Position numbers and translations under genes: made by a program | The notes under the pieces: model-generated | Seen by the model: the letters and a program-made list of their open reading frames with translations, nothing else | Database searches by the model: none | Told to the model about the DNA's origin: nothing | Assembly (NCBI GenBank): GCA_024654025.1 | Contig: JANLIR010000002.1 | Span: 101,639-165,638 of the forward strand | Length of the DNA stretch: 64,000 bases | Source of the DNA: Candidatus Wolfebacteria bacterium | Lineage (GTDB): Bacteria > Patescibacteriota > Minisyncoccia > UBA6257 > UBA9933 | Reading direction: 5' to 3' | Shown: one piece after another, positions 1 through 64,000 of the stretch | Numbering within the stretch: position 1 is the stretch's first letter | How the letters are laid out: each line of letters opens with the position of its first letter

Positions 1-65
1 CACCGACAGCGGCTATTATAATAACTAATCCTATTATGATTAACGTTTTTTTCATATCATTCTTT

Positions 66-950
66 CTATGGGCCGACTATGCTTCCAGCGGATGTTACTT
101 TAACATCCCAATGATCACCTCCCTTAGCGTCTTTTTCTCTGGCATAAATTGCTCCAGACGGCGCTCTATACTGGACCGCCCCATCGCTTCTTGTTCCTGC
201 TGGAGTGAAATTACTTTTTATATAGCTGTCAAGAATCGGATTGGGCCGAGCATCGAATTTATAACCGCTGCCGTGATCGTATCCCCCGACAGTATGCCCC
301 CCTTCCGTACCCCCTGTAACAAACACATTGTCGCCTCCAACCGCTTTTCCCAAAGATAAAATTTCCGACATTGTATCAACCTGTATTCCATTTAAACTAA
401 CGCAACCAGTTGTCTGTCCTTGCGCGCACGCTGTTTTGGTGCTTATTCCGTATGTTGAAAGTTGCCTTCTGCCCGCGTCCTCGCTATATGTTTCGCCGAC
501 TAAATCCGCGAAAGAAGAATAGGTAGTTGAGGTCGGGCTTTTTAAAACAGGCAAATCACCCAACTCTTTCCCTATGGCGCCGACGTCGTTTAATCGCGGG
601 TTAATTGTGTTAAAAATCACAGCCGCGCCAGCCAAAAGAACAATGCCCCAAAGCGTGTCTTTTATCCTTTCGTCAGCTTCTTTTATTAAATTAGGGTTTC
701 CTACCGCCCCCCAAGTTCTTAAAATTCCGGCGTAAACCAAAGATCCAAACGCCACAAGCCCCACCACAGCCATAGCAACGTTATACAAAAATCCAACCGA
801 CAATCCTAAATTGTTTCCGGAAGCGACATCGTTATACCCAGGAACGGTTTTGAAATACAATAAGACGCTTGACGAAGCGCCGAGGGCGGATTTGGCAAAG
901 ATAAAAATAATTAAAAATAAAAAAAATATACACGCGGTTTTTTTAATCAT
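66..950 (-). CDS. Secreted T4SS-associated protein with a pilin-like N-terminal region: signal peptide, then two hydrophobic helices (TrbC/VirB2-like topology), then a Gly/Thr-rich C-terminal domain
   Basis: N-terminus MIKKTACIFFLFLIIFIFAKSALGA followed by two ~20-aa hydrophobic segments; last gene of the VirB4 operon. Homology not verifiable here. Confidence 0.4.
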   Translation of the reverse strand: MIKKTACIFFLFLIIFIFAKSALGASSSVLLYFKTVPGYNDVASGNNLGLSVGFLYNVAMAVVGLVAFGSLVYAGILRTWGAVGNPNLIKEADERIKDTLWGIVLLAGAAVIFNTINPRLNDVGAIGKELGDLPVLKSPTSTTYSSFADLVGETYSEDAGRRQLSTYGISTKTACAQGQTTGCVSLNGIQVDTMSEILSLGKAVGGDNVFVTGGTEGGHTVGGYDHGSGYKFDARPNPILDSYIKSNFTPAGTRSDGAVQYRAPSGAIYAREKDAKGGDHWDVKVTSAGSIVGP

Positions 951-964
951 ATTTTTACGAAAAA

Positions 965-1660
965 TTATTTCAATTTAAATTGAATTTCTTTATTTGCAAA
1001 TTCCATTTCATTTAATAAATTTTTAGCGATGACTTTTAAATTAATTTGAGAATTCAAACCCACTTTTGGATCAACGTTAAAATCTAAAATATTCGAACCC
1101 TTGTAAATTCCGGTCGCTTGTCCGTTCGCCGTCCACTGAAAAGAAAGGTTGTTTATAATTTTTACATTAAAGAAAAACGGATTTGCCTTAAATATCGCTG
1201 TTTTTGAAATATTATTTAACGAAAACGCCGGCGACTCGATAACAACTTCCGGATTAACCACCGGTATTTGAATAATTTTATTAAGAGATTGGCCTTTGTA
1301 ATCGGGCAAAGCGATTCTTACCTCCGTATTATTGCCCGGATAATCAGTAACTGTAAATAAATATTTTTTTATTCCTAAACCGTCATTTTCATTTTTTACC
1401 AAATTGTCATTTATATACCAGCGCACAACGGTATTTGATAAATCGGAAATTTTACCGTTATTTATGAGCTCAAAACTTATGGACACGCGACTGCCTCGGC
1501 TCGGCAAAATTTTACCCTCATACCAAGCAGGTACAAAACCGTCAGCCTTCCAGCTGGTCAAAAAATCATAACCGCTCTGCGCGGAAACAAAATTAAACGT
1601 AAAAAATTGTCCAGCCAATAAAATTATAAAAAATGACGTTTTTGTATATTTTTTTATCAT
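965..1660 (-). CDS. Secreted hypothetical protein (signal peptide), T4SS-operon member
   Basis: N-terminal hydrophobic signal sequence; Asn-rich; operon context. Confidence 0.4.
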   Translation of the reverse strand: MIKKYTKTSFFIILLAGQFFTFNFVSAQSGYDFLTSWKADGFVPAWYEGKILPSRGSRVSISFELINNGKISDLSNTVVRWYINDNLVKNENDGLGIKKYLFTVTDYPGNNTEVRIALPDYKGQSLNKIIQIPVVNPEVVIESPAFSLNNISKTAIFKANPFFFNVKIINNLSFQWTANGQATGIYKGSNILDFNVDPKVGLNSQINLKVIAKNLLNEMEFANKEIQFKLK

Positions 1661-1728
1661 TTCATTATATGCGTTTGCAATTCCTAATTTCTAATAAAAT
1701 TTGTGATGTCCAATTCTTAAATTTAAAA

Positions 1729-2034
1729 TTATTCTTCTAATTCATCCGCCGCTTCTCTATTAATCTTTATAATAGAAGCTATAACTCCTCCGGTTTTCCC
1801 CGGTAAAAAACTGCCTGATAAAAAATCTATTCCTGCTCCTATCCCAAAGCCCCTCAAGCTTCCAATTCCGCCTTTCATAAATAGCCAAAAACCAAGCACC
1901 AACGCAACCGCGATATTTATCATCTCTCCAATAATTATACCAAAACCGGTCAAACTAACCAAAGCTTCTGCTCCATCGCTAAAAGCTGCTATCAACACCA
2001 TCATTATTCCTTCTGGAAGTGAAATTTTACTCAT
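1729..2034 (-). CDS. Small integral membrane protein (2-3 TM), possible pilin/VirB2-like component
   Basis: 101 aa, Gly-rich hydrophobic helices; immediately upstream of VirB4. Confidence 0.35.
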   Translation of the reverse strand: MSKISLPEGIMMVLIAAFSDGAEALVSLTGFGIIIGEMINIAVALVLGFWLFMKGGIGSLRGFGIGAGIDFLSGSFLPGKTGGVIASIIKINREAADELEE

Positions 2035-2071
2035 GATTTATCCTATAACAACGCAAATTCTTTGTTATTAG

Positions 2072-3820
2072 TTATTTCTCTTTTTCCATTTCCAACAACT
2101 CCTCCGGATTGGTTGTGATTAATTTGTCCTCGAAATACGACGGGATAATTCTTATCGCTACGTGCTTTAATCCGACGAAAAATATTCCTTCTCCTACTCC
2201 GGCCTGCAAAACCAAATTTTTTTCCGCTTCGGTTAAATAAAATGTCTTTGCCACCGCCTCAACGGCCGAAGGCGACTGCTTCAACAAAAGTTGGAGTGAA
2301 GAATTAGTGATAACGGGCTTACCTAAAGGCGAATCCAAAAATTCCTCCACGTTTTGAGTGATTGTCGTAAGACCCAAATAATATTTTCTACACCTTTTAG
2401 CCAAAGAATACAGAAACGCCGCGCTATCGGGATATTTCATCATCCACCACGCTTCGTCAATTATTAAAATTCTTTTTTTCATTTCCGAACGAATTACATT
2501 CCAAATAAAATTCAAAACGATATACATCGCTATAGGCCTTAATTCTTCTTCTAAATCACGAATAGAAAATATCACTAATCTATTTTTCACATCAACGCTT
2601 GTCGGTTTATTAATAAATCCGGCGTAAGTTCCTTTAGTAAAAGTATATAGCCGCATTGACAAATTTTTTCCGCCATCCATATTTTCTAAAACAGTCTGCA
2701 AATCTTCCAAAAGCGGGGCTTTGAATTTTGAAAAATCTTTAACTTCGGCGGTAATGCCTCTGGAAGCGTATGTTTCCGTTATGGCCTTATCCAAAACCGC
2801 TTCCTCTTCCGGCGTAACGTTTTTAAGCATTAATTTCAAAAGTCCGGTTAAGTTAAGGATATGCGACTTGAAAACATCGCCAGGGTCCTCATCTTTGGGA
2901 ATAATCGGAATGTCCAGTGGATTTATCGAATCGTTTGAATTTAAAGAAATTTTTAAAACCGTTCCGCCAACCGCGTCGGACAATCTTCGGTATTCGTCTT
3001 CCGGATCAATAACCAAAACATCTATACCGAGCATAAGCGACCTGATAATTTCCAATTTTGTCGAATACGATTTTCCCGCCCCGGCTTTGGCAAAAACAAC
3101 CTGGTTGGCATTTTCCAAAGAAAATCTGTCAAAAATAACCAGCGAATTATTATGCTGATTAACGCCATAAAGAACTCCCTTATCAGAAGTTAAATCCAAA
3201 GAAACAAACGGAAAGAAAGAAGACGCAGGCCCTGTATTTAACGGCGTATTAGCGAGTAATTTATCCTGGCAAAGTGGCAAGGTTGAAATAAGGCCGTCAA
3301 CATGCTGAAAAGTCGCCGGCTTTACGTAAACGAGCTGGCTTTCAAAAAGAGAGTTTATTTTATCCTCAATTCTCGCTAATTCTTCGATAGTCGGCGCATA
3401 TATTGTTATATAGACACCAACGCTTAAAAGTTTTTCTTGCGCCTGCTGTAAGTTGTTTCTTAGATTTTCAATGTCTTGATACGCTGTTTCAAGCATCGGA
3501 TCTCTTATTAATCCTTTTTCTTCCCGCTCCGAAAGCTCCGCCTCCAAAGAAGTGACTTTTTTTCTTAATTTCCGAAGAGCCGAAGCCGTATCAATTGGGT
3601 GAACAAATATAGAGATGTCGAGCAAATTGGGCATATTAATAATGGAATTAAACCACCCCGCTGACAAATACCTCGGATAATTCAGAATAAAAAGGGTTTT
3701 CACGAAAAAATCGCCGATTCTTAAATAGCCGGGATTAACCTCTAGCGCAGCCGGCGCGATAACATTCTTAACGTCTTTTTCCGAAGGCTCGTAAGGTTTT
3801 ATTATTTTTATTTGTTCCAT
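2072..3820 (-). CDS. virB4: VirB4/TrbE/CagE-family type IV secretion ATPase
   Basis: Walker A AGAGKSYSTK and Walker B RILIIDEAWWMM; length and domain order typical of VirB4. Confidence 0.8.
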   Translation of the reverse strand: MEQIKIIKPYEPSEKDVKNVIAPAALEVNPGYLRIGDFFVKTLFILNYPRYLSAGWFNSIINMPNLLDISIFVHPIDTASALRKLRKKVTSLEAELSEREEKGLIRDPMLETAYQDIENLRNNLQQAQEKLLSVGVYITIYAPTIEELARIEDKINSLFESQLVYVKPATFQHVDGLISTLPLCQDKLLANTPLNTGPASSFFPFVSLDLTSDKGVLYGVNQHNNSLVIFDRFSLENANQVVFAKAGAGKSYSTKLEIIRSLMLGIDVLVIDPEDEYRRLSDAVGGTVLKISLNSNDSINPLDIPIIPKDEDPGDVFKSHILNLTGLLKLMLKNVTPEEEAVLDKAITETYASRGITAEVKDFSKFKAPLLEDLQTVLENMDGGKNLSMRLYTFTKGTYAGFINKPTSVDVKNRLVIFSIRDLEEELRPIAMYIVLNFIWNVIRSEMKKRILIIDEAWWMMKYPDSAAFLYSLAKRCRKYYLGLTTITQNVEEFLDSPLGKPVITNSSLQLLLKQSPSAVEAVAKTFYLTEAEKNLVLQAGVGEGIFFVGLKHVAIRIIPSYFEDKLITTNPEELLEMEKEK

Positions 3821-3829
3821 TTTATTTTC

Positions 3830-4498
3830 TTATGACGCGCTTGCGATTTTTAAATCTTTTTTCTCAATTGCTTGAGGGTTATATAAATTATAAAAAAGCT
3901 CAATTAGTTCTTCGTCATTTAACGGCACCGCTCTCAATCCTATTTGTTCAAGCCCAACTACAACCTGATCGGTTCTTTGATTCAATTGCATAATACGCTC
4001 TCCTAAATCCTCTTCTTGTTTTGCTTCGTCTTTTTCTTTTCTGCCGAAAAACGCGAAAAACGGAAGCTTTGAAAGAAAACTTTTTTGGGCTGTTTGGGAA
4101 ATATCCATTCCGTCATAGGGCACAACCGCAAAAAAGGTTTTTGCCATTATATCGTTTTGTTTCACAAACGAGCGGATAAATTCTATATATTCGGCGATTT
4201 GATTTTTCAAAAGCTCGTTCTGCTCTTCAGCCTGCCTTTGAGAAAGCATTTCTAAATAACCTTCTATATTCAACCGGCGGGAATGGATTATTATTTGCAC
4301 TGAAAAATCCAATGTGTTTAAAAAATTCTGGTAACCGCCGATTATGATATTTTGCTCTTCCTCTGACTTTAATTCAAAATTCGTTCCGCTAACCATCACA
4401 ACTCGCCGAAGACCTCCGCTTCTTAAAATAATTACTCCGTCCTTTATGTCTTCAATATCTACGAATTGTTGAGTTGAAATTGTTTCTTTTGCTGGCAT
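3830..4498 (-). CDS. Hypothetical cytoplasmic protein, T4SS-operon member
   Basis: ORF tightly packed between the PrgI-like gene and VirB4; no recognisable motif. Confidence 0.35.
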   Translation of the reverse strand: MPAKETISTQQFVDIEDIKDGVIILRSGGLRRVVMVSGTNFELKSEEEQNIIIGGYQNFLNTLDFSVQIIIHSRRLNIEGYLEMLSQRQAEEQNELLKNQIAEYIEFIRSFVKQNDIMAKTFFAVVPYDGMDISQTAQKSFLSKLPFFAFFGRKEKDEAKQEEDLGERIMQLNQRTDQVVVGLEQIGLRAVPLNDEELIELFYNLYNPQAIEKKDLKIASAS

Positions 4499-4543
4499 TT
4501 TTTTATTATAACCTTAATACTTAATACTTTCTACCGATTTTAA

Positions 4544-5101
4544 TTATCTGAAATCAACTCTTCTGGCCGCTTCCTTTTCACCGCTTGTTTTTCTAAAAAA
4601 ACTTACGCGTTCTGCCATTCTGGGTTTTGGAATAAATTTCTCGCGCTTAGGTAGAGGATTTTTTGTCGTCATTAAATCATCCCATAATTTTTTAATCGCT
4701 GGGGCAGGGTTGAATAAGCTTCCCAAACTCTCTCGCTGGGCTAAAACTTTTTCAGTTGGAATTATTTTAACTAGCGCTTTTTGCAGCTGGGGAAGTTTCG
4801 GAATTTTTATTATTACCTCTTCCGATTCCCGCTTCCATAAATAAAATCTCGGCTTCCATAGAAATCCGACGCTCGCTAAAAAAATCTTAGAAATCGACTG
4901 TCCGTTATACTTCGCAAATCCGAAAACCAAAGCTATTGCCACCAAAAGAGCGGTCGCTAAAATCCAGAAAAAAAAATTAAAGACAAAATAGCTAAGCAGG
5001 CTTATTCCTCCGGCAAAAACCAGATAAAGAACTTGTTTTAAAGTCAAAGGCCCGGCTATTTTATCCTCTATTTCTATAAATTGGGGAACCTGAAATTGCA
5101 T
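4544..5101 (-). CDS. PrgI/VirB3-like membrane protein
   Basis: Two N-terminal TM helices (LYLVFAGGISLLSYFVFNFFFWILATALLVAIALVF) and a charged C-terminal tail, lying 5' of the VirB4 gene as in Gram-positive-type T4SS. Confidence 0.5.
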   Translation of the reverse strand: MQFQVPQFIEIEDKIAGPLTLKQVLYLVFAGGISLLSYFVFNFFFWILATALLVAIALVFGFAKYNGQSISKIFLASVGFLWKPRFYLWKRESEEVIIKIPKLPQLQKALVKIIPTEKVLAQRESLGSLFNPAPAIKKLWDDLMTTKNPLPKREKFIPKPRMAERVSFFRKTSGEKEAARRVDFR

Positions 5102-5114
5102 AATAATGATACAA

Positions 5115-5144
5115 ATATACTAATTTTACTAATGATACGAATGG
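5115..5144. repeat. MITE-like repeat, left arm (atatactaattttactaatgatacgaatgg); further copies at 28414-28443 and 15317-15341
   Basis: Near-identical 25-30-mers at three loci. Confidence 0.7.
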
Positions 5145-5557
5145 GATACGAATTCATTCCTGTTAATCGTATCAATCTTAATAATTCTTTTGGGTTTTAA
5201 ATATTTGTCCCTAAAGTTTATAAGCACCCCCAACCTTAAATTTAAGGCTTGTAAATAACGTTGAGTTTGATAATAATCTTCTTTAGTTAAAATGCGCTTA
5301 GCCTTAAATTCAAGAATAAGTTTATCATCTATTAAAAAATCAACCACATTACCACTGTCACCTAAACGTAATTCTTTTTTGTAAGGAATTTTAATTTCTT
5401 TTAATTTACGCTCAAATTCATCAGAATATTGTTTTTCCTTTGCAAACCTCCCCAAATCGTTATGAACAGCAAAACAAATACCAGTAATAACATAAGAAAT
5501 TTCGGGATAAATTATCTTATTTTTATTATTCGTATTATTAGTATCATTCGTTCTCAT
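5129..5557 (-). CDS. GxxExxY family protein (PD-(D/E)xK-like); both termini encoded by repeat arms
   Basis: Pattern E.sY..tG.cF.VHN.LG..F.E..Y...L..EL...GI......E...V.DFLID.KLILEFKAK matches the GxxExxY family; flanked by the MITE arms. Confidence 0.55.
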   Translation of the reverse strand: MRTNDTNNTNNKNKIIYPEISYVITGICFAVHNDLGRFAKEKQYSDEFERKLKEIKIPYKKELRLGDSGNVVDFLIDDKLILEFKAKRILTKEDYYQTQRYLQALNLRLGVLINFRDKYLKPKRIIKIDTINRNEFVSHSYH

Positions 5558-5573
5558 TCGTATATTGGTATCA
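5528..5573. repeat. MITE-like repeat, right arm (attcgtattattagtatcattcg...cgtatattggtatca); further copy at 28460-28488
   Basis: Imperfect inverted match to the left arm; shared with the 28.4 kb locus. Confidence 0.65.
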
Positions 5574-5578
5574 ATTTA

Positions 5579-6955
5579 TTATTCAACGATTTTTCTAAGG
5601 TCAATAACGTCTTCTTCAACCGGAATGTCTTTTAATTGTAATTCATCCGGCGATTTAGCTGCCGTTTTTTGTTCGGGCTTTTGTTCGATTTTAAACATTT
5701 GTTTTCGGGCATCTTCAAAAGCTTTTTTCTCCGCCGCTGCTTTTATGCTTAATCCAAACTCCGGTCTTGGAGCTGAAAAACCAATTTTTGCGCCGTTATC
5801 GATCTTTATCGAACTTTGCTCAACTAAAGGAACTTGTATTCTTTTCTCTTCTGTAATTCTTTCCGTTTGGAAAGTTTCCATTTTTTTGTCATTCGTTTCA
5901 TTAGCATGCATTCGTCCTTCGGTCTGCTCAGGACGACCTCCTCGAGTCTGAGTCTCGGAGTCGAAGACCTGAGCTTGCCGAATGGGTCGTATATTGGTAT
6001 CGCGTTGTTCTTTTTTCTCTTCCATTTTTACCACTTTAGGCTCGAAACCAATATTAATTTCTTTGCTTTGAGAAAAAACCTGAGACTGAAAAGGCTTTTC
6101 TTTTCCAAAAGGAGACATCGGCGTATTTAAATCGCTATAATGAACTACTCTGACATTTGGTTTCTCCATTTGTATCTTGTTTTCCTTTTTCTTTTCCACG
6201 TCAGCGCCAAAACTTATTTTTGCCGCCAAATCTGATGATTCTTTTCTTGCCGCCGGCTCTTGTCCGGAAGAAAAAGTAAACACTTCAGCCAAAGATTTTT
6301 TATCCGCCGCAAGCGGTGTTAATTCTGTTTCCTTATGTAAAATCATCGGCGCTTCTTCTTCGCCAAGTGATTTTTCCAAAGTTATTCCGCTGACCTTCGG
6401 CTCGATTTTTCCGAAAACCGTCGGTTCTTCTTTTTTAATTTCCTGTCTAAATTCCGGTTTTTTCAACACTACCGCTTCTGGAAATATTTCTTTCGACTTT
6501 ATCTCAATTGTTTCGCTTGAAATTCCAAGAGCTGATTTTGTTTTTAAATCAACAACGTCTTCTTTTGTTGCGGGCTTTAATTCAATTTTAGGCGCTCCCC
6601 AAGACAATGCCGATTTTGAAACAACCAACGGACTGTAAATTTTTTTAATTTCGTCTTTTAACGATATGAAAATCTTTTTATCAATCTCTTGATAAATCGA
6701 ATCAGCTAATTGTTTATTGACCTCCAGATTTTCGGCGATTTCTTTGCTCATATCTTCAATCGCCACAAATCCGGACAAAACCAAAGCGGTTAACTGCTCA
6801 ATAGTTAAAGTTTTTTCATCATCAAAATAATGAGATTGGCAAATATGCCGGACAGTTCCCATTACGCTCTCTGAATTAAGAGCGTTTTTTAAAATACTCG
6901 GCAAGTCATAAACGCGTTTTTGAAATTGTTGTTCGGTGATTAAAAAGTAGTCCAT
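5579..6955 (-). CDS. Hypothetical protein: ~100-aa structured N-terminus, then a long Lys/Glu-rich disordered region containing an in-frame 95-bp repeat module
   Basis: Low-complexity K/E/P-rich sequence; segment IRPIRQAQVFDSETQTRGGRPEQTEGRM is encoded by the repeat at 5909-6002. Confidence 0.4.
   Translation of the reverse strand: MDYFLITEQQFQKRVYDLPSILKNALNSESVMGTVRHICQSHYFDDEKTLTIEQLTALVLSGFVAIEDMSKEIAENLEVNKQLADSIYQEIDKKIFISLKDEIKKIYSPLVVSKSALSWGAPKIELKPATKEDVVDLKTKSALGISSETIEIKSKEIFPEAVVLKKPEFRQEIKKEEPTVFGKIEPKVSGITLEKSLGEEEAPMILHKETELTPLAADKKSLAEVFTFSSGQEPAARKESSDLAAKISFGADVEKKKENKIQMEKPNVRVVHYSDLNTPMSPFGKEKPFQSQVFSQSKEINIGFEPKVVKMEEKKEQRDTNIRPIRQAQVFDSETQTRGGRPEQTEGRMHANETNDKKMETFQTERITEEKRIQVPLVEQSSIKIDNGAKIGFSAPRPEFGLSIKAAAEKKAFEDARKQMFKIEQKPEQKTAAKSPDELQLKDIPVEEDVIDLRKIVE
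5890..6002. repeat. 95-bp GC-rich repeat module (cattcgtccttcggtctgctcaggacgacc...gaatgggtcgtatattggtatcg) inside a CDS; inverted copy at 25498-25613; truncated copy at 28488-28553
   Basis: ~94/95 identity between the 5909-6002 copy and the reverse complement of 25498-25591. Confidence 0.8.
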
Positions 6956-6961
6956 AAAAAT

Positions 6962-8593
6962 TTATTTATTTTCATCTTTTTTTTCTTCTTTTTTAGGTGT
7001 CTCATCTTTTCCGACAGCTAACCATTTCATTTCTTTGTGCAATTTCCCATCAGTTAATTGAAGACCCATGTTCTTACAAGGCAAAACCGGCTCTTTAGTT
7101 GATTTTACAACCGCACCGCAAACACTACATGTCCATTCACTTGATTTCTTTTTACCAACAAATAATCCACTTCCTTTCTTCATTCCGTCAATAATTGACT
7201 TAGAAAGGTTATCGGGCTTGTATTCTTCGGCTCGTTTAAAAGTTTTTCCCGCCTTGCCAACTCTTCCCGCAAACCATTGGCTCACCTTCCCCCCTCCTTT
7301 CAAACGCTCTTCCAATCCGGCCGCCTTATCTGACAGACCAGCTCTTCTGAGCGCCCATCCTCCAGTTTTTAAAGGCAGCTTCTTACCCCAAGCCCCAACC
7401 CCTTTCATTAATCCTTCAGCTGCTCCAAACGCCGCTTTCGATCCGACTGTTCCCAATTTACTGGACAAAATCAACCCTCCCATCAAAATACCCAGTATCA
7501 TTACCAATTGAGAAATATAACCCACATCTATAGTAATAGGTTGATTGCTTAAGTTCTTCGGCGCGTATTGGGAAAATACATTTTGATTCGCGTCAGCGTT
7601 AATCACATAAATAGTCAGGTATAAAAAGAACAAAACCATCGGCGCGAAAATCAACCAATGAAGCAATTTTTTCCACCACCATTTCCACCATTGCGCGGTT
7701 GAGGGAAATATCCACGCCAGCCAAATAACCGGCGAAAGAATCAAAAGAAATGTTAAATAAATGTATCTTATTAAAAGCATTCCTGCCAAGCCCAAAAAAG
7801 TAAGCGCGGCTAAAATAGTAAAGAGCGCGATAAATAAAAGAGTGGCTATTCCTTTCAGGGCTGTGCCAAATGGGTTGGCGCTAGGAGTATCGGCAACAAA
7901 GGCCTTCGTTTCCTCGTCGCTTTTAAAAATTATTCCCATATCGCCGCTTACTCGGCTACTATCAATAACCTCCGAACTTGACGCAACCGCTGTAGAACTT
8001 GTTGTCTGCGGATTTTGTGACTGTACCTGAGCCTTAATCCGGCTAAGCTCCTGGCCCGAAAGCATAAACTGGGGGTTTATCACGGCGGCAAGTTTTGTTG
8101 AAAGGCCAACCTGTGAAGTTCCTTGAATTTTTCCTATAAAAAAATTAGTTAGCCCGTCGGAAGCTTCTATAAAAAATCCGGCAATAGCCAAACTGAAATT
8201 AACAAGTAACGCCGCCACTATTAATTTCCACAGAGTTTTTTTCATCCCGTAACTTTGTAATCCCACAATGGTGGCGAAAGCGATTACGATAATCGCCAGC
8301 ACAAATCCCAAATTGGTAAAATTCAAAACTATGCTCCAGCCGGTTTTAATAAACGGATTGTCCAAAAGATGCATATTCACCGCCAAAGCGAAATCCAAAA
8401 AAACTCCGCCGATATAAAAAACTACTTGAGCGATAAAACCCAAAACATAAGAAATAACCAGAACAATTCCGGATATTGCCGCGTTTGTAATGCCTCCTAT
8501 AAGATCTCCCACCAGTCCGGCGTTAGCCCAAAGAGGCATCGCTGACAAAATCGAAGACAACGCAAAAATTTTTTTAAATAACTTTTTTCTCAT
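6962..8593 (-). CDS. VirB6/TrbL-like polytopic membrane protein of the T4SS
   Basis: At least 8 predicted TM helices, Trp-rich loop WWKWWWKKLLHW, C-terminal Cys motif CSVCG...C; operon position. Confidence 0.5.
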   Translation of the reverse strand: MRKKLFKKIFALSSILSAMPLWANAGLVGDLIGGITNAAISGIVLVISYVLGFIAQVVFYIGGVFLDFALAVNMHLLDNPFIKTGWSIVLNFTNLGFVLAIIVIAFATIVGLQSYGMKKTLWKLIVAALLVNFSLAIAGFFIEASDGLTNFFIGKIQGTSQVGLSTKLAAVINPQFMLSGQELSRIKAQVQSQNPQTTSSTAVASSSEVIDSSRVSGDMGIIFKSDEETKAFVADTPSANPFGTALKGIATLLFIALFTILAALTFLGLAGMLLIRYIYLTFLLILSPVIWLAWIFPSTAQWWKWWWKKLLHWLIFAPMVLFFLYLTIYVINADANQNVFSQYAPKNLSNQPITIDVGYISQLVMILGILMGGLILSSKLGTVGSKAAFGAAEGLMKGVGAWGKKLPLKTGGWALRRAGLSDKAAGLEERLKGGGKVSQWFAGRVGKAGKTFKRAEEYKPDNLSKSIIDGMKKGSGLFVGKKKSSEWTCSVCGAVVKSTKEPVLPCKNMGLQLTDGKLHKEMKWLAVGKDETPKKEEKKDENK

Positions 8594-8598
8594 TTTAA

Positions 8599-10098
8599 TT
8601 ATCCGCTCGAACTAGCAATACAAACGCTTAGCCGATTTTGCGCGTCTTGCAAATCATTTCTGAATTTATCGGTTTCCGTGTCCGCCGCCGCTCTGTTATC
8701 ACCGTCATATATTCGCCTTTGCATCTCTTCCGTATTGTACTTTGCCATAAATTCATTTGCTTTTTGCAAAACGCGTGTCAACGCCGCGGTTGTCTTAGCC
8801 GCGTTAATCTCCGCAATTAAAGCCTTTGCTTCGTTAGTTTTCGCAGTCAAATCGCTGATTTGATTCTTTAACAATTCAATACTCGATTGAAGAGCGGCGA
8901 TTTGCGCATCCGATACGGGCGGTTGGCAATTTTTAGTCTTTAAATTATTGAGAATTGCCAATTCCTGATTAGCATAATCAAGCGCCTTACTCTTGGCATT
9001 TAAAATATATTGCCACTCGTCATTTATTTTTTTAACAGAACCTAATATCTCTTGTTGCTGTTGTTTCAATTCGGCATCAACCAATCCCGACATTTCCGGC
9101 GGGTAATAACTTCCACCTCCACCACCACTTGACGAACCTTTCAAAGCCGAGAGTCCTTCCGTGAAAAGCCGGTTAATAACAGCGTTAACAAGAGCCGACA
9201 TCCAAGACTGAATATTCGCCGCCCATTCTATATCCGAAGTCATTCCTTTTGCCACAACCGCGCCAACAGTATCACCCGGAGTAACGATTTCTTCTTTTAA
9301 ACACTTTGCATTAGCCGTCTTCCTATTAACACATCCCTCATAAAGAAGAGTACTAAAACCACCGCTTTCATCATACGATTCATTTTCGCAAGCAACGAGT
9401 TCTGACTCGCTAACGTCTTCGTATTTAACGCATTTTTTCTGTCCCAAAAATCCTTTACCCGAAACCGCTTCGTTTGTTGCCGCCGTCACTTTCTTACTGG
9501 TTTCGATTTGAATTTGATCTTGAATCATTATCTGCTGTCCATAATAATTGTTTTGCGGCTGCCAAGCTTCGTTATAAGCAATCCATCCGCCTTTTTCAAA
9601 ATTAGTGTAAAAATCGTTGATATTTTTTACCACATCGTCTAATGTGCAGGAAATCTGGTCTCCAAACCTTTTCACTGGCAACAAACCAACTTTCACTTGC
9701 AAACTAAACGGAGAACAAAGCCGAGACGCCCCTACGTCTTTTATAACCTGATCAAAGGCGATATTACCGGCATCTTTTAAAAATCCGTTCCAATCAGTGA
9801 CGAATTTTGGCTTACCTCCGCCTTGAACCCATTTAACGGTTTGATCCACAACATAATCGATTATTCTTTTCGCAAGAATATCTCTAGCCACTTTACTCAT
9901 TTTTTCGTATAAAAAGTTATACGCTTCCTTCAAATAACCCCAGGCCTGTATCGCGTATTGAACAACCTGCATAGGCAAAAGCGCGAGAACCGCGTTTGCT
10001 TTTTTTTCAGTTTTCAAAAAAAGGCCGGGCAAAGCAAAGATCATTAAAAAGATCAAGAAACCCAATATTGCTTTTGTAATAATTCTATTCATTATCAA
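8599..10098 (-). CDS. Secreted/membrane-anchored coiled-coil protein, T4SS-associated
   Basis: N-terminal TM, Gly-run SSSGGGGGSYYPP, long C-terminal coiled coil. Confidence 0.4.
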   Translation of the reverse strand: MIMNRIITKAILGFLIFLMIFALPGLFLKTEKKANAVLALLPMQVVQYAIQAWGYLKEAYNFLYEKMSKVARDILAKRIIDYVVDQTVKWVQGGGKPKFVTDWNGFLKDAGNIAFDQVIKDVGASRLCSPFSLQVKVGLLPVKRFGDQISCTLDDVVKNINDFYTNFEKGGWIAYNEAWQPQNNYYGQQIMIQDQIQIETSKKVTAATNEAVSGKGFLGQKKCVKYEDVSESELVACENESYDESGGFSTLLYEGCVNRKTANAKCLKEEIVTPGDTVGAVVAKGMTSDIEWAANIQSWMSALVNAVINRLFTEGLSALKGSSSGGGGGSYYPPEMSGLVDAELKQQQQEILGSVKKINDEWQYILNAKSKALDYANQELAILNNLKTKNCQPPVSDAQIAALQSSIELLKNQISDLTAKTNEAKALIAEINAAKTTAALTRVLQKANEFMAKYNTEEMQRRIYDGDNRAAADTETDKFRNDLQDAQNRLSVCIASSSG

Positions 10099-10114
10099 TG
10101 GCGTTAAACTTCTG

Positions 10115-10981
10115 TTATCCGTTTAAATCTTGCGTTTTTTGAGCGTATTCTTTTTTAATATCGAGCTCTTCTTTTGCTATATCCGGGATTGATTGAAAAA
10201 AAATCTGAGCTTTCACAGGGTCATTCTGTAAATTAGCAATGCCTCGATAAATAAGACTGGCTTTTTTTAAAAAAAACAAATACTTCTTGTGTAGATTTTC
10301 ATAATCGGACGGGGTGGCTATTTTAGAAATTTCGTTATAGATATTTTCGTAAGTACTTGCTATTTTCTCCACATCAGAAGCGTCGCCTTTGTCTACCATT
10401 TTCCCCAGAGCTAAATCTGGCCGGCCATACGGACCGCTTAAATTTTTAAAAATAATTTCACTGACTGACTGCACATATTCTGATTTTTTTTCGTTAGAAT
10501 TATCCCCGCTTACAATAACATCGCCCGCGGGAATAGAAACCGTAAAAATTTTGGAATAATCCAATTTCGACAGAACATCATTAATCATTGTTTGAGTTTG
10601 AGGATTTTTAGGATCCAAGGCTCCATTAAAAGGACTTTTACCCGACTGATCTAAAGTTTTCATTTTTTCAAAAATTAACTGCCCCACCATTTCAGTCAAA
10701 TTTACGTTGCTATGTTGGGAGCTAGCCATCGTTTTATTACTCACTTCCGAATTATCTTTATTATTCCCAGAAGGAATTTCACTTCCATTTGAGGCTACTT
10801 TTTCAACCCATTTTATAGGCAATGACTCTGAAGTTTCGGCTCTTTGAAAAAACCCGCTATTATTAGCGCTCTTTCCCGCATCGCCCGAAAACAAAGAAAT
10901 AGGATTTTTTATAATAAAATAGGACAGCGCCAAGCCAGCGCCTAAAACCAAAACTATTACTGCAAGTTTAAGTCGGCTCAT
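10115..10981 (-). CDS. Membrane-anchored hypothetical protein; first gene of the T4SS-like operon
   Basis: N-terminal TM helix, Ser/Asn-rich. Confidence 0.4.
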   Translation of the reverse strand: MSRLKLAVIVLVLGAGLALSYFIIKNPISLFSGDAGKSANNSGFFQRAETSESLPIKWVEKVASNGSEIPSGNNKDNSEVSNKTMASSQHSNVNLTEMVGQLIFEKMKTLDQSGKSPFNGALDPKNPQTQTMINDVLSKLDYSKIFTVSIPAGDVIVSGDNSNEKKSEYVQSVSEIIFKNLSGPYGRPDLALGKMVDKGDASDVEKIASTYENIYNEISKIATPSDYENLHKKYLFFLKKASLIYRGIANLQNDPVKAQIFFQSIPDIAKEELDIKKEYAQKTQDLNG

Positions 10982-11019
10982 TTAGATATAATTTATTTAA
11001 TTATAGAGCTTTCACAATC

Positions 11020-11874
11020 TTAAAACAACGTGGATAAGTGCTTTATTTGCTCAAGAGACAAATTTTGCGGCCTATCCTGTGGGTTTATGCCAAACATCTG
11101 AAATTTTCCAATGATTTCTTCTTTTTTTAATTGAATTTTCTTATTCGTATAATTAGTATGCATTAGTATATTAGCATCGCGAAGATTATTTATTATCGTC
11201 TTTCTCGGCTGTTTAAATAAAACTTTTACAAATTTGTAGTATTTTTCCGCTTCTTCTGTTGTAAATTGTTGGCCTGCCCCGTAGGAAGCTTGCTTTCCTT
11301 CGGGGTTGTAAGTTGTTAGTCGGATTATCGCGCTGTCAACTTTTGGTATCGGCCTAAAATCATTTTTTGAAATATATTCTATTATTTTTGGTTCAGTCCA
11401 AAATTGCGTGATTGCCGCCAACAAATTCATTTGAGGTGGTTTTGCGCAAATTCTTTGCGCCACTTCTTTTTGAATTGTTAAAACTATCAGTAACGGTTTA
11501 TTTTCCAGTTCTGATAAAATCCTTAGCAAACTACCGGTTATATAATAAGGAATATTGCCTGTCAGCTTATAGTTATTAGTTGTTAGTTTAGAGTTATAAG
11601 TTAAATCCGTAAGGATTTTCAGCGCATCGCCCTCAATAATTTCAATATTATTGTTGTCTTTGAATTTTTCCCTCAAGCCATTCGCTAGTATTTTATCTTT
11701 CTCAATAGCAATTATTCTATTTTCTAATTTATTATTTCTAATTTCTGTTGTTAGCTCTCCGTGTCCCGGCCCAATTTCAACAACAACATCTCCTTTTTTT
11801 AATTCCAAGGCCTCAACAATTTTCTGTATTTTGTTTTTATTAACTAAAAAATGCTGACCTAATTTTCTTGACAT
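11020..11874 (-). CDS. rsmA: 16S rRNA (adenine1518/1519-N6)-dimethyltransferase
   Basis: N-terminal LGQHFL motif and SAM motif VVEIGPGHGELT. Confidence 0.85.
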   Translation of the reverse strand: MSRKLGQHFLVNKNKIQKIVEALELKKGDVVVEIGPGHGELTTEIRNNKLENRIIAIEKDKILANGLREKFKDNNNIEIIEGDALKILTDLTYNSKLTTNNYKLTGNIPYYITGSLLRILSELENKPLLIVLTIQKEVAQRICAKPPQMNLLAAITQFWTEPKIIEYISKNDFRPIPKVDSAIIRLTTYNPEGKQASYGAGQQFTTEEAEKYYKFVKVLFKQPRKTIINNLRDANILMHTNYTNKKIQLKKEEIIGKFQMFGINPQDRPQNLSLEQIKHLSTLF

Positions 11875-11902
11875 ATTTTTATATAAAAGACAGACGCTGG
11901 GA

Positions 11903-13450
11903 TTAACTGTTTAATTTTAAAAAGGAGTGGTAAAAATCCGAGTACAATTTAAAATAACGGTTCATCACGGGCATCATCAATCTCTCTACTGGAGAAAAAT
12001 TATCGGACAACACAACCCCGCCGTCATCTGAATAATTTCTCTCATCCGCAATATGGGATGCCAGCCACTGGCCGTTTTTGAGATTAATTAAATTGCTCTT
12101 TATTTTAGAAATATCTTGATGAAAATTTGAATTAATTCCGATTAAAACTACATTTTGAGGATAATAAGAAAGCTCTCCGGTAGTAAAAATATACATATTA
12201 GGAAAAGCCTCCCTAAAGGTTTTCAACATACTCCGGAAAAAAAGAGATTCTTTTCCTTTGGTGGGCGAAACAAAATTAACCGCGTATATTCCGTCTTCTG
12301 TTAATCTTGTTTTTGCCAAAAAAGCGAAATCCTTTGTTGTAAGATGCCAAGGAAGCGAAATAAAAGAATTAAACGCGTCTTCAAAAATTAAATCATACTT
12401 TTTGTCTTTCCCTTTAAGCGCAACGCGGCCGTCATTTCTTTCGGTGGTTATGCGATAATCTTTTAAATTAAAAAACTTTTCCGCTGCTTCTTTTACTTTT
12501 GAATCAATTTCAACAACCGTTACTTTCGAATCTTTGTAATAATCGGCAAAATATTTTGGCATTGAATATGACCCTCCCCCAATAACAAAAATCTCCTTTA
12601 AAGGATTTTTAAATGCGGAAAAAAGCGGATACATATCGGGATAACCGCCTAAAAATTTTCCCGATCGGCTTTCAATGCTATGAGCGTCAAAATCTAAAAA
12701 AAGAACTCTCACGTCGTCCATCCCTAAAACTCCATCAGCTACTTTGATAGAATAATAATTGCTTTCTTTTGAATAAAGCGTGTTTTGGGCCAAGCTCACC
12801 GAACTGACGGACAAAAACAAAACAATTAAAATCACTATTGCGAATAATATGGAAATTATTAACTGTATTTTAGATTTATAAAAAAATAAGGTAACGCACA
12901 TTAACAACAAAGCAACTCCCATAAGAGTCGCCCTACTGCCCAGATAGCCGATAAAGATAAAGCCGGTTATAAATGTTCCGGCGATACTGCCAAGCGACCA
13001 AAACGCCGACAACGTTCCGGCGCTAATCCCGAGACACTCAAATGAATTTGTATAATTTTTTAAAATAACGGGAGAAAGCGCTCCTAAAAAAATTGACGGT
13101 AAGAAAAAAAATAAAAAAGACATTAATAAAATAGTGACTGGAAGCGTCAAGGACCACGTTGTAAGTATTTCGCCAAAAGGAATAATGAACGGGATTATAA
13201 AAACACTGACAGACGCCAGCGCAAACACCAACCAGTTTAAATTCTTATAAACATACTTATCCGCCAAAAATCCGCCTAAATAATACCCCGCCGATAATCC
13301 CAAAAGTACAACCCCTATAACCGATGTCCATGTATACAAAGACGATCCCACATAAGGCGCGATAACGCGGCTGGCAGTAAGCTCAACCGTCATTAAAGAA
13401 AATCCCGCGACAAAAGAAGAGATTAAAAACAACGTTCTGTTTTTAGCCAT
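11903..13450 (-). CDS. Fused polytopic membrane domain / spermidine synthase-like (aminopropyltransferase fold) protein
   Basis: ~7 TM helices N-terminally; C-terminal VLVIGGGSYSMPKYF...VVEID Rossmann/SpeE-like motif. Confidence 0.6.
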   Translation of the reverse strand: MAKNRTLFLISSFVAGFSLMTVELTASRVIAPYVGSSLYTWTSVIGVVLLGLSAGYYLGGFLADKYVYKNLNWLVFALASVSVFIIPFIIPFGEILTTWSLTLPVTILLMSFLFFFLPSIFLGALSPVILKNYTNSFECLGISAGTLSAFWSLGSIAGTFITGFIFIGYLGSRATLMGVALLLMCVTLFFYKSKIQLIISILFAIVILIVLFLSVSSVSLAQNTLYSKESNYYSIKVADGVLGMDDVRVLFLDFDAHSIESRSGKFLGGYPDMYPLFSAFKNPLKEIFVIGGGSYSMPKYFADYYKDSKVTVVEIDSKVKEAAEKFFNLKDYRITTERNDGRVALKGKDKKYDLIFEDAFNSFISLPWHLTTKDFAFLAKTRLTEDGIYAVNFVSPTKGKESLFFRSMLKTFREAFPNMYIFTTGELSYYPQNVVLIGINSNFHQDISKIKSNLINLKNGQWLASHIADERNYSDDGGVVLSDNFSPVERLMMPVMNRYFKLYSDFYHSFLKLNS

Positions 13451-13483
13451 TAATTTTATAATACATTTTTTAAAAAATCGGCG

Positions 13484-15304
13484 CTAGTTAATTTCTATGT
13501 ATCTTTCTTCGTCGTCCAGCGGCTGGCCGCCGACAAATTCCACAAACTGCGGCGGGATTTCATAAAGAAACCTCGAGGGTAAATTATAAAAATTCAAATA
13601 AAGATCATTTCTCGCCCGAGTCATCGCCACATACATCAATCGCCTTTCTTCTTCTATCTCGTCGCCGCTTGAATAAGACATTTGATGAGGCAACAACCCT
13701 TCGTTACAGCCAATCACAAAAACTTCGTCAAACTCCAAACCTTTTGCCAAATGAACAGTCATTAAATTAACGTGGACATCCGCGGTTTGCGCCGAATCTT
13801 TATTATCCAAAGGCCCCAAAAGCGAAACTCTTTCTAAAAAATCTCCCAAACTTTTAAAATTGGCGGCGAAATTCATTAACTCTTCTATGTTCTCCCGCCG
13901 TTCTTTGAAATTCAGATAACTTCTTTCTAAATATCCGAAGTAATCGGATGTTTTGATAATATAGCCAATCACTTCAAGCGGAGAAACATTTTCTGATTTT
14001 TGAGGAAGGTTTTTTTTAAACTCCAAATATATCTTTTTGTTAAAGTTCTTTTCCAAGCGCTCCAAGCTGACGCTATCCTTGGGATTTAATCCGTATCTTA
14101 ATCCCGCGACAATGTCTTTAATTTCTTTTCTTTCATAAAACCTTAATCCGCCGAAAATCCGGTATTTAATTTCGTTTTCAATAAGCGCTTGCTCAATCGC
14201 CCGCGACTGGCTGTTTGTCCGGTAAAGTATTCCTACACTTTTAGGTTTATTATTGGAAAAATTCAATTTGGAATTTATAAGCGTCGCGACATAACTTGCT
14301 TCAAAATCGGAATTCTCATGTTCGATTATTTTTATTAACTCCCCGTCGCTGTTTTCAGTCCATAACGTTTTTGGCCGTTGATATTTATTATTCGCCACCA
14401 CCGCAGAAGCGGCTTTGATGATATTTCCGGTCGAGCGATAATTTTGTTCGAGTAAAACCACTTTCGCACCCGGCCAATCGCGGTCAAAATTCAAAAAATT
14501 CCTGAAATCGGAAAAACGGAATTTATATATTGACTGCTGATCATCGCCCACCACGCTGATATTATTATGGCTTTGCGCCAACAGCCGGACAAAATGATAC
14601 TGCGCCGTATTAATGTCTTGATATTCATCCACCAAAACATGTTTTATTTCTTTTTGGTATTTTTTAAAAACTTCTTCCTGCTCTCTAAATAACCGCACAA
14701 CTTTTTCTATCAAATCGTCAAAATCAAACGCGTTATTATTTTTAAGAGCCAATTCGTATTCATTAAAAAGAGCTTTTATAGTCATATCGTAGCTGTCTGC
14801 CGATTCTTCGGTTAAATCAACTAATTCGCTCTTTATCGCCGAAAATTTCCTCTGCATTTGAGGCGCGCTGTATTTTTTACTGTCAAGATTAAAATTTTTT
14901 ATAATTCCTTTAATAACCCGAAGCGAATCGTCACTGTCGTAAATGGTAAACCCGATTGTCCGGCCAAAAAATTTCCCGTCTTTTCTCAAAATTTTAGCTC
15001 CCAAAGAATGAAAGGTCCCGATGAACAAGTTTGTAAATTTATAAGTTTGTAAGTTTTCAGATTTAACCTTATCAACTTGTGAACTTATCAACTTATAAAT
15101 TCTATCCCGCATCTCGTCGGCCGCTTTATTGGTAAAAGTAATAGCAATTATACTCTGCGGTTCTGCTCCGTTTTTAAGCAAATTTAATAACCGGCTTGTT
15201 AGCGTTTTGGTTTTGCCTGATCCTGCTCCGGCAACTATCAAAAGCGGCCCATCTCCATATTCCACCGCCTCTTTTTGAAAAGGATTAAGATCTTTAAAGT
15301 TCAT
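13484..15304 (-). CDS. pcrA: UvrD/PcrA/Rep-family ATP-dependent DNA helicase
   Basis: Walker A AGAGSGKT; motif II VLVDEYQD. Confidence 0.8.
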   Translation of the reverse strand: MNFKDLNPFQKEAVEYGDGPLLIVAGAGSGKTKTLTSRLLNLLKNGAEPQSIIAITFTNKAADEMRDRIYKLISSQVDKVKSENLQTYKFTNLFIGTFHSLGAKILRKDGKFFGRTIGFTIYDSDDSLRVIKGIIKNFNLDSKKYSAPQMQRKFSAIKSELVDLTEESADSYDMTIKALFNEYELALKNNNAFDFDDLIEKVVRLFREQEEVFKKYQKEIKHVLVDEYQDINTAQYHFVRLLAQSHNNISVVGDDQQSIYKFRFSDFRNFLNFDRDWPGAKVVLLEQNYRSTGNIIKAASAVVANNKYQRPKTLWTENSDGELIKIIEHENSDFEASYVATLINSKLNFSNNKPKSVGILYRTNSQSRAIEQALIENEIKYRIFGGLRFYERKEIKDIVAGLRYGLNPKDSVSLERLEKNFNKKIYLEFKKNLPQKSENVSPLEVIGYIIKTSDYFGYLERSYLNFKERRENIEELMNFAANFKSLGDFLERVSLLGPLDNKDSAQTADVHVNLMTVHLAKGLEFDEVFVIGCNEGLLPHQMSYSSGDEIEEERRLMYVAMTRARNDLYLNFYNLPSRFLYEIPPQFVEFVGGQPLDDEERYIEIN

Positions 15305-15352
15305 AATTTAGCTATAAATACTAATTTTACTAATATACGAATTTAACACAAA

Positions 15353-15380
15353 ACAACCCTGCTTTACAGGGTTGTTTTTA
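15353..15380. terminator. Perfect hairpin aacaaccctg-cttta-cagggttgtt flanked by T/A runs (bidirectional terminator)
   Basis: seen in sequence. Confidence 0.5.
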
Positions 15381-15566
15381 AAAAAATTTCTTTTTTAATT
15401 ATTTTATAAATTTAAAGTTAGAAAGAAATCTATTAAAATCACCGCAATCGCCGAAAAACCTTTTGATTTATTCATATATTTATTCTTACTATTTAAATAT
15501 TAATATGATACGCCTTTGCAACTTTGTCTATGCTTTTTTCCTAAGTGTTATGCTAAATCATAACAC

Positions 15567-16022
15567 TTAGGAACGCACATAAACCGTTCCGTATTTGGTG
15601 CGAACTCGCCTTCCCTCTCGCCACTGTTTATACCGATCTTTATTTGAACCCGGCCCTTTGCTATACTTTTTCTTCTTTCGTTCTATTTTACTCCTCTCTT
15701 GATAGCTCCGGTAATGATTTTCCGTTATTGCTTTTTTAATACTGCTGATAGTTTGGAGTGAAAGAAAAAGATCATTGCTAATCTGCCTGTAACTTTTGCC
15801 GGAAATGAAACCTTTTAAAGCGGCGACTCGCATTACAAAATTATGACGCTCATAAGAAGTAGTAAGCAAATCCAGTATCTCTTCGGCTTTTGATATCTTT
15901 TTCCAGCACGCATCTTCCCATTCTTTACGTGACGAATAATTCTCGATTGGCGGTATAACCGCCAATATTTTATCGCTGATACTTTTATCAGCAAAATTAA
16001 CTTCTTTTTCTTTCTTGCCCAT
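15567..16022 (-). CDS. TrpR/YerC-like helix-turn-helix DNA-binding protein
   Basis: Segment ERHNFVMRVAALKGFISGKSYRQISNDLFLSLQTISSIKKAI resembles the TrpR/YerC HTH; basic C-terminal tail. Confidence 0.45.
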   Translation of the reverse strand: MGKKEKEVNFADKSISDKILAVIPPIENYSSRKEWEDACWKKISKAEEILDLLTTSYERHNFVMRVAALKGFISGKSYRQISNDLFLSLQTISSIKKAITENHYRSYQERSKIERKKKKYSKGPGSNKDRYKQWREGRRVRTKYGTVYVRS

Positions 16023-16208
16023 ATTTTACCTATAAATAATAATCATAATAACCGGCTTTATAAACAATAAACTTATTATACCACCGTCGGGCTGTTATGC
16101 TAAATCATAACACTAAAATTTTAATCATTAAATATAAAATAAATTCGGCCTAAGCTAACTGTTATGATATAGCATAACAGTTAATAAACTCGCCGTTATC
16201 TCAACTTT

Positions 16209-16240
16209 CTTAGTTAACTTAGTTAACTAAGTTAACTAAG
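16209..16240. promoter_or_regulatory. trp-operator-like palindromic array cttagttaacttagttaactaagttaactaag upstream of the TrpR/YerC-like gene
   Basis: Repeated AGTTAACT cores resemble the E. coli trp operator ACTAGTTAACTAGT. Confidence 0.4.
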
Positions 16241-16283
16241 AAATTATCGTTTTCAATACCAACATCCACGCTCCTCAACTCAC

Positions 16284-17816
16284 TCACTGCTCCCTGATCC
16301 TATACTGAAACGCTTCGGCCAAATGTCCGGAATTTACTTGTTCCGATTCTTCCAAATCAGCAATGGTTTGAGCGGTTTTTAAAACCCGGTAATACCCGCG
16401 CGCGGAAATAAAAGATTTTTCCAAAATATTTTTCAAAAAATTTTCGGCTTCGTCGTCAAATTCGATATTCTCATCAACTAATTTCGAGGACATTTCCGAA
16501 TTCAACGAAATTTTCAACCCCAGTTTTTCGAATCTCTTTTTTTGAATCGCCCTTATTTTTGTAATTTTCTCCCTTATTTTACGGCTGGAATTTTCTTCCT
16601 TCGGTTTTCGCAAATCTTCCACTTTCACCCTCGGAACTTCTATTTGAATATCGATTCTGTCCAAAAGCGGGCCGGAAATTTTTTTCTGGTAGCGAAAAAC
16701 TTCGTGCGCGCTGCAACGGCACGCCTTTTCATTGTCGCCAAAATATCCGCAGGGGCACGGATTCATCGCCGCTACCAGCGAAAATCTGGCTGGAAATTTC
16801 AAAACATTTTTTGCCCTTGAAATAAAAACATGGCCGTCTTCAAGCGGCTGGCGCAAAGACTCAAGAAGATCGCGGCGAAATTCCGGAATTTCATCCAAAA
16901 ATAAAACGCCCCTGTGCGCCAAGCTTATTTCTCCGGGTTTGGGATTCGAGCCTCCACCGATTATAGAAACCGGCGAAGCGCTATGATGCGGAGTGCGAAA
17001 CGGCCTGTTAACGATAATAAAACTATCTTTTAAAAATCCGGCGGCGCTGTAAATCCTGGTCACTTCTATAACTTCATCGATTGTTAAGGGTGGCAGAATT
17101 GAATTTAACGCTTGCGCCAGCATTGACTTGCCCGCGCCCGGAGAACCAACCATCAGCATATTGTGTCCGCCCGCGGCCGCAATCATTAACGCTCTCTTGG
17201 CGTTTTCCTGGCCCTTAATTTCCGAGATATCAACGCTTCCTTCAAACAAATCAAAATCCAGGTTTGTTTTTTCTTGAAACTTCATCGGTTTTCGCTCTTC
17301 CAAAAAATCTATCAGCTCAATGATATTTGAAACCGCAACTATTTTTATGCCGGCTATCAAAGCTGCTTCACGCGCGTTCGCTTTTGGCAAAAAAACGAAT
17401 TTGAATCCCAAATCTTTCGCCATTTGCGCGACAGAAAGCGCTCCACTTATCGGCCGGAGTCCTCCTTCAAGAGAAAGCTCACCGACAAAAATTTTATCGC
17501 TCGCGTCAAAATTTTTAATTTGATTAGTTGATAAAAGATAACCGAGCGCTATTGCCAAATCATATTGCGATCCGGTTTTTTTTATATCTGCCGGAGCCAG
17601 ATTTATCGTGATTCTTCTATTTTCTTGGTTAGGCGGTTTGATATTAGAATTTTTTAAAGCCGCGTTTACTCTTTCTTTTGCTTCGTTTAACGCTTTATCA
17701 GCCAAGCCCACAATATTAAAAGAGTGGAGACCGACATTTATGTCGGTCTCCACTTCGATTAACTTCGCTTCAATGCCTTCAAGTTCCGCCGAATAAATCC
17801 TTGAGAATGTAGTCAT
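16284..17816 (-). CDS. comM: YifB/ComM-family Mg-chelatase-like AAA+ ATPase
   Basis: N-terminal Lon-like domain; Walker A MLMVGSPGAGKSML; C-terminal ChlI-like region. Confidence 0.8.
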   Translation of the reverse strand: MTTFSRIYSAELEGIEAKLIEVETDINVGLHSFNIVGLADKALNEAKERVNAALKNSNIKPPNQENRRITINLAPADIKKTGSQYDLAIALGYLLSTNQIKNFDASDKIFVGELSLEGGLRPISGALSVAQMAKDLGFKFVFLPKANAREAALIAGIKIVAVSNIIELIDFLEERKPMKFQEKTNLDFDLFEGSVDISEIKGQENAKRALMIAAAGGHNMLMVGSPGAGKSMLAQALNSILPPLTIDEVIEVTRIYSAAGFLKDSFIIVNRPFRTPHHSASPVSIIGGGSNPKPGEISLAHRGVLFLDEIPEFRRDLLESLRQPLEDGHVFISRAKNVLKFPARFSLVAAMNPCPCGYFGDNEKACRCSAHEVFRYQKKISGPLLDRIDIQIEVPRVKVEDLRKPKEENSSRKIREKITKIRAIQKKRFEKLGLKISLNSEMSSKLVDENIEFDDEAENFLKNILEKSFISARGYYRVLKTAQTIADLEESEQVNSGHLAEAFQYRIREQ

Positions 17817-17884
17817 AAATCAACCCACGACCTACCACCAACAACTTACAACTATAAAAATAAATTTTCGTTGTCGGTTGTTTG

Positions 17885-18241
17885 TTATCGGTTGTTAGTT
17901 TTTTCCCGCGCTTTTTTCTTGCAATCCTGACAAAGTTTTGATTCTGGCGCTATTTTTAAAATCTTAGCGGAAATTTGCTTGCCGCATTTAGAACAAATTC
18001 CGTATTTGCCTTTTTTTATATTAACGAGAGACGAATCAATATCGGCCAGCCTCTCTTTTAGAGTATGGGCAGCGCTTTGTTGATTAACAAATTCTTCTTC
18101 TTGATCCGCTTCTTCTTCCATTGCCGCCCTGTCTATTCCTCTATCGGGCATAATATTGAGCCGTTTTATCTGCTCCTTAAGAAGGCTTCTTGTTTTCTCC
18201 AAAATCAGTTTAAAATAATTTAAAATATTTACAGGAAACAT
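17885..18241 (-). CDS. DksA/TraR-family C4 zinc-finger protein
   Basis: CSKCGKQIS...CQDCKK C4 motif after a coiled-coil-like N-terminus. Confidence 0.55.
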   Translation of the reverse strand: MFPVNILNYFKLILEKTRSLLKEQIKRLNIMPDRGIDRAAMEEEADQEEEFVNQQSAAHTLKERLADIDSSLVNIKKGKYGICSKCGKQISAKILKIAPESKLCQDCKKKAREKTNNR

Positions 18242-18272
18242 AATATTTTATGAAGTCTTATTTTATAGCGGA

Positions 18273-18680
18273 TTATTTAAAAATCAAAGGGCTTAAATAA
18301 TAGCCCAACACTCCAAAACCGGCCGCTAAAACAAAAATCCCCAAAATAATCAACAAAGTTTTCCAAACCGGTCTTTTTCCTGAATCCATTGCAACCTTCA
18401 CGCTCTCTATGTTCGACGAAGCCGGCTCAAAAGGTTTCACGTCCGGCTGGTTAGATTTTTGGCTCTGGGGAAAAATAAAATTATCAGACGGAGCGGCGAA
18501 TTTTGATATTTCAGTTTTTTCCCCGTTCTGTCTTGAAATATTTTCTTTCTCTCCTTTTATCCCTGTTGTTTCACCGCCGGTTTCTTTTAGCGCCCGAATG
18601 TCTCCTTCCATTGTTCTAATGTCGACTTCAAGCGACGGACTAGAAACGCTATCGCTTTGATTTTTATTTGTTTGCTCCAT
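18273..18680 (-). CDS. Hypothetical protein with C-terminal TM anchor
   Basis: Disordered N-terminus; C-terminal LLIILGIFVLAAGFGVLGYYL helix. Confidence 0.3.
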   Translation of the reverse strand: MEQTNKNQSDSVSSPSLEVDIRTMEGDIRALKETGGETTGIKGEKENISRQNGEKTEISKFAAPSDNFIFPQSQKSNQPDVKPFEPASSNIESVKVAMDSGKRPVWKTLLIILGIFVLAAGFGVLGYYLSPLIFK

Positions 18681-18774
18681 AATGGGTAATTATAACATCT
18701 TTCCCAAAACCACACAACGAAATAACCCAAAATAACCCCAAAAATAACTCTTGAAATCGTGTTATAATTAGCCA

Positions 18775-20946
18775 ATGACACTTCTTCTTATTGATGCCAA
18801 TGCCCTCATACACCGATGTTTTCACGCCCTGCCGCCTTTAACCAGTTCCCAAAATAAACCGGCCGGAGCTCTATATGGTTTGTCCGCGCTTCTTATAAAA
18901 ATTTTAGACGAACAAGCGCCTGATTTTGTGGCTGCTTTTTTTGACCGGCCAGAACCGACTTTTAGGAAAAAAATGTACGACGACTACAAAATCCACAGGC
19001 CAAAAGCTCCCGACGAACTTGTTTCTCAGATTATCGACGCTCATGAACTTTTTGAAAATTTTGATATTTCGACTTTTGAAATTCCGGGATTTGAGGCTGA
19101 CGACTTAATCGCCACAACCGCCAGAAAATTTCAAGACGCTCCTGATTTAAAAATAATAATTTTAACAGGAGACCTTGATTCCCTTCAAGTCGTCAAAGAC
19201 GACAAAGTAGTGGTGGAAACCTTAAAAAAAGGCATCAGCGAAACAATCATTTATGACGAAACCGCCGTAAAAGAACGTTTCGGCGTATTACCCCAACAAC
19301 TTCCCGACTATAAAGGCCTTGTTGGCGACCCGTCAGACAACATTCCGGGCGTGCCGGGCATAGGCCCAAAAACAGCCGCTCCAATTATCCAAAAATTTTC
19401 CACCCTTGATGATTTTTTTAAAAACGCAAACATAAATGAAGAAAAATCATACCAAAAAATTTTTAGCTTTAAAGACCAGGCTCTTTTATCAAGAGATCTC
19501 GCAGTTTTTCATTTTGACGCTCCTCTTGAAATAAAAGATTTATCTCAATTAAAATATGAATTTTCTGATAAAAAAACCGGAAAAGCAACCGAAAAAACAA
19601 CAAAAAAAACGATCTCTTATTTTGAAAAAATGGGTTTTAAAAGTTTAATAAAAAGAATCGCTTCAAAGCCGGGAAAAGATCAATTTGGAATAATTAAAAC
19701 AACAAACAAAAAAACGCCTTCTTCCAGACAAGGACATCTTTTAGAAGCCGACGCTTCAGCGGAAGCTATTCAAAAAATAGAAAAACCTTTAACTCCGATT
19801 TTACGGCAAATGGAAATGTGGGGCATTAAAGTTGACCGTGAAAAACTTAAAGAAATGAAGCTTGGCGTAAACGAAGAAATAAATGAGTTAGTTAAAAAAA
19901 TTTACAGGGAAACCAGCGGTGAAATTTTCAATATCAATTCTCCAAAACAGCTCGCCAAAATCCTTTTAAAAAAATTCTCCATCAAACTCAAATCAACCAA
20001 CGCTCAAAAACTTGAGGCCTTAAAAGAAAAACCAGAAATTATAAATTTGGTTTTAAAATACCGCGAACTTTTTAAACTCAAATCAACCTACATAGAACCT
20101 CTTGCAAAATTTATTAAAAGCGACGGACGAATACACACTACTTTTATCCAGCTGGGCGCGGCAACCGGCCGACTCGCTTCAGAAAACCCAAATTTACAAA
20201 ATGTTCCCGACATTATAAGACCGGCGTTTATTGCTGAGAAAAACTATAAGTTCGCGGCGTTTGATTATTCTCAAATAGAACTTCGCATACTGGCAACTTT
20301 AACCAGTGACCCTAAAATGTTGGAATTTTTTATGAAGGGAGAGGATATTCACACAATGACCGCCAGCCAGATTTTTAACGTTTCACCCGACAACGTTGTT
20401 CCTCAAATGCGTCGAGTCGCTAAAACATTAAACTTCGGAGTTATTTACGGAATGGGCGTTCGAAAATTCAGCCATGAAAGCGGCCTCTCTCAAAATGAAG
20501 CAAAAAAATTCATAACCGAATACTTTAAAGATTTCTCCACCATAAAAAAATGGCATCAAGATATTATCATGCAAGCCAGAATTGACGGTTTTGTGGAAAA
20601 TTTAAACGGCCGCAAAAGAAATCTCCCGGGAATAAATTCCCTAAACCCCAAAGAGCGAACCGATTCCGAACGAATGGTCATAAATTTTCCCATTCAAAGT
20701 TTAGCCGCTGACATCATCAAGCTCGCAATGGCGAAAACCAAAGAAAAATTGGAGAAGATGGGAGTTTGGGGAACAGACATTAAGATGCTTTTATCAATCC
20801 ACGACGAGTTAATTTTTGAAATAAAAAACTCGCCCGAGCTCAAAAAAACCGCCGAAGCGATTGAAAAAATTATGGAATCGGTTTACAAATTAAAAGTTCC
20901 GCTGAAAGTGAACGTAAAAATCGGAAACAATTGGGGAGAATTATAA
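18775..20946 (+). CDS. polA: DNA polymerase I (5'-3' exonuclease + polymerase domains)
   Basis: N-terminal LIDANALIHRCFHA exonuclease motif; pol motifs DYSQIELR, RRVAKTLNFGVIYG, IHDELIFE. Confidence 0.85.
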   Translation: MTLLLIDANALIHRCFHALPPLTSSQNKPAGALYGLSALLIKILDEQAPDFVAAFFDRPEPTFRKKMYDDYKIHRPKAPDELVSQIIDAHELFENFDISTFEIPGFEADDLIATTARKFQDAPDLKIIILTGDLDSLQVVKDDKVVVETLKKGISETIIYDETAVKERFGVLPQQLPDYKGLVGDPSDNIPGVPGIGPKTAAPIIQKFSTLDDFFKNANINEEKSYQKIFSFKDQALLSRDLAVFHFDAPLEIKDLSQLKYEFSDKKTGKATEKTTKKTISYFEKMGFKSLIKRIASKPGKDQFGIIKTTNKKTPSSRQGHLLEADASAEAIQKIEKPLTPILRQMEMWGIKVDREKLKEMKLGVNEEINELVKKIYRETSGEIFNINSPKQLAKILLKKFSIKLKSTNAQKLEALKEKPEIINLVLKYRELFKLKSTYIEPLAKFIKSDGRIHTTFIQLGAATGRLASENPNLQNVPDIIRPAFIAEKNYKFAAFDYSQIELRILATLTSDPKMLEFFMKGEDIHTMTASQIFNVSPDNVVPQMRRVAKTLNFGVIYGMGVRKFSHESGLSQNEAKKFITEYFKDFSTIKKWHQDIIMQARIDGFVENLNGRKRNLPGINSLNPKERTDSERMVINFPIQSLAADIIKLAMAKTKEKLEKMGVWGTDIKMLLSIHDELIFEIKNSPELKKTAEAIEKIMESVYKLKVPLKVNVKIGNNWGEL

Positions 20947-21384
20947 CGGCTTTATTACAACATACCGGTCCTTTCCTTCTCCGGCGCTTTCGGTTTTTAA
21001 ATCCGGCCGGTCAGCGAGTTCAGTGTGCACCAGTCGCCTTTCGTAGCTATTCATGGGCGGAAGCGAGATCTCTTCTTTTGTAGCAACGGATTTTCGAGCA
21101 GCTGCCCGCGCTAATTCCAAAATTAGTCCTTCCCTTTCTTTTAAATAATTGTTTACGTCAATTATGATATCTTCCCAGCCCTGTTTTTTTGTTATAAGCC
21201 GTACCAGATAATTTATATCCGAAACAAAATACGGCAGCATATCTTTGAAAAATTTCGAGTCGCTTATTAAAACACTCACCCTTCGGCTTTCCTCGTTTGC
21301 TTCCACGCTAAAATCATCGAAACCTATTTTTTCGATTATTTGGCTAATTGTTTCCTTTATTTGGCTCGTTTGGCTGGTATTCAT
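20941..21384 (-). CDS. jag: Jag/KhpB-like R3H RNA-binding protein
   Basis: C-terminal R3H-like segment SYERRLVHTELADRPDLKTESAGEG; overlaps and lies downstream of yidC as in the conserved yidC-jag pair. Confidence 0.6.
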   Translation of the reverse strand: MNTSQTSQIKETISQIIEKIGFDDFSVEANEESRRVSVLISDSKFFKDMLPYFVSDINYLVRLITKKQGWEDIIIDVNNYLKEREGLILELARAAARKSVATKEEISLPPMNSYERRLVHTELADRPDLKTESAGEGKDRYVVIKPL

Positions 21385-22057
21385 TTTTCTTTAATGATTT
21401 ATTGATTATAACTTGTTGAATAACCGAAAAAACCGTCGTTGTCAACCAGTAAAGCGCGATAGCCGACGGTAATTTATATAAAATTACGACCGTTAAAATC
21501 GGCATAAAATACAGCGTCATCGAAGACATTTGTTTTGCCAGTTTTTCTTCTTTAGATAAATTTTGATTCGTTTGCGGAAGAATAGTTAACTTCGCTTGAA
21601 GATATTGCGACAAAGCGGCGAGCAAAACCAAAATAATGCTTGGATTGGCCAAATTTACCAAATTCAAAAATTGAGGATTTAAATTCGGAATCGTTTTTAT
21701 GCTTTGGCTGAAAATTTGAAACAGCGCGATCAAAATCGGAAGCTGGACTAAAATCAAAAGCGCGAATTGAGAAAAAGGATTAACTTTGTGCTCTTTATAA
21801 AGCCGCATCGTCTCAGCCGCCAATTTTTCTTTGTCGTTTTTATGTTTCTTTTTTATTTCGTTAAGTTTTGGCGCAAGCCGCTGCATTATCGCCTGATCCT
21901 TGGCGCCCTTATGAAATACCGGATATAAAATAACCCTGACGATAACGGTTAAAATAATTACCGCTAAACCAAAATCATGAAACGCAACACTATTATAAAT
22001 ATAGACAAGAAGGCTAAAAAGCGGCTGGTAAAAAATTTTATTAAATAATGAAATCAT
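21344..22057 (-). CDS. yidC: Membrane protein insertase YidC/Oxa1 (short form)
   Basis: 5 TM helices; conserved QLPILIALFQ-type helix; position next to jag. Confidence 0.7.
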   Translation of the reverse strand: MISLFNKIFYQPLFSLLVYIYNSVAFHDFGLAVIILTVIVRVILYPVFHKGAKDQAIMQRLAPKLNEIKKKHKNDKEKLAAETMRLYKEHKVNPFSQFALLILVQLPILIALFQIFSQSIKTIPNLNPQFLNLVNLANPSIILVLLAALSQYLQAKLTILPQTNQNLSKEEKLAKQMSSMTLYFMPILTVVILYKLPSAIALYWLTTTVFSVIQQVIINKSLKKNEYQPNEPNKGNN

Positions 22058-22112
22058 AAAACTAATTTACAACCTACCACCTGCGACTCACAACTGCAAG
22101 ATTTTAAAAATT

Positions 22113-23153
22113 TTAATATTTATTGTCAGATGTCGGTTGTCGATTATCGATAATTTTTAAATGCTTATAAGCATCCTTGCTGGCAACTCTGCCACCCGCG
22201 GTTTTATGAAGCAATCCTATTTTTATTAAAAAAGGCTCGTAAACGTCTTCAATAACTCCTTTTTCTTCGCCCAAAACCGCCGCTAAAGTAGCCAGTCCGG
22301 CTGGACCGCCTCTAAATTTTTTTATTATTATTTCTAAAAGCCGTCGGTCATAACTTTCCAAACCCAAATCATCGATTTCCAAAAATTTTAACGTCTCTTG
22401 AGCTAAGTCCTCGTCGATAATTTCCCTTTCGCTTACTTCCGCCAAGTCTCGTGCCCTTTTTAAAAGACGGTTGGCTATTCTTGGCGTAAAACGGGAGGCT
22501 CTGGAAAGTATTTCCCCTGCTCCTTTCGTAATTTTTACTCCTAAAATTTCCGCTGAACGAAAAATTATGTCTTCAATATCTTTATTTTCATAATAATCAA
22601 TTCTAAAGGTCGCGCCAAAACGCGAGCGTAGAGGAGACGACAAAAGATTGGGACGAGTTGTGGCCGCCACCAATGTAAAAGGCGGTAAATCCAAAGTCAA
22701 CGGCCGGGCAGCCGGGCCTTTCCCTATCATTACGTAAATCTGGCGGCTTTCGAGCGCCGGATACAAAACCTCTTCTATTGCCCGATTTAACCGATGAATT
22801 TCATCTATAAAAAGCACTTCGTTTTCCTCTATTGAAGAAAGAAGAGCTATCAAGTCGCCTACTCTTTCTAAAACAGCGCCGGAAGTAATTCTGATATCAG
22901 CTCCCATTTCTTTAGCGACCAAACACGCAAGCGTTGTTTTCCCCAATCCAGCCGGGCCGCAGAACAAAAGATGATCTACCGCTTCTTTTCTTTTTTTGGC
23001 GGCGGTTAAAATAATTTTCAAATTATTTTTTAGTTTTTCTTGGCCGATAAAATCTTTCCAATTACCCGGCCTTAAAACAAAATCAATTTGTTTTTCGTCG
23101 TTAGACTTTTTATTCACTAAAAACGTTTTTTCCTTGTTTTTTAAACTTTTCAT
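22113..23153 (-). CDS. ruvB: Holliday junction branch-migration helicase RuvB
   Basis: LRPGNWKDFIGQE..., Walker A GPAGLGKTTLA, sensor motifs. Confidence 0.85.
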   Translation of the reverse strand: MKSLKNKEKTFLVNKKSNDEKQIDFVLRPGNWKDFIGQEKLKNNLKIILTAAKKRKEAVDHLLFCGPAGLGKTTLACLVAKEMGADIRITSGAVLERVGDLIALLSSIEENEVLFIDEIHRLNRAIEEVLYPALESRQIYVMIGKGPAARPLTLDLPPFTLVAATTRPNLLSSPLRSRFGATFRIDYYENKDIEDIIFRSAEILGVKITKGAGEILSRASRFTPRIANRLLKRARDLAEVSEREIIDEDLAQETLKFLEIDDLGLESYDRRLLEIIIKKFRGGPAGLATLAAVLGEEKGVIEDVYEPFLIKIGLLHKTAGGRVASKDAYKHLKIIDNRQPTSDNKY

Positions 23154-23212
23154 TGTTTTTAGTATAGGCTTGACCCTGTAGTAATCCCGTTTTTAGCAAA
23201 ACTACTATGGGG

Positions 23213-23240
23213 TTGACATTTATTTCAAAATACGTATACT
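23213..23240 (+). promoter_or_regulatory. Sigma70-type promoter TTGACA-N16-TATACT driving the candidate sRNA
   Basis: ttgaca at 23213-23218, tatact at 23235-23240. Confidence 0.45.
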
Positions 23241-23246
23241 TATAGA

Positions 23247-23398
23247 AACTCTCTGGTATTGCGGGTAATGGGAGTATTTTTAGCTCGGAAGGATTGGTTC
23301 CGGCTGGTCCTCTCCTCGAAAATACTCTTAAACTTGCGCGGCGCGCAATTAAATCTCTCTCGCAGGGAGATACCCGCAATACCAGGGAGTTTTGTTAT
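23247..23398 (+). ncRNA. Candidate structured small RNA (~150 nt) of unknown class
   Basis: 15-bp perfect closing stem (23254-23268 ctggtattgcgggta pairs with 23371-23385 tacccgcaataccag), inner stems including the palindrome ttgcgcggcgcgcaa, then a U-tract; no coding potential; its own promoter. Confidence 0.3.
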
Positions 23399-25072
23399 TT
23401 ATTCCCATTCTATCGGTCCGGTAACCCCTTTTATTTCATCAAAAGTGGTTATGCCGCTTATCACTTTTAATATTCCGTCCTGCTGCATTGTTGTCATTCC
23501 TTTATCCACGGCAAATTTATTAATCGCTGTTTCTCCTGCTTGCTTAGATATTAATTCTTCAACTTCTGAACCGACTTCCAAAAGCTCGTAAATCGCCACT
23601 CTTCCTTTATAACCCATACCCAAACAATTATCACAGCCTTTTGGCTCAAAAATTTTAATATCTTTATACTCGCCTTTATCCACTCTTTTGGGCAGTTTAT
23701 CTAAAAACTTTTTAATATTATTTTCCAAGTCTTTTTCTCCACCGGCTGGCGAATTAGCCTCAACTTTACAATTCTGACAAAGCCTCCGCACCAAACGCTG
23801 GGCTATTATTAATTTCAAAGCCGGCCCGATACTTACATTTTTTACTCCCAAATCCAAAAGCCGGGGAATGGCTCCGGCTGACCGATTAGCATGAATGGTT
23901 GAAAAAACTAGGTGGCCGGTTAGCGACGCTTGAATGCCGATTTCCGCGGTTTCTTTATCTCTAATTTCTCCGACTAATATAACGTCCGGATCTTGCCGCA
24001 TTAACGACTTTAATCCGCTGGCAAAAGTGTATCCCGCTTCTTCGTCGACTTGCGTTTGTTCAATCCCGTCAAGATGATACTCAATCGGATCTTCAATTGT
24101 TATTATTTTTATTTCCGGAGATTTTTTTGTTTTTAAAAAGGTATATAGAGTAGTTGTTTTCCCTGATCCGGTCGGACCGGTATTTAATATAAGTCCGTCC
24201 GGCCTTTCCAAATTCTTTTGGATTATTTCCAGATCATCGTCTCTAAGGCCCAAATCTTTAAGAGAGAGGTTTATCGAATCCGGATCTAGTAGTCGCATCA
24301 CAATAACTTCTCCGAATTCCGACGGCGCCAAAGCGACTCTCACTTCAACGTCTTTGCCGGCTAATTGAATGGTAAACCGGCCGTCCTGCGGTTTATTAGA
24401 AATATTTAACTTTAGCCCGGAAAGAAGTTTTACTCTGGAAACCAAAAATTGGTAAAAATTAGATTTTAAAACAAAAACATCTCGGAGCAATCCATCAATT
24501 CTAAGCCGTAGTTTAATATTTTTCCCTGTTGGTTCAAAATGAACATCAGACGCTCTATTTAACAAAGCGCCGGCTAAAATAATTTCGAAAACCTGTGCGG
24601 CGTTAAAAGATTCAAATTCCTGTTTTTCTAAAAATTCTTTAAACCCTCCTAAAGTTGAAAGTTCTTTTTTTAACTTTGAAACATCTTCTACTTCAACCTT
24701 GCCGGTTATTTTTTCAGTTTCAACCGGCGCGTATTTATAAAAATTAAAAGCGTGCTCCAAACCGCTTAATGAAACAACAAACACCGAATATTCGTAGCCC
24801 TTCTTAGAAAAATCGTCAAGAACTTTTTTTACAGCCGGACTGGCCGGATCAACACAGACCACGGCAAGTTTGTTTCTCTTTTTTTCAATAACCGCCATCT
24901 TAGCTTCTCTAGATATTTTTTCATCCACTAAAGCCAAGGCCTCAACAACTACCGGCGTTTTAGATAAATCGACGTATTTTAAATTTAAATTTACAGCCTT
25001 TCTTTGAGCGTCTCTTTCTTCAGCCTCTCGCTTCATTTTCGCCAATTTATCGGTTAAGTTGCCAAAAATCAT
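23399..25072 (-). CDS. pilB: Type II/IV secretion / type IV pilus assembly ATPase (GspE/PilB family)
   Basis: N-terminal T2SE_N-like domain; Walker A GPTGSGKTTTL; Cys tetrad CQNC...CDNC. Confidence 0.8.
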   Translation of the reverse strand: MIFGNLTDKLAKMKREAEERDAQRKAVNLNLKYVDLSKTPVVVEALALVDEKISREAKMAVIEKKRNKLAVVCVDPASPAVKKVLDDFSKKGYEYSVFVVSLSGLEHAFNFYKYAPVETEKITGKVEVEDVSKLKKELSTLGGFKEFLEKQEFESFNAAQVFEIILAGALLNRASDVHFEPTGKNIKLRLRIDGLLRDVFVLKSNFYQFLVSRVKLLSGLKLNISNKPQDGRFTIQLAGKDVEVRVALAPSEFGEVIVMRLLDPDSINLSLKDLGLRDDDLEIIQKNLERPDGLILNTGPTGSGKTTTLYTFLKTKKSPEIKIITIEDPIEYHLDGIEQTQVDEEAGYTFASGLKSLMRQDPDVILVGEIRDKETAEIGIQASLTGHLVFSTIHANRSAGAIPRLLDLGVKNVSIGPALKLIIAQRLVRRLCQNCKVEANSPAGGEKDLENNIKKFLDKLPKRVDKGEYKDIKIFEPKGCDNCLGMGYKGRVAIYELLEVGSEVEELISKQAGETAINKFAVDKGMTTMQQDGILKVISGITTFDEIKGVTGPIEWE

Positions 25073-25109
25073 TTAATAATCTTACCAAACAAGAGCCAAT
25101 AAGCAACTA

Positions 25110-25150
25110 AAAACCCCTCTACAGCCTAAGTTGGAGAGGGGTTTTGTTTA
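25110..25150. terminator. Bidirectional intrinsic terminator hairpin (cccctct...agagggg with U-tracts on both strands)
   Basis: seen in sequence. Confidence 0.5.
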
Positions 25151-25155
25151 TATAT

Positions 25156-25452
25156 TTAAGCGTTTTCTTCCTGTCCCATTCCTCGAGTCGAACCCTCCGG
25201 CTCAACTATCTTAAGATTAACGCGAGCGTTATTTTTAATACCAACGATTCTAAGCAAAGATCGAATAGCTTTTGCCGTCGCGCCTTGTCTCCCCACAACT
25301 GTTCCCATATCAGTCGAGTCAACTTTCAATGTAAGAAGAACTCCCATCTCATCGATCTTTCTTTCAACTTGCACTACTTCAGGTTTGCCCACAATTGCTT
25401 TTACAACGAATTCCAGAAAATCTTTATCTCTAAATTCCATATCAGTTTTCAA
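25156..25452 (-). CDS. khpA: KH-domain RNA-binding protein (KhpA/YlqC-like)
   Basis: VVGRQGATAKAIRSLL is a GXXG-containing KH motif; lies downstream of rpsP as in many bacteria. Confidence 0.6.
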   Translation of the reverse strand: MKTDMEFRDKDFLEFVVKAIVGKPEVVQVERKIDEMGVLLTLKVDSTDMGTVVGRQGATAKAIRSLLRIVGIKNNARVNLKIVEPEGSTRGMGQEENA

Positions 25453-25497
25453 TACCCTTTGCTTTATTCAATTCGACCTTTCTTCGCTTACGCTACA

Positions 25498-25613
25498 CGA
25501 TGCCAATATACGACCCATTCGGCAAGCTCAGGTCTTCGACTCCGAGACTCAGACTCGAGGAGGTCGTCCTGAGCAGACCGAAGGACGAATGACATGCGAA
25601 TGATACGAATAAT
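25498..25613. repeat. Inverted copy of the 95-bp module plus arm fragment, in the KH-gene upstream region
   Basis: see 5890-6002. Confidence 0.8.
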
Positions 25614-25647
25614 GTATTTAACTCTCCTGCTTCGTCTCTTCAATATT

Positions 25648-26046
25648 TTATTCGACAACCGGCTCTGAAATAATTTCTTCTACGCTGGGTTTTTCTTCCA
25701 CGCCATTAGCCGTGGCCTCTTCAATAACTTGTTCAGTAGCTGAAACCACTGCGGCTGTTTTCCCTGTTTCTTGCGGTTTTTTGGATTTCTTATGAACTGC
25801 GATTTTATGGCCTTTTATAATTCCGGCTTTAACCAAAAGATTATGCGCTGTGTCAGTAGGCCTAACTCCTTCTTTAAGCCATTTCTTTGTTTTTTCTTCA
25901 TTTAATGAAAATTTGTTTGAGTGGGGGTTCCAAAAACCAAGGTCGTCAACATAACGGCCTTGTAATTTAGACTTCTTCTCGGCAACCACCACTCGAAACA
26001 TCCTCTGGTGCTTTTTACCCGCTAATTTAAGTTTTATTGCTAACAT
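25648..26046 (-). CDS. rpsP: 30S ribosomal protein S16 with C-terminal extension
   Basis: MLAIKLKLAGKKHQRMFRVVV...GFWNP. Confidence 0.85.
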   Translation of the reverse strand: MLAIKLKLAGKKHQRMFRVVVAEKKSKLQGRYVDDLGFWNPHSNKFSLNEEKTKKWLKEGVRPTDTAHNLLVKAGIIKGHKIAVHKKSKKPQETGKTAAVVSATEQVIEEATANGVEEKPSVEEIISEPVVE

Positions 26047-26047
26047 A

Positions 26048-26186
26048 CCCAGTACTACAACTTCGATATTATTTATTTCGAAGTTATATTATAAAATTTA
26101 ATAACTATTAAGCTCCAATACTATACACCGCTTAGAAATCCTGTAAATAAGCCTTCTTAGGACTTCGTCGAAGTTGTAGTACTGGG
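26048..26186. repeat. 19-bp perfect inverted repeat (cccagtactacaacttcga / tcgaagttgtagtactggg) enclosing ~100 bp, abutting the rpsP start codon
   Basis: seen in sequence. Confidence 0.6.
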
Positions 26187-26242
26187 CATAAATTTAGTGA
26201 ACTAAAGATAAATAATTTAGGGGAAAAAAGCAATATCCCCGC

Positions 26243-28390
26243 TTAATTCTCCAGTTTTAACGACAGAAGCTTTGAAGTCCCGTCTTCGTTCATTGTCACG
26301 CCATACAAAACATCGCTTACCTCCATCACCGCTCTGTTATGGGTTACTATAATAAACTGCACTTTATTGGCAAATTCTTTTACCAAATTAGCGAATCGTT
26401 TTGAGTTGTGTTCGTCCAAAGGCGCGTCTATTTCGTCTAAAACCAAAAACGGCGGCGGGCTCACCGATATTAAAGCAAACAAGGCCGCAATAGAAACCAA
26501 ACTTTTTTCTCCGCCTGACAAAACGTCCAAACTTTTTATTTTTTTCTTCGGCACGTTTAGTTCGATTTCAATTCCTGCTGTTTCTTCTTCGCCTTGTTCA
26601 ACCTCCTCGCCTTCCTCGTTTATTAAAGCCGGTTTTTTTTCTATTTTTTCCAATTTCAATTTCGCCGAACCTCCGTCAAACATCAAACGGAAAAATTTAT
26701 TAAATTCTTCATTTATGGATTTTAACGAGCCATTAAATCTCGAACTTATCTCGCCGGTTAATTCTTTAATTAAATTATTTAAGTCAATAGTCGCTTTTGA
26801 AAGATCTTCTGATTGCGTAATTAAAAAATTATAGTGGTCCTCGACTTCTCTGGCTTCTTTCACAAGCGCTTCGTCCACTTCTCCGATGCTTGCCAATTCT
26901 CCGCGTAATCTAAACATTTGCCTTTCTATATCAACTTCTTGGCGAATTTCTTCTTGAAGTTTTTCCAATTCTTCAAATTCCTTCAAGTGCCGTCCTATTC
27001 TTTGCCAATCATCTTTTAAGTCCGCCAATCTCAAATCGGTTTTTTTTTTTTCAAAAATATAGCGGTTTTTTCTCCCTTCCAATTCCCTCGTTTCTTCTTT
27101 TTTTTCTTCAACCAATCCATAGGCGTTTCTAAATTTCAAATTAAAGTTTTCTCGTGCCTTTTCTAAATTTTCTTCCTCCCCTCGTATGGATTTTAACTCC
27201 TCTTCTATTTCGTCTACTTGTTTTAACAACGCTTCTTTTTGTTTTTTTATATCTTCAGGAACCGCGCTTGGTCTTTTTTCAGATTTTTCAAAAAAATCGT
27301 TGATTCGGGAAATTATTTTTTTTATTTCTGATAAAACGGCTTCTAATTCTTTCACGGCCAGACTTTCATCCAGCTTCGTTTTTATTTCGGAAATTAATGA
27401 TGTTAATTCTTCTTTTTTCACCACCTCGCCGCTGTCTTCCTTAGAAAGGCTTGAAAATTCTATCTGCGCCTCAAGCCGGCCGATATCTTTTTGCAGTTGA
27501 AATCTTTTTGTTAAAAGTTCTCGCTCTTTTCTTTTAAGTTCCTGAAGCGGCTCGTTATTGAAAGAATAATCTTCAACTTTTTTTAAATCATCTATTAACA
27601 CCGCAAGTTCCTCTTTTTTTTGTTTAATTTGATTGTCTAACGCAAAAATTTCCTGGTTGGTTTTAATTTTGTTTTCCTGCAAGTCCTTGGACTTGGCGAA
27701 GAAAAAAATATTTTCTAATTTTTTTAATTCTTTTTCTTTTTCTTCCCGTTTTTCCCATTTTGAAACCTGTCTTTTTAAAGTTCTCAGCCGCGGCAGAACC
27801 TCGTCAACCATCGCTTTGACTTTATCCAAATTCTGAGAGGTATTTTTTAATTTTCTGGAGGCTTCTGATTTTTTAAGCTGGTACTCTTTAAGACCTAAAA
27901 TTTCTTCTATCATGGCTCGGCGCTCCTCTGACGTAACCCGCACAAACAAATCGCTTGACCCCTGATTTATAATCGTTAAGCCTCTTGTCCCCAACCGGAC
28001 TCTCGCAAAAAAATCAATAATATCTTTTACTCTAACTTCCGATTTATTAAGCGTATATTTAGAATTGCCGTCGCGGTCTATTTGCCGAACTATGATAACC
28101 TCGTCAAATTCTACCGGGAAAAACCCGGAATTATTGTCAAAATAAACGCTTACACTAGCCATTCCCATTCTAGGTTTTTGGTTAGTGCCGGCAAAAATAA
28201 GGTCTTCCGCTTTGCCGCCCCTTAAATTTTTAGCCTCCCTTTCTCCTAAAAGCCAGCGTATCGCGTCAATAATATTTGACTTGCCAGAACCATTCGGCCC
28301 AACAATAGCCGTAATACCTTTTGGAAATTCTAATACCGTTTTTTGGGCAAAAGATTTAAATCCGTTTAGTTCTAAAGATTTTAAATGCAT
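26243..28390 (-). CDS. smc: SMC-family ATPase (unusually short, 715 aa)
   Basis: Walker A GPNGSGKSN; signature LSGGEKSL; Walker B LVLDEIDAPLD; central coiled coil. Confidence 0.65.
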   Translation of the reverse strand: MHLKSLELNGFKSFAQKTVLEFPKGITAIVGPNGSGKSNIIDAIRWLLGEREAKNLRGGKAEDLIFAGTNQKPRMGMASVSVYFDNNSGFFPVEFDEVIIVRQIDRDGNSKYTLNKSEVRVKDIIDFFARVRLGTRGLTIINQGSSDLFVRVTSEERRAMIEEILGLKEYQLKKSEASRKLKNTSQNLDKVKAMVDEVLPRLRTLKRQVSKWEKREEKEKELKKLENIFFFAKSKDLQENKIKTNQEIFALDNQIKQKKEELAVLIDDLKKVEDYSFNNEPLQELKRKERELLTKRFQLQKDIGRLEAQIEFSSLSKEDSGEVVKKEELTSLISEIKTKLDESLAVKELEAVLSEIKKIISRINDFFEKSEKRPSAVPEDIKKQKEALLKQVDEIEEELKSIRGEEENLEKARENFNLKFRNAYGLVEEKKEETRELEGRKNRYIFEKKKTDLRLADLKDDWQRIGRHLKEFEELEKLQEEIRQEVDIERQMFRLRGELASIGEVDEALVKEAREVEDHYNFLITQSEDLSKATIDLNNLIKELTGEISSRFNGSLKSINEEFNKFFRLMFDGGSAKLKLEKIEKKPALINEEGEEVEQGEEETAGIEIELNVPKKKIKSLDVLSGGEKSLVSIAALFALISVSPPPFLVLDEIDAPLDEHNSKRFANLVKEFANKVQFIIVTHNRAVMEVSDVLYGVTMNEDGTSKLLSLKLEN

Positions 28391-28413
28391 ATCACTTCGC
28401 TAATATGATACCA

Positions 28414-28553
28414 ATATACTAATTTTACTAATGATACGAATGGATACTAATTTTATTATATTCGTATTTATTAGTATCATTCGAATGCATTCGTCCTTCG
28501 ACTTACTCAGGACGACCCTGAGTCGGTCGAATGGGTCGTAGATTTGTATCACG
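28414..28553. repeat. Compact complete element (left arm + right arm + truncated module) filling the smc-rnc spacer
   Basis: seen in sequence. Confidence 0.7.
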
Positions 28554-28554
28554 T

Positions 28555-29241
28555 TTATTGGCTAATTTCTTCCAGCGCTTTTTTCGCGGCTTCCACTTCC
28601 GCTTCTTGTTTGGAAAAACCCTTGCCCACGGCGATTAATTTTTTACCGAAATAAACTCCGGATTCAAAAACTTTCGCGTGATCGGGCCCTTCTTCCGATA
28701 AAATTTCATACGCCGGGGTAAGTTTCATTTTTTCCTGAGTTATTTCCTGTAAATAACTTTTAGGATCTTTGTAAAGTTCCTCGCTCATTACTTTGGAAAG
28801 TCTGGACAAAACAGTTTCACTGACGAAATTTTTGGTTATTTCATATCCGGAGTCTAAATATAAAGCCCCCAAAAGAGCTTCCAAAGCATTTGCTAAAATA
28901 ACCTCCCTTGCTCGTCCGGTATCTTTAGTCTCGCCTTTGGAAAGCAAAACTACTTCTTCCAAACCGATTATTTTAGCAACCTCCGCGAGCATTTGATAAT
29001 TAACCAAAGCTGCCCGAATACTTGTAAGTTCGCCTTCGGGCATATCTGAATATTTTAAAAATAAAATTTCGGTTACCGTTAATTCTAAAACCGCGTCTCC
29101 TAAAAATTCCAACCGCTCATTATGCGAAACGCCCCAATCGGGATTTTCATTTATGTAAGAACGGTGAGTCAAAGCCTCTTTTAAAAGGTTTTGATTTTTA
29201 AAGTTATACTTTATTTTTTTTTCAAACGAAGAAAGGTCCAC
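28555..29241 (-). CDS. rnc: Ribonuclease III
   Basis: ERLEFLGDAVLEL signature; C-terminal dsRBD. Confidence 0.85.
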   Translation of the reverse strand: MDLSSFEKKIKYNFKNQNLLKEALTHRSYINENPDWGVSHNERLEFLGDAVLELTVTEILFLKYSDMPEGELTSIRAALVNYQMLAEVAKIIGLEEVVLLSKGETKDTGRAREVILANALEALLGALYLDSGYEITKNFVSETVLSRLSKVMSEELYKDPKSYLQEITQEKMKLTPAYEILSEEGPDHAKVFESGVYFGKKLIAVGKGFSKQEAEVEAAKKALEEISQ

Positions 29242-29305
29242 TTTAAATTGTAAGGCTTAGAATTCAAAGCTTAAATTTTTCTTTATAAACTCTAAATTCT
29301 AAACC

Positions 29306-29758
29306 CTAATTGTTTTCTTTTTTTTCTTTGTCGCCGCTTAATTCCTGCATCTGGCTGTAAACCGTTCCCAAAACTCCGTTAACGAATTTTCCGGAATTCG
29401 GCCCGCCGAAATTTTTTGCCAGCTCAATCGCTTCATTTATCGCCACCTTCTCCGGTACTTCATTATGATCCGCGTATAAAAGTTCGTAAAGCCCGATTCT
29501 TAAAATATTTCTGTCAATTATAAAAACCTGGTTTATGGGCCATTGCGGCGCCACCTTGCCGATTATCTCGTCGATTTTAGCGATGTTGGAAATTACTCCC
29601 TTTACTATCCGCCAGGCGAACTCCGGCTCGTCCACTCCGGATCCAAACTCATTTAAATTATGCTCGACGATCTTTATTAAATCAGCCTTTCTTCCGGAAA
29701 AGTCCCATTCGTAAAGCGATTGAAGAACTATTGAACGTATTAAATGACGAGTAGCCAT
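29306..29758 (-). CDS. nusB: Transcription antitermination factor NusB
   Basis: All-helical ~150 aa; RxxAxQxLY-type N-terminus ([19 protein letters not shown]). Confidence 0.65.
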
Positions 29759-29832
29759 GCTTCAAATATAATTTTTTAAATGTTCTTAGACCAATTAATC
29801 GATTCCCTATCCCTAATTAACGAATCAACTCG

Positions 29833-30030
29833 TTAACTCTTCCTTACTTTCACTTTCTGTTCTTTCATAAGCCTCCCTTTGTAATAGCCGCAATTGGAGC
29901 AAACTTTGTGAGGCAAAATCGGATATTTGCAATTTGGACAAACAAAAATAGAGGAGGGTTTTAACGCGAGATGCGATCTTCGCCTCCCTACCTTTGACTT
30001 TGTATGATGCTTCATTGGTACGCCACCCAT
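29833..30030 (-). CDS. rpmF: 50S ribosomal protein L32 (zinc-ribbon form)
   Basis: KHHTKSKVGRRRSH...CPNC...CSNCGYYKGR. Confidence 0.7.
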   Translation of the reverse strand: MGGVPMKHHTKSKVGRRRSHLALKPSSIFVCPNCKYPILPHKVCSNCGYYKGRLMKEQKVKVRKS

Positions 30031-30115
30031 AGTTTAGTAATTATTAGTAATTAGTTGATTAGTGATTAGTAAGATATTAAATATAGACCCAAAAGTCAAT
30101 AAAATCAGGATAAAA

Positions 30116-30421
30116 TCAGGACTCGTCAAGAATTATCTTTTTTTTGAATTTCCCCCTCTCTTCCGCCTTCTTTTTTTTAATCTCGTCTATTTCTTTCTTA
30201 TCGAATTTCCGGTATTCGCAAATTGCGTCAATAACATCCAAAATATCAGCTATTTCACTAACGTTTGTATCGTCATTTAAAAATTCCGTTATTTCTTCCT
30301 GTAATTTTTCTTTTAATTTTTGCCAATATTCGTCGTTATTGGCAATATGAAAAATCGGAACGCCTCCTTTTGCTTTGATATATTCCGGTATCTTATCTCT
30401 AACCAGTTTGTCATACTTCAT
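30116..30421 (-). CDS. MazG-like all-alpha nucleotide pyrophosphohydrolase
   Basis: KLVRDKIPE N-terminal motif and an acidic helix typical of small MazG/YpjD-type NTP-PPases. Confidence 0.5.
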   Translation of the reverse strand: MKYDKLVRDKIPEYIKAKGGVPIFHIANNDEYWQKLKEKLQEEITEFLNDDTNVSEIADILDVIDAICEYRKFDKKEIDEIKKKKAEERGKFKKKIILDES

Positions 30422-32202
30422 GCTTTATTTTCAATTTCTTCATTTATTTTTTTAATAACTGCGTCTAAATCCACTTCCCCTTCCTGGCCGCGTTTGTAGT
30501 GCCGGACATTCACGCTTTTGTTTTGGATCTCCTTGTCGCCGACTACTAATATATAAGGTATTTTTTGAAGTTCGGCCTCGCGAATTTTTTTTGAAACCGT
30601 TGAATCTTCGTCGCTTAATTCCGCCCTAATTTTATTTTTTTTAAGTTCGCTTAAAATATCTTCGGCATATTTTCTGTGCCCCTCGCCGATATTTATAATC
30701 CTTACCTGAGCCGGAGCCAGCCATAAAGGCAAAACCCCTGCTGTTTTTTCCAAAAGAAAAGCAAAAAATCTTTCAAAAGAGCCGAGTATCGCCCGATGGA
30801 TTATTACAACCGATTTTTCTTTGCCGTCTTTATCAATGTAATTTAAATTAAATCTTCCGGCGGAATAATAATCCACTTGAATCGTAGCAATCGTGTCTTC
30901 TTTGCCGTAAATATTTTTTATTTGCACGTCAATTTTCGGTCCGTAAAAAGTCGCCTCGCCAACGCCTTCTACGAATTTTATTTTTTGTTTGTTTAAAACT
31001 TTTTTCAAAGCCTCGGCCCCTTGCTCCCACATTTTTTTATTTTTTATGTCGCCGTATTTTTCTTTATTTTTGAAATTCGGAAGCGACAGCCTGAACCAAT
31101 AATCGAGAATTTTAAAATCATCGAAAACTTTTTTGTGAATCTCCGATATTTTAATAATCTCCGCCTCCAATTTTTCGGGTGTTATATAAATATGCGCGTC
31201 GTTTTGCGTAAATCCCCGCACTCTTATAAGCCCGCTTAATACTCCCGATCTTTCGTATCTGTAAACCGTGCCGAATTCCGCTATTCTTAAAGGCAAGTCC
31301 TTATAACTTCTTAATTTGTGCTTATATATGGAGTGGTGATGCGGGCAATTCATCGGTCTTAAATAATATTTTTCATTTTCAATCTCTATCGGGCAGTACA
31401 TATCTTCTTTGTAATGCGCTAGGTGCCCTGAAGTTTTATAAAGAACTTCTTTAGCTAATTCCGGAGTCAAAACATGAAGATAACCATTTTCCTGTTCCAC
31501 TTTATAAATATAATCTTCAATTAAATGGCGTATTAGATAACCTTTCGGCAGCCACAAAGGCAAACCCTTTCCGATATTCTCATCAAACATAAACAAATCC
31601 ATTTTCTCGCCCAAAACTCTGTGATCGCGCTTTTCCGCTTCTTCTAAAAGTTTTAAATAATCTTTAAGTTCATCAGGGGTATTGAAAGCCACGCCGTAAA
31701 CTCGGGTCAACATTTGATTTTTCTCGCTGCCCCGCCAATACGCGCCCGCTAACTTTGTTAATTTAAAAGCGTCTTTATTTATTTCTTTGGTTGACTTCAC
31801 ATGCGGTCCGGCGCATAAATCAACAAAAGTTTCTTTTGGATCTTTCCCGAAAGTGCCGTAAATACTAATCGCTTTTTTTTGATCGTTTAATTCCTTAATA
31901 AGCTCGATTTTGTATTTTTGGTTTTTAAAAAGTTTCTTTGCCTGTTCAAATGTTATGGCTTCCTTTTTAAACTTCAGATCGTGCGAGATTAATTCTTTTA
32001 TGCGTTCTTCAATTTTCGGCAAATCCTCCGGAACTATTCCTTTTTTAGCGCCGGAAAAATCAAAATCATAATAAAATCCGTTTTCAATTGTCGGCCCGAT
32101 TCCGATCTTAGCTTCGGGAAATCTTTCCAAAACCGCCATTGCTAAAACATGGGCCAGAGAATGCCTTTTTTTATCAAGATCTTTGTTTTTATTTTGAACC
32201 AT
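30418..32202 (-). CDS. thrS: Threonine--tRNA ligase (lacking N-terminal TGS domain)
   Basis: SLAHVLAMAV, GPTIENGFYYDF, class II core motifs, C-terminal anticodon-binding domain. Confidence 0.85.
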   Translation of the reverse strand: MVQNKNKDLDKKRHSLAHVLAMAVLERFPEAKIGIGPTIENGFYYDFDFSGAKKGIVPEDLPKIEERIKELISHDLKFKKEAITFEQAKKLFKNQKYKIELIKELNDQKKAISIYGTFGKDPKETFVDLCAGPHVKSTKEINKDAFKLTKLAGAYWRGSEKNQMLTRVYGVAFNTPDELKDYLKLLEEAEKRDHRVLGEKMDLFMFDENIGKGLPLWLPKGYLIRHLIEDYIYKVEQENGYLHVLTPELAKEVLYKTSGHLAHYKEDMYCPIEIENEKYYLRPMNCPHHHSIYKHKLRSYKDLPLRIAEFGTVYRYERSGVLSGLIRVRGFTQNDAHIYITPEKLEAEIIKISEIHKKVFDDFKILDYWFRLSLPNFKNKEKYGDIKNKKMWEQGAEALKKVLNKQKIKFVEGVGEATFYGPKIDVQIKNIYGKEDTIATIQVDYYSAGRFNLNYIDKDGKEKSVVIIHRAILGSFERFFAFLLEKTAGVLPLWLAPAQVRIINIGEGHRKYAEDILSELKKNKIRAELSDEDSTVSKKIREAELQKIPYILVVGDKEIQNKSVNVRHYKRGQEGEVDLDAVIKKINEEIENKA

Positions 32203-32295
32203 TAAAAACCACTTTATACCAGAAAAGCGATAATTTCAATGAATTAACTTTGTATTCTGCTCTAAAGTTGCTAATTAATTATTAGCTGTTAACGG

Positions 32296-35200
32296 TTACG
32301 TTAGGATGGCCGCGTCTTCACAAATAAATTTCGGCTGGTCGTCTTTCCATGAAACTCTGCCCTCGCCGATTATAATGTTATTTTCTTTCCAAATATCGCT
32401 TGTTTTTGTGAGCGCGCTGTTAAAAACCAGAACCTCTATTTCCGAATCAAAATCCTCAACTTTGGCAAAAATCATTGGTTGTCCGGTTTTGGTCAAAATT
32501 TTCTGTATTTTTGTTATTACTCCCGCTATTCGATGCCTCTTATTATACCCTCCTTTCCCGTTGCCGTTCGCCACCAACTCCCTGATAAATTGAACGTTTT
32601 TTTCTTCAAGTTTCGCGGCGTATTCATTCATTGGATGGCCTGATACGAATAAGCCTAGAAGCTCTTTCTCCCAAAGCAACCTGTCTTTGCTGGAAATTGG
32701 CATATCGGCCTTAAGACTTAAGGCGCCTCCGAAATACGTGTCTCCAAAAAGATTATTCTGCGTCGTATCTGCGCTTTTTTTATTTTGCTGGCTGAATCTT
32801 AAAATTTCGTCTAGATTGGCTAAAAGTTTTCCCCGGCTTATTTTAAGCGAATCAAATACTCCGGCTTTTATTAAACTCTCCAAAGATTTTTTGTTTAAAT
32901 CTTTATGCGTAACTCTTTTTAGAAAATCAATTAACTCTAAAAATGGTCCGCCCCTTTGCCTTTCTTCGATAATCGCTTCAACAATATTTGTTCCGACATT
33001 TTTTATCGCTAACAACCCAAAGCGGATATTTTTTCCTTCCGGCGTGAATTTTGTGAAACTGGAATTAATATCCGGCGGTAAAACCGCTATGCCCATTTTT
33101 TTCGCTTCGGTTATTAAAAACGCGGCTCTTTCCACATCGCCGCTGTCGGCGTTAAACAGCGCAGTCATAAACTCCAACGGATAATGCGCCTTGAGATATG
33201 CTGTTTGGTAACCAATTAAGGCGTAGCAAACGCTATGCGACTTATTGAAACCGTAACGGGCAAACGAAGGAAACAATTCCCAAATCTCATTCGCGCTTTT
33301 TTCTTCTATGCCATTATTTATCATTCCCTGAATAAGTTTTTCCTTCTGCGCGTCAAGAAGCTCTTTAATTTTTTTACCAATTGCTTTTCTTAAAGTATCT
33401 GCTTCGGACAAAGTAAAGCCGGCCAAGTCCCGCGCGATTTTCATCATCTGTTCCTGATAAATTCCGATTCCGTAAGTTCCTTTCAAAATCGGCTCAAGCC
33501 GCGGATGCAAATATTCGACTAATTCTTCCCCGTGTTTTCTCGCGATATAACGCGGCACCATGCCGGCCTCCAAAGGACCTGGTCTGTATAATGCGACCAT
33601 AGCCACCACATCGTCAAACTCTGTTGGTTTTAGATCTTTTAAATAACGGCGCATGCCCGATGACTCAAATTGAAACACGCCAACGCAATCGCCTTTTTGA
33701 AAAAGTTTAAATGTTTCCGGATTGTCCAATGGAATTTCGGAAATCTTTATTTCTTCCCCTTTTATTTCTCTGACTAACCTGACAACGTCTTCTATGATGG
33801 TTAAATTTTTAAGGCCAAGAATATCAATCTTTAACAACCCCAGGTCTTCAACATTGTGCATTTCAAACTGAGTAATAGTTATATTTTCCTGTTGGGGAGA
33901 ACGCTGAAGCGGTAGATAATTTATCAGTTCTTCATTTGAAATAACCACTCCGCAAGCGTGAACCGAAGCATGCCGAGCTACTCCTTCTAATTTTTTTGCC
34001 GCGTCTATTATTTTTTTAGCGTCAGGGCTGGTTTCATATAATTGCCTTAGCTCTGAAACAGCCTCCAAAGACTGAGCTAAATCCATATTAAACGGAATAA
34101 GCTTGGCTATCTGGTCGCAAAAACTGTAAGGCATGCCCAGGGCCCTTCCAGCGTCGCGAATAGACGCTCTGGCAGCCATTGTCCCGAAAGTGATTATTTG
34201 AGCAACCTTGTCTTCTCCATATTTATTCCTTACATAATCCAAAACCTCGTCCCTGCGAGTATCGGCAAAATCCAAATCAATATCCGGAAGCTGTATACGG
34301 TCGGGATTTAAAAATCTTTCAAAAAGCAAATCGTATTTTAAAGGATCCACATCGGTAATTCCCAAAATATAAGAAATAATGCTTCCGGCAGCCGAGCCTC
34401 TTCCAGGGCCGACCATAATTCCGTGCGCCTTAGCCCAATTCACAAAATCGGAAACGATTAAAAAATAGTCGGCGAAACCCATATTCTCAATAACGCCGAG
34501 TTCGTATTCAAAACGATTTTTTATTTCTTCGCTTATTTCCGGAAATCTTCGCGAAATTTGTTCATCGATTAATTTTCTTAAAAATTTATTGCTGTTAGTT
34601 TCTCCTTCGGGCAAAGAAAATTTCGGAAGATGGATTTTCCCTATGCTTAATTTGACGTCGCAGCGGCTGGAAATTTTATTTGTGTTTTCTAACGCTTCCG
34701 GCAAATCTTTAAAAAGTTCCGCCATAATTTCCGGAGGCCGCATTGAAAAATCATCGGCGCGCAAACTCAAGCGGTCGTCATCTTCAACTTTATTTCCGGT
34801 TTGCACCGCTAAAAGAATATCGTGATATTTTCCGTCGTCAGAATTTAAGTAATGAATATCTTGAGTGGCAACAAGAGGAATGTTTAATTTTTTTCCGAGA
34901 TCGATTATTCCGTTTTTAACTTTTTCCATTCCTTCGATATTCGGGTGGTGCCAAACTTCCAGAAAAAAATTATTTTCTCCGAAAATGTTTTGATATTCGC
35001 GCGCAACTTTTTCCGCGTCGGTAAATTTATTTTCTAAAATTAATTGGGGAATTTCTCCGCCCAAACATCCCGACATCGCGATAAGGCCTTCGCTGTACTG
35101 TTTTAAAAGTTCTTTGTCCGCGCGCGGTTTATAATAAAATCCCTCAAGATGGGCTTTGGTGGAAATTTTTATTAAATTCTGCCAACCGGTTTGGTTTTCG

Positions 35201-35472
35201 GCTAATAAAGTAAGGTGGCGATATTTATTTTCTTTTCCATTTTTCTCAAATCGGGAACTTGGAGCGATATAGGCCTCCATTCCCAAAATCGGTTTGATTC
35301 CGGCTTTGATTGCTTTCTTATAAAATTCAACCGCGCCGTAAAGATTGCCGTGGTCCGTCAAAGCCAGCGCCTCCATTCCTAATTCTTTGGCGCGGGAAAC
35401 AAGTTCGTCTATTTTAATAAGTCCATCAAGGAGAGAAAAATGCGAGTGAGTATGTAGATGGACAAACTTCAT
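32296..35472 (-). CDS. dnaE: DNA polymerase III alpha subunit
   Basis: PHP domain HLHTHSHFSLLDG at N-terminus; 1058 aa. Confidence 0.9.
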   Translation of the reverse strand: MKFVHLHTHSHFSLLDGLIKIDELVSRAKELGMEALALTDHGNLYGAVEFYKKAIKAGIKPILGMEAYIAPSSRFEKNGKENKYRHLTLLAENQTGWQNLIKISTKAHLEGFYYKPRADKELLKQYSEGLIAMSGCLGGEIPQLILENKFTDAEKVAREYQNIFGENNFFLEVWHHPNIEGMEKVKNGIIDLGKKLNIPLVATQDIHYLNSDDGKYHDILLAVQTGNKVEDDDRLSLRADDFSMRPPEIMAELFKDLPEALENTNKISSRCDVKLSIGKIHLPKFSLPEGETNSNKFLRKLIDEQISRRFPEISEEIKNRFEYELGVIENMGFADYFLIVSDFVNWAKAHGIMVGPGRGSAAGSIISYILGITDVDPLKYDLLFERFLNPDRIQLPDIDLDFADTRRDEVLDYVRNKYGEDKVAQIITFGTMAARASIRDAGRALGMPYSFCDQIAKLIPFNMDLAQSLEAVSELRQLYETSPDAKKIIDAAKKLEGVARHASVHACGVVISNEELINYLPLQRSPQQENITITQFEMHNVEDLGLLKIDILGLKNLTIIEDVVRLVREIKGEEIKISEIPLDNPETFKLFQKGDCVGVFQFESSGMRRYLKDLKPTEFDDVVAMVALYRPGPLEAGMVPRYIARKHGEELVEYLHPRLEPILKGTYGIGIYQEQMMKIARDLAGFTLSEADTLRKAIGKKIKELLDAQKEKLIQGMINNGIEEKSANEIWELFPSFARYGFNKSHSVCYALIGYQTAYLKAHYPLEFMTALFNADSGDVERAAFLITEAKKMGIAVLPPDINSSFTKFTPEGKNIRFGLLAIKNVGTNIVEAIIEERQRGGPFLELIDFLKRVTHKDLNKKSLESLIKAGVFDSLKISRGKLLANLDEILRFSQQNKKSADTTQNNLFGDTYFGGALSLKADMPISSKDRLLWEKELLGLFVSGHPMNEYAAKLEEKNVQFIRELVANGNGKGGYNKRHRIAGVITKIQKILTKTGQPMIFAKVEDFDSEIEVLVFNSALTKTSDIWKENNIIIGEGRVSWKDDQPKFICEDAAILT

Positions 35473-35580
35473 ATCGATTTCATTATAGGTGTTAAAAAAA
35501 TTAAAATCAAAATTGACTAAATCTCAAAAAATTTTTTAATTTTTCCTTCCTGTTGCTTTCTTAAACTAAAAAACCTAAAG

Positions 35581-35609
35581 TTGACAAATTATTGTGTTTT
35601 TGATATTAT
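35581..35609 (+). promoter_or_regulatory. Consensus sigma70-type promoter TTGACA-N17-TATTAT
   Basis: ttgaca 35581-35586, tattat 35604-35609; SD aaagggg lies 7 nt before the ATG at 35685. Confidence 0.5.
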
Positions 35610-35684
35610 ATGATAATAAATTTGGTCTTTCCCAATTTTACATATCCCGAAAACGCTGAAAAATCACAAAGAAAGGGGTGCGAA

Positions 35685-36269
35685 ATGAAAACCAGGACGA
35701 AAAAAGCGCTGTTTTTAGGATTTTTGTCTGTTTTCGCGGTTTTCGCCGCAGCATGCTCAACCATGCCCATCAACAGAAGCGAGATGGTTCCGCTAAACCG
35801 GTGGAACCAAGACTCGCGAATCGGCCTCATCATCGTAGAAGGCCAGCCCTCAATCAATATGTGGTTCAAAGACGAAACCGGACGGACAATTGAATTCTGG
35901 ACTGAAAAAGGCTCGTCTCCTTCGATGACTTTCAACAACAGATCGCCAATCAGAATTTACGTCCACCAAGTGCCGGCGATTGGGAATTATCAAATTATTG
36001 TAGAGAGTTTCTACTACAAAACCTTGCTCTTCCCGCCGGGAGTCCGATACCCTGTGCGGCTTCAACCGCAGAATTACTACATAACTGTCGGCCACAACCC
36101 GGTCGCCTACCAGGATTACGAATTCACCAAAACTTGGTGGGGCTGGGTTCTCCGCATCAACACAGGATTTATCCCGCCGGAAGACACCGGAATGCCCACC
36201 GTTGATATCCAAGGAACCGGATTTATCAAAGACATCGTGGACGGTCTTGGAAGGAGGGGCTATCGATGA
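35685..36269 (+). CDS. Putative lipoprotein (higher-GC cassette gene 1)
   Basis: MKTRTKKALFLGFLSVFAVFAAAC is a signal peptide with a lipobox-like AAAC; local GC clearly above neighbours; start chosen at Met26 of the tracked ORF because of the SD. Confidence 0.5.
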   Translation: MKTRTKKALFLGFLSVFAVFAAACSTMPINRSEMVPLNRWNQDSRIGLIIVEGQPSINMWFKDETGRTIEFWTEKGSSPSMTFNNRSPIRIYVHQVPAIGNYQIIVESFYYKTLLFPPGVRYPVRLQPQNYYITVGHNPVAYQDYEFTKTWWGWVLRINTGFIPPEDTGMPTVDIQGTGFIKDIVDGLGRRGYR

Positions 36270-36676
36270 AATACAAAATCCTTCTTCTACTGTTTGCGGT
36301 CTTTCCGGCCTGCGCCACAACCGCCACTCTGCCGCAAGTAACGATGATGAGATACGCGATTCCGGAAATCAATATGATCCGGGGCGGTGCTCCACCAGAA
36401 CTTCCGCCGACGTATGACAAATTCAAAGACCCATCGCTTATGGTTTTCCAAAACCAGAGCGAGGGCGTCGCAACGATCGTTATTGACAGCAAGAACAGCG
36501 AAAAGATTATCTTGTTACCGAGAAAAATATCGCCGGATATTTATTTAGAACCCGGCAAACACAAAATCGCTATCACCGTTGTTATTGCCCGGCAACACTA
36601 CACCACCGACCTCAAACAGAATCGAGAAATAACTATCGAACTAACAGGATACTCCCAAATCATTCCGATCCACTAA
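36266..36676 (+). CDS. Secreted protein/lipoprotein (higher-GC cassette gene 2), translationally coupled by an ATGA overlap
   Basis: MKYKILLLLFAVFPAC signal peptide; 4-nt overlap with the upstream gene. Confidence 0.5.
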   Translation: MKYKILLLLFAVFPACATTATLPQVTMMRYAIPEINMIRGGAPPELPPTYDKFKDPSLMVFQNQSEGVATIVIDSKNSEKIILLPRKISPDIYLEPGKHKIAITVVIARQHYTTDLKQNREITIELTGYSQIIPIH

Positions 36677-36740
36677 GCCTTCTATCCCGCCTCGGAATTT
36701 CCCGAACCCGCCTAAATTTCCGTTTTCCGCTCTTTTCACC

Positions 36741-36777
36741 CAGCCCCGAGACCTTTCGTCGACGGGCTGTTTTTTTA
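36741..36777 (+). terminator. Intrinsic terminator (cagccc...gggctg + T7)
   Basis: seen in sequence after the stop of the cassette. Confidence 0.5.
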
Positions 36778-36870
36778 ATATTTATCTTTGACTTTCACTT
36801 CCTTAATTCCTAATATTAGCTTGTCGTTCATTAACTAATTCCTAACTACTAACTCCTAGTTGCTATTCTC

Positions 36871-37401
36871 ATGTCTGGTCACTCCCATTGGTTGGGAATA
36901 AAACACAAAAAAGAAACAACCGATAAAAAACGCGGCGCTTTATTTTCTAAACTTCTAAACGTTGTTACCGTTACCGCCAAAAAAGAACCCAACCCTCAAT
37001 TCAATCCGACTTTGCGCTCCGCAATCGATAAAGCAAAACAATATAATGTCCCCCAAGATAATATTGAAAAAGCAATTAAACGCGCTTCGGAAAAATCCGA
37101 TAATTTAGAGGAGCTGATTATGGAAGCTTATGGTCCGGAAGGCGTTGGAATTTTAATAGAAGCCGTTACCGACAATAAAAATCGCACGGTAGCTGAAACT
37201 AAAAAAATTTTATCCGACCACGAAGCTAAGTGGGCTGATCCGGGAAGTGTTTTATGGACTTTTGAAAAAACCGTTGAAGGCTGGCAAGCAAAATTTAAAA
37301 ACGAAATGACTTCTGTCGGAAAAGAAAAATTAAAAACGCTTATAGAAGATTTAGAAAACCACGATGATATCCAGCGAATAACAACTAATACTAATTTATA
37401 A
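36871..37401 (+). CDS. yebC: YebC/PmpR-family transcriptional regulator (short)
   Basis: MSGHSHWLGIKHKKETTDKKRGALFSKL is the canonical YebC N-terminus. Confidence 0.75.
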   Translation: MSGHSHWLGIKHKKETTDKKRGALFSKLLNVVTVTAKKEPNPQFNPTLRSAIDKAKQYNVPQDNIEKAIKRASEKSDNLEELIMEAYGPEGVGILIEAVTDNKNRTVAETKKILSDHEAKWADPGSVLWTFEKTVEGWQAKFKNEMTSVGKEKLKTLIEDLENHDDIQRITTNTNL

Positions 37402-37402
37402 T

Positions 37403-37900
37403 ATGAAAATCTTAGGTATTGACCCTGGCAGTACGCGCGCTGGCTATGGATTAATAGAAAAACATGGCCGCGATTTAAAACTTATAAAAAGCGGCTTGTT
37501 AAAAATATCCTCTCAAGACAAAAACGTTCGCCTCTTGGAACTTTCAAAATCATTCGCCTCTCTTTTAAAAAAACAAAAGCCTGATTTTGTGGCTATAGAA
37601 AAACTTTTTTTTATGAAAAATCTTAAAACCGCTCTGGAGGTCGCCCAATCGCGCGGCGTTTTATTGCTAATAGCGACTTCTTTAAAAATTCCAATAATTG
37701 AATTGTCCCCTTCGGAAGTTAAACTAAACATCGCCGGCTACGGCAGCGCCAACAAAAAACTGGTGGCGGATATGGTTTTTAAAATATTAAAGATAAAAAA
37801 ATTGCATGTTTTAGACGATGTCTCAGACGCAATTGCGATTGCTATTGTTGCCGCTAATCAGATACGCTGGTTATCAACAATTGACAAAAAGAATAAATAA
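37403..37900 (+). CDS. ruvC: Holliday junction resolvase RuvC
   Basis: ILGIDPGSTRAGYGL; catalytic Asp/Glu pattern; yebC-ruvC synteny. Confidence 0.85.
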   Translation: MKILGIDPGSTRAGYGLIEKHGRDLKLIKSGLLKISSQDKNVRLLELSKSFASLLKKQKPDFVAIEKLFFMKNLKTALEVAQSRGVLLLIATSLKIPIIELSPSEVKLNIAGYGSANKKLVADMVFKILKIKKLHVLDDVSDAIAIAIVAANQIRWLSTIDKKNK

Positions 37901-37986
37901 TCTATTCTTTTGCTAATCACGTAACCCGCGTCATAATTTAATACTTTTTTGGCGCGAAGAAAGGTCGTTTTTTGTAAAAATTTGCA

Positions 37987-38208
37987 ATGTCTTCATTTTC
38001 AACTGATGAATTGGAAGCGGACTTAGAACCGCAAGGCAAAGAAGATAATATTCTTGATTCCGCCGGAGAAGGAGAACAAGACCCGGAAAAGATTAAAAAA
38101 TCACCCAAAAAAACCGAGGATGATCTTTTGGGCGATTCTGAAGATAATTACCAACCCCCAGTCGACGATTCTTATTTAAAAGACTACAGCGACGGCAATT
38201 CAGAATAA
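37987..38208 (+). CDS. Small acidic hypothetical protein
   Basis: 73 aa, D/E-rich; followed by a terminator. Confidence 0.3.
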   Translation: MSSFSTDELEADLEPQGKEDNILDSAGEGEQDPEKIKKSPKKTEDDLLGDSEDNYQPPVDDSYLKDYSDGNSE

Positions 38209-38231
38209 TTGGGATAATTCGACTGACAGCC

Positions 38232-38272
38232 ACCCGCCCCGATTTAGATTTAGATTGGGGCGGGGTTTTTTA
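38232..38272 (+). terminator. Intrinsic terminator (ccgcccc...ggggcgg + T6)
   Basis: seen in sequence. Confidence 0.55.
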
Positions 38273-38412
38273 ATTTATCCCGCATCTTTCCAACAAAACA
38301 TTAACCCCATGGAAAGAACTTATTTAACTCCTTCGTCCCCGTAGCAAAACCACAAGGCAATTGAGAAAGGTGCGGGATTTATTTAAAATGGTATTATTTA
38401 ACCAATAAAATT

Positions 38413-51299: not shown

Positions 51300-52510
51300 T
51301 ACTTGCGTGAACGTTTTCTTGATTGATAGCTGGAGGGGCATATTATTCCCGGAATCAGCGGGGAGTGGTAGGGAACGCGGGGGCCGGAACGAACCAGGAT
51401 GCCCCAGGTGTAATAGGGGGCAGCCGGTATAGACCAGGAGCACCACTTTTCAACAGGGCAGTGGCTACACGGGTCCTTATAGCCGGCGGACCACAGGGCG
51501 TGGTTCTGGCGCAGGTCTTCCGCCTCGGTGAAGCGCATAGCCTCTTTTGCTTTACGGAAGGGGCGCATATGGGAAACAGTCTTTGGTTTGGCTTCTTCGC
51601 TGACGGGCACCAGTGAGCTTTCCGGTTTCTGGGCGAAGGTGATGTTCTGAAATTGCTCCGCGCAAAGATCTCGTGAAAGTAGCCATAGAGCCGGGTTGAT
51701 TACTAAGTGGCTCATACCGTGCTTCAGGAGAAAATTCTGTGACCATTTGGCGATGGTGTCCATAAATTTCTCGCTTACCCGCATGGTCATTTTTCCTTTG
51801 AGGACCGGGCTGTGCAGGCCTTCCCTGGGCTCGAATGGTTTAGCGAAACCAATAAGCTGAAGGATTTCGGTTTCCCAGAGGACCCTCATTGCGTGAAAGT
51901 CCACAGGGATGGGGCCGGGGAAAATCGGGATGAAGTTTTTTTCCTGCAACCAGATTACCAACAAGGAAAAAATCTTGCGCCGCATGCCTTTGAAGCCGGC
52001 CGGGTTGTTATGATAGTCCACCCGGCGGAAGGACTCTTCAAATTCCGTGACGCCCCAGAAGACATTGCGGATGTCGTCGCCCCAATGTTCGTGGAGCGTG
52101 ACCGCGTTGCGGTGCCAGGAGGCGGTGTGTTCTTTGAGCTTGTAGCTTAGAGAGCCAGCGCCGACCTCGCCGGTACCGTTACCGTTGAGGATTTTAGGCG
52201 CGACTGCCATGAATGCGTTCTCTATCTTGCTTGGAGTCCAGTAGTTAGCAACGATTTTCGGGTTGTAGAGCTCGGGCAGATCCTGGTGGAGTTGCCAAAG
52301 GAATTTCATGGTGTCGCCGCTTACAATTCCGCCTCTTTCGAACAGCGATAGGAAGAAGAGCCAGTTCGCGTACTCGCGCTTGCCTACCTCAGGGACGAAT
52401 CTGTCCTGAGGCAGGATGAAGTCAGAGTAAATTCCCGTCCTTTCCTTGTACGGTTTTTCGAGCGCTTTAAATACCGCGAGCGCTCGCTCTTCGTCAAACT
52501 TGAGCTTCAT
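51299..52510 (-). CDS. Hypothetical protein of the higher-GC island (403 aa) with C-terminal Cys-x2-Cys-x5-Cys cluster
   Basis: Perfect SD aaggagg 8 nt before the ATG; GC ~52%; DPCSHCPVEKWCSW; no family recognised. Confidence 0.4.
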   Translation of the reverse strand: MKLKFDEERALAVFKALEKPYKERTGIYSDFILPQDRFVPEVGKREYANWLFFLSLFERGGIVSGDTMKFLWQLHQDLPELYNPKIVANYWTPSKIENAFMAVAPKILNGNGTGEVGAGSLSYKLKEHTASWHRNAVTLHEHWGDDIRNVFWGVTEFEESFRRVDYHNNPAGFKGMRRKIFSLLVIWLQEKNFIPIFPGPIPVDFHAMRVLWETEILQLIGFAKPFEPREGLHSPVLKGKMTMRVSEKFMDTIAKWSQNFLLKHGMSHLVINPALWLLSRDLCAEQFQNITFAQKPESSLVPVSEEAKPKTVSHMRPFRKAKEAMRFTEAEDLRQNHALWSAGYKDPCSHCPVEKWCSWSIPAAPYYTWGILVRSGPRVPYHSPLIPGIICPSSYQSRKRSRK

Positions 52511-52644
52511 CGCGGTACTCCTCCTTATGAAAGTATAAAAGAATATGAAGTTTTGTTATTTTCTGCTTAGTTTTAGCACGGAAAACAAGATGAAGTCAAT
52601 TATTCTAACTTTTAACTCCTCTTTCTGTTATAATTTTCTATTAT

Positions 52645-53199
52645 ATGACCGAATATTTTACCGAAGCCTTGGTGTTGGCGAAAAAAGAAAACGGAGAAGC
52701 TGACGCGACAGTGCATCTTTATTCTGAAAAACTGGGTAGAGTTATTGCTAAAGCTAAGGGATTAAAAAGAATCAAATCAAAATTAAGCGCGTATTTGGAG
52801 CCGCTTAATTTTATAAATATCCGCTTGGTTGGAAATGGGCGCATGCAAGTGGTGGACGCTTTGCCTTCAGAAAGAAATAATTTTCAAGAAATTAAAATTT
52901 CAGCCGAAAAACTGGCGAAGTTTTTAACTATCACAAACTTTATTAACGAAACGGTTTTTGAATTTCAGCCAGACCAGCAGCTTTGGCATACGATTGTATA
53001 TATTTTCAAAAACAACCTTGGATTAGAAGACGCGTATAAAATAATTTTGCGCGACTTAGGGTTTGACCCTCAGTTCGCAGTTTGCGAAATCTGCCAAAAA
53101 GAAAATCCGGAATTTTTTAATAAAGAAAACCAAACCTTTTTGTGCAAAGCGCATTCTTCAAAAGAAGGCAAAAAAGAGCTAATATTAATAAAAGTATGA
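52645..53199 (+). CDS. recO: DNA repair protein RecO (short form)
   Basis: N-terminal OB-fold pattern EALVL...GEADATVHLYSEKLGRVIAKAKG; C-terminal Cys motif CEICQK...FLCKAH. Confidence 0.6.
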   Translation: MTEYFTEALVLAKKENGEADATVHLYSEKLGRVIAKAKGLKRIKSKLSAYLEPLNFINIRLVGNGRMQVVDALPSERNNFQEIKISAEKLAKFLTITNFINETVFEFQPDQQLWHTIVYIFKNNLGLEDAYKIILRDLGFDPQFAVCEICQKENPEFFNKENQTFLCKAHSSKEGKKELILIKV

Positions 53200-55085
53200 G
53201 CCTAGAAGATCTCGAAAAAAATTTATACGGCCTCGGAAGAAAAAAAGAAAGCAAAAAAGAATCGGAAAAAGAAACTCCAAAAATTCCCGCGCAAAAAGAA
53301 AGTCAAGAAGAAGAAAAAAGTTCAGCGCCGGAAGAAAATCAATCAACCCTGAAATGGAGCGGAGTTTCCGATAAAATAAACCAAATGACAAGCTCTCCAA
53401 TTTTTTTAAAAGTCAGCCAGTTTTCAAAAGTTATTTTTTGGCTGGTTGTTGCCGCGCTTATTATTGCCGGGTCATTCGCCGGCTATTATTTATCGCAGTA
53501 TTTAAAAACTAAAGATTTTGTTTTTGAAGCCAACGCGCCTAGTAAGGTTTTGGCCGGCCAGCCGTTTGAAATAAAAATAAACATAGAAAACAAATCGAAA
53601 AACACCATGCGGGATTCGCTTGTCGATATTCAAATTCCCGAAGGAGTTGTCGGACTGGGAAAATACAGCGACAGGCAGGTTATCGAAGAAAACATAGGAA
53701 CTTTGGAAAGCGGCGATTCTTATCAAAAATCTTTTTCGCTGGCGATTTTAGACACAAACGATCCGGCAAAGAAAATAGATGTTTATTTTTCGTATTTGCC
53801 CCCGAATTTAAATACCAAGTTTGAAAAAAAACAAACCATTGAAATTTTTGCAGACCAGCCGGCAGTAGGACTTAATTTGAGCGCTCCGCAAAAAGTTTTT
53901 TCCGGCGAACAATTTGAAATAACCGCAAGCTACAAAAATCTTTCCGATCATAACTTTTCAAAAGTACGTTTGGAAATGGCTTATCCGGCCGCGTTTAAAT
54001 TCAAAGAATCGTCGCCGGCCCCCACAAGCAGTAACAATATCTGGATAACTTCAATGCCCGGCGGAATAGAAAATAATGTTTCCATAAAAGGAAGCATCGT
54101 CGGCCCGGACAGTATATTTTTTGATGTGAAGGCTAAAATTTTTATCGAATTAGAAGGCAAAGAATACCCGCTTGGTGAAAAAACCGCCAATCTTGGCATT
54201 GCTTCCTCGCCCCTTTCTTTAAGCATTATCCCCAACAATGATCCTAATTTTGTGGCTTTTCCGGGAGACACGATAAATTACAGCGTCAGTTATGGCAATA
54301 ACACCGAAGATAATTTACAGGACGCGGTTATTAAAGTAAAAGTTTCCGGAGTGATGTTTGATTTAGCGAGTTATCGAGGCAATGGTTTTTTTGATTCAAA
54401 CAGCAATACGGTTATTTGGAACGCTTCGCAGGAACCGGGGCTTAAAAATCTTTCCCAAGGCGCTAAAGGGACAGTTTCCTTTTCCTTTAAAACAAAAACA
54501 ATTTATCCGATAAAAAAATTGTCTGACAAAAATTTTTCTTTAAAAGCCGAAGGAGAAATTTCCTCGCCTACCGTTCCTTATTATATTTCCAGCGACAAAA
54601 CAGTAGGCGTCAACAGCGCTGAAACAAAAATCGGAGGCAGAACCGAAATAAGCGCTTATGCCGGGTACAATAAAAAAGGCCCTTATCCGCCCCAAGTTAA
54701 TAAACCCACCCGATATCTTGTCCATTGGATTATAAAAAACTATGTAACCGATAAAAAAGACGTGAAAATTAAGGCGGTTTTGCAGTCCGGCGCTTCGTGG
54801 ACTGGAACAGTTACCGCTAACATTGACACTGACGGACTCCCTACCTATAATGAACGAACTCAAGAAGTTTCCTGGGATATCGCAAGGGTAATTGCCAATA
54901 AAGGCGTAATAGGAAAGCCAATAGAAACAACGTTTGAAATTGAAATAGCGCCCAGTATTTCGCAAGCCAACGCGCTTTTGCCGCTTTTGTCGGCTGTTCA
55001 GCTCACGGCAAGCGACGAGTTTACTGGTCTTCCGGTGAACACAGGAGCGGATCCCCTTCAAACCGTTGATATTGTAAGACAATAA
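53196..55085 (+). CDS. Large secreted/surface protein with repeated beta-rich (DUF11-like) modules
   Basis: TM anchor after a Lys/Glu-rich N-terminus; repetitive Ig-like segments; start overlaps the recO stop (ATGA). Confidence 0.45.
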   Translation: MSLEDLEKNLYGLGRKKESKKESEKETPKIPAQKESQEEEKSSAPEENQSTLKWSGVSDKINQMTSSPIFLKVSQFSKVIFWLVVAALIIAGSFAGYYLSQYLKTKDFVFEANAPSKVLAGQPFEIKINIENKSKNTMRDSLVDIQIPEGVVGLGKYSDRQVIEENIGTLESGDSYQKSFSLAILDTNDPAKKIDVYFSYLPPNLNTKFEKKQTIEIFADQPAVGLNLSAPQKVFSGEQFEITASYKNLSDHNFSKVRLEMAYPAAFKFKESSPAPTSSNNIWITSMPGGIENNVSIKGSIVGPDSIFFDVKAKIFIELEGKEYPLGEKTANLGIASSPLSLSIIPNNDPNFVAFPGDTINYSVSYGNNTEDNLQDAVIKVKVSGVMFDLASYRGNGFFDSNSNTVIWNASQEPGLKNLSQGAKGTVSFSFKTKTIYPIKKLSDKNFSLKAEGEISSPTVPYYISSDKTVGVNSAETKIGGRTEISAYAGYNKKGPYPPQVNKPTRYLVHWIIKNYVTDKKDVKIKAVLQSGASWTGTVTANIDTDGLPTYNERTQEVSWDIARVIANKGVIGKPIETTFEIEIAPSISQANALLPLLSAVQLTASDEFTGLPVNTGADPLQTVDIVRQ

Positions 55086-56428
55086 TGAATACCGAACTAA
55101 CAATGGATAAATTGGTTTCCCTCTGCAAAAGAAGGGGTATTATTTTCCCCGGATCGGAAATTTACGGAGGTCTAGCCGGCACTTGGGATTATGGCCCGGT
55201 CGGTGTGGAAATGAAAAATAATATTAAAGCCGCTTGGTGGAAAATGTTCGTCCACGATAGAAGCGATATGCATGGCATCGACAGCGCGATTTTGATGAAT
55301 TCTAAGGTTTGGGAAGCGTCCGGCCATGTCAGCGGATTTACCGACCCGATGGTTGATTGCAAAAACTGCAAAAACCGTTTTCGGGCCGACCATTTGGACG
55401 AAGGAAAATACGGTGAAGTGAAAATCATTGACGGCAAAAAATCCTGCCCGGTTTGCGGCTCGACTGAACTGACCGAGCCCCGTCTTTTTAATATGATGTT
55501 TCGCACTTATATCGGTCCGGTTCAAGACACAGAGAGCTTGGTTTATCTTCGGCCTGAAAACGCTCAAGGGATGTTTGTTGATTTTAAAAATGTTTTGGAC
55601 ACTATGCACCCGAAACTTCCTTTCGGCATCGCCCAGATAGGCCGGGTTTTTAGAAACGAAGTTACCCCAGGTGATTTTGTTTTCAGAGTCCGCGAGTTTG
55701 ATTTAATGGAATTTGAATATTTCATCGATCCGAAAAACTGGGAAGAATTATTTGAAATGTGGATGAAAGAAATTTATAAATGGCTCGCTTTTTTGGGTTT
55801 GGATAAAGAAAAAATTTACAACCACGAAATTCCTGACGGCGAACGCGCCCATTATTCCAAAAGAACCATTGATATTGAATATCAGTTTCCGTTTGGAATG
55901 AAAGAATTGTGCGCTATTGCTTATCGTACCGACTACGATCTCAAATGCCATATTGAAAAAAGCGGTAAAGACCTGACTTATTTTGACGAGAAAGCCAGTG
56001 AGCGGCTTGTTCCCCATGTTTTAGAGCCGACTTTTGGTTTAGACCGAGCGCTTTTAGCATCATTAGTTGAATCGTATAAAGAAGAACAGTTAGAAAACGG
56101 CGAAACCCGAATTGTTTTGAAGCTTCCGCCGAAAATTTCCGCTTACAAAACCGCGGTATTTCCGTTGGTTTCAAACAAAGAAGATATTGTAAATAAAGCC
56201 ACTGAAGTTTATAAAATGTTAAAACCGCACTTCAATACTATTTTTGACGACAATGGTAATATAGGGAAAAGATATAGAAGACAAGACGAAATAGGAACTC
56301 CGTTTTGTATAACTATCGATTATGACACCTTAGAAAAAGGAGACGTGACTGTGCGCGACCGAGATACAATGAAGCAAGAGAGAATAAAAATAGAAGAACT
56401 TGCGGATTATATAAAAACGAAAATTTAA
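55085..56428 (+). CDS. glyQS: Glycine--tRNA ligase (alpha2 homodimeric type)
   Basis: N-terminus GSEIYGGLAGTWDYGPVG; class II motifs; C-terminal anticodon-binding domain. Confidence 0.85.
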   Translation: MNTELTMDKLVSLCKRRGIIFPGSEIYGGLAGTWDYGPVGVEMKNNIKAAWWKMFVHDRSDMHGIDSAILMNSKVWEASGHVSGFTDPMVDCKNCKNRFRADHLDEGKYGEVKIIDGKKSCPVCGSTELTEPRLFNMMFRTYIGPVQDTESLVYLRPENAQGMFVDFKNVLDTMHPKLPFGIAQIGRVFRNEVTPGDFVFRVREFDLMEFEYFIDPKNWEELFEMWMKEIYKWLAFLGLDKEKIYNHEIPDGERAHYSKRTIDIEYQFPFGMKELCAIAYRTDYDLKCHIEKSGKDLTYFDEKASERLVPHVLEPTFGLDRALLASLVESYKEEQLENGETRIVLKLPPKISAYKTAVFPLVSNKEDIVNKATEVYKMLKPHFNTIFDDNGNIGKRYRRQDEIGTPFCITIDYDTLEKGDVTVRDRDTMKQERIKIEELADYIKTKI

Positions 56429-56433
56429 TACTT

Positions 56434-56859
56434 ATGTCCCCTTTGGCCCAAAATATCTTCAGGGCTTACGATATCAGAGGTAAATACCCTTCCGAGGTTA
56501 ATTCAAAAACTTTTTTTGAAATTGGTATTGCGCTCGGGAAATTCTTTAACTTAAAGACTAAAAAACTTAAAAACTTAAAAACTATTATAATCGGCCGGGA
56601 CGTGCGTTTAACCTCCCTGCAACTTAAAAAATCATTTGTTGAAGGGTTGAAAAAAGGCAGTAAAGAAGAATTAAATATTGTAGATATCGGACTCTCCACT
56701 ACGCCGATGCTTAATTTTTGCGTCAATAAATTTAAAGCTTTAGGAGGGGCAATAATCACAGCCTCTCACGATCCCAAAGAATATAACGGGCTTAAAGTTC
56801 TTGGCCCTAACGCGACTATTTTAAGCGGGAAAGATGTTTTGAAAATAATAAAGAAGTAA
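56434..56859 (+). CDS. Truncated phosphohexomutase (GlmM/PMM family, domain I only; 141 aa instead of ~450)
   Basis: IFRAYDIRG and active-site loop TASHDP (canonical TASHNP), then stop; the next gene starts 3 nt later. Confidence 0.5.
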   Translation: MSPLAQNIFRAYDIRGKYPSEVNSKTFFEIGIALGKFFNLKTKKLKNLKTIIIGRDVRLTSLQLKKSFVEGLKKGSKEELNIVDIGLSTTPMLNFCVNKFKALGGAIITASHDPKEYNGLKVLGPNATILSGKDVLKIIKK

Positions 56860-56861
56860 TT

Positions 56862-57527
56862 ATGGATTTTTTTAAAGAAGCTGAACAAAATTTTAAATCT
56901 TTCGTGGAAAACGATCGTCTTTCCCACTCTTATATTTTTTTCGGAGAAAGCCAAAAAGAAATTTTTGATTTTGCCAAAAGGTTGGCGAATTTTTTGGAAA
57001 TCGGAAAATTTAAAGATTCAAAAAAACTGTTACAGGATTTGTCCGTTATTGGGCCTAATGAAAAGGGCAATATCGGCATAGATGAAATCCGCGATCTGCA
57101 AAAATTCCTTTATACCCGGCCTGCCGTTGCCAAAAGAAAAACTGCGATTATAGACGGCTTCGAGAATTTAACCGACTACGCCCAAAGCGCGATATTAAAA
57201 ATCGTTGAAGAACCTCCTAAACAATCGCTGATAATTTTAATAGGGCAAAGTCCGGAAAATCTTTTGCCGACAGTTTCTTCCCGCTTTCAAAAAATCTTTT
57301 TCCCGTCAAACGGATTTAAAGCAGAGAAAAAAAAGAAAGCATCAGATAACGACGATCAAATAGAAAAACTAAACGATTTAATCGGAAAACTAAGCAAAGA
57401 TGTTAAAAAAAATCACCTTGTTTTAAAAGAAGCCCTTAACTGCCTTTCTTTAATGAAGCGTTTTAATTTAAACAAAAAACTCCAAATAAGGGTGGTTGAC
57501 GGATATTTAAAAGGAAAAGACAAATGA
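56862..57527 (+). CDS. holB: DNA polymerase III delta' subunit (short)
   Basis: SHSYIFFGESQ degenerate P-loop and ILKIVEEPP...LPTVSSRFQKIFF clamp-loader motifs. Confidence 0.6.
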   Translation: MDFFKEAEQNFKSFVENDRLSHSYIFFGESQKEIFDFAKRLANFLEIGKFKDSKKLLQDLSVIGPNEKGNIGIDEIRDLQKFLYTRPAVAKRKTAIIDGFENLTDYAQSAILKIVEEPPKQSLIILIGQSPENLLPTVSSRFQKIFFPSNGFKAEKKKKASDNDDQIEKLNDLIGKLSKDVKKNHLVLKEALNCLSLMKRFNLNKKLQIRVVDGYLKGKDK

Positions 57528-57545
57528 TTTCTTTGTAATTTTTTT

Positions 57546-58124
57546 GTGGTAAAATTTACACAAATAGATAATATGGACAATATATTAAAAAAATTGGAAA
57601 TAGGCGTAAAAGAATCCGTTGATCATTTTAAATCACAGCTCTCTACTATCCGCGGAAACAGACCTTCGCCGAAATTGGTCGAAGATATTACGATTGAATA
57701 TTACGGCCAGAAATTAACCGTTAAACAAGTCGGCGCCATTAGCGTTGCCCCGCCCAGGGAAATTCAAATATCAATTTGGGACAAAAACGCGGTTAATATA
57801 GTTGCCAAAGCCATTGAATCGTCTAATTTAAACGTTTCCAGCTCGGTTGATGGAAATGTTATCCACATAAACTTGCCTCCCTTATCGCAAGAGCGCCGCG
57901 AAGAGCTTGTTAAAATCGTTAAAAAAGAAAGCGAATTAGCGCGTATCGGAATAAGAAGCCACAGAGACGAAGCCATAAAAGAAAGCAAAAATGAATTTGA
58001 GGCGGGTAAAATCACTGAAGACGACAAATTCAAATCAAAAGACAAAATTCAGGAAATAACTGACCGCGTTAACGAAGAAATCGAAAAGATCCTGGAGCAG
58101 AAAATCCGCGAAATTGAGGAATAG
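57546..58124 (+). CDS. frr: Ribosome recycling factor
   Basis: ...RGNRPSPKLVEDI...LPPLSQERREELVK; possible true start at Met10 (57573). Confidence 0.85.
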   Translation: MVKFTQIDNMDNILKKLEIGVKESVDHFKSQLSTIRGNRPSPKLVEDITIEYYGQKLTVKQVGAISVAPPREIQISIWDKNAVNIVAKAIESSNLNVSSSVDGNVIHINLPPLSQERREELVKIVKKESELARIGIRSHRDEAIKESKNEFEAGKITEDDKFKSKDKIQEITDRVNEEIEKILEQKIREIEE

Positions 58125-58157
58125 TCGCTAACTCCTAAATTCTAACTACTAACTATT

Positions 58158-59192
58158 ATGTTAATCGGTATTATTGTTGTCATAATTTTTATCTCTGTTT
58201 TTATCATAGTCCATGAATTGGGGCATTTTTTGACCGCAAAAAAATTCGGGCTTTGGGTCCAGGAATTCGGATTTGGCTTGCCGCCTAAAATTTGGGGAAA
58301 GAAAAAAGGAGAAACCGTTTATAGCATCAACGCGCTTCCCTTCGGCGGGTTTGTGAAAATTTACGGCGAAGACCAGGAAGATAAAGATGAAATTCTTTCA
58401 AAAGAAAATAAATCGAGGAACTTTTCATTTTTGCCGATTTGGAAAAGAATCGTTATTATCGCCGCCGGCGTGGTGATGAATTTTATTCTCGGCTGGATTC
58501 TTATTTCAATTGTTTTTTCAATAGGCATTCCGCAAGCGGTTTTTATTACCGATGTTAAAGCGAACAGCCCGGCTGCTGAAAGCGGTATTTTATCCAATGA
58601 CAAATTAATTGATTTTAAAACAACCAAAGATTTTATAAGTTTTATAGACCAGCACCGCGGTCAAAAAGTGAATTTAAAAATAGAACGCTCAGGTAAGGAA
58701 ATTGAAATTTCCGCGATGCCCAGAAAAAATCCGCCCGTAGGAGAGGGTGCCTTGGGAGTTGCGTTAATAGACGCGGGCCAGCCAAAAATGAATGTGTTTA
58801 AGGCTGTTTGGGAGGGTTTAAAAAGCGCGTTTGAAATATTTTCAATGATTTACGTGGCGATATTTAATCTTGTTAAGGCGGTGTTTTTGGGCCAAGGCAG
58901 TTTGGCCGGCTTGACCGGTCCGGTCGGGATTGTAAAAATTACCGGCGAGGTCAGTAAGTTAGGGATAATTTATTTATTCCAACTTCTGGCTTTAATATCT
59001 TTAAATTTGGCGGCAATAAATATATTTCCTTTTCCGGCTTTGGACGGCGGAAGAATTTTATTTTTGTTAATTGAAAAAATAAAGGGCTCTCCTTTACCTC
59101 GAAAATTCGAACGTTACGCCAACGCTGTTGGCTTGGCGCTGCTCCTCGTTTTAATGCTTGTAATAACCATTAAAGACATCGCGAGGTTTTAA
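58158..59192 (+). CDS. rseP: RIP site-2 zinc metalloprotease RseP (with PDZ domain)
   Basis: HELGHFLTA HExxH; 4 TM; PDZ; LDGG motif. Confidence 0.8.
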   Translation: MLIGIIVVIIFISVFIIVHELGHFLTAKKFGLWVQEFGFGLPPKIWGKKKGETVYSINALPFGGFVKIYGEDQEDKDEILSKENKSRNFSFLPIWKRIVIIAAGVVMNFILGWILISIVFSIGIPQAVFITDVKANSPAAESGILSNDKLIDFKTTKDFISFIDQHRGQKVNLKIERSGKEIEISAMPRKNPPVGEGALGVALIDAGQPKMNVFKAVWEGLKSAFEIFSMIYVAIFNLVKAVFLGQGSLAGLTGPVGIVKITGEVSKLGIIYLFQLLALISLNLAAINIFPFPALDGGRILFLLIEKIKGSPLPRKFERYANAVGLALLLVLMLVITIKDIARF

Positions 59193-59225
59193 AATAGTAG
59201 TCAGGAGTTAGTAGCGAGGAGTTTA

Positions 59226-59516
59226 TTATACTACGTTGAATTTAATACTGTTGGATTTTTCAAGTATCTCCACGGTAGCCTTTACCGAGGGATTATGTGT
59301 GTGCATTAATTTAAATCGTCCATCATAACGTTGGATTAGTGGCGTTAGAAACTCATCCCCCCAAGAAGGAGAGAAAGTAATTACCCCGTCAAAATCAGCT
59401 ATTATTTCCTCCTGCTCGGGGATATCTTTTAAAGATGATTGAAAGGCGGCAAAAGCTTCTCTCCCTGCTTGTCTAGAAATTAGAGCTGTTCCAAATTTTT
59501 TAAGTTCGATATTCAT
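59226..59516 (-). CDS. STAS-like (DUF4325-type) small protein
   Basis: Weak similarity to STAS/DUF4325 pattern (IADFDGVITFSPSWGDEFL); 96 aa. Confidence 0.35.
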   Translation of the reverse strand: MNIELKKFGTALISRQAGREAFAAFQSSLKDIPEQEEIIADFDGVITFSPSWGDEFLTPLIQRYDGRFKLMHTHNPSVKATVEILEKSNSIKFNVV

Positions 59517-59595
59517 ATGTTTATTATTTATAATTATAAGTTTAAAATTTTATTAATGCTATGCAACCTCCCCCAAAAATCGGGGAAGTATCATC

Positions 59596-59672
59596 TGGTG
59601 CGCTCGACAGGATTTGAACCTGTAATCTCCGGCTTCGGAGGCCGACGTTCTATCCAGTTGAACTACGAGCGC
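59596..59672 (-). tRNA. tRNA-Arg (anticodon CCG) with encoded CCA
   Basis: Reverse complement folds as acceptor gcgctcg/cgagcgc, D gttc/gaac, anticodon stem tcggc/gccgg with loop ctCCGaa, T arm acagg-ttcaaat-cctgt, then A-CCA. Confidence 0.8.
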
Positions 59673-59714
59673 AGTTTTTCTAGTGGCCATGCCCTATTGG
59701 CTAGTGTGGTTAAT

Positions 59715-60848
59715 TTACGCCAACGCGTAAATAATCTCATAAACAATTCCCGCGGTAAAGACGGTTAAAAGAAAATAAATAACCGTGTCAGGAATTTTGG
59801 AGACAATTTGATTCGGTGAACTATTCGCCGAAGCCTTTTTCCATACAAGAATTGTCATTATCCCCCACAAACTGAATAAAATTCCGCCGACAACGCCGAT
59901 TGAAGCGAGAAAATTTTGAAATCCCAGAAAATAAAGCGCGGGCGGAAGAAAAACCACAAAACTTTTAGAAAGCCATTTCGGCAGCCTCCATTCGTAGTGC
60001 ATTGTTTTTTCTACGTCAAAAGCCACTGACATATAAGAATCCAAAAGCGAAACAACTCCGAAAATTCCGAGGAAAAATAAAATTGCCGGAGAAATATTTC
60101 CGATAAGTCCCGAAACCGCGTCTTCGGAAACTGTTCCCGAAAGCCGGCTAATCCCTAAAATAAACAAAAGATAAGCGATAATAACAACCAGCGTAGATAC
60201 TAAAAGCACGCGTTTAATTTTATTAAAAGGCAATTTTTTTTCCCGAAAATAAACCAGAAGCGCGGGAATCGCCCCAAGGCCCAATAAAGAAAATAAAGTC
60301 GGGCTGAAGGGCAGAGCCAAATCGTTTAAAGCTATAGAAGGCGAATTTACTGCCGGCAGTCCGTAAAAATATCCGGCTAAAAACACCGCGAAAATAACCG
60401 CGAGTGTCAGCGAGGTTGTCAGTATTTCGAAAAACGCCGCCTTTTCTATTTTTAAAAAAATAGTCAGCGATCCCAAAAGCCAAAAAATTAAAAATTTGTA
60501 ATATAGCGGAAACTGCGGGCTGATTAAATTAAAAAAACTTATCGAAAGGATTAAATAAACCGTCAGCGTTAAAAAGTTTGCCAGAAATACTATTATTCCA
60601 GCCAGCTGTCCGGATTTTTCTCCCAAATAAATTTTGGCGTATCCCGGAAAACGGTGGTGTGTTTCGCTGGTTCTTACAATAATGTCAGCGTACATTAAAT
60701 GGATTAAAAAAGTGCAAACTCCTAAAACCGAAAGATAAATAATTCCGGCTAAAAATCCGGATTTTAAAAAAACATATGGCAGAGAAAATATTCCTGCCCC
60801 GACAATTGACCCGACCAGGAGTCCGGTGGACAACAAAAAGGACCTCAT
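59715..60848 (-). CDS. Amino-acid permease-like polytopic membrane transporter
   Basis: ~11 TM helices; N-terminus GSIVGAGIFSLPYVF typical of amino-acid/aromatic permeases. Confidence 0.55.
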   Translation of the reverse strand: MRSFLLSTGLLVGSIVGAGIFSLPYVFLKSGFLAGIIYLSVLGVCTFLIHLMYADIIVRTSETHHRFPGYAKIYLGEKSGQLAGIIVFLANFLTLTVYLILSISFFNLISPQFPLYYKFLIFWLLGSLTIFLKIEKAAFFEILTTSLTLAVIFAVFLAGYFYGLPAVNSPSIALNDLALPFSPTLFSLLGLGAIPALLVYFREKKLPFNKIKRVLLVSTLVVIIAYLLFILGISRLSGTVSEDAVSGLIGNISPAILFFLGIFGVVSLLDSYMSVAFDVEKTMHYEWRLPKWLSKSFVVFLPPALYFLGFQNFLASIGVVGGILFSLWGIMTILVWKKASANSSPNQIVSKIPDTVIYFLLTVFTAGIVYEIIYALA

Positions 60849-60874
60849 AACTTTAATATTACGAAATTTAAAGA

Positions 60875-61135
60875 CTATACTTCAAAAATTTCGTCGTTTT
60901 CGTGAACCTTTTCGTTCACTTTTATGCCCACGCCCTGTCCTTTTTTAGCGGAAGAAATATCTTTGTGGTCAAACTGCATAGAGCTAATTTCTTGTTCGAA
61001 ATCGGTGTGGGCGCCCTTAAAATGGACTTTTGCGCCGACATCCACGCCTTTGTTGAATTCAACTATCGCCACGTTAATATTGCCGTAATAGTGGGTTATT
61101 TTGCCGATCGGTTTTTCTTTTTTTGAATTGGCCAT
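60875..61135 (-). CDS. Small hypothetical beta-barrel-like protein
   Basis: 86 aa; no motif. Confidence 0.25.
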   Translation of the reverse strand: MANSKKEKPIGKITHYYGNINVAIVEFNKGVDVGAKVHFKGAHTDFEQEISSMQFDHKDISSAKKGQGVGIKVNEKVHENDEIFEV

Positions 61136-61199
61136 TTTTTATTTGTCCCGATGAGTTTATTCTCGACCTTTTGAGCTTAGCCGAACCGCTCAGGGTCAT

Positions 61200-61781
61200 T
61201 TATTCGTATTTTAGAGTTTCTTTATTGATGGCCTCAATTATTTTTTCAACCAATGATTTAGGGTCAGAATCAAAAAATATTTTACCTTTCCTTTCCTGAG
61301 CGCGATGAGATTTTTCAATAAGCATTTTAAAAGTTTCGTCTGTGTCCCAATCGCCTTCCAAAATACCCAAAGGCTTATTATCTTCAAAGGCTATGGTGAA
61401 TTCGTTGATGGTGCCTATTCTTCCCGGACCGACAATAACCGCGTCGGATGATCGAGTAAGAATTAAATTCCGCCCCGAATAATGGAAGCCGGTATAAACT
61501 ATCATATCGTGGTAATCGGTTGGCAACCCGAATAATTCAACGTGGTTTTTTTCCGTATCCGCCGGTGAAAATCCGATTACAAAACCGCCAACATTTTTTG
61601 CGCCTTTTGCCGCCCATTGCGGAAAACCGGTTGTGGCTCCGTCAACTAAAATTGCGCCTTGTTTGGCTATTTCCTCGCCCAATTTCTCGGCGATTAAATT
61701 AGTATTTTCGCTGAAGTCGCTTAATTCTGCTGTTCCGGAAACGCAGATTTTAGGTTTCCGATGATTTTCTGTGTTGCTCAT
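61200..61781 (-). CDS. LOG/TIGR00725-family Rossmann-fold nucleotide-binding protein
   Basis: KICVSGTAE...ILVDGATTGFPQWAAKGA...GPGRIGTINE pattern. Confidence 0.5.
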   Translation of the reverse strand: MSNTENHRKPKICVSGTAELSDFSENTNLIAEKLGEEIAKQGAILVDGATTGFPQWAAKGAKNVGGFVIGFSPADTEKNHVELFGLPTDYHDMIVYTGFHYSGRNLILTRSSDAVIVGPGRIGTINEFTIAFEDNKPLGILEGDWDTDETFKMLIEKSHRAQERKGKIFFDSDPKSLVEKIIEAINKETLKYE

Positions 61782-61877
61782 TGTTTATCTATTTAACACT
61801 AAAAAAAGTTAAATTCCAAATTGCAAACGAGATTCCTCGCCCGCCATAGGCGGGCTCGCAGTGGCTAGGCGCGAAAT

Positions 61878-62978
61878 TTAAATATTATTAATTTCTATTT
61901 TTAATGTTTTCCATCTCGGGTTTTTTTCAAAATTGCTTTTTGTCAGCAACCCTTCTGTGGCTCCGATTTTTTCAAGATTTGAAGTTGCGTTTGCCGCGCC
62001 GAGCTGTATAGCGTACGCGATATTAGCCGGAGCGCATTTATTTTTATCGCATTTTTCTTTTCTGCTAATTAGCCCGCAAACAAATCCGCTTCCAAAAGAA
62101 TCGCCCGCTCCTGTTCGGTCAACAACCTTTTTGTTTTTGAAAGTTTTGGCTTGATAAATTTTTCTTCCGTCCGAAACAATAACTCCCTTGGGTCCGTCGG
62201 TCATTACCGCTATGCCCAAAACAGCTTTGTCCAGCCGCTCAAAAATTCCTTTTTCGTTCTGGTATTTTGTTTTCGTAAGATAAGACGCTTCTTCGCGGTT
62301 TAAAATCACAACCTTGCTTTTAGATAAAATCGGCTCGAGTTTTTTGATTCCCATTTCTATAAGATACTTTGAGGGATTTATGGCGATAAGCGTATTTTGT
62401 TTTTCCAAATGCGAATAAATTTTAAGAAGAGTTGGAAACGGAATATTTCCCGGAGAAATATAAGCCCAACGAGATTTTCCGCCAGAGGCGTGCTCCATAG
62501 GCGCATCCGCCTTGGGCGGAGATCCGCCTCTGGCGGATATTTTATCAAAAGGAATTTCGGTAGCTTTTAAATTATGAGACGCGCCGCGATAAGCCAGTAT
62601 TGTTCTTTCTCCATTTGGCGAAAGAAGAATCGCCGAGTAGCCAGTACTTAGATTTTTATCAAAAACAGGAAACACAAAAACTTTCTCCTTTTTCAGTTCT
62701 TTTAAAATCGATTCGGCTTCCGGATCTTTTCCCAGCTTCATCAAAGAGGCAGTTTTTAGTCCTTGTCTGGCAAAGGTTACGGCCGCGTTTGCCGCTCCCC
62801 CTCCGGTTGTAAAAATCGGTTTTTCTATTTCTATTTTCGAGCCCAAAGCAAAACACTCGGCTTCTCCCGTCGGAATGCCTATTTTTTTAAAGTGTTTTGG
62901 ATCTTTTATGACTTTAAAAAGTTTGCCGGTTAAAAAAACGTCTCTAGTCGCTGTTCCGATTGTGATTATGTCGAACAT
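61878..62978 (-). CDS. PfkB-family carbohydrate kinase (ribokinase-like) with internal insertion
   Basis: GGGAANAAV N-terminal motif and DRTGAGDSFGSGF C-terminal motif. Confidence 0.7.
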   Translation of the reverse strand: MFDIITIGTATRDVFLTGKLFKVIKDPKHFKKIGIPTGEAECFALGSKIEIEKPIFTTGGGAANAAVTFARQGLKTASLMKLGKDPEAESILKELKKEKVFVFPVFDKNLSTGYSAILLSPNGERTILAYRGASHNLKATEIPFDKISARGGSPPKADAPMEHASGGKSRWAYISPGNIPFPTLLKIYSHLEKQNTLIAINPSKYLIEMGIKKLEPILSKSKVVILNREEASYLTKTKYQNEKGIFERLDKAVLGIAVMTDGPKGVIVSDGRKIYQAKTFKNKKVVDRTGAGDSFGSGFVCGLISRKEKCDKNKCAPANIAYAIQLGAANATSNLEKIGATEGLLTKSNFEKNPRWKTLKIEINNI

Positions 62979-62979
62979 A

Positions 62980-63966
62980 TTATTTTCTTCTGATTGCCCT
63001 TTTCGTTGCTTTTATTATATCATCAACCCCTAATTCGTATTTTTCAATCAATTCTTTTGGTTCTCCGCTTTGACCAAAAACATCTTGTATGCCCACAAAC
63101 TCCATCGCTGTCGGCGCGTGTTTCGCTAAAGTTTCCGCCACAGCCGATCCTAGCCCTCCTATTATAGTATGTTCTTCAACTGTTACGACTGCCCGATATT
63201 TTTTTGCCAATTCAACGATTTTATTTTCATCAAGAGGTTTTATGGTGTGGGAGTTTAATACCACTACTCCTATTTTTTCTTTTTCCAGTTTTTTAGCGGC
63301 CAGAAGCGCGTTATAAAGCAATGGTCCGGCGCCGATAATCACTGCTTGTGGCTTTTTCGACTCCCATAAAACATAGGATTTTCCTGGAACAAAACGGGTT
63401 TTCTCGGTTGTTATTTCCGGAGTTTTTTCTCGCGCCAGCCTTATATAAACAGGTCCCCAGATTTTGGCGGCCGCTACAGTAGCTTTTTTTGCCTCCTCGT
63501 AATCAAGCGGAACGATTACTTTCATATTTGACATTGCCCGCATTGTGGCGATGTCTTCGGTTGCCTGGTGAGTCGCGCCGTCGGCGCCGGTTGAAATTCC
63601 GGCGTGGTGGCCGGCGATTTTTACGTTCGAATCGTTGTAGGCGATAGTAGTTCTTATTTGTTCCCAATTTCTGCCCGGAGAAAAAACCGCGTAAGAAGAA
63701 ATAAAAGGAATTTTTCCGGCCACTCCCAGTCCGGCGGCGATTGTTGCCATGTTTTGTTCGGCAACGCCAACCTCAAAAAATCTTTCAGGAAATTTATCGG
63801 CAAACCAATGGCAGCGGGTTGATTCTTTTAAATCCGCGCATAAGACAACTACGTCTTTATTTTCTTCTCCGAGTTCCACTAAACCTTCGCCGAATCCGTC
63901 GCGAAGCGCCTTTTCACGGTGGTTTTCAAAAATTTTAGAAGAGAGATGAATTTCCTTGTTAAGCAT
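62980..63966 (-). CDS. Transketolase, C-terminal (pyrimidine-binding + C-terminal domain) subunit
   Basis: EVGVAEQNMATIAAGLG...ISTGADGATHQATEDIA. Confidence 0.8.
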   Translation of the reverse strand: MLNKEIHLSSKIFENHREKALRDGFGEGLVELGEENKDVVVLCADLKESTRCHWFADKFPERFFEVGVAEQNMATIAAGLGVAGKIPFISSYAVFSPGRNWEQIRTTIAYNDSNVKIAGHHAGISTGADGATHQATEDIATMRAMSNMKVIVPLDYEEAKKATVAAAKIWGPVYIRLAREKTPEITTEKTRFVPGKSYVLWESKKPQAVIIGAGPLLYNALLAAKKLEKEKIGVVVLNSHTIKPLDENKIVELAKKYRAVVTVEEHTIIGGLGSAVAETLAKHAPTAMEFVGIQDVFGQSGEPKELIEKYELGVDDIIKATKRAIRRK

Positions 63967-64000
63967 TATTTAATTATAACACAACAGTTTCTCCTTCTTT

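What the first reader, a model, noticed from the sequence alone, without database searches (positions are those of the whole stretch)
23207..23400. Stand-alone structured sRNA candidate with consensus promoter, 15-bp closing stem and U-tract
A TTGACA-16-TATACT promoter lies between ruvB and pilB, both on the opposite strand. It is followed by ~150 nt with no coding capacity whose 5' and 3' ends form a perfect 15-bp stem (23254-23268 with 23371-23385). Internal features are a second stem (gagtatttt / aaaatactc), a largely unpaired central segment, the perfect palindrome ttgcgcggcgcgcaa, and a closing U-run. The closed-rod topology with a central unpaired region resembles 6S RNA; that is only a suggestion. 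It does not match SRP RNA domain IV, tmRNA or RNase P signatures.
Basis: seen in the sequence. Interest (0 to 1): 0.55.

Follow-up and report, generated by a model that had tools for sequence, protein, structure and literature searches.

The report
New conserved structured RNA in Paceibacteria
The flagged 150 bases are a real, independently transcribed, intricately folded small RNA gene that is conserved across a whole class of ultra-small (CPR/Patescibacteria) bacteria, matches no described RNA family, and is not a 6S RNA by structure; what it does is still unknown.

Summary
Window 23245-23393 (+) sits between ruvB and pilB, which are both on the minus strand. It folds into a four-way junction (P1-P4; -77 kcal/mol, z = -10).

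It is one member of a large RNA family. I found it in 17 Patescibacteria species genomes and in more than 110 metagenome loci, once per locus. About 93% of aligned pairs are canonical and 39 of 53 modelled pairs show compensatory changes. G-U pairs and 3-4-fold higher model scores identify the window's + strand as the functional one. A near-consensus sigma-70 promoter lies upstream in 98 of 116 members.

Nothing in Rfam 15 matches, and literature searches found no description.

It fails the structural tests for 6S RNA: there is no 5' central bubble, because P1 and P2 are 0-2 nt apart and P2 covaries. It also fails the tests for SRP RNA: the loop is UNCG, not GNRA, and there is no AGCA loop. 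It is single-copy, so it is not a mobile repeat.

Best reading: a stable, trans-acting, probably protein-binding RNA of a new family. Its function is inferred, not shown.

The parts
23213..23240 (+). Sigma-70-type promoter: -35 TTGACA (23213-23218), 16-nt spacer, -10 TATACT (23235-23240). The predicted transcription start is about 23245-23247, at the first base of P1.
   Evidence: 11 of 12 consensus positions. Conserved in close relatives. 98 of 116 non-redundant family members carry a promoter matching at least 10 of 12 positions on the same strand within 90 nt upstream, against 4 of 116 and 1 of 108 in two control regions.
23245..23393 (+). The RNA gene itself, as matched by the covariance models. 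About 149 nt, or about 155 nt with the U-tail.
   Evidence: R1 scores 120.4 bits (E = 3e-27) and R2 103.7 bits. It is the only significant match in the 64-kb window (one other below-threshold match, 13.4 bits, E = 0.73). MFE z = -10.2.
23245..23266 (+). P1 5' strand.
   Evidence: In the family, 19-20 of the 22 P1 pairs show changes on both sides.
23269..23330 (+). P2, a long hairpin.
- P2a: 23269-23281 with 23318-23330.
- Asymmetric internal loop: 23282-23286 on the 5' side and 23316-23317 on the 3' side.
- P2b/P2c: 23287-23298 with 23303-23315, with C23312 bulged.
- UCCG (UNCG-type) tetraloop: 23299-23302.
   Evidence: Fold. P2a and P2c covary. The GGA/UCC pairs and the G-C pair under the loop do not vary in 70 distinct sequences. 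The first P2 pair is a conserved G-U (65 of 70).
23334..23348 (+). P3 hairpin, the G+C-rich palindrome ttgcgcggcgcgcaa.
   Evidence: A hairpin of 5-11 bp with unrelated sequence sits at this position in nearly all of the 75 family members folded. All 8 modelled pairs show changes on both sides.
23353..23371 (+). P4 hairpin (AUCUCUCU-CGC-AGGGAGAU), an optional arm.
   Evidence: Fold. It is present with a different sequence in most members and absent in about a quarter, which then have a three-way junction.
23372..23393 (+). P1 3' strand.
23390..23400 (+). U-run (UUUUGUUAUUU) directly after P1, the probable termination site. It overlaps the stop codon of the convergent pilB gene.
   Evidence: Sequence and ORF table. 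A U-run directly after P1 is seen in the window's clade and in L007, L008, L022 and L023. Other members have a separate hairpin or nothing obvious.
22113..23153 (-). ruvB, the divergent upstream neighbour. This is context, not part of the RNA.
   Evidence: Pfam RuvB_N, AAA_lid_4 and RuvB_C. ruvB is divergent within 500 nt in 64 of 69 family loci retrieved with an RNA-only pattern.
23399..25072 (-). pilB-type T2SSE ATPase gene, the convergent downstream neighbour. This is context.
   Evidence: Pfam T2SSE, E = 4e-119. It is convergent within 200 nt in 46 of 58 loci, within 1.2 kb in 8 more, and absent in 4.

Best explanation
This is the gene for a stable, independently transcribed, trans-acting structured RNA of a previously undescribed family. 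The family is found in Paceibacteria/Minisyncoccia-type Patescibacteria.

Shown:
- A very strong sigma-70 promoter drives a transcript of about 150-165 nt. The promoter is TTGACA plus a -10 element, usually TG-extended.
- The 5' and 3' ends of the transcript pair in a 22-25-bp helix, P1.
- P1 is followed after 0-2 nt by a long hairpin, P2. P2 has fixed features: a G-U first pair, a 5'-heavy asymmetric loop beginning UAR, an invariant GGA/UCC mini-helix, a covarying helix and a UNCG cap.
- P2 is followed by one or two variable hairpins, P3 and the optional P4.
- The fold, not the sequence, is what is conserved in P1, P2a, P2c, P3 and P4. The junction-proximal G-C pairs, the P2 loops and the P2-P3 linker are conserved in sequence.

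Inferred:
- P1 and P2 stack into a rod with the small hairpins projecting from the junction.
- The long P1 shields both ends from exonucleases. In the window's clade it also serves as the terminator hairpin. In other clades the variable 5' leader (4-56 nt) and 3' trailer are trimmed back to P1.
- The invariant loop and junction nucleotides form the docking surface for a conserved cellular protein. The RNA would then work as the RNA subunit, scaffold or decoy of a ribonucleoprotein, in the manner of 6S, 4.5S or Y RNAs but without being one of them.
- The partner and the cellular process are not known.
For: Real fold: z = -10.2.

Family and covariation:
- Model R1 finds one copy next to ruvB in all 17 Patescibacteria loci of the genome scan. 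These include L012, L014, L019 and L020 (plus L018, left out for a large insertion), which were not used to build the model. It finds none in the five non-Patescibacteria ruvB loci (L024, L026, L028-L030).
- An RNA-only DNA pattern returned at least 120 metagenome stretches, of which 110 score 68-136 bits.
- On 70 distinct sequences, 93.1% of cells are paired, against 78% in shuffles and at most 57% when partners are slid. 39 of 53 pairs change on both sides, and 0 of 500 shuffles reach the observed values (one search gives the same on 23 sequences).

Strand: frequent G-U pairs, and sense scores of 83-150 bits against at most 47 bits antisense.

Own transcription unit: a promoter matching at least 10 of 12 positions in 98 of 116 members, an exact TTGACA in 92, and a TG extension in 86. 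Controls gave 4 of 116 and 1 of 108. No same-strand gene lies on either side.

Selection: the RNA is 92-97% identical where ruvB and pilB are 76-87% identical.

Independence from neighbours: at least 4 loci lack pilB and at least 4 lack ruvB but keep the RNA.

Single copy: one sense copy per locus in about 734 kb and none in viral contigs.
Against: There is no expression data, no mapped ends and no identified partner, so the trans-acting and protein-binding parts are inference from architecture.

The near-constant position calls for an explanation, and a local (cis) role would provide one. The RNA lies antisense between pilB and ruvB. Its 3' end abuts the pilB stop codon (median 31 nt), and ruvB apparently has no promoter of its own.

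The metagenome set was collected with a pattern that fixes the P2 tip. Conservation of GGUUYCGRC and of a few other positions is therefore inflated in that set. The ruvB-anchored set shows variants such as GGCCUCGGC and AGUUUAGGC.
Confidence: 0.5

Rival explanations
1. It is a cis-antisense element. The strongly transcribed RNA gene sits head-on inside a pilB-to-ruvB read-through transcript. It would control ruvB (and the pilB 3' end) by transcriptional collision, or by forming a perfect duplex of about 150 bp with the mRNA that RNase III then cuts.
For: - The RNA 3' end lies a median of 31 nt from the end of pilB, and sometimes overlaps it.
- The ruvB start codon lies about 25-200 nt from the RNA 5' end, so the RNA promoter fills most of the spacer.
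- Only 2 of 115 loci have a promoter matching at least 10 of 12 positions on the ruvB strand within the RNA gene, against 98 of 116 for the RNA.
- No terminator-like site for pilB was found.
Against: - An RNA that acted only by antisense pairing would not need four helices maintained by compensatory changes, strand-specific G-U pairs or invariant loop nucleotides.
- The RNA persists where pilB is absent (L033, L041, L074, L098) and where ruvB is replaced by other genes (L061, L085, L092, L077, L144).
- A cis side-effect could coexist with a trans function.
Confidence: 0.15
2. It is the lineage's 6S-type RNA. A rod-shaped RNA would bind RNA polymerase holoenzyme as a promoter mimic, with P3 and P4 as hairpins in an enlarged 3' side of the bubble.
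For: - The size (150-165 nt), the paired termini, the long closing helix with conserved G-C pairs at the junction and the strong housekeeping-type promoter all fit.
- 6S RNAs are poorly conserved in sequence, so a missing Rfam match is not decisive.
- No 6S RNA was found in the 64-kb window or in about 144 kb of related loci. That is only a small part of any genome.
Against: - No 6S-family match, even at E <= 10 in three family members.
- The 5' strand at the junction is 0-2 nt in 63 of 85 members, whereas 6S needs about 10 or more unpaired template nucleotides there.
- P2a, which would have to be open, covaries as a helix.
- The only long single strand, the P2 5' loop, faces just 2-3 nt on the other side.
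Confidence: 0.12
3. It is a catalytic or ligand-sensing RNA, with the junction and the asymmetric P2 loop forming an active site or binding pocket.
For: It is a multi-helix junction whose invariant nucleotides concentrate in loops and at the junction, and it has a conserved G-U pair at the junction. That pattern is typical of ribozymes and aptamers.
Against: - No ribozyme or riboswitch family matches.
- There is no downstream gene to regulate.
- P1 is far longer (22-25 bp) than a switching helix would be.
- No pseudoknot or loop-loop complementarity rises above the shuffled background.
Confidence: 0.08
4. It is a highly divergent SRP (4.5S-like) RNA.
For: It is a stable hairpin-rod RNA with paired ends and a 5'-heavy asymmetric loop below a short G-C helix, which loosely resembles helix 8. 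No canonical SRP RNA was seen in the sequence available.
Against: - No SRP model matches at E <= 10.
- The tip is a UNCG tetraloop, not GNRA.
- The universally conserved AGCA and GG loop nucleotides are absent.
- SRP RNA cores are among the most conserved RNA elements known (established knowledge).
Confidence: 0.03
5. It is not a functional RNA: only a bidirectional terminator, or a miniature inverted-repeat mobile element lodged between two genes.
For: It has long terminal inverted repeats and internal palindromes, it sits at the convergent end of pilB, and the opposite strand also folds well (z = -8.3).
Against: - It is single-copy in the window and in every locus.
- Its position is fixed across genomes whose RuvB proteins are only 50-63% identical.
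- It has a conserved promoter.
- Covariation is strand-specific.
- A true MITE-like repeat in the same window looks quite different.
Confidence: 0.02

Closest known systems
6S RNA (ssrS; Rfam RF00013 and related lineage-specific 6S families)
   Same: A stand-alone, abundant-type sRNA gene of about 150-200 nt. Its 5' and 3' ends pair in a long closing helix, the overall shape is rod-like, G-C pairs flank the central irregularity, and the ends are probably matured from a longer precursor.
   Different: - There is no two-sided central bubble: the 5' strand at the junction is 0-2 nt.
- The centre is a three- or four-way junction.
- There is no Rfam match.
- No evidence exists for polymerase binding or product RNA.
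Bacterial SRP RNA (4.5S; Rfam RF00169 and RF01854)
   Same: A housekeeping-style stable RNA. It is a hairpin rod with paired termini, and conserved internal loops near the tip of the long hairpin probably act as protein sites.
   Different: - The tetraloop is UNCG rather than GNRA.
- The conserved symmetric and asymmetric loop sequences are lacking.
- Extra hairpins P3 and P4 are present.
- No model matches.
Bacterial Y RNAs (YrlA-type, partners of the Ro/Rsr protein)
   Same: A long stem formed by the two ends, with a multi-branched module at the other end. These are modular protein-binding RNAs of about 110-150 nt.
   Different: - No Y_RNA or YrlA match.
- No tRNA-like T and D arms (ARAGORN negative).
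- No rsr gene among the annotated neighbours. Genome-wide absence was not tested.
Orphan structured bacterial ncRNAs known only from comparative genomics (for example raiA, OLE and LOOT motif RNAs)
   Same: Defined by covariation, lineage-restricted, complex folds, unknown biochemical function. LOOT RNA occurs in one related locus (L098).
   Different: No sequence or structure match to any of them in Rfam 15. This RNA has its own distinct architecture and gene context.

Membership tests
6S RNA | Matches a 6S covariance model | tested here: not met
   No 6S-type hit at gathering score, or at E <= 10, in the window copy or in two divergent members.
6S RNA | A large central bubble, single-stranded on both strands, between the closing and terminal helices | tested here: not met
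   The P1-P2 linker is 0-2 nt in 63 of 85 members. The adjacent helix P2a is supported by compensatory changes. The centre is a three- or four-way junction.
6S RNA | Size of about 150-200 nt, with the 5' and 3' ends in a long closing stem | tested here: met
   Length 129-176 nt, with a P1 of 22-25 bp.
6S RNA | Binds sigma-70 holoenzyme and templates product RNAs | not testable with these tools
   This needs biochemistry.
Bacterial SRP RNA | Matches the SRP covariance models | tested here: not met
   No hit at E <= 10.
Bacterial SRP RNA | Helix 8 with a GNRA tetraloop and the conserved AGCA and GG internal-loop nucleotides | tested here: not met
   The tip is UUCG, UCCG or CUCG. The internal loops read UAR...GGA and UCCUYK. 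A regex for the helix-8 core found nothing relevant.
tRNA / tmRNA | Cloverleaf or tRNA-like domain recognised by ARAGORN or the Rfam tRNA and tmRNA models | tested here: not met
   ARAGORN finds only two ordinary tRNAs elsewhere in the window. Rfam finds none here.
Miniature inverted-repeat element / REP-type repeat | Multiple dispersed copies per genome at variable insertion sites | tested here: not met
   One copy in 64 kb. One sense copy per locus in about 734 kb. The gene context is the same in most loci.
Riboswitch / cis-regulatory leader | Lies in the 5' UTR of a downstream gene on the same strand | tested here: not met
   The next gene downstream is convergent (pilB) and the gene upstream is divergent (ruvB).
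Stand-alone bacterial sRNA gene (generic) | Its own promoter, a defined 3' end, no coding potential, and conservation as RNA | tested here: met
   - Promoter.
- U-run after P1 in the window's clade.
- Substitutions are compensatory and indels are not in multiples of three.
- The 3' end in other clades is undefined.
Any Rfam 15 family | Reaches the family's gathering score | tested here: not met
   4227 models were searched against the window, against six relatives' loci and against two short stretches. Only chance-level matches were found.

The most novel reading that the evidence does not exclude
This is a previously unrecognised housekeeping RNA class of Paceibacteria/Minisyncoccia. It would be the RNA subunit of an unknown ribonucleoprotein, retained in some of the smallest bacterial genomes, with no counterpart among the classic stable RNAs (rRNA, tRNA, tmRNA, RNase P, SRP, 6S).
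Probability: 0.45. Interest if true: 0.75.

Novelty: new variant of a known kind. Interest (0 to 1): 0.62.

Why it matters
Patescibacteria have genomes of roughly 1 Mb or less, have shed many 'essential' functions, and are almost entirely uncultured. A 150-165-nt RNA that is single-copy, driven by a near-perfect promoter and more conserved than its neighbouring protein genes is therefore very likely doing something important. It is also maintained by compensatory evolution across a whole class.

It gives RNA biologists a well-defined new fold: a three- or four-way junction, an invariant GGA/UCC helix and a conserved junction G-U pair. It gives CPR biologists a new handle, testable in the few existing co-cultures, on regulation or on a ribonucleoprotein specific to these organisms. 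The covariance model built here can also be used to annotate this gene, which current pipelines leave blank.

Tried and rejected
- **Rfam.** I searched at gathering and at permissive thresholds on the window, six relatives' loci and two short stretches. Only chance hits appeared (microRNA, CRISPR-repeat and snoRNA models, and a PreQ1-like match with E = 0.62 over the ruvB start).
- **tRNA/tmRNA.** ARAGORN found nothing here.
- **Mobile-element idea.** I searched for the 15-mer with 3 mismatches and ran a repeat scan of the window. Only the two arms themselves were found.
- **Viral origin.** The family pattern gave 0 hits in IMG/VR.
- **SRP.** A regex for the helix-8 core over about 1 Mb of fetched loci gave only coding-region chance hits. 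This is uninformative about whether SRP RNA exists elsewhere in these genomes.
- **Pseudoknot.** Complementarity between the P2 5' loop and the P3 loop, or the P3-P1 linker, was no better than shuffled (3.2 vs 3.0 and 4.2 vs 3.9 nt).
- **ruvB promoter inside the RNA gene.** Absent in 113 of 115 loci.
- **Literature.** Eight full-text searches combining Patescibacteria, CPR or Parcubacteria with 6S, SRP, ncRNA, RNA motif or structured RNA returned nothing about this RNA. Four papers were opened and were irrelevant.
- **Holliday-junction mimic.** I considered a four-way-junction RNA next to ruvB acting as a mimic and rejected it. The fourth arm is missing in about a quarter of members, and ruvB is not always adjacent.
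- **MAFFT alignment of P3 and P4.** It was not structural. I fixed it by realigning to the covariance models, so the pair counts on A4 and A5 lean somewhat towards the model. The RNAalifold result on the plain MAFFT alignment already gave 32 of 44 covarying pairs.
Full report
**What is in the window**

The 245-nt spacer between ruvB (22113-23153, minus strand) and a pilB-type T2SSE ATPase gene (23399-25072, minus strand) carries, on the plus strand, the following features:
- TTGACA at 23213-23218;
- a 16-nt spacer;
- TATACT at 23235-23240;
- about 150 nt that end in a U-run (23390-23400) overlapping the pilB stop codon.

Its 5' arm is 23253-23267, one base earlier than reported, and its 3' arm is 23371-23385. 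With A-U and G-U pairs it grows to 22 bp.

Folding 23245-23400 gives a four-way junction at -77.1 kcal/mol. Shuffles give -41.1 +/- 3.5, so z = -10.2. The helices are:
- P1: 23245-23266 with 23372-23393.
- P2: 23269-23330, a long hairpin. It has a 13-bp base, a 5 x 2 asymmetric loop, a 12-bp upper part with one bulged C, and a UCCG tetraloop.
- P3: 23334-23348, the G+C palindrome.
- P4: 23353-23371.

So the 'largely unpaired central segment' is predicted to be paired, and P4 was overlooked. The opposite strand also folds well (z = -8.3), so the fold alone does not tell the strand.

**It is a family, and the fold is under selection**

RuvB places the organism in Patescibacteria/Paceibacteria. 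The best hits are 62-97% identical and are named Paceibacterota, Parcubacteria, Wolfebacteria and similar.

Contigs carrying RuvB proteins 79-91% identical have the same order: S16, KH, pilB, gap, ruvB, yidC, R3H. In them the RNA block is almost invariant while the flanks on both sides cannot be aligned. The RNA is 92-97% identical at the nucleotide level, against 76-87% for ruvB and pilB.

Relatives with about 65% RuvB identity keep a pilB-gap-ruvB arrangement. The gap holds an RNA with the same architecture but almost entirely different helix sequences.

A ruvB-anchored scan of species-representative genomes gave 21 loci. A covariance model built from 19 sequences (R1) found exactly one copy upstream of ruvB, on the opposite strand, in all 17 Patescibacteria loci. 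These included four loci not used for training and not found by my loop regex, plus L018, which I had left out of the model for a large insertion. It found none in the Bacillota, Vampirovibrionales, Ruminococcus, Anaerolineaceae and Pelagibacteraceae loci.

Of the 120, 110 score 68-136 bits with R1 and seven more score 36-46 bits.

On the plain MAFFT alignment, RNAalifold already reports 32 of 44 pairs with compensatory changes.

| Measure (model-based alignments) | 23 sequences | 70 distinct sequences |
|---|---|---|
| Cells forming standard pairs | 91.2% | 93.1% |
| Same, shuffled | 72% | 78% |
| Same, partners slid | at most 55% | at most 57% |
| Pairs changing on both sides | 39 of 53 | 39 of 53 |
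| Shuffles reaching the observed values | 0 of 500 | 0 of 500 |

By helix, P1 has 19-20 of 22 covarying pairs and P3 has 8 of 8. P2a and P2c covary. The GGA/UCC pairs and the G-C pair beneath the tetraloop never change.

The metagenome set was ascertained with the P2-tip pattern, so conservation there is overstated. The ruvB-anchored set shows tips such as GGCCUCGGC and AGUUUAGGC, which keep the pairing.

**Strand and transcription**

Many positions are predominantly G-U on the window's plus strand. Examples are the first pair of P2 (65 of 70) and several P1 and P2c pairs. On the other strand these would be A-C mismatches. Sense hits score 83-150 bits and the reverse strand at most 47 bits.

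A sigma-70-type promoter matching at least 10 of 12 positions lies within 90 nt upstream on the RNA strand in 98 of 116 non-redundant members. The -35 is exactly TTGACA in 92, and a TG extension precedes the -10 in 86. The same scan gives 4 of 116 on the opposite strand and 1 of 108 in a control region.

In the window's clade the predicted start coincides with the first base of P1, and a U-run follows P1. In other clades the distance from the -10 element to P1 varies from 4 to 56 nt, and the 3' side has either a separate hairpin or nothing obvious. This suggests end trimming back to P1, which is an inference.

**Architecture of the family**

- **P1** is 22-25 bp, with a conserved inner part (UGNGGGY paired with RCCCNCA).
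- **The P1-P2 linker** is 0-2 nt in 63 of 85 members.
- **P2** starts with a G-U pair. It has a roughly 10-bp A+U-rich base, then a 5' loop of 4-13 nt beginning UAR opposite 2-3 nt. Next come the invariant GGA/UCC, a small 1 x 2 loop, a 5-bp covarying helix, a G-G or G-U mismatch, two pairs and a UNCG-type tetraloop.
- **The P2-P3 linker** reads AUUCUAR-like.
- **P3** is present in nearly all members folded, at 5-11 bp.
- **P4** is missing in about a quarter of members, so the core is a three-way junction.
- **Variants** exist with an extra hairpin between P1 and P2, or with large insertions.

I found no pseudoknot signal.

**Context**

Among 106 non-redundant loci retrieved by the RNA-only pattern:
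- ruvB is divergent within 500 nt in 64 of the 69 with enough flank;
- pilB is convergent within 200 nt in 46 of 58 (median 31 nt), within 1.2 kb in 8 more, and absent in 4.

Where ruvB is missing, the upstream gene is something else: a ComEA-like LTD/HHH protein with YebC, or hypothetical proteins. The RNA is therefore an independent gene that neither neighbour is needed for.

The arrangement still has consequences. The ruvB start codon is typically about 65 nt from the RNA's 5' end. There is essentially never a good promoter on the ruvB strand inside the RNA gene (2 of 115), and no pilB terminator was detected. So ruvB is probably read through from pilB across the antisense of a strongly transcribed gene. 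A cis effect (collision or duplex formation) is thus possible, but it cannot explain the selection on the fold.

**What it is not**

- **No Rfam family.** Rfam 15 (4227 families) gives nothing at gathering score in the window, and only chance-level matches at E <= 10 in the window copy and in two divergent members.
- **Not 6S.** No model matches. The centre is a junction rather than a two-sided bubble, the 5' strand there is 0-2 nt, and the adjoining helix covaries.
- **Not SRP RNA.** No model matches, the loop is UNCG rather than GNRA, and the conserved helix-8 loop nucleotides are absent.
- **Not tRNA or tmRNA**.
- **Not a mobile repeat.** It is single-copy. A genuine MITE-like repeat elsewhere in the window provides the contrast.
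- **Not a leader or 3'UTR.** No same-strand gene lies on either side.

Eight literature searches found no description of it.

**How it most likely works**

Shown: it is an independently promoted, single-copy, strand-specific RNA whose three- or four-way fold and a small set of loop and junction nucleotides are under purifying selection across a bacterial class.

Inferred:
- P1 and P2 stack into a long rod.
- P1 protects the ends, and in this clade it also terminates transcription.
- The invariant GGA/UCC helix, the UAR loop, the junction G-U pair and the G-C-rich end of P1 form a recognition surface for a conserved protein. The RNA would then act in trans as the RNA part of a ribonucleoprotein.

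I put about 0.5 on this general mechanism. The rivals are:
- a primarily cis-antisense role, about 0.15;
- a structurally aberrant 6S analogue, about 0.12;
- a ribozyme or ligand sensor, about 0.08;
- a divergent SRP RNA, about 0.03;
- no function, about 0.02.

**Novelty and score**

As a family it is new relative to Rfam 15 and to the searchable literature. As a kind of element (a stable structured sRNA gene with paired termini) it is familiar, so I class it 'new variant of a known kind'.

Interest is 0.62. New bacterial RNA motifs are found regularly. This one is large, complex, very well supported, has its own strong promoter, and sits in organisms with minimal genomes and few known regulators.

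Noticed in passing
window 5880-6020 (+), 25480-25610 (inverted), 28450-28570 (+); also 5106-5144 / 28405-28443: A MITE-like intergenic repeat of about 100-130 nt occurs at least three times. Two copies are 98% identical over 97 nt in opposite orientation, and one has a 30-nt internal deletion. It contains nested inverted segments (CATTCG...CGAATG, CTCAGGACGACC...). Its fold is not exceptional (z = -1.4) and there is no Rfam match.
   Followed up: partly
window ~46000-48600: Cumulative GC skew reaches its minimum here and changes sign, next to tRNA-Asp (48541-48616). This may be a replication origin or terminus.
   Followed up: no
L098 2926-3048 (+): A LOOT RNA (Rfam RF03000, 71.8 bits against a gathering score of 46.4) lies about 7 kb from the family member in this related metagenome contig. 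It is another orphan RNA in the same lineage. In this locus pilB is absent and a tRNA follows the RNA.
   Followed up: no
L036 3042-3204, L052 1687-1846, L093 9927-10086, L125 6293-6455; L018 1197-1447; L014 1226-1384: These are divergent sub-types of the family. Four loci have an extra hairpin inserted between P1 and P2 and score only 36-56 bits. L018 carries an insertion of about 100 nt, and L014 a 25-nt insertion at the P1-P2 linker.
   Followed up: partly
window 23154-23244 and the equivalent spacers in L007-L027: ruvB seems to lack a promoter of its own. Its start codon is about 25-200 nt from the RNA's 5' end, and the spacer is largely occupied by the RNA's divergent promoter. Only 2 of 115 loci have a good promoter on the ruvB strand within the RNA gene. 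ruvB is therefore probably co-transcribed with pilB, through the antisense of the RNA gene.
   Followed up: partly
window 23128-23168 (-): A weak PreQ1-riboswitch-like match (16.8 bits against a gathering score of 39, E = 0.62) overlaps the ruvB start codon. It is A-rich sequence and almost certainly a chance match.
   Followed up: no
L108 (ERZ1292625, Hainich H41 groundwater contig) 2362-2510: This contig encodes RuvB and PilB proteins 100% and 99% identical to the window's, and an identical RNA. The window therefore probably derives from the same or a near-identical groundwater Paceibacteria population.
   Followed up: no

What the first reader, a model, noticed from the sequence alone, without database searches (positions are those of the whole stretch)
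35581..36790. Higher-GC two-gene lipoprotein cassette with textbook promoter and terminator inserted between dnaE and yebC
Two overlapping (ATGA) genes encode signal-peptide/lipobox proteins (MKTRTKKALFLGFLSVFAVFAAAC...; MKYKILLLLFAVFPAC...) with no recognisable domains. The segment is visibly more GC-rich than its neighbours, which generates spurious antisense ORFs. It has a perfect TTGACA-N17-TATTAT promoter, a strong SD and a clean terminator. Together these suggest recent horizontal acquisition of a surface-protein module.
Basis: partly seen in the sequence, partly recalled or inferred. Interest (0 to 1): 0.5.

Follow-up and report, generated by a model that had tools for sequence, protein, structure and literature searches.

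The report
Resident, fast-swapping two-lipoprotein operon
The two GC-rich genes between dnaE and yebC are a real, self-contained operon for two small membrane-anchored proteins of unknown function. It is an old, conserved fixture of this group of ultra-small (Patescibacteria) bacteria whose alleles are swapped by recombination, not a recent foreign insertion.

Summary
Two ATGA-overlapping genes lie between dnaE and a short yebC: lipA (35685-36269, 194 aa) and lipB (36266-36676, 136 aa). They have a near-consensus extended -10 promoter, strong ribosome-binding sites and a hairpin plus U7 terminator. GC is 0.48 against 0.39 for the window, and GC3 is 0.60/0.55 against a mean of 0.38.

The interpretation of recent horizontal acquisition is not supported.
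- The pair sits at the same place in every genus-level relative found.
- It sits directly upstream of ruvC-PBP1a in lineages whose shared neighbour genes are only about 57-64% identical.
- The GC excess follows the genes in almost every lineage, so it is a property of the family, not a foreign scar.

Both proteins belong to small families with no Pfam or NCBIfam model, apparently restricted to Patescibacteria. About 30 representatives exist for lipA and 10 for lipB, each with a conserved lipobox cysteine. Both are predicted as beta-sandwiches with no close solved relative.

The locus is a recombination hot spot.
- Near-identical strains differ by a mosaic tract of about 1.2 kb.
- Congeneric genomes carry two deeply diverged cassette types (about 40% identity) between conserved promoter and terminator anchors.

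My best reading is a co-expressed pair of exposed envelope lipoproteins whose alleles are exchanged. Function is unknown. Interest is modest.

The parts
35482..35510 (-). Divergent dnaE promoter candidate (TTGATT-17-TATAAT) inside the highly conserved dnaE-lipA intergenic block
   Evidence: Consensus scan. The TATAAT hexamer is invariant in 8 lineages.
35581..35609 (+). lipA-lipB promoter: -35 TTGACA (35581-35586), 17-nt spacer with a TG extension (35601-35602), -10 TATTAT (35604-35609)
   Evidence: The -35 is invariant; the -10 is TATTAT or TATTGT in 8 lineages.
35610..35684 (+). 5' leader of about 75 nt with a conserved block (TTTGGTCTTTCCCAA) and the Shine-Dalgarno AAAGGGGT at 35672-35679
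   Evidence: No Rfam match.
35685..36269 (+). lipA: 194-aa prolipoprotein. It has a signal peptide, a lipobox at Cys24, a linker, a beta-sandwich at about residues 45-175 and a C-terminal helix at 180-190.
   Evidence: ORF; family of about 30 representatives; lipobox pattern; AF2 pLDDT 87.7; dN/dS 0.12-0.20.
36250..36259 (+). Shine-Dalgarno (GAAGGAGGGG) for lipB, embedded in the 3' end of lipA. With the ATGA overlap at 36266-36269 it suggests translational coupling.
   Evidence: Sequence; ORF coordinates.
36266..36676 (+). lipB: 136-aa exported protein with an invariant Cys16. The lipobox is degenerate here (FPAC). A Pro-rich linker of about 40 residues is followed by a beta-sandwich at residues 56-136.
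   Evidence: AF2 pLDDT 74.7; dN/dS 0.16-0.22.
36673..36715 (+). Remnant homologous to the 3' end of a third gene (orf3, 107-109 aa) that follows lipB in type II cassettes
   Evidence: blastn of window 36673-36775 against L006 4302-4199, 83% identity. orf3 lies at L006 4260-4589.
36741..36776 (+). Intrinsic terminator: hairpin CAGCCC...GGGCUG (36741-36769) followed by U7 (36770-36776)
   Evidence: Fold at -14.2 kcal/mol, z -3.8. The outer stem is conserved in L003, L006 and L048, and a different but equivalent hairpin occurs in L004.
36788..36816 (+). Separate yebC promoter candidate (TTGACT-17-TAATAT), marking the end of the cassette transcription unit
   Evidence: conserved across lineages.
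36035..37235 (.). Recombination tract relative to near-identical strains. It has 2-31 differences per 100 bp (most bins 2-16) plus a 171-bp indel, while flanking dnaE has about 0.2% differences and ruvC has none.

Best explanation
This is a resident, vertically maintained bicistronic operon of a Patescibacteria (CPR) lineage. It encodes two small co-functioning envelope lipoproteins.

**Proposed mechanism**
- A near-consensus sigma-70 promoter with an extended -10 drives one mRNA. Sequence and conservation are shown; activity is inferred.
- lipA is translated from a good Shine-Dalgarno site. lipB is coupled to it through an ATGA overlap and has its own strong site.
- A hairpin plus U7 terminator stops transcription before the separate yebC promoter.
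- Each precursor is exported. It is lipid-modified at the invariant Cys by Lgt and LspA (inferred).
- This leaves a flexible linker (about 20 residues in lipA, about 40 Pro-rich residues in lipB) carrying a compact beta-sandwich domain on the outer face of the single membrane.
- Near-strict co-occurrence and coupled translation suggest the two proteins act together, probably as a heteromer (inferred).

**Evolutionary behaviour**
- Because these proteins would be exposed, the locus behaves like a variable surface-protein locus. It evolves faster than its neighbours but under purifying selection.
- It is a hot spot of homologous recombination.
- It exists in at least two deeply diverged allelic cassette types. 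These are exchanged between congeners through conserved anchors: promoter, leader and signal peptide on the left, terminator on the right.

**Composition**
- The elevated GC is an equilibrium property of these genes, not a foreign scar.
- It comes partly from a Pro/Gly/Thr/Trp/Tyr-rich, Lys/Glu/Leu-poor composition, and mostly from synonymous C-ending codon preference.

**Function**
- The biochemical role is unknown. The most likely roles are an abundant structural, adhesive or receptor-like component of the envelope.
For: **Real genes under constraint**
- dN/dS is 0.12-0.22, against 0.04-0.10 for neighbouring genes.
- lipA-family members are of similar length with conserved motifs. A lipobox-type pattern is found in most of them (26 of 29 retrieved P-numbered representatives).
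- The lipB family has 10 clusters with an invariant Cys.

**Pairing**
- lipA and lipB are adjacent in every locus that contains lipB.

**Expression signals**
- The promoter, leader and terminator are conserved across 8 lineages.

**Residency**
- The position is the same in L001-L006 and L048-L050.
- lipA-lipB-ruvC-PBP1a is conserved in L051 and L063, whose neighbour genes are about 57-64% identical to the window's.

**Composition is intrinsic to the family**
- Cassette GC exceeds the local background in all lineages examined.
- In the window, C/(C+T) at two-fold pyrimidine-ending codons is 0.72 against 0.35 for neighbours (p = 1e-8). G/(A+G) is unchanged at 0.21 against 0.19. A GC-rich donor should have raised both.
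- Amino-acid composition alone predicts GC of 0.43 for lipA and 0.41 for lipB, against 0.49 and 0.46 observed.

**Recombination**
- Against L004 and L005, dS is 0.012-0.016 in dnaE and 0 in ruvC. It is 0.06-0.09 in lipA, 0.21-0.22 in lipB and 0.17 in yebC, and a 171-bp indel is present.

**Allelic types**
- By housekeeping genes, L006 groups with the window and L003 (ThrS 91-92%, DnaE 89-91%). Its cassette groups with the outlier L048.
- Homology between the window and L006 breaks inside the signal peptide (about 35726) and resumes at 36673.
- Type I and type II lipA are as diverged from each other (39-44% depending on the alignment) as either is from lipA in lineages whose neighbour genes are about 57-64% identical.

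**Fold**
Against: - There are no expression, localisation or interaction data. Lipidation, heteromer formation and surface exposure are all inferences.
- The window's lipB lipobox is non-canonical (FPAC). Some type II copies have E or K at -1, so lipB may not be lipidated everywhere.
- lipA occurs without lipB in L056 and L065, so the partnership is not obligatory.
- The pure C-over-T codon signal holds mainly within the window's genus. More distant lineages show G-ending enrichment instead of or in addition to it. The cause of the GC excess is therefore unresolved between translational selection, GC-biased gene conversion at a recombination hot spot, and repeated import.
- The one ribosomal protein gene candidate in the window shows only weak C preference (0.41). 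This does not support a general codon bias in highly expressed genes.
- The lipA tree is a neighbour-joining tree without support values.
Confidence: 0.6

Rival explanations
1. A recently acquired genomic islet. On this view a foreign, higher-GC surface-protein module was inserted between dnaE and yebC by horizontal transfer.
For: - The composition is atypical: GC 0.48 against 0.39, with GC3 z-scores of 3.5 and 2.8.
- The unit has its own promoter and terminator.
- Very few homologues were found in a database of 5.8 billion proteins.
Against: - The pair is present at the same site in all nine genus-level loci, and is syntenic with ruvC-PBP1a where neighbour genes are about 57-64% identical.
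- The GC offset persists in every lineage and tracks the host background.
- Purine-ending codons are not shifted in the window.
- There are no tRNA, integrase, repeat or phage hallmarks.
Confidence: 0.04
2. An envelope-biogenesis accessory pair. On this view the two lipoproteins regulate or scaffold the adjacent class A penicillin-binding protein, functionally analogous to LpoA/LpoB, or assist other cell-wall enzymes.
For: - The block lipA-lipB-(yebC)-ruvC-small ORF-PBP1a is retained in the window, L001, L003, L006, L051 and L063.
- In L059 a LysM-M23 peptidase lies about 3.4 kb downstream of the pair.
Against: - The cassette is a separate transcription unit. yebC and ruvC lie between it and PBP1a.
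- In other lineages the pair lies next to ksgA-uvrD, rnpA or pilB without a PBP.
- There is no sequence or fold similarity to LpoA or LpoB.
- Deep allelic replacement is unusual for a partner of a conserved enzyme.
Confidence: 0.15
3. Accessory lipoproteins, pilotin-like or TssJ-like, of a type IV pilus or of the type IV secretion apparatus used by these epibiotic bacteria.
For: - A PilB-type ATPase (T2SSE) lies near lipA in L056, L058 and L065.
- A T4SS-like cluster lies in the same window at 2-5 kb.
Against: - These fold matches are no better than those to dozens of unrelated beta-sandwiches.
- pilB is divergently oriented and separated by other genes.
- In the window the pilB-like gene (23399-25072) is 10 kb away and the T4SS cluster 30 kb away.
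Confidence: 0.1
4. The two cassette types arose by ancestral tandem duplication followed by differential loss, or by very fast in-situ divergence, rather than by exchange between lineages.
For: - Both types occupy exactly the same site with the same promoter and terminator.
- The window retains a remnant of the type II third gene.
- lipB diverges faster than its neighbours.
Against: - Within each type, dS matches that of neighbouring genes and dN/dS is only 0.12-0.22. In-situ divergence therefore cannot produce about 40% identity while housekeeping proteins stay 85-93% identical.
- No genome with both types in tandem was seen.
- Recombination tracts are directly visible between near-identical strains.
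Confidence: 0.15

Closest known systems
Generic bacterial lipoproteins (Lgt/LspA substrates; PROSITE PS51257 lipobox)
   Same: - Each has an N-terminal basic segment, a hydrophobic stretch and a Cys at position 16-24.
- lipA matches the lipobox pattern, and the Cys is conserved across both families.
   Different: - The window's lipB has Pro at -2 and fails the strict pattern.
- No known lipoprotein family (Pfam or NCBIfam) matches the mature domains.
Variable surface-protein or antigen loci replaced by homologous recombination in conserved flanks. Examples from general knowledge are capsule and O-antigen loci, pilin alleles and mycoplasma surface lipoproteins.
   Same: - Deeply diverged allelic cassettes occupy one chromosomal site flanked by conserved housekeeping genes.
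- Near-identical strains show mosaic tracts.
- Cassette relationships are incongruent with housekeeping relationships.
   Different: - The cassette is only two or three small genes of unknown function.
- There are no phase-variation repeats or silent donor copies in the 64 kb window.
- Selection within a type is purifying, not detectably positive.
Ig-like, CnaB or transthyretin-like beta-sandwich domains, including small lipoproteins such as TssJ and secretin pilotins
   Different: - Sequence identity is 3-17%.
- No isopeptide-bond or other diagnostic motifs were tested.
- The resemblance is at the level of general fold only.
LpoA/LpoB lipoprotein activators of class A PBPs
   Same: They are lipoproteins encoded near a class A PBP in several lineages.
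   Different: - There is no sequence or structural similarity.
- The organism is presumably monoderm, so an outer-membrane-anchored activator model does not apply.
- The linkage to the PBP is not universal.

Membership tests
Bacterial lipoprotein (Lgt/LspA substrate) | Lipobox [LVI][ASTVI][GAS]C or the PROSITE PS51257-type pattern, with Cys at position 15-35 and K/R near the N-terminus | tested here: met
   - lipA has ...AVFAAAC at Cys24 and K/R at positions 2, 4, 6 and 7, and passes the pattern.
- 26 of the 29 retrieved P-numbered lipA-family representatives pass it.
- The Cys is at least 90% conserved.
Bacterial lipoprotein (Lgt/LspA substrate) | The same lipobox pattern in the second protein, lipB | tested here: inconclusive
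   - The window's lipB has F-P-A-C, and the Pro at -2 fails the strict pattern.
- 7 of 11 family members pass, and the Cys is invariant.
Bacterial lipoprotein (Lgt/LspA substrate) | The host encodes Lgt and LspA, and the protein is acylated | not testable with these tools
   Only 64 kb of the genome is available. No lgt or lspA was seen among the window ORFs scanned. Acylation needs an experiment.
Recently acquired genomic island | Atypical base composition or codon usage | tested here: met
   GC is 0.48 against 0.39, with GC3 z-scores of 3.5 and 2.8.
Recently acquired genomic island | Absent from the same site in close relatives | tested here: not met
   It is present in L001-L006 and L048-L050 (DnaE 84-100% identical).
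Recently acquired genomic island | Mobility hallmarks: adjacent tRNA, integrase or transposase, flanking direct repeats, phage genes | tested here: not met
   - The tRNAs are at 48.5 and 59.6 kb only.
- Only short AT-rich chance repeats were found.
- There are no PHROG hits and no relatives on viral contigs.
Recently acquired genomic island | A compositional signature matching a foreign donor, with all GC-ending codons raised, that decays towards the host | tested here: not met
   - In the window only C-ending codons are raised and G-ending codons are unchanged.
- An offset of similar size persists over host backgrounds of 0.35-0.50 GC.
Any curated protein family (Pfam-A, NCBIfam, PHROGs, PADLOC) or solved structure by sequence | A significant profile match | tested here: not met
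   Zero families were matched in any library. No PDB sequence match had E below 0.05.
CnaB / transthyretin-like / Ig-like beta-sandwich | Fold similarity clearly above background | tested here: inconclusive
   [not shown]
Intrinsic (Rho-independent) terminator | A GC-rich hairpin followed directly by a U-tract, conserved in relatives | tested here: met
   - The hairpin at 36741-36769 is followed by U7, and folds at -14.2 kcal/mol with z -3.8.
- Equivalent hairpins occur in L003, L004, L006 and L048.
- The simple scanner missed it because of the internal loop.

The most novel reading that the evidence does not exclude
The lipA/lipB pair could be the exposed recognition module of these ultra-small, presumably host-attached Patescibacteria. 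It would act either as an adhesin for the host cell or as a phage receptor. Its two ancient cassette types would be kept in the population by frequency-dependent selection and shuffled between species by recombination, making it a specificity-determining 'serotype' locus in the Candidate Phyla Radiation.
Probability: 0.15. Interest if true: 0.6.

Novelty: new member of a known kind. Interest (0 to 1): 0.3.

Why it matters
For genome scanning, this locus is a caution. A GC-rich, self-contained cassette with orphan proteins looks like a horizontal insertion, yet it is an old resident whose composition is intrinsic to the genes.

Biologically, the work defines two small uncharacterised lipoprotein families that appear restricted to Patescibacteria. 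They are almost always encoded as a coupled pair, carry strong expression signals, and sit at a recombination hot spot with exchangeable allelic types.

If the proteins are abundant and exposed on the surface, they are reasonable candidates for host attachment or phage recognition. Very few surface components are understood in this group of organisms. Nothing here overturns current knowledge.

Tried and rejected
**Searches that returned nothing informative**
- Pfam, NCBIfam, PHROGs and PADLOC scans of both proteins gave no hits. The type II third ORF (Pfam, PHROGs, PADLOC) and the 61-aa ORF of L004 (PHROGs only) also gave none.
- PDB sequence searches with family profiles gave nothing significant.
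- A profile-profile comparison of lipA against lipB aligned only the signal peptide and lipobox, so the two are not detectable paralogues.
- Rfam searches of the leader and cassette gave nothing.
- The viral-contig scan gave no relatives.
- The search for flanking repeats and tRNAs gave nothing convincing.
- The literature search for described Patescibacteria lipoprotein loci found nothing relevant.

**Tests that were inconclusive or negative**
- Promoter significance from the match alone: 4 sites observed against 2.8 expected, so not significant. Conservation across lineages was used instead.
- Synteny in more distant relatives (DnaE 55-67% identical): rnhB, nusB and rnc lie upstream of dnaE, with no yebC. 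These genomes say nothing about an empty site.
- The idea that the GC excess is purely high-expression C-ending codon bias holds in the window's genus but not uniformly in distant lineages.

**Technical failures**
- The first attempts to search collections with the full lipA alignment failed because it had no sufficiently conserved stretch.
Full report
**1. What is there**

Between dnaE (32296-35472, minus strand; PHP, pol III alpha, finger, HHH and OB domains) and a short yebC (36871-37401) followed by ruvC (37403-37900) lie two plus-strand ORFs.
- lipA is 35685-36269 (194 aa).
- lipB is 36266-36676 (136 aa).
- They overlap in ATGA.

A promoter-like site TTGACA-17-TATTAT sits at 35581-35609. 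It has TG one base upstream of the -10 and matches 11 of 12 consensus positions. Sites of this quality are not rarer than chance in the window: 4 were found against 2.8 ± 1.8 in shuffles.

Conservation gives the support that the match alone does not. In an alignment of the dnaE-lipA intergenic region from eight lineages, the -35 is invariant. The -10 is TATTAT or TATTGT, and the whole block is more conserved than synonymous sites of the flanking genes.

Shine-Dalgarno sequences precede both genes: AAAGGGGT at 35672-35679 and GAAGGAGGGG at 36250-36259.

Downstream, a hairpin at 36741-36769 plus U7 folds at -14.2 kcal/mol with z = -3.8. The simple scanner missed it because of an internal loop. 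Its outer stem CAGCCC/GGGCUG recurs in L003, L006 and L048, and L004 has a different but equivalent hairpin.

A separate conserved promoter-like site for yebC follows at 36788-36816. The cassette is therefore its own transcription unit.

**2. Composition**

- The cassette is 0.482 GC against 0.389 for the window (z 2.6).
- GC3 is 0.595 and 0.547 against a gene mean of 0.379 ± 0.061 (z 3.5 and 2.8). Only the ORF at 51299-52510 is higher.
- With genome-typical synonymous usage, the amino-acid composition alone would give 0.43 and 0.41 GC. Most of the excess is therefore synonymous.
- The excess is specifically C over T. At two-fold pyrimidine-ending codons, C/(C+T) is 0.72 against 0.35 in neighbours (p = 1e-8), and ATC is 0.60 against 0.18.
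- Gln, Lys and Glu codons are unchanged, with G/(A+G) at 0.21 against 0.19.

**3. The genes are real and belong to small, undescribed families**

Neither protein matches Pfam, NCBIfam, PHROGs or PADLOC.

A word-indexed search of 5.8 billion proteins found only 2-3 close homologues each. An exhaustive HMMER profile search of 1.84 billion representatives found 35 hits for lipA. About 30 of these are proteins of 155-261 aa with shared motifs (EMFP, NxDP, NGR, LPxGxYRVEVxPFYY, WGW, TGxIP). A lipobox-type pattern is found in 26 of the 29 retrieved P-numbered representatives.

A profile search for lipB found 10 clusters of 135-217 aa with an invariant Cys and a DPSLV-F motif.

lipA passes a PROSITE-type lipobox pattern. 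The window's lipB (F-P-A-C) does not, though 7 of 11 relatives do.

dN/dS against four relatives is 0.12-0.20 for lipA and 0.16-0.22 for lipB. Selection is purifying but more relaxed than in dnaE, yebC and ruvC (0.04-0.10).

lipA and lipB share nothing beyond the signal peptide.

**4. Structure**

- AlphaFold2 with the family alignments gives lipA pLDDT 87.7. The model has a signal helix, a low-confidence linker, a beta-sandwich at about residues 45-175 and a C-terminal helix at 180-190.
- lipB has pLDDT 74.7, with a disordered Pro-rich segment at residues 17-55 and a beta-sandwich at 56-136.
- Foldseek finds nothing with E below 0.01.
- No functional assignment follows from the fold.

**5.

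Every genus-level relative recovered carries the pair between dnaE and yebC.

| Locus | DnaE identity to window |
|---|---|
| L004/L005 | 100% (over the portion recovered) |
| L002/L003 | 93% |
| L006 | 90% |
| L048-L050 | 89% |
| L001 | 87% |

Further out, the pair appears in other neighbourhoods.
- It sits directly upstream of ruvC, a small ORF and PBP1a in L051. In L063 the same block is followed by dnaN on the opposite strand. L063's neighbour genes are 57-64% identical to the window's.
- lipA sits directly upstream of yebC in L056.
- The pair lies next to rnpA (L054), pilB and ruvB (L058), or ksgA-uvrD (L059, L064).
- lipA and lipB are adjacent wherever lipB occurs. lipA is alone in L056 and L065.

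In Patescibacteria with DnaE 55-67% identical, the region upstream of dnaE holds rnhB, nusB and rnc, with no yebC. No 'empty' dnaE-yebC junction was seen anywhere.

The organism is a Patescibacteria (CPR) bacterium. Its relatives are groundwater MAGs labelled Patescibacteria or Wolfebacteria.

**6. The GC excess travels with the genes**

| Locus | Cassette GC | Local background GC |
|---|---|---|
| L001 | 0.46 / 0.43 | 0.36 |
| L006 | 0.50 / 0.45 | 0.41 |
| L048 | 0.47 / 0.50 | 0.41 |
| L051 | 0.48 / 0.48 | 0.42 |
| L054 | 0.54 | 0.47 |
| L056 | 0.50 | 0.40 |
| L058 | 0.59 / 0.62 | 0.50 |
| L059 | 0.41 / 0.45 | 0.35 |
| L063 | 0.48 / 0.51 | 0.42 |
| L064 | 0.50 / 0.51 | 0.42 |

An offset that tracks each host background is an equilibrium property, not a decaying foreign signal. 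Within the window's genus the shift is C-over-T only. In distant lineages G-ending codons are raised as well or instead.

The cause is therefore not settled. Three candidates remain:
- translational selection in a strongly expressed operon;
- GC-biased gene conversion at a recombination hot spot;
- repeated import of alleles.

**7. What is unusual: recombination and allelic cassette types**

*Mosaic tract between near-identical strains.* Against L004 and L005, dnaE has dS of 0.012-0.016 and ruvC has 0. In contrast, lipA has 0.06-0.09, lipB 0.21-0.22 and yebC 0.17. Differences per 100 bp are 0-2 across dnaE. They rise to 2-31 (most bins 2-16) from about 36035 to 37235, then return to 0 in ruvC. 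A 171-bp indel in this tract carries a 61-aa ORF in L004 and L005. This is an imported tract of about 1.2 kb.

*Two cassette types between species.* L006 carries a cassette whose lipA is 41-42% and lipB 26-31% identical to the window's, depending on the alignment. It also has a third ORF of 109 aa. Its neighbours are 88-92% identical to the window's.

Nucleotide homology between the window and L006 runs through the promoter, the leader and the first ~40 nt of lipA (the signal peptide MKTRTKKAL). It breaks at about 35726 and resumes at 36673, through the terminator.

The housekeeping proteins differ in detail, but each places L006 closer to the window and L003 than to L048. ThrS, YebC and RuvC make L048 the most distant genome. 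The cassette instead groups (window, L001, L003) against (L006, L048).

Type I and type II lipA are as diverged from each other (39-44%, depending on the alignment) as either is from lipA of lineages whose neighbour genes are about 57-64% identical (41-46%). Within a type, dS matches that of the neighbours. In-situ acceleration cannot explain this gap.

The best reading is allele replacement by homologous recombination through conserved anchors. Long-maintained polymorphism is an alternative. Tandem duplication with differential loss cannot be excluded.

Both types occur in one sample: L003 and L050 both come from ERZ27247322.

**8. Mechanism (committed, with status)**

- *Shown:* gene structure, expression signals and their conservation, family membership, purifying selection, residency, and recombination with type incongruence.
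- *Inferred:* Sec export, lipidation at the conserved Cys, display of linker-tethered beta-sandwich domains on the outer face of the membrane, joint action of the two proteins, and high expression.
- *Unknown:* the biochemical role.

I consider an abundant exposed envelope or adhesion/receptor pair most likely. The rivals are a PBP-associated or a pilus/secretion-associated accessory role, each resting on weak neighbourhood evidence and generic fold hits.

**9. Verdict**

This is a new, uncharacterised member of a known kind: a small lipoprotein operon that behaves as a variable surface locus. Interest is modest.

Noticed in passing
window 50131-52510 (- strand): This is a second, stronger GC-rich islet of two orphan ORFs (340 and 403 aa). 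GC is 0.47 and 0.54, and GC3 reaches 0.67. Neither ORF matches Pfam, PHROGs or PADLOC. The 403-aa ORF is enriched in both C- and G-ending codons. A homologous pair (48% and 42% identity) lies directly upstream of dnaE in the distant relative L040.
   Followed up: partly
window 2072-5101 (- strand): A type IV secretion or conjugation-like gene cluster is present, with a TraG/VirB4-type P-loop ATPase, a TraC-like protein and a PrgI-family protein. A PD-(D/E)XK nuclease lies next to it.
   Followed up: no
L004 3256-3441; L005 2159-2344 (corresponds to window about 36677-36777): Strains whose dnaE is 99.8% identical to the window's carry a 61-aa ORF with its own ribosome-binding site. It lies in a 171-bp indel between lipB and yebC, and the window lacks it. 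No family matches it.
   Followed up: partly
L006 4260-4589 (-); L048 7984-8307 (+); remnant at window 36673-36715: Type II cassettes have a third gene of 107-109 aa (N-terminus MPNIEIHG / MLNIEIHG; GC3 0.58-0.66). It has no Pfam, PHROG, PADLOC or PDB match. The window retains only about 40 nt of its 3' end, just after the lipB stop codon.
   Followed up: partly
L006 5858-6000 region; L048 about 6559-6790: A palindromic, MITE-like insert of 150-240 bp lies between the dnaE start and the conserved promoter block in L006 and L048. The window and the other type I loci lack it.
   Followed up: no
window 36871-37401: yebC is unusually short at 176 aa. Its best Pfam match to the TACO1/YebC second-and-third-domain model covers only profile positions 1-56 of 160. 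It is shorter still (146 aa) in L003.
   Followed up: no
window 35473-35684: The dnaE-lipA intergenic region is more conserved across eight lineages than synonymous sites of the flanking genes. It holds divergent promoter candidates and a conserved leader block, TTTGGTCTTTCCCAA. No Rfam family matches it.
   Followed up: partly
window 54823 (+): A perfect TTGACA-17-TATAAT consensus lies inside the long ORF at 53142-55085, just upstream of the ORF starting at 55085.
   Followed up: no
window 40523-43114: dnaN and dnaA lie about 4-7 kb from the cassette. In other lineages the pair sits next to rnpA, yidC and jag. The lipoprotein operon is therefore often origin-proximal.
   Followed up: no
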